A DNA stretch of 52,796 nucleotides, taken from the IMG/VR virus record IMGVR_UViG_3300034524_000081, positions 1 through 52,796 of that record; one strand, written 5' to 3'. The notes beneath the pieces were generated by a model, which was given only the letters and a program-made list of their open reading frames with translations, made no database searches and was not told the DNA's origin. The position numbers and the translations under genes were made by a program. Position 1 is the stretch's first letter. The number at the start of each line of letters is the position of its first letter. The stretch comes from a virus. Lineage: Duplodnaviria > Caudoviricetes. Below are positions 1 to 52,796 of this stretch, piece by piece.

Positions 1-20
1 GTATCCGATGGAGCGGTTGC
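1..20. repeat. Left att core / terminal direct repeat GTATCCGATGGAGCGGTTGC
   Basis: Identical to 52777-52796; lies just past the integrase stop codon. Confidence 0.9.
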
Positions 21-68
21 CTCATTATGGGTGCAAAGATACATTGAGAAGATATATAATTATTAAAA

Positions 69-1571
69 CTAAAAATACATCGTGCCCCGGATTATTCGGG
101 GTTTTATTTTTTTTGTTATATAACTAAAAATATTTAAAACCACATAATTATCATATATTATCAAATCTTTTATTATATTTTTTGCTGCTAGATTCTTTTC
201 TTTTTGCGTTAATTTGTTCCATGATTTAGTTACTATATCTATTTTGTTTTTTAAAATATCAATATTATTTACTGCATTATTTTTTATCATAATTTGTTCT
301 TCCAAATTTTTTATTTTTTTATGCAGATTATCTATTTTAAATTTGTATGTTTTGTTTATCTTATTGAATTGAGCTTCTGAAATTCTGTTATGTATTTTAA
401 AATCATCATATAATTCAACTGAGGCGTTTTCGTATTTTATTAATTCTTTTTTTAATTCAGTTATTTCTTTTTTGATTGGTTCTATATCTATGGCCATTTC
501 TTTTGCATATTTGGCTTTTAATTTTTCTAACGTATAAGGGTTGTTGCCTAATTTTAAAATTACATTTTCAACATATTTTTCTATAGAGTCGGCATCAACC
601 AAAAGCGAATCACATCGTTTTTTTGTTTTTTTATCTCGAGTTTGACATATATAACGTCTTAATCCTCTGTTGTATCTTATATAAAAAGTTTTTCCGCATT
701 TACCGCATTTAATTTGAGATGACAAAAAATGTATTTTTCTTTCTAAGTTAGTATAACATGGAGCTGACCGACTTACAATCTCCTGAACTTCTTTAAAAGT
801 TTTTTCACTGATTATGGCTTCATGTTGGCCTTTTTTTATTTCACCGTTATATTCGATGTAACCGGCATATAAAGGGTTTCTTAAAATATATAAAATTGAA
901 CCCTTATCCCATTCTTTTTGGCCAGAAGGAGACTTGATATTGTTGTTATACAGGTAATTCCAAATATCTACCATTCCGTAACCTTTTTTTCTCATTTCAA
1001 ATATTTTTTTTACTATTTTAGACGTTTTAGGGTTGGGTATTATAGTTTTGCTGTTTTTATCATGCATATATCCAAAAGGAATTATCCCTCCCGGCCATCT
1101 GCCTTGATTAACCATGGTTTCTTTGTTTGTTTTAATGTATTCGCTTAATTCTTCTGAATAATATTGATCAAAGTCTACCAGTATATTTCTCATCAATCGC
1201 CCTGAAGGAGTCGATGTATCTATAAGTTGTGTAACGGATACTACTGATACATTATATTTATCAAGATAATCTACAATTTCGTGAAATTCTTTGATTCTTC
1301 TTGATAATCGGGAAAATTTAAAAACTAAAACTTTTGAAATTTTGCCTTCCTGGGCAAGTTTAAGTATTTTTTTAAGTCCAGGACGTTTTTTATATGATAT
1401 TTTATATCCGGAAAAATCTATATCTTCTTCGATATATCTTAAATCAAGATTTTGAAGTTTGCAGTAATCTCTAAATTTTTCTTTTTGGGTTTCAGGAGAT
1501 GTAATATCTACATCTGAATCGTTTTTAAATTTATCTTTTGATACTCTCACATAACCTGCTACTATTTCCAT
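69..1571 (-). CDS. Large serine recombinase (integrase)
   Basis: N-terminal YVRVS catalytic motif, SRLSR motif, recombinase domain (PFGY...NPLYAG), CGKCG zinc ribbon, C-terminal coiled coil. Confidence 0.95.
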   Translation of the reverse strand: MEIVAGYVRVSKDKFKNDSDVDITSPETQKEKFRDYCKLQNLDLRYIEEDIDFSGYKISYKKRPGLKKILKLAQEGKISKVLVFKFSRLSRRIKEFHEIVDYLDKYNVSVVSVTQLIDTSTPSGRLMRNILVDFDQYYSEELSEYIKTNKETMVNQGRWPGGIIPFGYMHDKNSKTIIPNPKTSKIVKKIFEMRKKGYGMVDIWNYLYNNNIKSPSGQKEWDKGSILYILRNPLYAGYIEYNGEIKKGQHEAIISEKTFKEVQEIVSRSAPCYTNLERKIHFLSSQIKCGKCGKTFYIRYNRGLRRYICQTRDKKTKKRCDSLLVDADSIEKYVENVILKLGNNPYTLEKLKAKYAKEMAIDIEPIKKEITELKKELIKYENASVELYDDFKIHNRISEAQFNKINKTYKFKIDNLHKKIKNLEEQIMIKNNAVNNIDILKNKIDIVTKSWNKLTQKEKNLAAKNIIKDLIIYDNYVVLNIFSYITKKIKPRIIRGTMYF

Positions 1572-1608
1572 TCGAGGCTTTTCCCTCCTTTTTTCTTCAT
1601 ATAATTTC

Positions 1609-2235
1609 TTATGGCGTTATAACAATCTTAACTACCTTTCCTATTATTTTTACATCGCCTTTCTTTATTACCTTTGGTTTATATTTTGGGTTTTCAGGTT
1701 GGAGCACCAATAGCCCGTTTGTTTTAAATACTCTCTTGATTGTAGCTTCTTCATTATCAACCATTACTACTGCTATACTTCCATTGTCAACGTCATTTTG
1801 CTGCCTAACAAGAACTAGTGCTCCTTCCGGTATGTTTGCGTTTATCATTGAATCACCTTTTACTCGTAGAAAAAAATAGTTACCGTCCTTGACGGTTTCA
1901 AGTTCAACTACTTCATATCCTTCGATATTCTGCACCGCAAGAATAGGTTCACCTGCTTTTATTGTTCCTACTATGGGAATTTTTACGAGAGGTCCGGGAT
2001 AAAACCCTCCTATTTTTTCTATGATGTCTCTATTAGGGTTGCGGATGTTGGTTCGACCTGCTAACCAATCCAATGAGACGTTAAAATAATTGGCTATTTT
2101 GTTTAAAGTTTCTAAATCTGGTTCTCTTAATCCATTTTCATATGCACTTATAGCTTGTTGAGTTAAACCTAATATTTTTGCTAGTTCATTTTGGCTGATT
2201 TTCTTTTCTATTCGCAAATCTTTAATTTTGTTCAT
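1609..2235 (-). CDS. CI/LexA-like repressor (XRE HTH + S24 peptidase)
   Basis: HTH (SQNELAKILGLTQQAISAYENG), AG cleavage site (IKAGEP), GDSM serine and TIKR lysine; divergent from cro. Confidence 0.93.
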   Translation of the reverse strand: MNKIKDLRIEKKISQNELAKILGLTQQAISAYENGLREPDLETLNKIANYFNVSLDWLAGRTNIRNPNRDIIEKIGGFYPGPLVKIPIVGTIKAGEPILAVQNIEGYEVVELETVKDGNYFFLRVKGDSMINANIPEGALVLVRQQNDVDNGSIAVVMVDNEEATIKRVFKTNGLLVLQPENPKYKPKVIKKGDVKIIGKVVKIVITP

Positions 2236-2288
2236 TTGTATTCCTCCTTTCTTGATTCATATTATTTTATTTTTATTAAATATATTTT

Positions 2289-2401
2289 ACAACAACAAGT
2301 TGTAAAACCCAAAACATTATTTTGTTGTATTTTTGAAAATTATGTATTGACAACAACGAAATGTAGTTATATAATATAAACTGAACACAACAAAATGAAG
2401 T
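2289..2401. promoter_or_regulatory. Operator array, consensus ACAAC-N5-GTTGT (4 copies here, a fifth at 2623-2637)
   Basis: ACAACAACAAGTTGT 2289-2303; reverse copy 2314-2328; ACAACGAAATGTAGT 2353-2367; ACAACAAAATGAAGT 2387-2401; between divergent repressor and cro. Confidence 0.75.
2347..2375 (+). promoter_or_regulatory. Sigma-A type early lytic promoter
   Basis: TTGACA (2347-2352), 17-bp spacer, TATAAT (2370-2375); an operator fills the spacer. Confidence 0.85.
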
Positions 2402-2421
2402 ATTGGAGGTGATATTACAAC

Positions 2422-2661
2422 ATGAAAAGAGAATTATTAATAACCTTAAGAGGAACAAAAAGTCAAGATAAGTTAGCAAAAGAATTAGGAATATCACAGC
2501 AATTTTTAAGTGCGATAGAATTAGGAGTAAGAAATCCTAATGTTAAATTAATGAAAAAATTTGAGGAATATTTTAAAGTACCTATGGAAGAATTGTTTCC
2601 AGATATTTTTATGAATATACGCACAACAAAATGTGATATTAAGAAAAAGGAGGCAGGTTAA
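2422..2661 (+). CDS. Cro-like XRE HTH regulator
   Basis: SQDKLAKELGISQQFLSAIELG HTH; GGAGGT RBS; divergent from repressor. Confidence 0.9.
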   Translation: MKRELLITLRGTKSQDKLAKELGISQQFLSAIELGVRNPNVKLMKKFEEYFKVPMEELFPDIFMNIRTTKCDIKKKEAG

Positions 2662-2663
2662 TC

Positions 2664-2825
2664 ATGGAACTAATCATGAAAACTATAAACCTTTCAAGAT
2701 TAACCTTAGAAGATTACGAAAACCTAGAACAATTCAGTGAAATTTTAACCATTGGTTTTGAACGTTATATTAAGGAAGTCTTAAAAGAACAAAACGGAAA
2801 GGGAGTTAAAAGCAATGTATCCTAA
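2664..2825 (+). CDS. Small hypothetical early protein (53 aa)
   Basis: Read manually (MELIMKTINLSRL...); AGGAGG RBS; not in ORF track. Confidence 0.55.
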   Translation: MELIMKTINLSRLTLEDYENLEQFSEILTIGFERYIKEVLKEQNGKGVKSNVS

Positions 2826-2964
2826 AACGTTTCCTAAAACGCTTAAATCTCAAAAAATGCTTGTAGGTTTCTTTGCGGGGTCAATATCAGAGTTTAAGAA
2901 AAAAATAGCCGCCGGAAAACTTTTATCCGACAGCTACATAAAAAGAAAAACATGCCTGAATTAA
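2815..2964 (+). CDS. Small hypothetical early protein (49 aa)
   Basis: Read manually (MYPKTFPK...); GGGAG RBS; overlaps previous stop. Confidence 0.45.
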   Translation: MYPKTFPKTLKSQKMLVGFFAGSISEFKKKIAAGKLLSDSYIKRKTCLN

Positions 2965-2992
2965 GTTTATTTTGAAAGGAGGTCAAAAGAAA

Positions 2993-3469
2993 ATGACAGG
3001 TCTTGAAAAAATAATCAAACAGGCCACCAAGGAAGCTTTGCAGGACAGACTAAAGGATTATAACTTTGATGAAATCAAAAACACACTACTAGAATTCCCT
3101 GAAAAAATTAAAAATCAGAAAATGATAGTATCTAGACACCAAGAAATTGTCGAAGATTTAAAACAGCAGATAGAACAGGAAAAAGCTATAATGGAATCCG
3201 TTATCATGGCTGAAATCGAGGCAGAAAAAGACGAAAAAGGCAAGCTGATTTATTCGAATGCCGACAAAAGGAACAGAGAACTTATAATCAGGTTTGCCAA
3301 TTTGGCTACCGAAAACAGCGAATATCAGGAACTTGTTAACCGTTTCAAGGAAGCTGAAAAGAATTTGCAGGCAGCCCAATTTGAACTTGAAACCATAGAA
3401 AACAGCTTTAAAGTTCAGAAGTATATTGTCAAGTTAATTGAGTCGGAAGTTAAACTGATAACAGGCTAA
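2993..3469 (+). CDS. Coiled-coil hypothetical protein, possible recombination accessory factor
   Basis: ATG 2993 after AGGAGG; helical charged sequence; lies in recombination module. Confidence 0.6.
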   Translation: MTGLEKIIKQATKEALQDRLKDYNFDEIKNTLLEFPEKIKNQKMIVSRHQEIVEDLKQQIEQEKAIMESVIMAEIEAEKDEKGKLIYSNADKRNRELIIRFANLATENSEYQELVNRFKEAEKNLQAAQFELETIENSFKVQKYIVKLIESEVKLITG

Positions 3470-3516
3470 AAGCCTAAAAATCAAAATTAAAAAAATAAAA
3501 AGGAGAGTGATTTTAA

Positions 3517-4260
3517 ATGGCCATGAACGCCAATGAATTGATTCTAGCCAATACAAATGAATTGACCGAAGAAGAAAGAAAAGAACTAGAAACGATGATG
3601 AAAGAAGAAATGGAACAATCACGAGAAGGAATCGAACTAAGACCGACCCTTATAAAAATTAACAAAGATACACTTCAATTTTACGATCCTTTCGGGGAAA
3701 TGTTCAAAACTTTGGAGGGTACTGTAATTTACAAGCAAAAAATCAGAGGCTATTGGGATGACCCCACAGAAAAAGTGCCGGCATGTTCTTCAATGGATTG
3801 TATTAATGGGGTAGATACCGAAACAGGCAAGGTAAGAAACTGCGCAACCTGCCCCAATAATCAATGGGGAACAGCAATAGACCAAAAAGGAAACGCAACA
3901 AAAGGTAAGGCATGTAAAGAAATGAGGAGACTTTATATCCTTCGTGATGGCGACAGAGTACCGTGCCTGCTCAGAGTGCCGCCCACATCAATAAAAAACT
4001 GCGACATATACTTCAGCAACCGAATAAATAAAGGCATCCCCGATATAGCAAGGAAGACGGTATTAAGGCTTACTGAAGCATCGAGCGGAGGCTTTAGTTA
4101 CGCTGTTATCCAGTTTGAATTAGGCGACCCGGTAACCCTGCAGGAGTTTAAGGCTTACAGGGAAATGAGAAATGCAATTAAGGCCATAGCCCAGCAGACA
4201 CAGATTACAGCAGAGGATTATGAGGAAAATGAAGATGATTCGCTAAATGCATGGGAATAA
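3517..4260 (+). CDS. Putative ssDNA-binding/recombination protein with Cys cluster and acidic tail
   Basis: CSSMDC...CATCPNNQWG...KACK; acidic C-terminus EENEDDSLNAWE; position before SbcCD. Confidence 0.5.
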   Translation: MAMNANELILANTNELTEEERKELETMMKEEMEQSREGIELRPTLIKINKDTLQFYDPFGEMFKTLEGTVIYKQKIRGYWDDPTEKVPACSSMDCINGVDTETGKVRNCATCPNNQWGTAIDQKGNATKGKACKEMRRLYILRDGDRVPCLLRVPPTSIKNCDIYFSNRINKGIPDIARKTVLRLTEASSGGFSYAVIQFELGDPVTLQEFKAYREMRNAIKAIAQQTQITAEDYEENEDDSLNAWE

Positions 4261-4282
4261 TTTTGCAATAAACTCCATATCA

Positions 4283-4359
4283 GCCGAAACGCCCCGGTTT
4301 CCTCCTCCTTTCCGGGGCGTACAGCAGAGATGGCCAACTGCTGCTGATGAGGCAGGCCA
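4283..4359 (+). ncRNA. Type II hammerhead ribozyme with pseudoknot
   Basis: GCC-GAAA-C; stem III CGCCCCGG/CCGGGGCG; GUA cleavage triplet 4319-4321; stem I CAGCAG/CTGCTG; CTGATGA 4344-4350; stem II GGC/GCC; loop I TGGCC pairs with 3' GGCCA. Confidence 0.9.
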
Positions 4360-4378
4360 GGAAGGAGGTCAAGTAAAA

Positions 4379-4582
4379 ATGGGGTTAGATAGATTTGAAT
4401 ACGGATTTTCTGATCCACAAAGCGAAGAAGCAATAGTAATCTGTGCAGGGTGTGGTGGGGGAATACACAGAAACGAAGATGTATATGTTTTCGATGGAAA
4501 AATATTTCATGATGATTGGGCATGTTTGGTGCAATACATCGACCCCAAAATAATGACTGTGGAAGAAGCCCTGAGAATCTGA
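4379..4582 (+). CDS. Small Cys/His protein, putative zinc finger
   Basis: Likely start ATG 4379 after AAGGAGG; CAGC...H...C; the longer track ORF runs through the ribozyme. Confidence 0.7.
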   Translation: MGLDRFEYGFSDPQSEEAIVICAGCGGGIHRNEDVYVFDGKIFHDDWACLVQYIDPKIMTVEEALRI

Positions 4583-4623
4583 GAATGGTTTAAAAAACGA
4601 AAGTTTGAAGGGAGGTCTAAACA

Positions 4624-4953
4624 ATGCAAATGCAGACTTTTAAGGATTTAATTAAAAGATTTATTATTGAAACTCAATTGATAGAAGACGCAACCGAAGA
4701 CAATCTTATTATTTCAGACAATTATGCTAATAGAATTAAAGCACGTATAAAAAAACAAATACAAGACGAAATTGATATAATCTTAGATTCAAAATTCATA
4801 GATTGTGAACCAGACGTTTATAAGGTAAGTTGGTTTGATTTGATGTCAAAGGAAATAATCGAATCGTTTAACAATAATGACGCAAAATTAAAAAAAACAA
4901 TATGTCTTGTTGATGAACCTGAACCGGTCAAGGGGGTTGATCCACGTGATTAG
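4624..4953 (+). CDS. Hypothetical protein
   Basis: GGAGG RBS; operon context. Confidence 0.65.
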   Translation: MQMQTFKDLIKRFIIETQLIEDATEDNLIISDNYANRIKARIKKQIQDEIDIILDSKFIDCEPDVYKVSWFDLMSKEIIESFNNNDAKLKKTICLVDEPEPVKGVDPRD

Positions 4954-6382
4954 AAGTATAGAATTGGTAAATTTTCAATCCCACAAACATTCCATTATAA
5001 ATTTCGATTCCGGCTTAAATGTTATAGTAGGCCCTACCGATTCAGGAAAAACTGCAATTTTAAGAGCCTTCCGGTGGGTAGCATACAATACTGCTCCCGG
5101 AGATTTTATCAGAGTAGGCAGTAGTAAAGCCATTGTTACTATAACGGTTGAAAACGATGACAAAATCCAAAAAATAACCAGAGAAAGAAGCAGAGGGAGT
5201 ATTAACCGATACATTATCACTGACGAAAATGGAAACGAAAAAGTTTTGGAGGGATTCGGCACTTCTGTTCCGTTGGAAGTACAGAAGATTCTTAACGTAA
5301 GAGAAGTTGATTTCGGTGGCATAGTTTTAAGACCAAATATACTGGAACAGCTTGACGGCCCGTTTTTGGGAAAATCGGTGTCAGCCCCGAACAGAGCAAA
5401 GGTTCTAGGCAAACTTGCCGGCACTGAAAAAATAGATAAAGCAAACAAGGAACTGGGAACAGATTTATACCGCAAAGGGCAGGAAGAAAAACGAATTCAG
5501 AAAGACCTGAGACAATTGGAAGAAAATATAAAGGAATATGATTACCTTCCGGCCATAAAAGAAAGAATTGACATTCTGAAAGGCATACTTGAAAAGCTGA
5601 AAAAAGATAAAGAAATCCACACCAGACTGGTTTTCCTTAAAAACAATTTAGCGAATACAAAACGAGAATACGCAAGGACGCAGTATATTCTCGACAATTT
5701 AAATCTGATAATCCCTGAAACTGAAATAATTTTGAACGGCCTGATATTAGCCATAGAACATCACAAACGATTGAAAATGTTACAAACTAAATTCAATGAG
5801 GTTTTAATCGGCATAGAAAAAAACAAAAAAGTAATAGCAGAGACAAAAGAAATAGATAATGTTTTATCTATTATTAATTCTGCAAATCAGGCAGTAGAAA
5901 AGCATAATAGGCTGGTTAAGCTGTATCAAAAATATGTTTCAATTAATCAATCAGAGAAAAACAATCAATCGGTATTAGCCAGAACTCAATTTATTGATGA
6001 TATTCTTAATGATTTAGGAGAGATGAGGTTAAGGATTAACACTTATAAGCTATTTAAAACATTTAAAGAGAAATTAGACAGAATCATAAAACAAGAATCA
6101 GTTGCATCACAGCAGATAACCAAGACGGATTCAATCAATAAGGTATTTGAAATAGAAAACAGCATCAGAAATAAGATAGAGGAGTTTTTTGATCTGCAAA
6201 AATGGCAAAAACAAATGAATAATTTAACTTCAAGTATCAATGCTGCTCAAAAAAGAATAGATGAACTTAAACAAAAGGCTGAAAAAACCGAAGCTGATTA
6301 TATCAATACTTTAAAACAAATGGGGGTATGCCCGCTGTGCGGGAATAAAATTAATGAAAATAAATTAAAGGAGGTCATATAA
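4946..6382 (+). CDS. SbcC/Rad50-like ATPase, N-terminal part
   Basis: GTG start 4946; NFQSH, Walker A GPTDSGKT, long coiled coil, zinc-hook CPLCG. Confidence 0.88.
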   Translation: MIRSIELVNFQSHKHSIINFDSGLNVIVGPTDSGKTAILRAFRWVAYNTAPGDFIRVGSSKAIVTITVENDDKIQKITRERSRGSINRYIITDENGNEKVLEGFGTSVPLEVQKILNVREVDFGGIVLRPNILEQLDGPFLGKSVSAPNRAKVLGKLAGTEKIDKANKELGTDLYRKGQEEKRIQKDLRQLEENIKEYDYLPAIKERIDILKGILEKLKKDKEIHTRLVFLKNNLANTKREYARTQYILDNLNLIIPETEIILNGLILAIEHHKRLKMLQTKFNEVLIGIEKNKKVIAETKEIDNVLSIINSANQAVEKHNRLVKLYQKYVSINQSEKNNQSVLARTQFIDDILNDLGEMRLRINTYKLFKTFKEKLDRIIKQESVASQQITKTDSINKVFEIENSIRNKIEEFFDLQKWQKQMNNLTSSINAAQKRIDELKQKAEKTEADYINTLKQMGVCPLCGNKINENKLKEVI

Positions 6383-6383
6383 G

Positions 6384-6626
6384 ATGATTAACAATGTAAC
6401 CGAAAAATTGAATCTCTTAAAACAAAAGGCTGAAAAGGCCAAAATGGAAAGGACAAAAGCGGAAGCAAATCTTGAAAACTTGAAAAAACAGAAAGAAGAA
6501 ATTATTTCAGAACTGGCGGAACTAGGGGTAAAATCTGAAGAACTGGATTCAAAAATAGAACAGTTAGAAAAAGAAATCGAAGAAGGATTAAAAAAGGCAG
6601 AGGGGTTGTTGAAAGATGTTTATTGA
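6384..6626 (+). CDS. Coiled-coil protein, middle piece of split SbcC
   Basis: AGGAGG RBS; heptad-rich; lies between the two ATPase halves. Confidence 0.7.
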   Translation: MINNVTEKLNLLKQKAEKAKMERTKAEANLENLKKQKEEIISELAELGVKSEELDSKIEQLEKEIEEGLKKAEGLLKDVY

Positions 6627-7266
6627 TATAAATATGCTTGAATCTAAATTGCAGGACTTAAAAGAAAAATACAGCAGGGCAAGCGGTGAACTTGCCCTGC
6701 TCAAACGGCAAAAAGAGGCTAAACAAAAAGAGTTAGTAGAAATTCAAAATGACATTAAAAAATATCAACTTATACAGATATTGTATACCGAGGCATCGGA
6801 ATTTACCAGACAGCAGATTAAAACCAGAATAGATGATACCGTTACGGCTGCTCTCCAGACTGTATTGGAAGATAACGAAATTCGTTTCAATACCGAAATG
6901 AAACAGTATACAGGCCAGCCTGCTGCATACTGGCAGGTAATTGACAAATACGGCGAATTTGAAGTATGCAACAGCCCCGAAGACAGCAGGGGAGGCGGAA
7001 TAGTAGATATGGTTTCGATAGCTTTAAATTTAATCGTATTGGAACTTATTGAGCCTCCACTTGCAGGTCCGTTTTTTGCAGACGAACCAGCAAAAATGGT
7101 CTCAAGAGAATATCTACCAAATTTATCAGCATTTCTAAAATCATATTCAAAAGAAAAACAGAGGCAAATAATTATGATTACTCATGCTATGGTGCATGAA
7201 AAACATGCCGATAAGCTGATTAAGGTCGGCAAAAAGAATGGAGAAAGCGAGGTCGAGGAATTATGA
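6616..7266 (+). CDS. SbcC/Rad50-like ATPase, C-terminal part
   Basis: Signature-like SRGGG, Walker B FFADEP, H-loop IMITH. Confidence 0.85.
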   Translation: MFIDINMLESKLQDLKEKYSRASGELALLKRQKEAKQKELVEIQNDIKKYQLIQILYTEASEFTRQQIKTRIDDTVTAALQTVLEDNEIRFNTEMKQYTGQPAAYWQVIDKYGEFEVCNSPEDSRGGGIVDMVSIALNLIVLELIEPPLAGPFFADEPAKMVSREYLPNLSAFLKSYSKEKQRQIIMITHAMVHEKHADKLIKVGKKNGESEVEEL

Positions 7267-8261
7267 CGTTAAGGTTTATAGCCACAAACGACTGGCACTG
7301 GCGTAGCGTCAATCCTAGAGGCAGAATAGACAATTACAATGAAGCATTAAAGATAAAAATAAAAGAAATTTTTGATATGGCAGACGAAATGGAAGTAGAC
7401 GCTATTCTTGTTGCAGGAGATATTTTTGACAGCCCGGGGGTTGGATGGGGAACGGTTTACGATTTAATGGATTTGCTTTCCAATAGACCCTGCCCGATAT
7501 GTGCTATTGCAGGCCAGCATGACGAATGGGATCACGATCCGGAATCTCTTAACAGGACTCCGTTTGGAATATTGGAAAAGGCGGGATTGATTATTAATAT
7601 TGCAAAATATCCTCAATTTATAACTTTGGGTTCTCAATGGCTAAAAATAACCGGCAGACATTATTCCTATGAAGCTGATAGGGCAGAATGGTATTATGAT
7701 ATACCAAATGATTTGATCCATGAAAAAAGCGATATAACTATCATGCTTTCTCATGGAACTGTTTTGGAAAGATCTCCGGGATTTGATATGAAATATACCC
7801 TTGTTGAAAACATCAAAAGCCGAGCAGATGTTATCTGTGTCGGGGATTATCACCCCGGCATAGGAATCAAGGAATTTAAAAATATGTTCGGTTGCAAAGG
7901 ATATGTTATTAATCCGGGTTCGCTGGCAAGGCTTAAAGCCACGACAGAAAACATGGAACGGCTTGTAAGTGTGGCGTATTTTGAGATAACGGAAGAAGGG
8001 ATTATTAACCCAAAAAAAATTATACCCCTGGATTCGGCCAAACCGGGAAAAGATGTTTTATCGAGAGAGCATTTAGAAAGAATGGAGGAAAAACAGGCTA
8101 TGCTTAATGAGTTTTTAGGACTGCTTTCTAATGACAGCAGAATCAAGTTTCTTAATTCAAGGCAAGTAATTGAGACAATCGCAAAAGAAAAAGGGTATCC
8201 TGATGAGGTTGTTAGAGAGGCATTGGAAAGGTTAAATAGAGCAGAAGAAGGGGAGGCGTAA
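7263..8261 (+). CDS. SbcD/Mre11-like metallophosphoesterase nuclease
   Basis: DWH, AGDIFD, GQHD, SHG, GDYH and NPGS motifs. Confidence 0.9.
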   Translation: MTLRFIATNDWHWRSVNPRGRIDNYNEALKIKIKEIFDMADEMEVDAILVAGDIFDSPGVGWGTVYDLMDLLSNRPCPICAIAGQHDEWDHDPESLNRTPFGILEKAGLIINIAKYPQFITLGSQWLKITGRHYSYEADRAEWYYDIPNDLIHEKSDITIMLSHGTVLERSPGFDMKYTLVENIKSRADVICVGDYHPGIGIKEFKNMFGCKGYVINPGSLARLKATTENMERLVSVAYFEITEEGIINPKKIIPLDSAKPGKDVLSREHLERMEEKQAMLNEFLGLLSNDSRIKFLNSRQVIETIAKEKGYPDEVVREALERLNRAEEGEA

Positions 8262-8264
8262 ATT

Positions 8265-8486
8265 ATGGAAAGGTTTGAAAAAGCTGAACAGTTAAAAGAT
8301 AAGTTGATTGAAATTTTGAAAGAGTTCAAAGAATGGGAGTGCCCCATGTTGTTAAATTCAAAAAAAACAAAATCAATATTCGGCAACAGGAAATTATGCG
8401 AAGATTGTATTTTTAACGTCAATATATACATTCCTTATGCAGATTCTTACAGAATGTGTGATTTATTAGAAATATTCTGTAACTGA
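8265..8486 (+). CDS. Small Cys-containing hypothetical protein
   Basis: GGAGG RBS; CP...CEDC...C. Confidence 0.6.
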   Translation: MERFEKAEQLKDKLIEILKEFKEWECPMLLNSKKTKSIFGNRKLCEDCIFNVNIYIPYADSYRMCDLLEIFCN

Positions 8487-8997
8487 TAGATTACAGGACG
8501 TAGTTAAATACAATTTTGATTTGTCGTATGATTTTTCTCAATGGTACAATCTGTTTGGCTCTCAATTATCGCAAAAAGATTTCACAAAATTTTTAAAATG
8601 TTTGCCCGATGGTCAGTTAAAAGATTATGAATCGTTATTAGCAAGTGTCCAGAAGTTGAAAATAGCAACCCAGATAACAGGAGATTATGAATATGAAGAC
8701 GATAACAATATTACGATTATGTTTAAAGCAAAGGATGGCGAAGGTTCGGCCAGACTACCCAAAACATTATCAATTGAATTATGTTTGTTGAATGAAAGTC
8801 AATACAAACAAACAATCGAGATTGAGCTTAAATTAATTAAACCTAAATCCGAAAATGAAAAACCACATTTTGAAATACAGTGTCCGAAAATAAAAAGATA
8901 TCTTGATGAAGCAATTAAACATGCGATAAATGATATGAAAGAACAATTAAATGAATTTCTAATTGTAGCTGGTCGGCCAGATTTGCGAAATGGGTAA
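8470..8997 (+). pseudogene. 5'-truncated gene, possibly YfdQ/DUF2303-like
   Basis: Frame is open from 8470 but has no RBS or good start; sequence resembles the C-terminal part of this phage family (from recall). Confidence 0.4.
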
Positions 8998-9029
8998 TTA
9001 TATAGGGGCGAATATTCGCCCCTATATAA
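8998..9029. terminator. Perfect 32-bp palindrome, probable terminator hairpin
   Basis: TTATATAGGGGCGAAT/ATTCGCCCCTATATAA directly after a stop codon. Confidence 0.6.
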
Positions 9030-9083
9030 AGCTTTTGTAAATATGATTGATAGTGATTAGTAAAAAGGAGGTCGAACCGAACC

Positions 9084-11234
9084 ATGAAGGAATCAGCAAT
9101 TGCAAAACCCAAAATAGAGACTATTCAGGAGGAAATCCAATCGGTTATATTCCACAATCCTAAAAACGGTTACTGTGTATTAAAGTTATACGGCGATACA
9201 ATTGCAGTAGGTTATATGTCGAATATCCGGGAAGGAGATACTTTTAAATTTACAGGTGTATGGAAGAAACATCCTCAATACGGTCAGCAATTTCATTTTA
9301 CCGAATATGAATTAATTTTACCGCAGACACGAATAGGGATTATAAATTATCTTTCTTCAATAGCTTACGGGATAGGCCCCATTAAAGCTTCTAAAATCGT
9401 TGAAGCTTTAGGGGATTCAACGTTAGAAATCATCAAAAACGATCCTGATAAATTAAGACAGTTGGATTTTATTAAGCCTGAACAGGCTGAAGAAATTATT
9501 TCTAAATTCCATGAAAACAAAATATTAGCAGAACTTACATCTATGATATGCAAACAGGGGATTACTCCGAAACTTGCAACAAAAATATATAAGGTATACG
9601 GTAATGAATCTATCAGGGTAGTTAAAGAAAATCCTTATATTCTGGCCGATGATATGTTTGGAGTAGGATTTAAAACAGCCGATAGAATTGCGCAGGCCAC
9701 AGGCATTGAACCTAATTCACCTTTTAGAATAGAGGCGGCCGTTGAATTTACTTTAAAAGAAGCTGCTAATGAGGGACATGTGTATTTGCCACCGCAAATA
9801 CTGGTTAAAAAAGTAAAGGAGCTATTAGGCCGGGGCTGCGGTGTATCAGGAAAAGACATAAAAAAAGCCGCCGAAAATCAAGCGGCAAAAGAAAAAGTAA
9901 AGATAGAAAATAATTGTGTGTATCATTCTTCATTATATCGGGACGAGTACGAACTGGCAACAAGACTAAAAATGCTGGTAAAACAAAAACAACAAAAACA
10001 AAGAGAGATTAAAAATATAGATGGATTGACAAAACAGATTGAAGGCAGGTTAGGAATCAGGTATGCAGATCAGCAAAAACTGGCCATTAAAACAGCTTTA
10101 ACTTCTCCAGTATGTATTATCACGGGAGGCCCGGGCACAGGAAAAACCACCATAACAAATGCTATAGTAGACATCTACAAATCTATACATAGATACCCAG
10201 TAATATATCTTGCTTCACCTACGGGAAGGGCGGCCAAAAGGTTGTCTGAATCTACGGATATGGAAGCCAAAACTATTCACAGGTTGCTTCATTATCATCC
10301 CGAAGGCGGATTTGAATATAATGCAGCCAATCCCTTGCCATCAGGGCTGCTTATTGTTGATGAATTTTCCATGGCTGATATTGAGCTGTCTTCATATTTG
10401 TTTGATGCTGTAGAAAACGATATGCAGGTTGTTATGGTCGGCGATGTTGAACAGCTCCCATCTGTAGGCCCCGGGTCGGTGCTTAGAGACTGCATCATGT
10501 CGGGAGTTATACCTACGATTAGGCTTAAATATAATTACCGGCAGGCGGTAGGTTCAACCATAGCAGATATAGCTCATCAAATCGTAGAAGGAATTGTTCC
10601 CGAATTAGTCGAGACCGATGATTTGAAACCGATAGCTTTTGATGATCCTGAAGATGGATTAAGAATCGTGAAAAACATTGTAGAACAGTTACAAAAAGAA
10701 AAAGTAGGAATCATGGATTTTCAGGTATTGACGCCGATGAAAAAAAGTTTGTTAGGGGTTAATTCATTGAATGAAATGGTCAGAAATATTGTTAATCCTG
10801 CTGGCAGCAAGCCTGAGATTAAATACGGAAAAGAGATATATAGAGTTGGAGATAAGGTGATGGTTCAGAAAAACAATTATTTGAAAGGGGTTTTTAACGG
10901 AGATATAGGGGTTGTAGTAGGGGCAGACAAAACAGGAATTGATATTGATGTGGAAGGCGAGATAGTGAGATACGAAAGAGATGAACTGAACGAAATAAGT
11001 CTGGCATATGCAAGCACGGTTCACAAAGCCCAGGGGTCTGAATTTCCTTTTGCTATAGTTATATGTTCAACATCTCACTTCATTATGTTACAAAGAAATT
11101 TGCTTTATACTGCGGTTACCAGGGCAAAGAAAAGGCTGTATTTAGTGTATCAGCCAAGAGCGCTAAAAATTGCGGTAAAGAATGACAAGATTGCAGATAG
11201 ATACAGTTTGCTGAAAGAAAGATTGAGGGATTGA
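9084..11234 (+). CDS. recD2: ATP-dependent RecD-like DNA helicase (RecD2)
   Basis: N-terminal OB/HhH region, GGPGTGKT, IVDEFSM, GDVEQLPSVGPG, AYASTVHKAQGSE, LLYTAVTRAK. Confidence 0.93.
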   Translation: MKESAIAKPKIETIQEEIQSVIFHNPKNGYCVLKLYGDTIAVGYMSNIREGDTFKFTGVWKKHPQYGQQFHFTEYELILPQTRIGIINYLSSIAYGIGPIKASKIVEALGDSTLEIIKNDPDKLRQLDFIKPEQAEEIISKFHENKILAELTSMICKQGITPKLATKIYKVYGNESIRVVKENPYILADDMFGVGFKTADRIAQATGIEPNSPFRIEAAVEFTLKEAANEGHVYLPPQILVKKVKELLGRGCGVSGKDIKKAAENQAAKEKVKIENNCVYHSSLYRDEYELATRLKMLVKQKQQKQREIKNIDGLTKQIEGRLGIRYADQQKLAIKTALTSPVCIITGGPGTGKTTITNAIVDIYKSIHRYPVIYLASPTGRAAKRLSESTDMEAKTIHRLLHYHPEGGFEYNAANPLPSGLLIVDEFSMADIELSSYLFDAVENDMQVVMVGDVEQLPSVGPGSVLRDCIMSGVIPTIRLKYNYRQAVGSTIADIAHQIVEGIVPELVETDDLKPIAFDDPEDGLRIVKNIVEQLQKEKVGIMDFQVLTPMKKSLLGVNSLNEMVRNIVNPAGSKPEIKYGKEIYRVGDKVMVQKNNYLKGVFNGDIGVVVGADKTGIDIDVEGEIVRYERDELNEISLAYASTVHKAQGSEFPFAIVICSTSHFIMLQRNLLYTAVTRAKKRLYLVYQPRALKIAVKNDKIADRYSLLKERLRD

Positions 11235-11265
11235 ATTTGAAAGCAATACAGAAAGGAGTAAGGAT

Positions 11266-11427
11266 ATGAACAAATCAGAACAAACCTTTATCAAATTACG
11301 AGGATGCGAAGGATGCAGAAAAAACTGCAAATATAACCACGGCATAGCATTAAAGGAAAGGGTCGAAGAAGAAATCGGGACAGGGCAGTTGTATGGCTGC
11401 AATTCTACTTTAAAAAATTTAACCTAA
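11266..11427 (+). CDS. Small Cys-rich hypothetical protein (53 aa)
   Basis: Read manually; AAAGGAG RBS; CEGCRKNC. Confidence 0.5.
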   Translation: MNKSEQTFIKLRGCEGCRKNCKYNHGIALKERVEEEIGTGQLYGCNSTLKNLT

Positions 11428-11500
11428 TTTATATATATCCAGAAAAGTTTAGAAATATACACGGTTTTTGAAAATGATTTAATTCAAAGGGGTAATTAAA

Positions 11501-12340
11501 ATGCTTAAAGAACTTACTTTGTTCGGTGAAATCGATAAGGTCAAAACAGCAATAGAGCGGATACGTGAATTCGAGCCGCCAGAAGGATATTATTTGGCCT
11601 TCAGCGGCGGCAAAGATAGTTTATGTATATATCATCTTGCTAAGGAAGCAGGCGTAAAATTTGATGCCCATTACAACCTGACTACTGTTGACCCGCCAGA
11701 GCTGGTATATTTTATCAGAGAAAATTATCCTGACGTACAGATAGATAGACCAAAAAAGACAATGTGGCAGTTGATTATCGAGAATGGCGGACCTCCTACG
11801 AGGGTGCAAAGATATTGCTGTCGTTATCTAAAAGAACGCGGTGGAGAAGGCAGGTTTTGTATAACAGGAGTAAGATGGGCAGAAAGCATAAAAAGAAAAA
11901 GAACAAGAGGATTGGCTGAATTTATGGGAAGGACAGCAAAAGAAAAAATACTTTTCAATGATAATGATAAAATGCGCCGAATGATGGAAAATTGTCAATT
12001 AAAGGGGAAGTTTGTTCTCAACCCTATAATAGATTGGGAAGATGCTGACGTTTGGCAATATATTAAAAGTCGAAATTTAAAATATTGTAGTTTATATGAT
12101 GAAGGGATAAAACGTATAGGCTGTATAGGCTGTCCAATGGCCAAACCAGAGCGAAGAGAATGGGAATTAAAACGCTGGCCTAAATATAGAGCAAACTACA
12201 TAAGAGCTTTTGAAAGGATGTTACGGTATAGGAGAGAGCACGGGAAAAAAGAAATATGGACTGATGCCGAAGATGTAATGAATTGGTGGATATACCAGCC
12301 ACCGAAAAGCAATCCTAATCAAATTGTATTGTTTGAATAA
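11501..12340 (+). CDS. PAPS-reductase family protein
   Basis: AFSGGKDS PP-loop, RYCC, GVRWAES, RIGCIGCP. Confidence 0.9.
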   Translation: MLKELTLFGEIDKVKTAIERIREFEPPEGYYLAFSGGKDSLCIYHLAKEAGVKFDAHYNLTTVDPPELVYFIRENYPDVQIDRPKKTMWQLIIENGGPPTRVQRYCCRYLKERGGEGRFCITGVRWAESIKRKRTRGLAEFMGRTAKEKILFNDNDKMRRMMENCQLKGKFVLNPIIDWEDADVWQYIKSRNLKYCSLYDEGIKRIGCIGCPMAKPERREWELKRWPKYRANYIRAFERMLRYRREHGKKEIWTDAEDVMNWWIYQPPKSNPNQIVLFE

Positions 12341-12375
12341 TCATTTTGCTTATTTTCACCCGTGAGGTGTTGTGA

Positions 12376-14991
12376 ATGACAGAAAAAACAGAAAAAAAAG
12401 AAACAACAATGCAAGAACCAAAGATGCAAGAACCAAAGATACAAGAATCAAAGATACAAGAACCACAAAATAAAAAATCCGTATATCAAAGATACATAGA
12501 ACTTGCAACATTAACTGAAGAAGATAAGAAATCTTTAAAGAAAAAACGAGGTTTTTCCGATGATACTATAAATACTTTCAGGTTTGTTTCAGGGGGCCCG
12601 TATATATCAAAAATAACGAATCAACTTATTAGAGAATATTCCGAGCAGGAACTCATCGAATCAGGAATTGTGGTAGAAACAAACGGAACTATTACACCGA
12701 ACAGCCAGCTTTTAGATAAGCGAATAATTATTCCTTATATAGATGAAAACGGAAATGTATATCATTTAAGGCCGCATAAGTTAGGATTTCATGGTATTCC
12801 TCCACAGCCATACTGCCGTTTCATGCTGAAAGACAAGCCCGAACATATAGTATTAACGGAAGGAGAGTTTAAGGCCGCCGCATTATGGCAATGGGGGATA
12901 CCTGCGATGGCCATTCCGGGGATAAGCAGTTTTAGCGGAAAGCATTTTGATAGGTTTGTAAATCTATTAAAAGAGTTTGAAATTAAGAAAATAACAATCA
13001 TTTATGATAACGAAGAAAAAGGGAATCCTGCTTATCCGAATTTTAAGGAAAAAGCCGAGGATAGGTACGATACCTTGTTCTGGGCATACATAATGGCATG
13101 GAAGTTAAACAGGGCAGGGTTTATCACCCATATAGGCATGCTCCCTTCAGCATGGCGTGAAAACGGAAAAATAGATTTTGATATGGCACTAGCACAGGGA
13201 AGGACAAGAAAAGATATTGAAAGGGTTATTGCATCAGCAAAAACGTATTCGGAGTTTTTAGCAGGTCTTGAAGGGGAAGCATTAAAAGTCGTAAGGCGCA
13301 AGGTTAGCAAATACTTCGCAAAAACGAATATAAGGAGAGAATTTAATAAATACGTTGCCGTCAGAACCAGCCAAAAAGGCGATTACGAAGAAACTATTTC
13401 TAATTTTGTCATTAACATTAAATCTAGTTTTTACACTCCCGATGGCGTGGTTAGAAACGTTGAATTTGTCAATGAATACGGCGAAAAATCGGACGTGTTT
13501 CCCCTGCATCCTTCAGACATGGCCGGATTAAATGAGTTTAAGAAATTCTGTTTCAGTAAAGGGAATTATCTTTTTAAAGGCAGAACAGAAGACCTGCTCA
13601 ATATATGGGAATCGGAGTTTTTAAGAGATTCGGGAGAATTGATTTATATGCCTGAAAAGATAGGCAGGATTGAAGACGATTTATGGTTATTCGGAAACAT
13701 GGCCATAAAAGGCGGAAAGGTTTACAGGCCGGATAATGACGGTATTATTTGGATTGACGGGAAAGGATACAAGCCGCAGTCTTTACAGATTAATCCCAGG
13801 GGCGAACCTATTGAAGATGCTATTCCTTCCTTGTGCGAACAGGAAATAAACATAGTTGATGTGGCGCTGAAATTAAAGCAGACGATTGGAGGATACGAAG
13901 CATATATGGGCCTCGGTTGGGTTGTAGCAACGATATTCAGCGATGATATTTTCAAACATTATAAATGCTTTCCTATTTTATTCCCACATGGCAAGCGAAT
14001 GTCGGGTAAGTCAACGTTTTTGCGGTGGCTGATGTCTTTTTTCGGAGTAGAAACAGAAGGCTACGGACTTGCAGAGACTTCTCAAAATTTTATAGCAAGG
14101 GCGCTCAGTTATTTCAGCTCACTTGGCGTATGGTTTGACGAATACAGAAATGAAACGAAAATCACACAAAAAGACGGGTTTTTTAGAAGCGCATATAACC
14201 GACAGCTGTCAGGCAAGGGAACAGCCACAGCATTTCAGGCCCGGGGATATGCGGTAAATGCAGCCATTGCAATATCAGGCGAGGAATTACCGAAGGATAA
14301 TGGATTGTTTACAAGATGCATCCCGATTCAAATATCAGCTTATAAAAGGGACCGGACATGGTTTGATTGGTTCAATAAATACTGTTATCAGTTTTCAAAT
14401 TTTACTTACCATCTAATCAAAAATTACGACAAGTATAAAGACAGAATCTTGGAAAACATTCAGGAACTTAAAGAGGTTTTAGTTGAAGCAGATATAACGG
14501 ACAGGACTGCCGAAAACTGGGCTATATGCGCAGCGGCTTTTGAGTCTACAATACTTCAGGATGAAGATTTTATCAGGTGGGTGTTTGAAACATGTCAGGA
14601 TATTAAGATCACCGGCGAACAAGAACATATGTTAAATATGTTCTGGGAAGATGTAATTTATCTTGTAGCTAAGAATGAAATTACTGATAACGAAATCAAA
14701 ATTGATGACGTAAATAATACCATGTATATTTGGTTTAACGGTATTTACAATACATGGTCAGTATATTATCGAAAAAAAACAGGAAATCAGCCTTTTGATA
14801 AACAATCAATTTCAAAATATCTTCAGGATGAACCTTACTACAACGGCAAAAAGAATGTTAAATTTGGAAAAACAACAAGATATTCTTATGTAATAGATTT
14901 AACTAAAGCCCCTGATACGTTTAATGAAATTGTTGATGTAATTTTAGAAAAAACCATGGAACAAACACCAACGTTCACTTTAACTAACTAA
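12376..14991 (+). CDS. Primase-helicase (Toprim domain + P-loop ATPase)
   Basis: LTEGEFKA and IIYDNE Toprim motifs; GKRMSGKS Walker A; WFDEYR Walker B. Confidence 0.82.
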   Translation: MTEKTEKKETTMQEPKMQEPKIQESKIQEPQNKKSVYQRYIELATLTEEDKKSLKKKRGFSDDTINTFRFVSGGPYISKITNQLIREYSEQELIESGIVVETNGTITPNSQLLDKRIIIPYIDENGNVYHLRPHKLGFHGIPPQPYCRFMLKDKPEHIVLTEGEFKAAALWQWGIPAMAIPGISSFSGKHFDRFVNLLKEFEIKKITIIYDNEEKGNPAYPNFKEKAEDRYDTLFWAYIMAWKLNRAGFITHIGMLPSAWRENGKIDFDMALAQGRTRKDIERVIASAKTYSEFLAGLEGEALKVVRRKVSKYFAKTNIRREFNKYVAVRTSQKGDYEETISNFVINIKSSFYTPDGVVRNVEFVNEYGEKSDVFPLHPSDMAGLNEFKKFCFSKGNYLFKGRTEDLLNIWESEFLRDSGELIYMPEKIGRIEDDLWLFGNMAIKGGKVYRPDNDGIIWIDGKGYKPQSLQINPRGEPIEDAIPSLCEQEINIVDVALKLKQTIGGYEAYMGLGWVVATIFSDDIFKHYKCFPILFPHGKRMSGKSTFLRWLMSFFGVETEGYGLAETSQNFIARALSYFSSLGVWFDEYRNETKITQKDGFFRSAYNRQLSGKGTATAFQARGYAVNAAIAISGEELPKDNGLFTRCIPIQISAYKRDRTWFDWFNKYCYQFSNFTYHLIKNYDKYKDRILENIQELKEVLVEADITDRTAENWAICAAAFESTILQDEDFIRWVFETCQDIKITGEQEHMLNMFWEDVIYLVAKNEITDNEIKIDDVNNTMYIWFNGIYNTWSVYYRKKTGNQPFDKQSISKYLQDEPYYNGKKNVKFGKTTRYSYVIDLTKAPDTFNEIVDVILEKTMEQTPTFTLTN

Positions 14992-14993
14992 AA

Positions 14994-15420
14994 TTTTGAA
15001 CTTTTGAACCTATTTTGAACCAAGTACTAACCGCTGAAATCCTTGATATATAAAGATTCTAGAACTTTGGTTCAAAAGTTAGAAAGAAATAGGTTAAAAA
15101 CTTTCATAAAAATATACAACAAACATGTTTATATCTAAACATATTTATAAACAATCTTCTCTAAAAAACAAAAAAATATATGTATATATAAAATCCGTAC
15201 TAACTTTTGAACCGGCACCCCCCAGTAGGGGGGAACAAAGCCTATTATATCAATATATAGAAAGTGGTTAAAAAGTGGTTAGAAAATGGTTCAAAAAATT
15301 ATCCACAATTGAACCACAGATTTATTCACAGGCACAAACCCAGAACTATCAAGGGTTAGATATGATTTGCAAAAATCTAACCATAATCTAACTTAATATG
15401 TCAATGACCCCCTGGGGGAA
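14994..15420. other. Putative replication origin (iterons, AT-rich core, DnaA boxes)
   Basis: TTTTGAAC at 14994, 15002, 15013, 15205; inverted GTTCAAAA at 15070 and 15289; TTATCCACA 15299-15307; TTATTCACA 15322-15330; non-coding gap after the primase. Confidence 0.7.
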
Positions 15421-15461
15421 GGGTATTTATAATAAAAAATAAATTGGAGGTTTGATAAAAA

Positions 15462-16334
15462 ATGAAATGCTTTTATCACAATGATATGGACGGAAAATGC
15501 GCAGGGGCTATTGTCTACAAGTTTTATAAAAGGGATAGGGATTTTACAAAAGAAACAGGGCAAGAATGTGAATTTATCCCTATCAACTACAAGGACGAAT
15601 TTCCATTTGACAAGATACGCCCAAACGAAACTATTATTATTGTTGATTTTTCGTTACAAAAACTTGGCGAATTTGAAAGGTTAATGAAGATAACAGATAG
15701 CATTATTTGGATTGACCATCACAAGACAGCTATTGAAAAATATGATAACTTGAATTTGGCTGGTATGAGGCGAGACGGCATTGCAGGATGTGTACTAACA
15801 TGGGCGTTTTTCTATCCAGGTACCATAACACCGCCCGTAGTTAAATTGTTAGGCGATTATGACATATGGGCTTTCGTATACGGGGATGATACAAAATATT
15901 TGCAATCAGGAATAAGGTTATATGATACAAAACCTGAATCTCAAAACTGGGAGAAATGGCTGGATAGGTCATATTATCCTGAAGAAGAAATATCAAAAGG
16001 TAAAATAGCAATACAGTACAGAGATAATTATTATGCTGAATTAATCAAATCATGGGCATTCTGGACAGAGTTTGAGGGATACAAAGCGATAGCCTGTAAT
16101 GCTGGGTCAGTATCATCTCAATTATTCGATACAGTTACAGAAGACTATGATATTATGATGCCGTTTGTGTTTGATGGCAAACAATGGACAATATCACTGT
16201 ATACCAAAAAACCAGAAATTGACGTATCAGAAATTGCTAAAAAATACGGAGGCGGAGGGCATAAAGGAGCAGCAGGATTTCAATGTAAGGAACTGCCTTT
16301 TTTTAAAATATCTAAATCATATAAATCAATATAA
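15462..16334 (+). CDS. DHH/DHHA1 phosphoesterase
   Basis: HNDMDG, VDFS, IDHH and GGGGHKGAAG motifs. Confidence 0.9.
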   Translation: MKCFYHNDMDGKCAGAIVYKFYKRDRDFTKETGQECEFIPINYKDEFPFDKIRPNETIIIVDFSLQKLGEFERLMKITDSIIWIDHHKTAIEKYDNLNLAGMRRDGIAGCVLTWAFFYPGTITPPVVKLLGDYDIWAFVYGDDTKYLQSGIRLYDTKPESQNWEKWLDRSYYPEEEISKGKIAIQYRDNYYAELIKSWAFWTEFEGYKAIACNAGSVSSQLFDTVTEDYDIMMPFVFDGKQWTISLYTKKPEIDVSEIAKKYGGGGHKGAAGFQCKELPFFKISKSYKSI

Positions 16335-16343
16335 GGGAGTGAG

Positions 16344-16769
16344 ATGACAATGAAAATCAAAATATTTGATCCAAAATGCCGGCCTTATAAAAAATACTCA
16401 GAAGACGCCGGATGGGATTTAAGAGCGCGAATAGCAGAGCCTATACGGTTTCATTCAATGATGAGAAAAACCATATCGGTAGGCATAGCAATTGAGATTC
16501 CCCCTGGATATGTCGGGGATGTAAGGCCGAGAAGCGGACTGGCCAAGAAAGGGCTGGTAGCGATGTATGGGACAATAGATGCAACTTACAGAGGAGAAAT
16601 TAAGGTTACCTTGATTAATTTAGGGATTGAGCCGGTAGAAATACAGCCTTATGAGAGGATTGCTCAATTAGTTATATTACCAATTTTAAAAACAGAATTA
16701 GAAGAAGCAGTAGAACTATCAGAAACAGAAAGGGGAAGCGGTGGCTTTGGCAGTACGGGTAAGTTCTAG
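16344..16769 (+). CDS. dut: Trimeric dUTPase
   Basis: AGWDL, RSG, GTIDATYRGE, RIAQL, RGSGGFGSTG. Confidence 0.95.
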   Translation: MTMKIKIFDPKCRPYKKYSEDAGWDLRARIAEPIRFHSMMRKTISVGIAIEIPPGYVGDVRPRSGLAKKGLVAMYGTIDATYRGEIKVTLINLGIEPVEIQPYERIAQLVILPILKTELEEAVELSETERGSGGFGSTGKF

Positions 16770-17034
16770 CAAAAAATTGTTTCGTATATTGAACGAAGCT
16801 CATAACTTGTTTGTTAAAAAGAATCAAGACTATGGCGAAGAAAATTGGCGATGGGCAGGATTGCAGGGTGTTTTAATCAGACTGGGAGATAAATGGTATA
16901 GATTAAAAAATATTGTAGATTCAGGCAGAGAACCTAATTTTGAAAGCACCAGAGACACTTTGATTGATATTATTAATTATGCTGCTATGGGTGTGATCCT
17001 TTTGGATGAGGAGAGTGAGGAAGATGAAGTTTGA
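16741..17034 (+). CDS. DUF1599 / nucleotide-modification-associated domain protein
   Basis: KKNQDYG...IRLGDKWYRL...DTLIDIINYA pattern. Confidence 0.75.
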   Translation: MALAVRVSSSKKLFRILNEAHNLFVKKNQDYGEENWRWAGLQGVLIRLGDKWYRLKNIVDSGREPNFESTRDTLIDIINYAAMGVILLDEESEEDEV

Positions 17035-17221
17035 TGCGTCAAGTGCAAATGATATATTGAAACGTCAAATAACAAAAACACAGGAACAGCTTAAACAGGC
17101 AGAGCAGAATTTAAATTATGCTGAAGATCCTGAATTTATCAGGGTGGCGGTATATGAAATATATGCTTTGCGTGCAAAACTTGATGCACTGTATAAAAAA
17201 GCCAAAAAGAAAGAGGTATAG
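17024..17221 (+). CDS. YaaL/DUF2508-like protein
   Basis: AEQNLNYAEDPEFIRVAVYEIYA...LYKKAK resembles the YaaL pattern (from recall). Confidence 0.6.
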   Translation: MKFDASSANDILKRQITKTQEQLKQAEQNLNYAEDPEFIRVAVYEIYALRAKLDALYKKAKKKEV

Positions 17222-17223
17222 GC

Positions 17224-17412
17224 ATGGAAGTTTTTGACCCTCCTGTAACAATTAAATTTTATTTTGATAACGACAAAACTAAAAACTTTGAAAATGTAAC
17301 AAGAATTTTGTTTAAAACGTGGATGGTGCTTTATCTGGCAGACGGAAATCAGGTAATAGTTAATCCGGGAAAAGTTAATTTTGTTGAGACGATAAGGGTG
17401 AACGAATCTTAA
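17224..17412 (+). CDS. Hypothetical protein
   Basis: GAGGT RBS; operon context. Confidence 0.55.
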   Translation: MEVFDPPVTIKFYFDNDKTKNFENVTRILFKTWMVLYLADGNQVIVNPGKVNFVETIRVNES

Positions 17413-17420
17413 AAAAGGAG

Positions 17421-17909
17421 ATGAAAGCTTTGAGCCGATACAGGAATATACTTATTAAATCTAATATCAAACAATCACCACGGCAACCATTATTACAAAA
17501 AAAAGAAGAAAAAAAAGTAGTAAAAATAAACGAAGATTTATGGGATCATGTTTTTTATAACGCAAATAGGCTGGAAGGTAAAAAATATAAACAAACTCTT
17601 GAGTTGTTAAAAATATTGAGACGTAATGGGGCTAACGTTGAAAGAAAAAATCACAAAATAAAAATAACACAGGGAAACATAGAAACCGATAAATGGGAAA
17701 AATTCAAAAATGCTATGACAAGGGCACCTGCTGAATTAAAAGATTCCATCAACTGTCTTTTTGCTATATCATCTATCGGACAAATGATTAACGATAAAGA
17801 GGTAATAGAAAAATTGCAAAAAGTATTTGAAACAAAAAAGAAAGTATTTTGTGAACAACAAAAACAAAAAAACAAACATAATATCTATCAACAATCGTTT
17901 GATTTATAA
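17421..17909 (+). CDS. Hypothetical protein
   Basis: ORF track; AAGGAG upstream, start may be TTG 17430. Confidence 0.55.
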   Translation: MKALSRYRNILIKSNIKQSPRQPLLQKKEEKKVVKINEDLWDHVFYNANRLEGKKYKQTLELLKILRRNGANVERKNHKIKITQGNIETDKWEKFKNAMTRAPAELKDSINCLFAISSIGQMINDKEVIEKLQKVFETKKKVFCEQQKQKNKHNIYQQSFDL

Positions 17910-17920
17910 AAAATTATAAA

Positions 17921-18259
17921 ATGAAAGGATCGGTTTTGAAAATGAAAGCACTATCCTTTAAAAATGCAGAAAATAAAAAAACAACAAATAAAATAATACT
18001 TCAGACAAAGTTTAATGAAATCGAAAAATATGTCCCGGGTGAAAAAGTTATATTAAAATTTGCTCCTCGACTTAGTCAGGGATGTAAAAACGGAAGAATA
18101 GAAAGAGCTACAGTAATTAAAATATACAAACATTATATATTGTTTAAGATAGGCCAGTACAAAGAATCGGTGCAGAAGGTTGATATTGCTACAGGCGAGG
18201 TTAAGATATTGAAAGAAAGCGAAAGTAGCAAAAATGAAAGGAGAAAAAAGAAAAAATGA
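17921..18259 (+). CDS. Hypothetical basic protein
   Basis: ORF track; overlaps next start. Confidence 0.55.
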   Translation: MKGSVLKMKALSFKNAENKKTTNKIILQTKFNEIEKYVPGEKVILKFAPRLSQGCKNGRIERATVIKIYKHYILFKIGQYKESVQKVDIATGEVKILKESESSKNERRKKKK

Positions 18260-18831
18260 AAACCAGAAACATTATAATAACGGACAATTCAAAAGTTGTG
18301 ATGGGCATAGACCCAAAAGTAACAGGAACGGGTGTTGCAGTAATAAAGGACGGGAGTTTGATTTTCAATCAGACGATAACAAGTAAAAAAGAGGGATTAT
18401 TTCGGGCGTTAGACATTGAAGAAAAAATTCTACAACTGTATAAACGGTTTAATTGCGACATAGTTGTGATAGAGGGATACGGATTTGCGTCAAAAAAAAT
18501 AGTTACCACAGCGGAGCTGGTCGGAATACTGAAAAGAGCTTTTTTGAAAGAAGTTGATCCGGTGCCGCAAATCGTTATTGTGGCTCCTACACAGTTGAAA
18601 CAGTTTGCTACGGGGAAGGGCAACGCAAAAAAAGAGTTTATTATGCTGGAAATATTTAAACGGTGGGGTGTGGAATTTGAAACTGATGATGAAGCAGACG
18701 CTTTCGTTCTTGCGAAAATCGGACATATTCTGTTGAACGGAAACAACGATGAAGGATTGACAAAAATACAAAAAAAGGTAATTAAAAAAATAAAAGCAGG
18801 AAACAGGAACGAAGGGAGGATAGAAGAATGA
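18256..18831 (+). CDS. RuvC-like Holliday junction resolvase
   Basis: MGIDP, VVIEG, KQFATGKGNAKK, DDEADA. Confidence 0.88.
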   Translation: MKTRNIIITDNSKVVMGIDPKVTGTGVAVIKDGSLIFNQTITSKKEGLFRALDIEEKILQLYKRFNCDIVVIEGYGFASKKIVTTAELVGILKRAFLKEVDPVPQIVIVAPTQLKQFATGKGNAKKEFIMLEIFKRWGVEFETDDEADAFVLAKIGHILLNGNNDEGLTKIQKKVIKKIKAGNRNEGRIEE

Positions 18832-28634: not shown

Positions 28635-29033
28635 ATGACTTCTTATGAAAAAGAAATTCGATTAAGAATAGGGCATTTAAAACATTTAATACCGGTGTTT
28701 TCAGATACCTATAACATTTCACGAAGGGTAAGGCAGTACGACAAATCCATATTTATAGTTTTTAACACAAAAACGCAAAAATATGAAATCCATTCGCTTG
28801 AAAACAAAGGTTATACTCATTGCGCTACTATCCCTTATAATCAATTAGATGCAAGGGTTGAAATAATATTAAGACAGGGCGATATACGTAATCGGGGCTA
28901 TGAGATATGGCGTGAAATGGAGAGGCATAACGAAAGGCTTGAAAAACAGCAGGAAGAAGCATGGCGCAGAGAAATGAGAGCAATCATAGCAGATACGAGG
29001 CCATTATTTGCCAAGGCTTCATGGGAGATTTGA
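28635..29033 (+). CDS. Hypothetical virion/assembly protein
   Basis: Position after capsid gene; RBS. Confidence 0.65.
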   Translation: MTSYEKEIRLRIGHLKHLIPVFSDTYNISRRVRQYDKSIFIVFNTKTQKYEIHSLENKGYTHCATIPYNQLDARVEIILRQGDIRNRGYEIWREMERHNERLEKQQEEAWRREMRAIIADTRPLFAKASWEI

Positions 29034-29081
29034 TTTATAGAGATTTAATTCAAGAATTTAAATAAAAAGGAGGCATGAAAC

Positions 29082-29609
29082 ATGCCTATTTTGGCTTCCG
29101 AAATAAAATTTTACTTAACGGGTGGTGCAACAAACACCGATCCTAATGCAAGTTTGGGCGGAGTAATAAGCTCAAGCGAAATACCTAGCGGAGAGCTTAA
29201 CAATATATTTGATGATGTAACAGGCGATGAATCGGCCGTAGGAGATACCGAATATAGATGTATAGCCGTAAAAAATACTAATGTTTCGTTGACTTTAAAA
29301 GCGTCTAAAATCTGGATATTGTCGAATACCACTTCTCCTAATGATGAAGTCGAAATAGGAGTTGAAACCCCTGTAGGCGACGCAGTTCAGACCGTAGCAA
29401 ATGAAGGTACATCTCCAACAGGTATAACATTTGCTAAACCGACTGATAAAGCAAATGGTTTTGATTTGACAGGAGAAGGTAACAATGTGGGTGAAATAGG
29501 TCCGGGTAAATGGGTAGCAATATGGATAAAAAGAGTTGTTCAGGCAGGAGCAGCAGCAAAAGATAATAATACTTTTGAATTGCAGGTTGAAGGTGATTCA
29601 AACGAATAG
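29082..29609 (+). CDS. Putative structural protein (beta-rich)
   Basis: AGGAGG RBS; SLGG...DDVTGDES...YRC...WIKR. Confidence 0.65.
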   Translation: MPILASEIKFYLTGGATNTDPNASLGGVISSSEIPSGELNNIFDDVTGDESAVGDTEYRCIAVKNTNVSLTLKASKIWILSNTTSPNDEVEIGVETPVGDAVQTVANEGTSPTGITFAKPTDKANGFDLTGEGNNVGEIGPGKWVAIWIKRVVQAGAAAKDNNTFELQVEGDSNE

Positions 29610-29618
29610 AGGTGAAAG

Positions 29619-30857
29619 ATGATGTCCGCAAGTTATCCTAATGCGATAAAAACTTTTACCGTTAAGCAGGATGGTGTAGATGATGTAATGGCAGATCATG
29701 TTAATGCTTTGCAGTATGAAATTACTGCGATAGAGACTGAACTAGGGACTAACCCTAAAGGAGACAAAGCAGATGTAAAAACGAGATTAGATGCTATTGA
29801 AAATAGTATTGATGATTTAGCAGGTGTAAACAGAACTACCGAAACTGTAAAAGGGAACGCTGATGCACTTGTTGCACATTCGGCTAATGCTGTGCTAGAC
29901 CACCCTGACGGCTCTGTAACTGACACCAAAATCGGTAACCGTACAGCCGACCAAACACAGGCACCGATAGGTTCGACCGGAACACTTACACAACTGTTAT
30001 CATGGGTGGTAAATCGGATAAAGGCCATCACCGGTAAAACAAACTGGTACGACGCACCGGACACGACATTGGCGGCGGCGAAGAACCACATAGATGCCGC
30101 CGCGCCTCATTCGGGGCATGAAACCCCCGCAGGTGCGCAGGGGAAGGTGGATGCTCATAATCAAACACGGAAAGCTCACGGTATAGGGTATGCTGCTAGT
30201 ATAACTGCTGCAGGCTGGTATAGGATAGCAAGCAACGGCCCTGTAGCTGCTGGGAGAACTGGTGGGAATAGGGCATTTGCGAAGTTTACAGTTCAGGACA
30301 AAACTAGCGGTCGGCACAAGGCGATAGTATTCTATGCAGGTTACCATTACGGTAACCAGCCAACAATAGTACTGCTTGGTAACTCTAAGTACGGTGGCAC
30401 TGGTCGAATTACAAAAATAAGACTTATAGAAGGTTCGACTTATGAGGGCGCGGCTGTGGAAGTGTACATCGATGGTAGTGCTACTGTAGAGTTCCAGATT
30501 ACCGAAAATTTTCAAGACAATGGATGGATTGCGGTAAACTGGGAAGCTGGTTCTATCCCAACTGGTTTCACTGTTACACAGTTAGACTTAGATACGATAG
30601 GCGACCCCGTTTTTGCAATTGCCTGCGATAATCAAAATAACATGTTTTATGTAGCACGCAACGGAGAGACTTATGTTCAAAATAACAAAATTTGGCACGC
30701 AGGTAATGACTCTACTCTGAAAGCAGCGACACGTCAGCAAACAGACCAACTTAGAGTGGAGGTGGTCAGCTCCTTCCCGACTCATGCTGATGGGCGGATT
30801 ATCGCTCATACGGGTGAAAAGAAGGCATTCGTCAGCATAGGCGGGGAGTGGGTTTGA
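29619..30857 (+). CDS. Tail fibre, N-terminal anchor + shared domain; may extend by +1 frameshift to 31698
   Basis: YPNAI...HVNALQYEITAIETELGTNP anchor, GSVTDTKIG, KIWHAGND fibre motif. Confidence 0.8.
   Translation: MMSASYPNAIKTFTVKQDGVDDVMADHVNALQYEITAIETELGTNPKGDKADVKTRLDAIENSIDDLAGVNRTTETVKGNADALVAHSANAVLDHPDGSVTDTKIGNRTADQTQAPIGSTGTLTQLLSWVVNRIKAITGKTNWYDAPDTTLAAAKNHIDAAAPHSGHETPAGAQGKVDAHNQTRKAHGIGYAASITAAGWYRIASNGPVAAGRTGGNRAFAKFTVQDKTSGRHKAIVFYAGYHYGNQPTIVLLGNSKYGGTGRITKIRLIEGSTYEGAAVEVYIDGSATVEFQITENFQDNGWIAVNWEAGSIPTGFTVTQLDLDTIGDPVFAIACDNQNNMFYVARNGETYVQNNKIWHAGNDSTLKAATRQQTDQLRVEVVSSFPTHADGRIIAHTGEKKAFVSIGGEWV
30156..30710 (+). repeat. 555-bp direct repeat, copy 1
   Basis: No mismatch seen by eye versus 32299-32853; translations identical. 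Confidence 0.9.
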
Positions 30858-31698
30858 CATAGGAGGCATTTCTGAGTTTGATGTGCTTCTGTTAACATAT
30901 TTAGGGTTACCGGCGTGGCCTAAAGGTGGTTCACCGATTACTGGACGTATTAGGATTGAAACCGCTACAGGGTCTGCACAGTTTGCACCTGCTGGGAAAA
31001 CGTGGTTGATTCTTAGTCAAGAACCGACGCAATACTTTTACTGGGATAAGGGTATTTCAAGCTATGCAAGTGGACAGTATCATCCTGGATTTTCTGTAGT
31101 TACTGAAAATCGTGGATCGAATGATGCATATTTTACTGCTATTTCTGGCGCTTCTGTTTTTATATTGGAAATTGATAGACCCGGGTGGATACTTAACTAT
31201 GGTTCCGTACTTTCAGTTCCTATGGGTGTTTTGTCAGCATTATATAATATAGATTCTTCAACAGCAACTTGGCGTTACTGGGGGTTTAACGTAAGTAGTG
31301 CTTTAACGAAAGTTTTCGCGATATACGGAGTACGGGGTGAGTATATTTTTACCCCAATGTGCTTAGCCCACGGAACAATAATGTCCTCCTTACTGGATGT
31401 GTGTTTGGGTGCAATAGAGTTACCTAGCGATTGGCCATTCGTAAGCAATGACTACACTCTTGGTCCAGGAGCTGTACAATCTATAGGAACAATACCATCG
31501 GATGAAATGTGGATAATTACCTTCGGTGCGAGTCAATCTACATGTCAGATATACATTAACGAGCAAACTTATGGTGGGTCATACGGTACCCCTGGTATAT
31601 TAGCTCCACCATCTTCGACAATTGAAATAAAAAATAACTCAACTACTGCTACGTCATATGCTTCTTTAAGAATTTTGAAATTACCGTATAGCTATTGA
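30856..31698 (+). CDS. Tail-fibre tip A (+1 frame continuation of 29619 gene)
   Basis: Frame is open from GAC 30856 (DIGGISEFDVLL...); the track's GTG start is 16 nt from the nearest AGGAGG. Confidence 0.65.
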   Translation, partial: DIGGISEFDVLLLTYLGLPAWPKGGSPITGRIRIETATGSAQFAPAGKTWLILSQEPTQYFYWDKGISSYASGQYHPGFSVVTENRGSNDAYFTAISGASVFILEIDRPGWILNYGSVLSVPMGVLSALYNIDSSTATWRYWGFNVSSALTKVFAIYGVRGEYIFTPMCLAHGTIMSSLLDVCLGAIELPSDWPFVSNDYTLGPGAVQSIGTIPSDEMWIITFGASQSTCQIYINEQTYGGSYGTPGILAPPSSTIEIKNNSTTATSYASLRILKLPYSY

Positions 31699-31722
31699 GT
31701 ATTGTGAAAGGAGGATAATATT

Positions 31723-32073
31723 GTGAAAGTCTGCAGGCTTATTTTCAGAAAAACAACAGGAAGTCTTCTGGTGAGAGTTGTTTATAATAGTTCAAACATC
31801 CCGACTATCGAAGAAGAAATAAACGATTTTGCTATATTAAATGGTTACAATCTTGAAGCACTTACTTGTATTGATATTGATGAAACTGATGAGAGATTCC
31901 AGCAGGCAGTTGATGCGCTTTCTATTACCCTTGGTAATAACGATGAGTTAGTTTTTGAAACTGGGCAGGTTCCAGATGTTTCAGATACAACTACAACAGA
32001 CCCATTATCTGAAATAAATGAGAAACTTGACTTATTGATGCTTATGCAATTAGAAAAAGGGGGAATAGTGTGA
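31723..32073 (+). CDS. Putative tail-fibre accessory/chaperone protein
   Basis: AGGAGG RBS; acidic, C-terminal short coiled coil; follows fibre tip. Confidence 0.6.
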   Translation: MKVCRLIFRKTTGSLLVRVVYNSSNIPTIEEEINDFAILNGYNLEALTCIDIDETDERFQQAVDALSITLGNNDELVFETGQVPDVSDTTTTDPLSEINEKLDLLMLMQLEKGGIV

Positions 32074-32195
32074 TACTTGAAAGCTATGTGTAGGCACTAT
32101 TGAAGTTGATAGAAGCAGGGAAAATCACTGTAGATGACATAAAAAACACTGAGTATAAAACTGAAGTTGAACAGCGTTTGTCTCAAAGCAATTAA
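32070..32195 (+). pseudogene. Small XkdX/CD1375-like tail protein with in-frame TAG
   Basis: MILESYV*ALLKLIEAGKITVDDIKNTEYKTEVEQRL; GTGA overlap and AGGGGG RBS; TAG at 32091-32093. Confidence 0.6.
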
Positions 32196-32208
32196 GGGGT
32201 TGTAATAA

Positions 32209-33234
32209 ATGCGATACATTGAACAGAATAAAAAAGAATTCGACCTCTCCGACATCGGCGCCGAAACCCCGGCAGGCGCACAGACGAAGGTGGATACACA
32301 TAATCAAACACGGAAAGCTCACGGTATAGGGTATGCTGCTAGTATAACTGCTGCAGGCTGGTATAGGATAGCAAGCAACGGCCCTGTAGCTGCTGGGAGA
32401 ACTGGTGGGAATAGGGCATTTGCGAAGTTTACAGTTCAGGACAAAACTAGCGGTCGGCACAAGGCGATAGTATTCTATGCAGGTTACCATTACGGTAACC
32501 AGCCAACAATAGTACTGCTTGGTAACTCTAAGTACGGTGGCACTGGTCGAATTACAAAAATAAGACTTATAGAAGGTTCGACTTATGAGGGCGCGGCTGT
32601 GGAAGTGTACATCGATGGTAGTGCTACTGTAGAGTTCCAGATTACCGAAAATTTTCAAGACAATGGATGGATTGCGGTAAACTGGGAAGCTGGTTCTATC
32701 CCAACTGGTTTCACTGTTACACAGTTAGACTTAGATACGATAGGCGACCCCGTTTTTGCAATTGCCTGCGATAATCAAAATAACATGTTTTATGTAGCAC
32801 GCAACGGAGAGACTTATGTTCAAAATAACAAAATTTGGCACGCAGGTAATGACGGCGCCGGTAGCGGCCTGGATGCGGATACGGTGGATGGGAAACATGC
32901 AAGCGACTTTGGAAGCGTTCCAGAAGGCGCAACCATATACGGCAAAGTCGGATTTTGGGCTCTAGAAGGTGGTTTTGAGATCATCAGCCAATTTGCAAGC
33001 CCGTCAACTGGCCCAGCGAGTTTAGCGTGGGACGGAACATATTTATGGCATGCTGATGATACCGCAGACCAGATTTATAAGCTGAACACATCAGGCACTA
33101 TCATCAGCCAATTTGCAAGCCTGTCAACTGCCCCAGCGGGTTTAGCGTGGGACGGAACATATCTATGGCATGCTGATGTTGCCGCAGCCCAGATTTATAA
33201 AATGGCAGTATATAATTACAAACTAGTAGCATAG
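32209..33234 (+). CDS. Second tail-fibre module: shared domain + tip B, lacking the N-terminal anchor
   Basis: 185 aa identical to 29619 gene; GSGLDADTVDGKHASDF linker; two 40-aa repeats. Confidence 0.8.
   Translation: MRYIEQNKKEFDLSDIGAETPAGAQTKVDTHNQTRKAHGIGYAASITAAGWYRIASNGPVAAGRTGGNRAFAKFTVQDKTSGRHKAIVFYAGYHYGNQPTIVLLGNSKYGGTGRITKIRLIEGSTYEGAAVEVYIDGSATVEFQITENFQDNGWIAVNWEAGSIPTGFTVTQLDLDTIGDPVFAIACDNQNNMFYVARNGETYVQNNKIWHAGNDGAGSGLDADTVDGKHASDFGSVPEGATIYGKVGFWALEGGFEIISQFASPSTGPASLAWDGTYLWHADDTADQIYKLNTSGTIISQFASLSTAPAGLAWDGTYLWHADVAAAQIYKMAVYNYKLVA
32299..32853 (+). repeat. 555-bp direct repeat, copy 2
   Basis: Offset 2143 bp from copy 1. Confidence 0.9.
32980..33200 (+). repeat. Tandem repeat with 120-bp period (two beta-propeller-like blades)
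   Basis: 32980-33080 versus 33100-33200, 7 mismatches by eye; LAWDGTYLWHAD twice. Confidence 0.85.
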
Positions 33235-33239
33235 GAGGG

Positions 33240-33695
33240 ATGAAAATGTATTACAGACTTCAGATTTCAATGGAAGGGAGTAATTTTGTCTATCCTGTTC
33301 CAGATGTTAATAAGATTAAAGGCGTAAAGTACCGTAAGGACATGAAAGAATGTGTTTGTTATTACCCTGAACAAATTTCAGGAGCAGGTATTATAGAAAT
33401 TACCGAAGCACAATATAACCAATACCCGAAATGCAGGATAAATCTTGATAAAACACAAATTCAGAGTGATGGTATTGATACTGCAACTGTTACTGTTTCT
33501 TTACCTGATGTTATTGCAGGAGAACAGGTAAATCTTTATGTAGACGGTGCTTTGGTTGATTTTGCTATTACAGACACAAACCAAGCGACCTTTTAATTAA
33601 CAGCAGACAGTTCGATGGCAGGGGATATACTTGAGATTACTGCCGAAAGCACACATTGGCACATGGGCGAAAAGAAGCTGCTGGAGGTGGTATAG
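33240..33695 (+). pseudogene. Ig-like tail accessory protein with in-frame TAA at 33594-33596
   Basis: Frame continues ...QATF*LTADSSMAGDILEITAES...LEVV* and ends immediately before the next GTG start. Confidence 0.6.
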
Positions 33696-33830
33696 GTGAA
33701 AATAAAGAGGATTAAACAGAATGGCAAGGTGAAACTTTCAAAAGATGTTAGCCTTGAAGAAGTGGTAGCTGAAATACAAGAAATTTTAGAACGAGAAGGA
33801 AAACAAATTAAAAAGAAAGTCAAAATATAA
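33696..33830 (+). CDS. Small hypothetical protein (44 aa)
   Basis: Read manually; GGAGGTGG RBS, GTG start. Confidence 0.55.
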   Translation: MKIKRIKQNGKVKLSKDVSLEEVVAEIQEILEREGKQIKKKVKI

Positions 33831-33860
33831 GGTAATCCCCGCAAAAAGGGGGGTATTCAA

Positions 33861-34712
33861 TTGGCAAAATACGATTCATTTAAATATAGTCAAGATAAGT
33901 ATGGTATAGATGTAATCAAAACAATACAAAGTGATTATAATGTTATTCAAAGAATATCAAAAACACTTGATAGTATTTACAATATAATAGGGTCTTCTGT
34001 AATAAAAACAATAACAGGAATATATAATATAATACAGAACGCCGGTTCTTTTATTCAAAGCAAATATAATATAATGATTTTGATAGATTTAACAACTCGA
34101 TCCATATATAAGATTATAGGAAGAATAATATCTGTTATTAATTTAAAATATAATTTATTGCAGCTTGTAGCAAGTAAATCTAACAAATATGGCGGCTTTA
34201 AATATGGAGCAAGAAGATATGGCCATCCGCCGTTAATACATCAGGTGAGATATGATATTTTAAATAAACTTGATAATATAGAAAAGTTGATTTCAAAATA
34301 TAATATAAAGATTCTTTTAAATAGCATTGTCCAATCAGTATATGATATAAGAAATTTAATCAATACGGTCATTAATGTTTCGTATAATACACTGCAAAAA
34401 GCAGGCCTTTCTGTTCAGAGCAAATATAATGTATTTATTCTTCTCCGACCAATGATGACTGTTAAATATAATATATTACAAAAAATAGACTTTTTCATTA
34501 GAGTCATATATGATGTAAGGATTTTAACAGGGAAAAAGACACTTAATATAACATACAAAATAATACAACGTCTCAAATTCTTATTAACATCATTATACAA
34601 AATGAAACAGGGCTGGTTTACGGATTCGCAGTCTCAAAGTAACTGGACACCGGATCAGTCATCTCAAACAGAATGGCAGGAAGATAACAAATCTGACACA
34701 AGGTGGCGATAA
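33861..34712 (+). CDS. Protein with about 14-aa periodic Y(N/D/K)I repeats
   Basis: DYNVI, IYNII, KYNIM, KYNLL etc. at 14-residue spacing; FKYxxxxYG twice. Confidence 0.65.
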   Translation: MAKYDSFKYSQDKYGIDVIKTIQSDYNVIQRISKTLDSIYNIIGSSVIKTITGIYNIIQNAGSFIQSKYNIMILIDLTTRSIYKIIGRIISVINLKYNLLQLVASKSNKYGGFKYGARRYGHPPLIHQVRYDILNKLDNIEKLISKYNIKILLNSIVQSVYDIRNLINTVINVSYNTLQKAGLSVQSKYNVFILLRPMMTVKYNILQKIDFFIRVIYDVRILTGKKTLNITYKIIQRLKFLLTSLYKMKQGWFTDSQSQSNWTPDQSSQTEWQEDNKSDTRWR

Positions 34713-34713
34713 T

Positions 34714-35307
34714 ATGAAAGCAGGGGAACTTATCGAATGGTGCAATTATATTTACGAAGAAGATATACAGGCAGGAGAACTTAAAAATGAAGATTGGTTT
34801 AGGTTTTTCAAATCGGCTTTTAATGATCCTCGAATATTAAAATATATTAAAATAGATTGGTGGCAGACCACGCCTATTCAAAAAGATGTAGCCGAATATG
34901 GTCTGCCCGAAGAATTTATTAAAGAAAAATATGTAGGCATAGGTGATACAACCGTTCAGGAAAATCTTAAAAGATTAACAAGGTTAAGTCCTTTAGATTT
35001 TACAAATGAGGGGTATAAAATAAAAAATAACAACACAGAAATACAGATTCAGCCCAAACCCACTGAAACCAGTGGGTATTTGCATGTATATATGGATAGA
35101 AAACCCAAATTTATAACTTCAATTGATGATGAAATAGAGATATTTGACCCATACATTTTAGGAGAACATGCTTTATATCAGGCTGAAACAAAAGCAAGAG
35201 CATTTGATTTGGCAAAATACCATTGGAACGAAATGATGGAACGTGCGCAAATCTTGCCGACCATTAAAAGAAATCATCCAAGGCATATATTAAAGCAAAA
35301 CGTGTAA
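34714..35307 (+). CDS. Putative head-tail adaptor
   Basis: Size and position; YGLPEEF...IQIQPKP...Y pattern. Confidence 0.6.
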   Translation: MKAGELIEWCNYIYEEDIQAGELKNEDWFRFFKSAFNDPRILKYIKIDWWQTTPIQKDVAEYGLPEEFIKEKYVGIGDTTVQENLKRLTRLSPLDFTNEGYKIKNNNTEIQIQPKPTETSGYLHVYMDRKPKFITSIDDEIEIFDPYILGEHALYQAETKARAFDLAKYHWNEMMERAQILPTIKRNHPRHILKQNV

Positions 35308-35328
35308 TTAAAGGCCGGGTGATATTTT

Positions 35329-37794
35329 ATGATAACAGTCAACGGATTTTTGGGAGTAGATAAAAAGAATGAAAAAGTCTCTGGTATGCTTCCTAATGCC
35401 AGAAATGTTGATTTTGGTAATCCTATAGGGAGAGCCACAAAAAGGGGCGGTTTATATCAACTCATAGATTCTTTAGGCGCAGGAGGAATTAAAGGCCAGT
35501 TTACCTATAAACATCCTGATGGCGATATTGTTCTTATTGCACATGGGACTAAACTGTATAAACTTATTGGGACTGATGGCGCAATAAATTCGGATTTTAA
35601 TACAGGAACGCATGACAATACGATTGTAGACGCAGGAGTTTTAAAAAATCAGTTAGAAATAGAGGAAATAACCCAAACAGCCCAAACCGATATATTAGAA
35701 ATAACGGAAGGAAAAATGATCAAGCAAACGTTTAAAGTTAACAAGAAATACATAACAGCTATAGGATTAAACGTTGAATCTTTTACACCGGGCGCAAGTT
35801 TGACTATCAAAATAGGTAATACTTCAAAAGCGGTAGAAATAACGCAAACAGGTTGGAATAAAATAATTTTTGATACGCCGGTTGAAAGCAGCGATATTAA
35901 TACTTTGGAAATTACTTCTGACGTTTCGGTTAATATATATATAAATAATGTAAATCCTTATTTGGATGGGGAAGTTTATATTAATGACACAAAATACCCC
36001 GGCACAGATTTAGCTTTCAAGGTTTATACTCATGACGGGCCAAATTCTTCATGGACATCTCCTGTTTACGACCTTCGCAATACGCCTACAGCAAATATAA
36101 TAACAATTGTAAAAAATGTTCCGGCAGGCGCAAGTGTTAAAGTTAAAGTAAGAGGTTCTAGCAATAATTCAGACTGGGGAGAGTGGCAGGAGACCACAGA
36201 AAAACTTCCGATGACGAGGTTTATACAAATAAAAATAGAAGGAGACGCAGGGAATTTTACAACTCAATGGAGTGTAACAAGTTTTACAATATCTTATACC
36301 AGCGGTTATACAAATCCCGTAGAAATATTATCGGGTTTGTCTGGAAATAAAGTAAGATTTGCTGAATGGCAGGAAAAATGTTATTTTTGCGACGGTGTTA
36401 AAAACTATGTTTATGACGGCACAAGCATAAGAGAATTAGGAGTTGATCCTCCTGATACAGCCCCAACGGTTTCGGCTTCAGGTTCGGGAAGTTTTACCGG
36501 AGATTATAAATATAAGGTTACGTTTGTTAATTCTGAACAGCACGAATCAAATCCTTCACCTGCAAGCACAGTTGTTACGGCGAGCAACAATGCTCAATTT
36601 GACTTGAGCAACATACCCACAAAAGCAGGCCATACAAGAAGGCTTTACAGAACGAAAGCAGATATAGATGTTTATTATTATGTAACGGAATTAAACGAAA
36701 CCGACACAACCTACACAGATACAAGACCCGATGATTTGTTGACCCTTGAAATGGAGGAAGATAACGATAAACCGTTAGCCGGAGACATAATAGAGTTTCA
36801 CAAAAATTACATGTTCATAATTCCCCATAACGATAATACTAAACTTTATTACAGCAAAGTAGGCAATCCTGATGCTATGCCGAGTTTGTTTTATAAACAG
36901 CTTCCGGGCAAAACAAATACTATCAAATCTTATTCAGACCAGCTGGTAGCATCAGGAGAACTTTTCACAGTAGCTTTTTCCGGCAGTATTTTTCATAATA
37001 CTGCTATAGATGATACTGTTCAAAGAAAAATATCTAACGTCGGTGCATTGAGCCATGAAGGCGCTGTTGAATGTTTAATGGCGGATGTTGGCGTTGTTTT
37101 AGTTATGCCGACAAGAGAAGGGTATAAATATTTAACTCCTGGCCTGCATGAATTTTCACTTCTTCAAAGGCCGTTTAGTTATGAAGTTAATGATTATTTT
37201 GAAAGATGTATTACGGCAGGCAAGGCTGGCAATATTCAAGCAATAGAACATGAAAATGTTCTTTATATAGCATTGACTTATTACGAAGAAGGAGAAATCC
37301 CTATCGAAGAAAACAATATTATTCTTCCGTTCAATTTACTCACTAAGAAATGGTATGATAGATGGGATATACCCGCAGCAGGTTTTAACAAAATCGGCGG
37401 TATGTTGTTTGTAGGCGACCCTTATAATGGTATAGTTTATGAAATGTTGAAAGGCAGCGATGATGCAGGAAAACCTATACATTATATAGTAGACATTCCT
37501 GTTTATGTAGAACAAAAAACAAAATTTAGACGTATGCGGTTGGTAGTAGGCAAAAATAGCGTAACAGATACTTTGCAGGTTCATCATCAGGTCAATACTT
37601 CAGATAAGACTACCATAACAATGCCAGGTCCTGTATCGGATTGGAATCCTGATATTTTAGGCCATTATAATAATCCTGTAATGAAATCCAAAAGAATGTA
37701 CCCAAAACTCAAAAATGGTTCGTTTTATGTTGCAAGGATTGAGGATAATTCCAAAAATCCTTTTTCTGTTTTTGGGATAGAAATTGAAGGATAG
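35329..37794 (+). CDS. Putative tail nozzle/stabilisation protein with inserted beta domains
   Basis: 821 aa, beta-rich; NARNVDF...KRGG N-terminus; FN3-like YKYKVTFV...ESNPSPAS; LYYSKVGNPD; follows adaptor. Confidence 0.6.
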   Translation: MITVNGFLGVDKKNEKVSGMLPNARNVDFGNPIGRATKRGGLYQLIDSLGAGGIKGQFTYKHPDGDIVLIAHGTKLYKLIGTDGAINSDFNTGTHDNTIVDAGVLKNQLEIEEITQTAQTDILEITEGKMIKQTFKVNKKYITAIGLNVESFTPGASLTIKIGNTSKAVEITQTGWNKIIFDTPVESSDINTLEITSDVSVNIYINNVNPYLDGEVYINDTKYPGTDLAFKVYTHDGPNSSWTSPVYDLRNTPTANIITIVKNVPAGASVKVKVRGSSNNSDWGEWQETTEKLPMTRFIQIKIEGDAGNFTTQWSVTSFTISYTSGYTNPVEILSGLSGNKVRFAEWQEKCYFCDGVKNYVYDGTSIRELGVDPPDTAPTVSASGSGSFTGDYKYKVTFVNSEQHESNPSPASTVVTASNNAQFDLSNIPTKAGHTRRLYRTKADIDVYYYVTELNETDTTYTDTRPDDLLTLEMEEDNDKPLAGDIIEFHKNYMFIIPHNDNTKLYYSKVGNPDAMPSLFYKQLPGKTNTIKSYSDQLVASGELFTVAFSGSIFHNTAIDDTVQRKISNVGALSHEGAVECLMADVGVVLVMPTREGYKYLTPGLHEFSLLQRPFSYEVNDYFERCITAGKAGNIQAIEHENVLYIALTYYEEGEIPIEENNIILPFNLLTKKWYDRWDIPAAGFNKIGGMLFVGDPYNGIVYEMLKGSDDAGKPIHYIVDIPVYVEQKTKFRRMRLVVGKNSVTDTLQVHHQVNTSDKTTITMPGPVSDWNPDILGHYNNPVMKSKRMYPKLKNGSFYVARIEDNSKNPFSVFGIEIEG

Positions 37795-39328
37795 TGAGGT
37801 GTTAAATGTGAATGAACATGCTAAATATATTGAAAAAACTTATTCAGGTGGATTAAGTGGTTATACGGCAAGTCAAAGAAAACGTTATGAAGATGCATTA
37901 AAAAAGGGAGATACTGACCTAATAAAAAGACTTGAAGCAGATGCAAAAAGAGTAGGTTACAGCTTGACTAATTCTTCAAGTAACAAAAATACAAGTAATA
38001 AAAGTAATACAAATAATAAAAATAATATAAGTACAAAAACGAATGAACATGCAGAATATATTGAGAAGGCATATTCAGGTGGATTAAGTGGTTATACGGC
38101 AAGTCAAAGAAAACGTTATGAAGATGCATTAAAAAGGGGAGATACAGATTTAATAAAAAGGCTTGAAGCAGATGCAAAAAGAGTAGGTTATAGTTTGACT
38201 GATTCTTTTAATCAAAATATAAACAATAAAAATGTAACAGCAAACGAACATGCGGAATATATTGAAAAAACATATCCTGGGGGATTGAGTAATTATGTTG
38301 CAAGCCAAAGAAAACGTTATGAAGATGCATTAAAAAGGGGAGATACAGATTTAATAAAAAGGCTTGAAGCAGATGCAAAAAGAGTAGGTTATAGTTTAGA
38401 ATTTTCTCCAATAAATTTAAATACGGGAATGTATCAAGAAATTCAAATGCCGACAACTGGTAATATAATACCAACATTTTCGTTTCCTGAATATCAAAAA
38501 GCAAAATATCCTTATTTAAGTTTAAATGAAGCATTAGAAAGAGTGAAAAAATTATATAATCCTGCATATCAATTAGAACAATTAAGGGCTAATGAAGCAT
38601 TTTCGCAGGAATTTAGAAACTTACCGTATTATCTAAATGTAAAAGGTCAAGCTTTTAGTGGTTTACGAGAAGCAGCAGAACGAGGATTAAGCCAGGAACA
38701 TGCAAAAGCATTAGCGGCGGCAGGGTTTCAACATCAACAGCTTTTAAACCAAGCGGCACAACAGCTTTATGGGCAAAGTCAACAGGAGGCACAGCAGGCA
38801 GAGCAGCAGGATTATGCAAGGTATTTAAACGCAAGAGATAGAGCGTACCAGATGTATAGAGATTATATTGGAGACCAAAAATATCTTAGTGAAAGAGAAT
38901 ATCAAAAACTGCGTGATGCAATAGAGGATATATGGAAACAAAGAGAATACGAAAGGCAAAAAGATTTAGACGAATTTAACAAAGAATTAAAAATGAAAGG
39001 TTTAAATCTGGATCAGTCGCAACTCAATTTAGCATGGGCACAGTATAATCTTGCTAAAGATAAGTTTAATTATCAAAAAGAGTTGGATAAACTTGAAAAA
39101 GAACAAGGGATAAAGACTAATTATGAAACAATTGCACAGCTTGCAATAAACCTTGCTCAACAAGATCCACGAGTAAAAAATGCTATTGCTTCGGGTGAAG
39201 AAATGAGCGCAGAAGATTTTTGGAAAATCGTACAAGAATATAGAAACCAATTACTAGGGTCGATATCGTTAGGTTCATTTATGGAAGAACGAGATAATAC
39301 AATGTATGATCATGGAACAGCACGTTAA
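37784..39328 (+). CDS. Putative ejection/internal virion protein with three 52-aa repeats
   Basis: Repeats start 37811, 38042, 38243; Gln/Ala-rich helical C-half; true start may be GTG 37808. Confidence 0.65.
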   Translation: MKDSEVLNVNEHAKYIEKTYSGGLSGYTASQRKRYEDALKKGDTDLIKRLEADAKRVGYSLTNSSSNKNTSNKSNTNNKNNISTKTNEHAEYIEKAYSGGLSGYTASQRKRYEDALKRGDTDLIKRLEADAKRVGYSLTDSFNQNINNKNVTANEHAEYIEKTYPGGLSNYVASQRKRYEDALKRGDTDLIKRLEADAKRVGYSLEFSPINLNTGMYQEIQMPTTGNIIPTFSFPEYQKAKYPYLSLNEALERVKKLYNPAYQLEQLRANEAFSQEFRNLPYYLNVKGQAFSGLREAAERGLSQEHAKALAAAGFQHQQLLNQAAQQLYGQSQQEAQQAEQQDYARYLNARDRAYQMYRDYIGDQKYLSEREYQKLRDAIEDIWKQREYERQKDLDEFNKELKMKGLNLDQSQLNLAWAQYNLAKDKFNYQKELDKLEKEQGIKTNYETIAQLAINLAQQDPRVKNAIASGEEMSAEDFWKIVQEYRNQLLGSISLGSFMEERDNTMYDHGTAR

Positions 39329-39343
39329 GGGAGTTGAAGTATA

Positions 39344-42300
39344 ATGGATGGGCAGAAAGTATGGGAAATGGTTGGTTACGGAGTAAAAAAATATAGAGAT
39401 TTATCAGATGACGAGAAAAAAGCTTTTTTAGAATATGGAATTACATCTGGGTTTATTGATACTGGTATGCTTACAGACAGAGAATGGCAGTTATTAAAGA
39501 AAAGCCCCGATTTTGCTTTAAGGAATATAAAAGAAGAAGAAAATAAAAGTGATACTTTAGGGGAAACAAAAAGCAATAAAATTGTTCAGAAAAGTCATGC
39601 ATTAGAATATAGAGATAAGTTTTCTGGTCAATTACCTAGTTATTATGGAGTAGGAGATTTAAGTATTCAAAGGAAAACTGATATTCAAAGAAAAACTGAT
39701 ATAGATAATCTTTTAAATGAGTTATTTATAACTCCAGCAGAAGAATATAGAGATAAGTTTTCCGGTCAATTGCCTAGTTATTATGGAGCAGAAGATTTAA
39801 GTATACCAAGAGATTTAGATATATCAAGAGATTTAGGTATATCAAAGAGAATAGAAAATGTTGTAAAAGAACCGATTACACAAAAAATATCAGATACTGA
39901 ATATAAAGAAAAATATTCGGGTAAATTACCAAGTTATTATGGTTTTGGCGGTTTAGAAAGTTTATCTTCTGATTATATTAGTAATATTAAAGATAAAAGA
40001 AAAGAACAAACAGAAGCATATAATAATATTATAGATAAAGTTATGCAGGGTGATGAATTAGCTGTAAAAGAATTGGAAGAAAAGTGGAATATAAACCCTG
40101 AATTTGCCAAAAAATATCCTTTTTTTACAAAAGCGGTATTATCTGTTGCAAAGCCAATTCGTGGTATTTTGGATATTCCTTTTTTAAATAGAGTAGCTCA
40201 ACGTGGTGCTGATGTGATAACAGCACATACAACTTCGGAAGAAAAAATACCGGATACTGGGAACAAATTCAAAAATACTGTGGCAGATATTATAGGAACA
40301 ATTGTAGGTTATTCAGTTCCACTTCCGGGGTTAAATCAGTCATGGATGGATATAGCCCACAAATCAGTAAGACCTATTACTTCTAAAGCTGGACAGGCAA
40401 TAGAAAATTTAATAACGAAAATAAAACCTGAAAACATCAAACAAGCTCAAAGGTTATTATGGGTAAAAGATGTTCTGCCGACAGCTATTGAATCAGGAGC
40501 CAGTTTAAGTGCATTAGAAGCACTTAGAGCAATAGCTGACCCTGCCTATGAAAAACTTCCTATTAAAGAAAAAGCAAAAGCTATGGGAAGTTCTTTTTTA
40601 TGGGGTATATTATTCGGAACAGTAGCAAGGACAGCAGAACCATATATGAAGGCTGCATGGCTTAAAGCAAGAGGCTACACAGAAACGAAGCCCGGTTCTG
40701 GTATATGGTTTAAACAGGGCGAAGGTATAATAATGGAGCCAACCAATTTTAGAAATGTTAAAGTCAGAAAAGAAATGTTCGATCAGCATATAAGAAAATG
40801 GTATGAATCTAAATACGGCAAAAATGTTCAAGGGATAACAGGAGAAACACAAACAACGCAGGCAGAACCACAGTCGGGCCGGCCAGAACAGCCGACAACA
40901 GCCATTGCACAAATTCCTCAGCTTAAAATAATTCAAAACGGCACTCGATATAAATTAATCAATATGGAAGATTTGAAGCGGACGGGCGGTGCGGTCCAGG
41001 TAAAAACCCCTGACGATAAAACTATAAGTACTTTCCCGACCGTAATATTAAACGGGCAGGAAATTCCTTCGTATAAAGTTCATGCTATGATTCAAGCTGG
41101 AATGAAAGGAATAGATTATGTATTGGCAGATCCACAGCCGGTAAGAGAAATTAATCCATTGGCAGAAGGTTTTAGGCAGACAGATGAAAGAACATGGGTT
41201 AATGATGAAACTAAAGAAGTTATAATAGATAATTCGGTGCAGGTTGCAGAACCGCCTATAAGTCCGATTACAGAAATACAATCCTTATCTTTGCCGGAGC
41301 AAATAATGCAACCCGAAAATATTATTGAACAGCCATCAGAAGTACAAGTACCGCAAGAGATAATTCCAGAAACAACAATATCGCCTTTGGAAGTTACACC
41401 AAAACAGGAAGAAATAAAAAAGCCTGAACAGGTTGATCATCTGTTGTCTTATTATCAAGAAAAACTTCCAGGTTCGTTGGCGTCCAAAATTGAAGGTGTA
41501 AAAGATTGGCAGGTTATAACAGAAGACGGAGAAAAAGTTATAAAAGGATCACTTATCGACGATAAACGAATAGTGGAGGAACTAGCACGAGATTTTGAAA
41601 GAGCAATTGATGTAGATAAAAAACGAGCTATAGCATTAAACCAACCACAGCATATTTTTTCACGCAAAATGGAAAATGGTATAGAATATAATATTACTAT
41701 TCCCGAAATAGGTTTAGTAAAAACTGTTCTTGAAATAGATAAAGAGCAGGGTCGTTGGTCCGGTAAAATTAATATTGAAATTAGAGCCAAAAAAGTAAAA
41801 GAAAAAGAAGAAGCAAAAGAAGTAAAAGAAGAACAGCAAAAAGAACCCGCAAGAGAAAAGGCCATAGGAGTAATTAGTGGTGGAAAGGCCGCTAGAATAG
41901 AAGAAAAAGGGTATGAATTTGTTTATGGCGATATGGACGAAGAAACATTTTATAATATAGTAGGTATGCTCGGAGGAAATTATGCAGATAGATTAAAAGA
42001 AGCAGGAATAACAATAAAGCCCCGAGAAGAAAAACCTAAAATCAAAGAAACTGCAAAGGAAACATGGCGATTTACAGAAGAAGAAATCAAGGAAATTCCT
42101 GTTACCAAAGCAGGGCAAAAGGCATTACAGAATCAAAATCCTTTATTGAATGATTTTATTAGGTGGTTCAAGGAAAAAAATAACGGCTTTAATGGATTCA
42201 AACTGTCAACATATAAAGATGGAGAACCTGTGTTTTTAGGTAACGGAATAGAAGTTTCCTTGAGAGATTATTTAGGGAAAAAAGAACCAACAAAACAATC

Positions 42301-45300
42301 CAAACCAATAAAAATCTCCGAGCAAAAATCTGAAAAATCTGGTACAATTAAAGAAGAAAAAGAATCTGTAAGAAAAAACCAAACACCATATACCCAAATA
42401 GCAGATGAAGTTGTAAAAGCACTTTCTGCTGGCCGTAAATTAACAAATCAAGACCTGTTTGAAATAGCCGATAAATATTTTGGTGGAACGCAGGCCGAAG
42501 GCAAATACACATCCAAAGATGTGTATGATGCTATGGAACTAGGTGTAAATAAATATATTTTAAATACAAAAGGTTTGAGCGTTGGGCCTTTAGCAAATGT
42601 TCATTCCGCAATAAACAATTTAAGTAATATCGAAGAATTTGTTTTAGATAACATTCCTACTCAAAACAGAAGAACGTTGGAAACCAATGAATTACAGCAG
42701 TTTTCCACTCCACCCAATATAGCTTATACTGCCACATGGGTAGCTAATATATATCCGAATGATGTTGTATTAGAACCCAGCGCAGGAGTAGGCGGGTTAG
42801 CTGTATTCGCCAAAAAAGCAAAAGCCGATAAAGTTTACGTAAATGAAATAGCGCCTAGAAGAATAGAATTATTAAAAGAATTAGGATTTGATAAGGTATT
42901 TACCGAAAATGCAGAACAGCTAGATAACATTCTTCCCGATGAAATAAAGCCAACGGTAATACTTATGAATCCTCCTTTCAGTACTGCAGCAACAAGGGTA
43001 AAAGGTAAAAAGAATACCCAGTTTATAAAAGCTCATATTGAACAGGCATTGAAACGTCTCGAACCCAATGGGAGGCTTGTTGCTATAACCGGCAGAGGGT
43101 TAGCAGAAGGCAAACCGGCTTTTGCTGATTGGTGGAAAGACATTAAAAAAGAATACAATGTAAGGGCCAATATAAGTATAGATGGAGAAAATTACAAGAA
43201 ATACGGAACTCAATTTGATGTTCAGTTAATTGTAATAGATAAAAACGGTCCGACATACGGGAGTGTTATTACCGACAAGGTAGATACCCTCGAAGATGCC
43301 ATAAAAATATTGGAGGGGATAAAACGTGAAAGAACAAAACTTGAACGTGAAAGAGCAAAAGCTGATCGACAAGATGAACAAGCGGTTAAAACTGATAGAG
43401 AAATTAAATCGTCATCCGCTGAACATGTTGGCGAAGAGGTTTCTGAAACAAGCAGAGGAAGTGCTAGAGGAGACAATACTACACCTGTATCAACTAATGA
43501 TGTGGGGGCTGGAACAGCCGGAAATGAAACAAATGTTTTACCAGAACAACCAACAAGAGAAATCATGGCTGGATCTGTGGACGCTGGTGGGCGAACTGGC
43601 GAGCGAAATGACGCATCCGCAGTTGGCAATGAACCTGTTTCTCAAATCGAAGATAATGCCGGAATACCAGATAAGACAAGAGCTGAAACAGGCGAAAAAT
43701 CCGGTGGACGCAGCGGTGTTTCTTCTACAGCTGTTAGCGGAGACAGAGGAATCAATGTAAAGGATACAGAAAAAATCGAAATACAAAAAACAGAAACTAA
43801 AAAGAAAAACGATTTAGGAGACAGCGTTTATACTCCTTATGAACCACAAAAATTAAAAATTAAAGATGCTAAACCGCATCCCGGAAAACTTGTTCAGAGT
43901 GCGGCGATGGATGCTGTTTTGCTTCCCGATCCGATATATCAACCCTCACTGCCCAAAGAAGTGATAGAAGAAGGGAAACTATCAATTGCACAATTAGAAG
44001 CAGTAGTATATGCAGGTCAAGCTCATGAGCAAATACTTCCCGACGGAAAACGAAAAGGCTTCTTTATCGGAGATGGAACGGGTGTAGGCAAAGGGAGAGA
44101 AATCGCAGGAATAATTTTAGACAATATGAGGCAGGGTAGAAAGAAAGCAGTTTGGATAAGCATGAATCAGGACCTTTACAAAGACGCAATAAGAGACTGG
44201 ACAGGGATCGGAGGAAACAGAGAAGAAATTTTTAATTTATCGGAGACTTCTTATGATTCTCCAATACAGAGAGAATCGGGGATCGTATATACTACTTACG
44301 CCACCCTGATTAACAATTCAAAAGATTTTATCAAATCGGGCGAAGAAAAGACGGAATCGCTGAAAACAAGAATAGGCCAACTTATCAATTGGTTGGGAAA
44401 AGATTTTGATGGTGTAATAGCTTTTGATGAATCTCATAAAATAAGAAATTTAGGAAATAAAAAAGGCAAATTCGGCAAACAAAAACCAGCAGTTACAGCA
44501 GAGACAGCAGAACTGTTTAGAAATAGTCTGCCAAATGCAAGAATAGTGTATGTTAGCGCAACGGGGGCAACAGATGTCGGTGATCTCGGTTATCTTGATA
44601 GATTAGGATTATGGGGCAGAGGAACTCCATTTAGCAGTAAAAACGATTTTATAAGCAAAATAGAAGCCGGCGGACTGGCTGCAATGGAACTTGTTGCAAG
44701 AGATATGAAGGCTATGGGAGTTTATCTTGCCAGAAACCTTTCTTATGAAGGCGTTGAATATTCAACCGTAGTCCATGAACTAACAAAGGAACAGCAAAAA
44801 GTTTATGACACTCTTGCTGAAGCATGGCAGGTTATTTTGCAGAATTTAGACAAAGCATTGGAAGTAACCAATATGGGTGAAAACGGCAGAAATAGAGGCA
44901 AGGTATATTCCAGCTTTTGGGGAGCACATCAGAGGTTTTTTAATCAGGTAATCACATCGATGCAGATGCCGGCAGTTTTAAAAGAAGCAGAAAAAGACCT
45001 TGCAGATGGTCATGCTGTTGTGATGCACGTTGATTTTACCGGTGAAGCAACCCAGGAAAGATTGTTTTCAAAAATTGCAGAAGAAGGTATAGATATAGAG
45101 GAAATATCCATAACGCCGTTAGATATTGTGATGCAGTATATTGATAATTGTTTTCCTATTTATCAATATGAAGTTGTTGAAAAAGATGGTAAGAAGTCCG
45201 TAGAATTGGTTAAAGATAGCGCAGGTAACCCTGTTATAAATAAAACAGCGCTTCGCATAAAAGAAGATTTGATGCAGAGGGTTGGTTCTTTAAGGATACC

Positions 45301-48300
45301 GTCTAATCCGATTGATATGGTTATTGAAGCGTTTGGACCTAAAAATGTTGCAGAAATAACAGGAAGAAGTAGAAGAATAGTAAAGGTTATAGATGAAAAA
45401 ACAGGACAGGAAAAACACGTAACAGAAAAAAGAACAGATAAAGTAAGAGAACTAGAAGCAGATGAATTTATGGACGATAAAAGACGTGTCCTGATATTCT
45501 CAAGGAAAGGCGGAACAGGTAGAAGCTATCATGCAGACCTTACCTGTAAGAACCAACGGTTAAGGATGCATTATGTAGTGCAGCCGGGGTTCAGCGCAGT
45601 TAACGCAGTGCAGGGTTTTGGACGAACGCACAGAAGCAATCAGAAACAGCCTCCGCATTTTAAATTGTTTACAACAAACATTGAAGGGCAGAAACGCTTT
45701 ATATCGTCCATAGCAAGAAAGCTGGATCAGTTGGGTGCTTTAACAAAAGGGCAGAGGCAAACCGGCGGGCAGGGCCTGTTTAGTGCAAAGGATAATCTTG
45801 AAGACGAATTAGCAAGAGATGCATTAGAAAGATTCTACAGGCATTTAGTACGTGGAGATTTTCCCGACATTGATAAGTCTGTTTTAAAAAGAATGGGATT
45901 AGACAGGGCATTGTTAGATGAATATGGAAATATTATATCATCAGCGCCACAGCTTAGGGAGACTCCCAATTTCCTGAACAGGGTATTGGCATTAACTGTT
46001 GAAGAACAAAACAAAGTATTTACCCGATTTAAAGAAATACATGACAAAATGGTAGAAGCGGCCATAGAACGTGGAGAATTGGATTTTGGACTTGAAAACT
46101 ATGCGGCAGATAAAGTTGAAGTAAATGAAGAAAGACTTATTAGAACAGACAAATTAACAGGGGATACGTTTTATTATAATCTGACAGCCTATCACAAAAA
46201 CGACATATTAAAATTTGAAGAAATAGACAGGCATATCAAAAATAACAAAGAATCGTTTTTAGGTTTTTATCAAAATACTCGAAGCAAAAATATTAGAGCA
46301 GTATTTAAAACATCGAAAACGAAAACGTTGTCCAATGGCGATATTATTGACGTTTATGTGATGCATGGGCAGTTGCCCCATCAAAAAGGTTATATAGATG
46401 AAAAAACTTTTGATAAGGCAAACTGGCAGCCCATAGAAAATAAACTGGATGCAGAAAAACTATGGAACGATGCAGTTGATAAAACTCCACAATACAGAAC
46501 AGAAACTCTCCACTTAATCAGCGGAAGCCTCCTTCCTGTCTGGGACAGGCTGCCTTCCGGCCATGTTAGAGTTGTAAGGGTTTTAACTGATGACGGCAGG
46601 GTTATTCTTGGCAGATTAATAAAGCAAAGAGAAATAGAATACACTTTAACAAAATTGGGCGCAGAGGCCAGCAAAAAAGATATAGATATAAACGATATAC
46701 CGAATAAAATATTGCAGGATGATTATGTTTTTGTTTTGTCTAACGGATGGCGATTGATAAGGAAAAAAGTTGCGGGAGAATACCGCATAGAAATATCTGA
46801 TGCAGGGGCCAGCGCTAATCTGTTTGATTATCGTGAACAATTATTAGAAGATGGTGTATTTGCAGAAATAGTCGGCGGTTGGAAGACAAGATACTTCATT
46901 CCTACCGAACCGCAGAAAGCAAAAGAAGTAATTCAAAAGATAACAGAATACAGGCCGGTAATTGAGGCCATACCGCCAGAACCTAAAGGCAGTCTTGCAA
47001 GCAAAGAATATTACGATTTAGGAGATGCAGAAGAAACTGCGGAAGATAGGGGAACAGAAGTAAAAGTTGCAACAGACAAAGTCGGGAAAAAACTTTTCCG
47101 CAGAGATATAGTAAATTATCTCAAAGAAAAACTCGATATTCCTGTACGTTTTAGAAGATACAGAAAACGGGCATTAGGTTTATATAAAAACAAACCCGAA
47201 GAAATAAGATTGAAATATAAAGAAGACTTAACAACCCTAGCCCATGAAGTCGGCCATCATATAGACAAAATAATTGAATTGAACAAAGAAACAACAAAAG
47301 AACTTATTCAATTAGCCAGAGAACGCGGTTATAAAAAACAGCTGCGTCAAGAAGGAGTGGCTATTTTTATTGAAAAATGGTTTACCGATCCCGAAGAAGC
47401 AAAACTAATTGCTCCAAGATATTTTGAAATTTTTGAATCAAGGCTTGCCGATTACCCTGAAATAGAAGAAATACTTAAGACTGCCCAGGCAGATATTCAG
47501 GATTTTCTGTCTATGCCTGTATTGGATAGAGTTGCAGCAAGCATATCTTTTGAGCCAAAAGATGGAGTAAGGAAAAGACCTATCAATTTTAAGCAATGGT
47601 TTACTTCTTTATGGGCGGCATGGTTTGATGAACTTGAACCAGTAAAATATTTTGAAGAAATATTGGCAGGAGACAAAAAATTATCTATTAAAGAAAGTCC
47701 GTTCTATCAATTATGGTTAATGAGAGGCGCAACTGATTTGGCCAGAACTGCAATAGAAGGAGATGGTATAAAAGACGCTGATTATAATACAGTATTTTCT
47801 TCCTTGAGAGAAATATTATCTCCTATAAAAACAGAAAAAGAACAGAGAATGTATGTGTATTATGATGCAACGATGAGGGCACTTGAATTATATGATAAGG
47901 GATTCAGCAAAAGAGCGATAGGAATAGAAGCGACAGAAGAAGAACTGAATAAGCTGCGAAATTATTTAGAAACCAACTATCCGCATTTTATAGAAATAAG
48001 AAAAAAACATTTGGTATGGAGAGATAAAATTAATATTCAAACATTAGTAGATGCAGGTTTGCTTGACGAATCGACCGCACAAAAGATAAGAGGATCCAAC
48101 CCGCAGTATGCTCCATTTTATAGAGTTATGGACGAAGAATCTATAAATATGTTTACGGGAGGAATTGGAAGTAGAGGCAGACTGGCCAATTTGCCGAAGC
48201 CGATAAAAAGATTTACGGGTAGCGGTGGCACTATAATTAATACGTTAGATTCAGATATTAAAAATGCTTTTACTTTTTTGAATATGGCGCAGAGAAATGC

Positions 48301-52796: not shown

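Follow-up and report, generated by a model that had tools for sequence, protein, structure and literature searches.

A probable self-cleaving type II hammerhead ribozyme between early genes of a Bacillota-type temperate phage

The window analysed here comprises 52,796 nucleotides and is a complete viral record from a temperate phage. The RNA encoded at 4282-4361 (+) is very probably a genuine pseudoknotted type II hammerhead, which would cut itself after A4321 within the early rightward polycistronic transcript of this Bacillota-type phage. It is an ordinary member of a ribozyme class known since 2011, and it is cleanly placed. The first-pass annotation had proposed a hammerhead at this position from the letters of the sequence, and the finding of a genuine, well-placed family member supports that interpretation.

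Family membership and structure

We searched both strands of the whole window with cmscan against 4227 Rfam families. RF02276 (Hammerhead_II) matched 4282-4361 (+) over model positions 1-66 of 66, with 40.7 bits against a gathering score of 37 and an E value of 6.3e-5, corrected for all families and both strands. This was the sole match above a gathering score, and it answers the check that the first-pass annotation had named for its claim, an Infernal search with the Rfam hammerhead models. When RF02276 was searched as a single family, the E value was 1.5e-8, and none of 14 control genomes was matched. The margin over the cut-off is 3.7 bits, and it is small in part because of the 14-nt insertion in loop III. 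No second ribozyme was found in the window in a permissive scan (E up to 10), which returned eight additional sub-threshold matches to unrelated families; the best of these had an E value of 0.35 and fell far below its cut-off.

The letters of 4282-4361 (+) are AGCCGAAACGCCCCGG-UUUCCUCCUCCUUU-CCGGGGCGUA^CAGCAGAGAUGGCCAACUGCUGCUGAUGAGGCAGGCCAGG, where ^ is the predicted cut. The topology is that of type II: stems I and III are capped by loops, while the 3-bp stem II is open, and both RNA ends exit there. The 5' strand of stem II (GCC, 4283-4285) pairs with GGC at 4351-4353, and this helix is present in the minimum free energy (MFE) fold. It is followed by the core GAAA (G12, A13, A14 and A15.1; 4286-4289) and by the stem III hairpin of 9 bp (4289-4297 with 4312-4320), in which eight of the nine pairs are G-C and which closes loop III, 14 nt long and entirely pyrimidine (UUUCCUCCUCCUUU, 4298-4311). 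The triplet GUA occupies 4319-4321, so that by hammerhead core numbering cleavage is predicted after A17, which is A4321 (4321/4322), with a 3' product that would begin at C4322. Stem I (CAGCAG/CUGCUG, 4322-4327 with 4338-4343) carries the 10-nt loop I (4328-4337) and leads into the core CUGAUGA (C3 to A9; 4344-4350), the 3' strand of stem II and the 3' tail GGCCA (4355-4359). The core assignments follow from the sequence and the Rfam alignment.

Perreault et al. 2011 (PMC3088659) accepted candidates on an invariant core and core-adjacent pairs free of mispairs; type II hammerheads of this kind also have a pseudoknot of at least 4 bp. In the window, the invariant core is intact (CUGAUGA at 4344-4350, GAA at 4286-4288, the pair A4289-U4320, and A4321 as H17). 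The core-adjacent pairs C4322-G4343 (N1.1-N2.1) and G4351-C4285 (N10.1-N11.1) contain no mispair. Loop I pairs through UGGCC (4331-4335) with the GGCCA just 3' of stem II, forming a pseudoknot of 5 bp with an RNAduplex energy of -9.8 kcal/mol. Direct reading of the sequence thus returned every permuted core element, and the pseudoknot, where the first-pass annotation had put them.

Single-sequence folding of a 139-nt context gave the three-way junction as the MFE structure. The ribozyme fold was not significantly more stable than those of shuffled sequences (z -1.3). Since its energy is unremarkable in this comparison, the evidence for the ribozyme is the model match, not the fold energy.

Genomic setting

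The left end of the window encodes, divergent from the early genes and upstream of them, a large serine integrase (69-1571, -) and a CI/LexA-like repressor (1609-2235, -). An early rightward promoter-like site, TTGACA-17-TATAAT at 2347-2375 (+), agrees with the consensus at 12 of 12 positions and lies about 1.9 kb upstream of the ribozyme; a Cro-like HTH gene is found 3' of it. Two promoter-like sites on the minus strand (2306-2279 and 2292-2264) are located just upstream of the repressor start and oppose the rightward site. The region 2264-2375 looks like a typical lysogeny switch. No terminator-like site on the plus strand was found in 2200-5200. We also considered stem III as a terminator and rejected it, as the stem has no U-run on its 3' side and the plus strand has no terminator-like site there. 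The placement of the ribozyme in an early operon, as first proposed, is borne out by the 12/12 sigma-70 promoter upstream, the lack of a plus-strand terminator-like site in 2200-5200, the divergent integrase and repressor genes, and the SbcC/SbcD-like genes downstream.

The ribozyme occupies a 118-nt gap between the stop codon of a 247-aa gene (at 4260) and ATG 4379. The 247-aa gene (3517-4260, +) belongs to phrog_23155, a family of unknown function, and is separated from the ribozyme by a spacer at 4261-4281. A Shine-Dalgarno (SD) sequence, AGGAGG at 4363-4368 (+), begins 3 nt past the pseudoknot tail and ends 10 nt before ATG 4379. An open reading frame at 4247-4582 runs across the ribozyme; judged from the sequence, it probably starts at ATG 4379, which would give a Cys-rich protein of 67 aa (4379-4582, +) belonging to phrog_4331, also of unknown function. 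Residues 16-55 of this product match positions 18-58 of the 68 in the phrog_4331 profile, and ATG 4247 is without an SD. The suggestion that a spurious N-terminal extension hides the ribozyme is therefore plausible, given the AGGAGG-N10-ATG arrangement and the phrog_4331 fit. Downstream, the order is the 67-aa ORF, a 109-aa ORF, and then SbcC-like, ATPase, SbcD-like and RecD2 genes. The first-pass annotation had put the ribozyme between an SSB-like gene and the SbcCD genes; the position is correct, but the 67-aa and 109-aa ORFs intervene before the SbcC-like gene.

The SSB-like label itself holds only as far as a predicted OB fold. The 247-aa protein had no match in Pfam, PDB sequence or PDB profile searches. 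Its AlphaFold model (pLDDT 82.9) shows an OB fold, and four cysteines (C90, C109, C112 and C133) are invariant across the aligned family. In a Foldseek search of the model against the PDB there was no match at E <= 0.001. Ranked by Z score, the best structural match was to one chain in the entry for the phiC31 integrase-RDF (gp3) excisive synapse, with 152 residues aligned and a Z of 8.9, which is only modestly above the usual background; the next matches were OB domains of BRCA2 (Z 6.3), T4 gp32 (Z 6.0) and RB69 gp32 (Z 5.5). On the basis of the model, we classify the product as a predicted zinc-type OB-fold protein that is otherwise unclassified. Given the large serine integrase of this phage, the 247-aa gene could encode the recombination directionality factor of that enzyme, either in place of an SSB or in addition to that role.

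Homologues of the 247-aa gene come from a Bacillota MAG and from Alicyclobacillus, which indicates Bacillota hosts. Metagenomes of subsurface, sand and oil-field origin, produced by several studies, contain DNA of this phage; the source itself may account for three of these samples. The late region of the window contains a single ORF of 3583 aa (39344-50095, +).

Relatives, intercistronic layout and conservation

A 16-mer taken from the 3' part of the ribozyme was matched exactly in 112 viral-contig stretches, 88 of which were hammerhead-like, with CGAAA upstream. A core-to-core pattern search of viral contigs added at least 120 further stretches. A parser that required at least four canonical pairs in stem I and in stem III each then yielded at least 199 instances and at least 144 distinct type II hammerheads, the window copy included. 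We aligned the 144 listed hammerheads to the structure of the window copy. The parser had in part chosen for stems I and III, and the search patterns had set the core and stem II columns in advance. Within that limit, pairing is seen in 91.0% of 2960 cells of this alignment, and sliding the partner by 1-3 columns lowers the share to 32.5-39.6%. Changes on both sides of a pair occur in 751 cells, compared with a mean of 239 after shuffling, and the covariation score was reached by none of 500 shuffles. The pseudoknot helix played no role in the choice of sequences, and both-side changes occur at all five of its pairs among the 144 (for example UGACC/GGUCA, UCGCC/GGCGA and UGGCU/AGCCA). The pseudoknot of the window copy is the commonest type among the matches listed.

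Of the listed hammerheads, 42 of 144 have no match of at least 3 bp between loop I and the tail. A second type II subclass (alignment A1) has a short GUNA-like loop I, a tail that starts with C or U, and no Watson-Crick pseudoknot between the two; this subclass presumably uses another tertiary contact.

Close relatives of the locus were not recovered. A megablast search of 3400-5400 against phage records gave no match, an exact 24-nt ribozyme pattern had no matches in viral contigs, the 67-aa and 491-aa proteins had no relatives in viral contigs, and the 67-aa protein had no tblastn match in phage records. These searches consequently yielded no covariation specific to this lineage.

The surroundings of the window copy were compared with those of the other phage hammerheads. 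In the window, the distance from the upstream stop to the ribozyme is 22 nt, and that from stem II to the start codon is 25 nt. Among the matches listed there are 170 distinct contexts. In 155 of these, an SD, a start codon and an ORF of at least 30 codons occur within 80 nt after stem II, and in 159 an ORF on the same strand, 40 codons or longer, ends within 60 nt upstream. For 65-nt slots placed at random in the same loci, the corresponding counts were 859 of 5000 (SD and start) and 1784 of 5000 (upstream ORF), with draws on very short loci skipped and counted as misses. The distance from stem II to the start has a median of 24 nt in the listed phage contexts (quartiles 20, 24 and 34). Phage type II hammerheads thus normally occur in the order stop, ribozyme, SD, start, a layout that was already described in outline in 2011 (PMC3088659). 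The gap between the upstream stop and the ribozyme has a median of 1 nt among the listed contexts, the stop often sharing a base with the first nucleotides of the ribozyme; in most phage copies, a ribosome terminating there would therefore be positioned on the 5' strand. The 22-nt spacer of the window is an exception to this tight packing.

Perreault et al. 2011 (PMC3088659) describe type II hammerheads with a loop I pseudoknot as common in prophages near integrase genes, report copies flanking single genes, and show in vitro cleavage within polycistronic constructs of about 2 kb. The window copy shares the permuted topology, the invariant core, the pseudoknot and the prophage context near an integrase with these RF02276 hammerheads. 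It differs from them in its loop III (14 nt, pyrimidine, against the usual 3-5 nt in 117 of the 144 listed), in its stop gap (22 nt against a median of 1 nt among listed contexts), and in being a single copy, not one of a flanking pair or array. Phage hammerhead arrays, described in the same source and seen here in L134 and L147, have the same placement between a stop and the next SD and start; the window, however, has one copy, with the 247-aa gene upstream of it and, downstream, two small ORFs followed by the SbcCD-like recombination/repair genes. The arrays are dense: at least eight pattern matches fall within 4 kb in L134 (890-4792), at least five within 2.3 kb in L147 (10788-13090), and at least four within 3 kb in L146 (2152-5075).

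One identical 66-nt hammerhead (L019-type) occurs on 22 viral contigs. The sequence upstream of it is near-constant in 21 of the 22, whereas at least three unrelated downstream sequences or genes start within a few nt of its 3' end. This combination of a constant upstream side and differing downstream sides suggests that the L019-type ribozyme marks a recombination or mosaic junction.

The ribozyme is not conserved with its neighbouring genes. No hammerhead (E <= 1) was found in any of 26 loci that encode homologues of the 247-aa protein (30-46% identity), at least two of which end at or just after the match. In one of them (L228), the 247-aa homologue is directly followed by the SbcC-like gene, so the ribozyme and the two small ORFs appear as extra elements in the window phage.

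A near-identical strain (run X5) has five substitutions and two insertions (AAAG and AA) clustered in 4259-4281, which includes the spacer, and in its low-depth contigs no change is listed in 4282-4320. This pattern gives a weak hint of constraint on the ribozyme sequence. The X5 contigs also have a gap at 4321-4331, to which we give no weight as evidence of cleavage. An RNA-library run (X9) yielded a contig of 162 nt at 4482-4643, which lies outside the ribozyme and may be DNA carry-over, and a partial match that is unrelated; contigs of this kind cannot reveal RNA ends.

Alternative readings and proposed function

Two alternatives deny the element an active role. It is quite improbable that the sequence is a decayed hammerhead, without useful cleavage in vivo, that persists as a structured spacer or has no function. 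Such a relic would suit an isolated single copy in a phage with no second ribozyme, absent from all 26 homologous loci, and it would suit the unusually large loop III, a stem I of 6 bp where 7-8 are commoner among the listed hammerheads, and an H17 that is A (16 of 144 listed) rather than C (122 of 144). Core positions and the pairs next to them are all intact, however; GUA is among the permitted triplets, the pseudoknot is of the commonest family type among the matches listed, and the X5 strain keeps 4282-4320 unchanged next to a spacer with seven changes. Less credible still, and hardly to be entertained, is the idea that no RNA element exists, the sequence being either a chance match within a real N-terminal extension from ATG 4247 or part of a minus-strand ORF (4218-4523). 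Both this ORF and 4247-4582 (+) do span the ribozyme, and the two X5 insertions total 6 nt. A chance origin is nevertheless difficult to reconcile with an E value that already accounts for all families and both strands. The SD precedes ATG 4379 at a distance of 10 nt and is lacking at ATG 4247, the 68-position phrog_4331 profile suits the 67-aa form, and the layout of stop, ribozyme, SD and start is that of 155-159 of the 170 listed phage cases.

A third alternative retains the hammerhead and adds a function for its loop III. Loop III (4298-4311) is complementary to the SD region at 4359-4368, and RNAduplex gives this pairing -13.9 kcal/mol, with 9 bp and one bulge. The candidate anti-SD is 5' of the predicted cut and the SD is 3' of it. 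The ribozyme might then serve as a translational switch, a reading we consider unlikely: the loop III anti-SD CCUCCUCC would mask the SD of the 67-aa gene in the uncleaved RNA, and cleavage would unmask it irreversibly. In the hammerhead fold, loops I and III face in opposite directions. As the two pairings also share the 3' tail, the loop III:SD duplex and the loop I pseudoknot should exclude each other, which suggests competition between a masked, slow-cutting state and an open, fast-cutting state that is resolved by cleavage. The duplex is stronger than the pseudoknot (-9.8 kcal/mol), and its strength is rare: 37 of 20000 random 14-mers of window composition equalled it, and it is an outlier among the 144 listed hammerheads, where it ranks second lowest and the one lower value (L030) belongs to a long stem with interruptions rather than to a loop. 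The window contains CCTCCTCC a single time, and the geometry of an H-type pseudoknot appears feasible. On the plus strand there is one longer pyrimidine run, at 1578; it and the next longest (2241) lie at the starts of the two minus-strand genes.

Several observations weigh against the switch. A comparable true loop is present in none of the 143 other listed distinct hammerheads. When hammerheads of the CCGAAAC type were scanned for CCUCC in stem III, 21 stretches (about 11 hammerheads) were recovered, three of which had CCUCC in the loop; the pairings of these three were weak (-5.4 to -7.3 kcal/mol) and their number is no more than expected by chance. The calculated SD accessibility is 0.64 in the uncleaved RNA and 0.66 in the 3' product, from a nested partition function that cannot represent pseudoknots. 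The feature was noticed after the fact, and a (CCT)n tract may arise by slippage. Moreover, the plus strand is 58% purine, so that a pyrimidine loop finds partners easily, GAGGAAA at 4222-4228 being an example. Because the loop III feature is absent from relatives, the masking role is speculative. No natural hammerhead with an anti-SD loop was found in the literature searched, which covered few subscription journals.

Further features of this region were considered. Loop III as a minus-strand SD (AAAGGAGGAGGAAA) was rejected, since no start codon lies closer than 22 nt and the one at that distance begins a frame of only 11 codons. An outer helix (4271-4278/4379-4386) that would surround the ribozyme and mask the AUG appeared in one MFE fold only and was lost with more flanking sequence; we rejected it as not robust. 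A second CUCC, at 4273-4276 just upstream of the ribozyme, pairs with the SD at a probability of 0.6 when 181 nt are folded; with 251 nt the pairing is lost.

Engineered devices offer a comparison. Ogawa and Maeda, and Wieland and Hartig in 2008, reportedly built aptazyme riboswitches in which hammerheads mask the ribosome-binding site, and the RiboJ insulator of Lou et al. in 2012 is said to be an engineered hammerhead. The window shares with such devices a hammerhead directly 5' of an SD, whose cleavage would detach the upstream RNA; in the masking designs it releases the anti-SD strand. Those devices are synthetic and mask the SD in an extended stem, whereas the candidate anti-SD of the window is loop III, through a pseudoknot pairing. 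If the switch were true, it would parallel, in nature, the translational switches engineered from ribozymes.

We return to the preferred reading, that of a self-cleaving hammerhead in the early transcript. In the transcribed RNA, stems III and I would fold, the 3-bp stem II would close the core, and the 3' tail GGCCA would pair with loop I, after which the RNA would cut itself behind A4321. The upstream message, from the cro-like gene through the 247-aa gene, would form the 5' product, whose end would be the G+C-rich stem III hairpin bearing a 2',3'-cyclic phosphate. A 5'-OH directly at stem I would open the 3' product, leaving 41 nt ahead of AGGAGG and 57 nt ahead of ATG 4379; this RNA would carry the small genes together with the SbcCD-like and RecD2 genes. 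As only 3 bp join the products, they should separate after the cut. Cleavage would in this way let each half of the operon have its own stability and translation, and the downstream ribosome-binding site would gain a 5' context that is fixed and insulated. Self-cleavage after A4321, its occurrence in vivo and these consequences are what we infer from the sequence. A comparable role, the cutting of long phage transcripts into gene- or operon-length mRNAs, is proposed in the 2011 study (PMC3088659). The glmS ribozyme is likewise self-cleaving, bacterial and embedded in an mRNA, and its cut alters the fate of the downstream message, as described in a 2019 review (PMC6765202). It differs in its fold, ligand dependence, location in a 5' UTR and conservation with its gene; for the window hammerhead no ligand is known, and conservation with the genes around it is lacking.

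According to that review, more work is required before the purpose of bacterial and phage hammerheads is defined (PMC6765202). The window provides a lone, cleanly placed copy at the border between the upstream early genes and the small ORFs with the recombination and repair genes that follow. With no other copy in the phage, a strong SD next to it and a loop that is a candidate anti-SD, it would make a convenient construct for measuring the effect of cleavage on downstream translation or stability.

What the first reader, a model, noticed from the sequence alone, without database searches (positions are those of the whole stretch)
4298..4381. Ribozyme stem III loop carries an anti-Shine-Dalgarno for the next gene
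Seen: the stem III loop is UUUCCUCCUCCUUU. Its CCUCCUU (4304-4310) is the exact complement of AAGGAGG (4362-4368), the RBS of the gene starting at 4379, just past the pseudoknot. Inference: pairing would block translation until self-cleavage releases the 5' product that carries the loop, giving a cleavage-timed translational switch. The freed 5' RNA would also end in an exposed anti-SD hairpin that might act in trans. I do not know of a described example, but cannot check the literature.
Basis: inference. Interest (0 to 1): 0.75.

Follow-up and report, generated by a model that had tools for sequence, protein, structure and literature searches.

The report
Phage hammerhead with anti-Shine-Dalgarno loop
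A genuine self-cutting hammerhead RNA sits just ahead of a phage gene and carries an unusually long loop that could pair with that gene's ribosome-binding site, but comparison with about 260 related ribozymes shows the loop is a one-off, so a switch is possible but unproven.

Summary
Rfam finds a type II hammerhead at 4282-4361. Its stem III loop (4298-4311) reads UUUCCUCCUCCUUU. CCUCCUU (4304-4310) is the exact complement of AAGGAGG (4362-4368), which lies 10 nt before the ATG at 4379. Cleavage after A4321 would leave the loop on the 5' product and the ribosome-binding site on the 3' product.

The proposed switch is neither shown nor excluded.
- Of 262 parsed relatives, 250 have a 3-6 nt loop III; the window's 14 nt is the longest.
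- Among 8 other lineages with loops of 7 nt or more, two complement their SD (6 and 5 nt). Together this is not beyond chance.
- The window's own match has p about 0.009 against random loops but only 0.05-0.10 against shuffles of the loop, so pyrimidine composition explains most of it.
- By inference, the pairing would compete with the loop I-tail pseudoknot needed for fast cleavage.

What is general to the family is position: 244 of 258 ribozymes have an SD plus start codon within 45 nt downstream.

Best reading: an ordinary intercistronic processing ribozyme with an odd, probably incidental, loop (0.5). Cis anti-SD switch: 0.25.

The parts
2347..2375 (+). Promoter-like site (TTGACA-17-TATAAT, 12 of 12) that probably starts the rightward operon holding the ribozyme
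   Evidence: No comparable promoter and no + strand terminator lies between it and 4379.
3517..4260 (+). Upstream gene (247 aa, phrog_23155, function unknown); stop codon at 4258-4260
4271..4278 (+). AACUCCAU, complementary to AUGGGGUU at 4379-4386 (start codon region). A possible second clamp on the translation start; weak.
   Evidence: MFE fold (z -1.28). Duplex -10.1 kcal/mol, p 0.029 against random 20-mers.
4282..4361 (+). Type II hammerhead ribozyme (whole Rfam match)
   Evidence: 40.7 bits, gathering 37; (66.4 bits with model R1)
4283..4285 (+). Stem II, 3' strand (GCC). Pairs with GGC 4351-4353. This is the open stem that defines type II.
   Evidence: Rfam alignment; read
4286..4289 (+). 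Core GAAA (G12 A13 A14 A15.1)
4289..4297 (+). Stem III, 5' strand (ACGCCCCGG). Pairs with 4312-4320 (CCGGGGCGU); 9 pairs.
4298..4311 (+). Loop III, UUUCCUCCUCCUUU = UU(UCC)3UUU. Anti-SD in two registers. With the next two bases it is the longest pyrimidine run on the sense strand.
   Evidence: 16-nt run, next longest 13; 0.11 runs of 14 or more expected; longest loop III of 262
4319..4322 (+). Cleavage site: GUA (4319-4321), cut before C4322
   Evidence: Position in the Rfam alignment. GUA is found in 13 of 262 relatives and GUC in 221. Cleavage itself was not tested.
4322..4343 (+). Stem I (CAGCAG 4322-4327 / CUGCUG 4338-4343) with loop I AGAUGGCCAA (4328-4337)
4344..4350 (+). Core CUGAUGA
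4355..4359 (+). 3' tail GGCCA. Forms the pseudoknot with UGGCC 4331-4335 of loop I (5 pairs).
   Evidence: -9.8 kcal/mol. This is the family feature described in PMC3088659.
4362..4368 (+). Shine-Dalgarno AAGGAGG of the next gene; complement of 4304-4310
   Evidence: (one of 14 AAGGAGG on the + strand of the window)
4379..4582 (+). Downstream gene, 67 aa, phrog_4331, function unknown

Best explanation
This is a bona fide type II hammerhead ribozyme inside a phage early operon. It does what the family appears to do in phages generally. It cuts the polycistronic mRNA between the stop codon of one gene (4260) and the ribosome-binding site of the next. The upstream mRNA is left ending in the GC-rich stem III hairpin with a 2',3'-cyclic phosphate. 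The downstream mRNA is left starting with a 5'-OH and the stem I hairpin plus pseudoknot, directly before its SD.

The 14-nt (UCC)3 loop III is an atypical insertion at a position that takes no part in the family's tertiary contact. Its perfect complementarity to the adjacent AAGGAGG is real. Most likely it is a by-product of a pure-pyrimidine loop facing a purine-rich ribosome-binding site, not a selected switch.

Shown: the ribozyme's identity and layout, the complementarity, the rarity of such loops, and the family-wide position just upstream of a translation start.

Inferred: cleavage in vivo, the fates of the two products, and the neutrality of the loop.
For: Ribozyme identity:
- Rfam 40.7 bits against a gathering score of 37; model R1 gives 66.4 bits.
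- All core letters, three stems, the GUA triplet and a 5-bp pseudoknot are present.

Operon context:
- A 12 of 12 promoter-like site lies at 2347-2375, with no terminator or strong promoter near the ribozyme.

Family position:
- An SD-like motif plus start codon lies within 45 nt of the ribozyme's 3' end in 244 of 258 relatives, at a median of 16 nt.
- The same test is met at 353 of 1285 random same-strand positions.
- In the first, smaller set the figure was 94 of 99.

The loop is not a family trait:
- Terminal loop III is 3-6 nt in 250 of 262 relatives.
- Relatives with the same AGGCCAGGAA(A)GGAGG flank (L205, L211, L238) have 3-5 nt loops without an anti-SD.
- Targeted scans for CTCC upstream of loop I in IMG/VR (55 stretches) gave no other long unpaired CUCC loop among the 30 ribozymes parsed from their newly fetched loci (10 more matches did not fold).

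Composition explains most of the match:
- 5-10% of shuffles of the loop reach the observed pairing. The median shuffle is already -11.5 kcal/mol.

Alternative partner:
- The purine-rich sense strand also offers GAGGAAA at 4222-4228, the complement of the loop's 5' half.

Review:
- Processing of polycistronic transcripts has been suggested for bacterial hammerheads, and the function is still open (PMC6765202, passages).
Against: The loop is a real outlier.
- It is the longest loop III of 262.
- It is the longest pyrimidine run on 50 kb of sense strand, where 0.11 runs of 14 nt or more are expected.
- It matches the adjacent SD perfectly over 7 nt, at p about 0.009 against random loops.
- CCTCCTT occurs only 5 times on the + strand in the part of the window where genes lie on that strand.

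Two other long-loop relatives also complement their own SD. L338:2789 (same as L404:3259) has UCUCCA against UGGAGA, 6 nt, p 0.011. L200 has CCUCC against GGAGG, p 0.12.

A neutral loop expansion is an argument from lack of evidence. No close relatives with sequence differences inside the ribozyme were available. No experiment bears on it.
Confidence: 0.5

Rival explanations
1. Cis anti-SD switch. In the uncleaved transcript, loop III pairs with the SD over 7-8 bp and blocks 30S binding. Cleavage turns this intramolecular clamp into a weak bimolecular one, the 5' product leaves, and translation of the 67-aa gene starts. Expression of that gene is thereby delayed or capped relative to transcription.
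For: - Exact 7-nt complement plus a G-U, with a second 6-bp register.
- Duplex of -11 to -13.9 kcal/mol, stronger than the pseudoknot's -9.8.
- In the nested ensemble the loop is unpaired (at least 0.96) and five of the seven SD letters are mostly unpaired (0.82-0.96); the last two (4367-4368) are mostly paired (0.03, 0.13). The loop and most of the SD are therefore free to meet.
- The loop is an outlier in length and composition, with p 0.009 against random loops.
- Two more long-loop relatives complement their own SD.
- Engineered hammerhead and twister platforms that sequester the SD gain 5- to 100-fold expression on cleavage (PMC5052635, passages).
- The loop is unchanged in a variant from another study whose neighbouring spacer has 5 substitutions and 2 insertions. 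This is weak, because the variant is nearly identical elsewhere too.
Against: - It is not a family trait: 250 of 262 relatives have 3-6 nt loops.
- Over the 8 other long-loop lineages, my Fisher combination of the p values is about 0.4. The best single p (0.011) is about 0.09 after correction.
- Shuffles of the loop reach the match in 5-10% of trials.
- Geometry (inference from recalled hammerhead structures and from PMC3088659): the tail pairs with loop I beside stem II, and loop III lies at the far end of stem III. The 2-nt linker cannot let both pairings form, so the clamp would also slow cleavage.
- The pairing is a pseudoknot, which the folding tools here cannot score.
Confidence: 0.25
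2. Ribozyme throttle. The SD:loop III pairing and the loop I:tail pseudoknot are alternative fates of the same 3' tail. The loop therefore tunes the rate of cleavage, or couples it to ribosome binding at the SD, rather than gating translation.
For: - The SD starts 3 nt after the pseudoknot strand.
- The pseudoknot is critical for fast cleavage (PMC3088659, abstract and passages).
- The competing duplex is the stronger one by the same measure.
Against: - The mutual exclusion is inferred, not modelled.
- There is no comparative support.
- It is unclear what a slower ribozyme would be for.
Confidence: 0.08
3. Trans-acting anti-SD. After cleavage, the upstream mRNA ends in a stable hairpin that displays CCUCCUCC. 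This hairpin pairs with the SDs of other phage or host mRNAs, in the manner of C-rich-loop small RNAs of Firmicutes.
For: - A 9-bp GC-rich stem with a fully unpaired loop.
- 14 AAGGAGG sites on the + strand of the window as possible targets.
- C-rich loops that target SDs are an established design (RNAIII, RsaE/RoxS; recalled, no call).
Against: - The carrier would be a translated mRNA of at least 1.9 kb, not a defined small RNA (for the promoter).
- There is no conservation.
- Nothing sets it apart from any pyrimidine loop.
Confidence: 0.07
4. Something on the other strand. There the loop reads AAAGGAGGAGGAAA, which could be an SD for a minus-strand gene.
For: The minus strand shows a strong SD-like run.
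Against: - The nearest minus-strand ATG is about 25 nt away, and only short overlapping ORFs lie there (a 30-aa ORF at 4280-4372 and a 101-aa ORF at 4218-4523).
- All credible genes from 2422 onward are on the + strand.
Confidence: 0.02

Closest known systems
Type II hammerhead ribozymes of bacteria and phages (Rfam RF02276; Perreault et al. 2011, PMC3088659)
   Same: The core letters, the three-stem layout with stem II open, the loop I to 3' tail pseudoknot, and an intergenic position in a phage operon are all shared. The window's element is a member.
   Different: Loop III is 14 nt of pure pyrimidine. Relatives have 3-6 nt in 250 of 262 cases. The triplet is GUA (13 of 262) rather than GUC (221 of 262).
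Engineered hammerhead and twister expression platforms that sequester the SD (PMC5052635, passages; the original hammerhead designs of Ogawa and Maeda and of Wieland and Hartig, 2008, are recalled and were not seen)
   Same: The logic is the same: an anti-SD on one side of the cleavage site, the SD on the other, and cleavage freeing the SD.
   Different: In the engineered systems the SD and anti-SD form one of the ribozyme's own helices, so folding and masking cooperate. Here the anti-SD is a hairpin loop and the SD lies outside the ribozyme. The pairing would be a pseudoknot that competes with the ribozyme's tertiary contact. No natural case was found in print.
Ribozyme insulators such as RiboJ (recalled; no call)
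   Same: A self-cleaving ribozyme placed directly upstream of an SD removes upstream RNA context and leaves a hairpin before the ribosome-binding site. This matches the family-wide placement found here.
   Different: RiboJ is synthetic and built on a different ribozyme scaffold, and it has no anti-SD.
glmS ribozyme (mentioned in PMC6765202 and PMC5052635, passages; the mechanism is recalled)
   Same: It is a natural bacterial ribozyme whose cleavage changes expression of the downstream gene.
   Different: glmS is ligand-dependent, and cleavage leads to mRNA decay. It has no SD masking.
C-rich-loop small RNAs that pair with SDs (RNAIII, RsaE/RoxS; recalled)
   Same: An exposed C- and U-rich hairpin loop is complementary to GGAGG-type sites.
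   Different: Those are discrete small RNAs with conserved loops and known targets. Here the loop sits at the end of a long mRNA fragment and is not conserved.

Membership tests
Hammerhead ribozyme, type II (RF02276) | Covariance-model score at or above the curated gathering score | tested here: met
   40.7 bits against 37, E 6.3e-05; E 1.5e-08 for the single record; 66.4 bits with family model R1
Hammerhead ribozyme, type II (RF02276) | Conserved core CUGAUGA ... GAAA and a cleavage triplet of the form N-U-H | tested here: met
   CUGAUGA at 4344-4350, GAAA at 4286-4289, GUA at 4319-4321
Hammerhead ribozyme, type II (RF02276) | Stems I and III closed by loops, stem II open | tested here: met
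   Stem III has 9 bp, stem I 6 bp, and stem II 3 bp formed by the two ends
Hammerhead ribozyme, type II (RF02276) | Pseudoknot of 4 or more pairs between loop I and the tail just after stem II | tested here: met
   UGGCC 4331-4335 pairs with GGCCA 4355-4359, -9.8 kcal/mol. The criterion comes from PMC3088659.
Hammerhead ribozyme, type II (RF02276) | Self-cleavage activity | not testable with these tools
   The one RNA run that held part of the stretch covered only 4482-4643, and as a contig
Cis SD-sequestering translational control element | Anti-SD complementary to the SD core of the regulated gene | tested here: met
   7 Watson-Crick pairs plus 1 G-U, with a second register of 6; -11 to -13.9 kcal/mol
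Cis SD-sequestering translational control element | The masking structure is predicted to form | tested here: inconclusive
   The pairing is a pseudoknot. The nested ensemble leaves the loop and most of the SD unpaired, and SD accessibility is much the same in precursor and 3' product. No pseudoknot or 3D tool was available.
Cis SD-sequestering translational control element | Conservation or covariation of the anti-SD and SD in relatives | tested here: not met
   Loops are 3-6 nt in 250 of 262 relatives. Only 2 of 8 other long-loop lineages complement their SD, with a combined p of about 0.4. Close relatives that differ within the ribozyme were not available.
Cis SD-sequestering translational control element | Effect on translation | not testable with these tools
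   Needs reporters or toeprinting
Trans-acting C-rich-loop small RNA | A discrete, stable small RNA with a conserved C-rich loop and identifiable targets | tested here: inconclusive
   The loop and stable stem are present. However, the carrier is the 3' end of a long mRNA and the loop is not conserved. Stability and targets cannot be tested here.

The most novel reading that the evidence does not exclude
This phage hammerhead is a natural ribozyme-gated ribosome-binding site. The long CCUCC loop on the 5' side of the cut clamps the SD on the 3' side. It competes with the catalytic pseudoknot, so it also sets the clock. Self-cleavage then frees the SD irreversibly. This would be the first natural counterpart of the engineered hammerhead and twister SD-sequestering switches. 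Two further candidates (L338:2789 with its near-copy L404:3259, and L200) hint that it arose more than once.
Probability: 0.25. Interest if true: 0.7.

Novelty: new member of a known kind. Interest (0 to 1): 0.4.

Why it matters
The biological role of the thousands of hammerheads in bacteria and phages is still open (PMC6765202, passages).

If the loop really masks the SD, this would give one of them a concrete, testable job. It would also show that nature found the design that synthetic biologists built for ribozyme switches.

If the loop is incidental, the survey made here is still useful. In about 95% of 258 phage and prophage type II hammerheads, the ribozyme ends a median of 16 nt before a start codon that has an SD. 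This points to a general role in shaping the 5' end of the downstream cistron, and it can be tested with the same constructs.

Tried and rejected
**Syntenic homologues**
- Relatives of the upstream protein in IMG/VR (6 loci, 32-40% identity) hold no hammerhead at E up to 0.1.
- The downstream protein found no relative.
- blastn of the region against GenBank phages found nothing.
- tblastn found only 31-36% identical proteins, the best being Thermoanaerobacterium phage THSA-485A and Faecalibacterium phage FP_Epona. This suggests a clostridial-type host but gives no ribozyme comparison.

**Pattern scans**
- The two exact patterns were mostly chance hits. My first regex recognised only L028 as a ribozyme. 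The later model search showed that many loci do hold hammerheads.
- The pattern CGAAAC...CTGATGA...AGGCCAGG gave mostly coding-sequence chance matches in genomes and metagenomes. 22 of about 130 distinct matches parsed as ribozymes.

**Other searches**
- Rfam search of 150 genomes of one class gave 2 genomes with a match, one of them the genome that centred the search (G001), so I dropped this route.
- blastn of the ribozyme against phages at E up to 10 gave a 19-nt identity to the loop region in Pakpunavirus genomes. It lies inside an annotated minus-strand CDS of JG004, with no hairpin. I treat it as chance.
- The Rfam E-value scan of the whole window found no second ribozyme.

**Sequencing runs**
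- The RNA run X9 covers only 4482-4643, as a contig, so it says nothing on cleavage or expression.
- Contigs of X4 stop at 4320 and resume at 4332 at low depth. I draw nothing from that gap.
- The X4 variant is too similar outside 4259-4281 to test selection on the loop.

**Weak or failed tests**
- The helix AACUCCAU with AUGGGGUU has p 0.029 and the MFE z-score is -1.28. I note it but do not rely on it.
- L200 as independent support: p 0.14 against its own GC-rich background.
- In the parses, 30 pattern matches, 10 and 16 model hits did not fold under my rules and were left out of the counts. 4 of the 154 hits fell outside the 150-row alignment.
- I dropped rows L223:1016 and L126:422 from the long-loop test as mis-parsed.

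Dataset S1 of PMC3088659 (hammerhead alignments) may hold similar loops and could not be seen.
Full report
**1. What is there**

The window is a complete 52.8-kb IMG/VR virus record of about 36% G+C. Almost all genes from 2422 onward lie on the + strand.

Rfam places one family above threshold: Hammerhead_II (RF02276) at 4282-4361, + strand, 40.7 bits against a gathering score of 37. An E-value scan of the whole window adds no other ribozyme.

Reading the sequence against the Rfam alignment gives this layout:
- Stem II: GCC 4283-4285 with GGC 4351-4353.
- Core GAAA: 4286-4289.
- Stem III: 4289-4297 with 4312-4320 (9 pairs).
- Loop III: 4298-4311, UUUCCUCCUCCUUU.
- Cleavage triplet: GUA 4319-4321, with the cut before C4322.
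- Stem I: 4322-4327 with 4338-4343.
- Loop I: AGAUGGCCAA.
- Core CUGAUGA: 4344-4350.
- Pseudoknot: tail GGCCA 4355-4359 pairs with UGGCC 4331-4335 of loop I.

AAGGAGG follows at 4362-4368 and ATG at 4379. The ATG opens a 67-aa ORF that matches phrog_4331 (E 2.3e-08).

The upstream gene (3517-4260, phrog_23155) ends 21 nt before the ribozyme. A 12 of 12 consensus promoter-like site lies at 2347-2375. No promoter of that quality and no + strand terminator lies near the ribozyme. The ribozyme therefore sits about 1.9 kb into a polycistronic transcript.

**2. The observation**

CCUCCUU (4304-4310) is the exact complement of AAGGAGG (4362-4368). G4361-U4311 could add an eighth pair, and a second register gives 6 pairs. 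The loop is on the 5' cleavage product and the SD is on the 3' product.

RNAduplex energies are -11.0 to -13.9 kcal/mol for loop III against the downstream region, depending on the stretch offered. The pseudoknot scores -9.8.

The loop is also present, unchanged, in contigs of a run from a different study (X4). The spacer 4259-4281 of that variant carries 5 substitutions and 2 insertions. The loop is therefore not an assembly error. That variant is otherwise nearly identical (1 change in 3983-4258), so it says nothing about selection on the loop.

**3. Is it more than chance?**

Three nulls give different answers.
- Random 14-nt loops reach a 7-nt perfect complement in the 30 nt downstream in 0.9% of trials.
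- Random 14-mers of the phage's own sense strand reach the observed energy in 0.8-1.2%.
- Shuffles of the loop's own letters do so in 5-10%. The median shuffle already pairs at -11.5 kcal/mol.

The exact complement is thus largely a consequence of the loop being pure pyrimidine next to a purine-rich ribosome-binding site. The real oddity is the loop itself.

With the two following bases it is the longest pyrimidine run (16 nt) on 50 kb of purine-rich sense strand. Only 0.11 runs of 14 nt or more are expected there. It has a (UCC)3 period, which is compatible with slippage.

CCTCCTT occurs 5 times on the + strand of the + strand-coded part, and AAGGAGG occurs 14 times. My own arithmetic on those counts: any such pair within 80 nt somewhere in the window would arise by chance about one time in ten. 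One inside this particular loop would arise about one time in a thousand.

The loop's 5' half also has a 7-nt partner, GAGGAAA, at 4222-4228 inside the upstream ORF.

**4. Relatives**

No close homologue with sequence differences inside the ribozyme could be fetched.
- Loci encoding relatives of the upstream protein (6 loci, 32-40% identity) have no hammerhead.
- The downstream protein found none.
- Nucleotide searches of GenBank phages found nothing.

I therefore sampled the ribozyme family.

Motif patterns taken from the window's ribozyme were scanned in IMG/VR, GTDB genomes and metagenomes. A covariance model was built from 63 of the hits (A1 and R1). It was run over all 413 held loci and the window.

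This gave 344 hits at E up to 0.01. Of these, 340 entered alignments, 278 were distinct sequences, and 262 could be parsed.

Terminal loop III sizes in the 262:

| Loop III size | Number of ribozymes |
|---|---|
| 3-6 nt | 250 |
| 7 nt | 6 |
| 8 nt | 2 |
| 10 nt | 2 |
| 12 nt | 1 |
| 14 nt (the window, the longest) | 1 |

Two mis-parsed rows were dropped, which leaves 10 long-loop rows in 9 lineages. Excluding the window, the 8 other lineages behave as follows:
- L338:2789 (same as L404:3259) has loop CUCUCCA against SD UGGAGA, 6 nt, p 0.011. Its pseudoknot has a different sequence, so it is an independent lineage.
- L200 has loop AUCCCCUCCC against GGAGG, 5 nt, p 0.12. Against its own GC-rich background the p is 0.14.
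- L280:5953 has a 4-nt match (p 0.32).
- The other five have 3 nt or nothing.

Combining the eight p values by Fisher's method (my arithmetic) gives about 0.4. The best single value is about 0.09 after correction for eight tests.

Relatives that share the window's exact flank, AGGCCAGGAA(A)GGAGG, have 3-5 nt loops without an anti-SD (L205, L211, L238). Targeted IMG/VR scans for CTCC upstream of loop I (55 stretches) found mostly CCC-UCCG-GGG tetraloop stems. No other long unpaired CUCC loop appeared among the 30 ribozymes parsed from their newly fetched loci (10 more matches did not fold).

An anti-SD loop is therefore not a property of the family. There may be a few scattered cases, but the data do not show an excess.

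**5. What the family does share**

In 244 of 258 relatives with enough flank, an SD-like motif and a start codon lie within 45 nt of the ribozyme's 3' end, at a median of 16 nt. The same test is met at 353 of 1285 random same-strand positions. The first, smaller set gave 94 of 99.

A stop triplet lies within 25 nt upstream in 98 of 99, counted in any reading frame. This is a loose test with no control. The printed examples show the upstream stop codon abutting stem II.

Some phage contigs carry many copies: 10 distinct in L323, 9 in L394, 7 in L262.

These ribozymes are therefore intercistronic elements placed exactly between one gene's stop codon and the next gene's ribosome-binding site. This fits the suggestion in the literature that bacterial hammerheads process polycistronic transcripts into pieces of different stability or translatability. 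The reviewers call that suggestion unproven (PMC6765202, passages; PMC3088659, passages).

**6. Mechanism**

Most likely (0.5), the window's ribozyme does the family job.
- The 5' product, the mRNA for 2422-4260, ends in the 9-bp GC-rich stem III hairpin with a cyclic phosphate.
- The 3' product begins with a 5'-OH and the stem I hairpin plus pseudoknot, 3 nt before the SD. It resembles an engineered ribozyme insulator (recalled).
- The long loop is an insertion at a position that makes no tertiary contact in this family.

In cis the 7-8 bp helix would be favoured. After cleavage only the 3-bp stem II and this helix hold the products together, so the 5' product should leave within seconds (my estimate from the duplex energy).

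It has a snag, however. [quoted passage not shown] Loop III lies at the far end of stem III, which stacks on stem II in solved hammerheads (recalled). Only two nucleotides separate the pseudoknot strand from the SD.

The two pairings should therefore exclude each other (inference). The clamp would slow the cleavage that relieves it. That makes either a slow timer or a throttle on the ribozyme (0.08).

Nested folding cannot score the pairing. In that model the loop is at least 96% unpaired, and SD accessibility is about the same in the precursor and in the 3' product.

A second complementarity, AACUCCAU 4271-4278 with AUGGGGUU 4379-4386, would keep the start codon clamped even after cleavage. 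It is weak (p 0.029, MFE z -1.28).

Action of the freed hairpin in trans (0.07) has no evidence beyond the loop's shape.

**7. Comparison with what is known**

Membership in RF02276 is met on every sequence criterion. Activity was not testable.

The switch model works like the engineered hammerhead and twister platforms that sequester the SD and gain 5- to 100-fold expression on cleavage (PMC5052635, passages). It differs in that the anti-SD here is a loop outside the ribozyme's helices.

Full-text searches found no natural hammerhead described with an anti-SD. The term sets were:
- hammerhead ribozyme + Shine-Dalgarno + bacteriophage;
- hammerhead + type II + pseudoknot + phage + self-cleaving;
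- hammerhead + anti-Shine-Dalgarno;
- aptazyme terms;
- function terms.

PMC3088659 and PMC8782182 do not contain 'Shine' or 'ribosome binding' in their main texts. Their supplements could not be read.

**8. Verdict**

The ribozyme is a new member of a known family with an unusual loop. The anti-SD switch is a fair hypothesis that the comparative data neither support nor exclude. It needs an amendment for its conflict with the pseudoknot.

Interest is 0.4. If the switch were shown, interest would be about 0.7.

Noticed in passing
Loci L257-L413 (IMG/VR) and others; statistics: Type II hammerheads of this subfamily end a median of 16 nt before a start codon with an SD. This holds for 244 of 258, against 353 of 1285 random same-strand positions. 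In the printed examples the upstream stop codon abuts stem II. The family therefore looks like a stop-to-SD intercistronic element.
   Followed up: partly
L323 (about 3600-9070), L394 (about 10000-13420), L262 (about 8400-11330): Arrays of hammerheads in single phage contigs: 10, 9 and 7 distinct copies within about 3-6 kb, apparently one before nearly every gene. The window has only one.
   Followed up: no
L338:2789-2886 (-) and L404:3259-3356 (-): A hammerhead with an extended stem III. Its 7-nt terminal loop CUCUCCA contains the exact complement of the downstream SD UGGAGA (6 nt, p 0.011). Its pseudoknot has a different sequence (GAUC type). It is the best other candidate for an anti-SD loop.
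   Followed up: partly
window 4271-4278 and 4379-4386: AACUCCAU, upstream of the ribozyme, is complementary to AUGGGGUU at the start codon of the next gene (8 pairs, one G-U). It is part of the MFE fold, at -10.1 kcal/mol and p 0.029. It is unchanged in the X4 variant although the spacer beside it varies.
   Followed up: partly
window 4259-4281: In contigs of run X4 (another study), the spacer between the stop codon and the ribozyme has 5 substitutions and 2 insertions (AAAG and AA). The 276 nt of coding sequence before it have 1 change, and 4282-4320 have none. It is a small hypervariable spot.
   Followed up: no
window 4222-4228: GAGGAAA inside the upstream ORF is the exact complement of the loop's 5' half, UUUCCUC (4298-4304). 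It is a second possible partner for the loop.
   Followed up: no
window 2347-2375 (+): A perfect sigma-70-type consensus (TTGACA, 17 nt, TATAAT) lies just before an XRE-like HTH gene (2422-2661). It faces a divergent 10 of 12 site on the minus strand (2306-2279). This looks like a lysogeny-switch region.
   Followed up: no
window 39344-50095 (+): A single 3583-aa ORF lies in the late region. It is very large for a 52.8-kb phage and was not examined.
   Followed up: no
window 4907-8261 (+): An SbcC/SbcD-like nuclease module is split into several ORFs: 491 aa (AAA_23/SMC_N), 80 aa, 216 aa (ATPase C-terminal part) and 332 aa (metallophosphatase). A RecD2-like helicase follows at 9084-11234.
   Followed up: no
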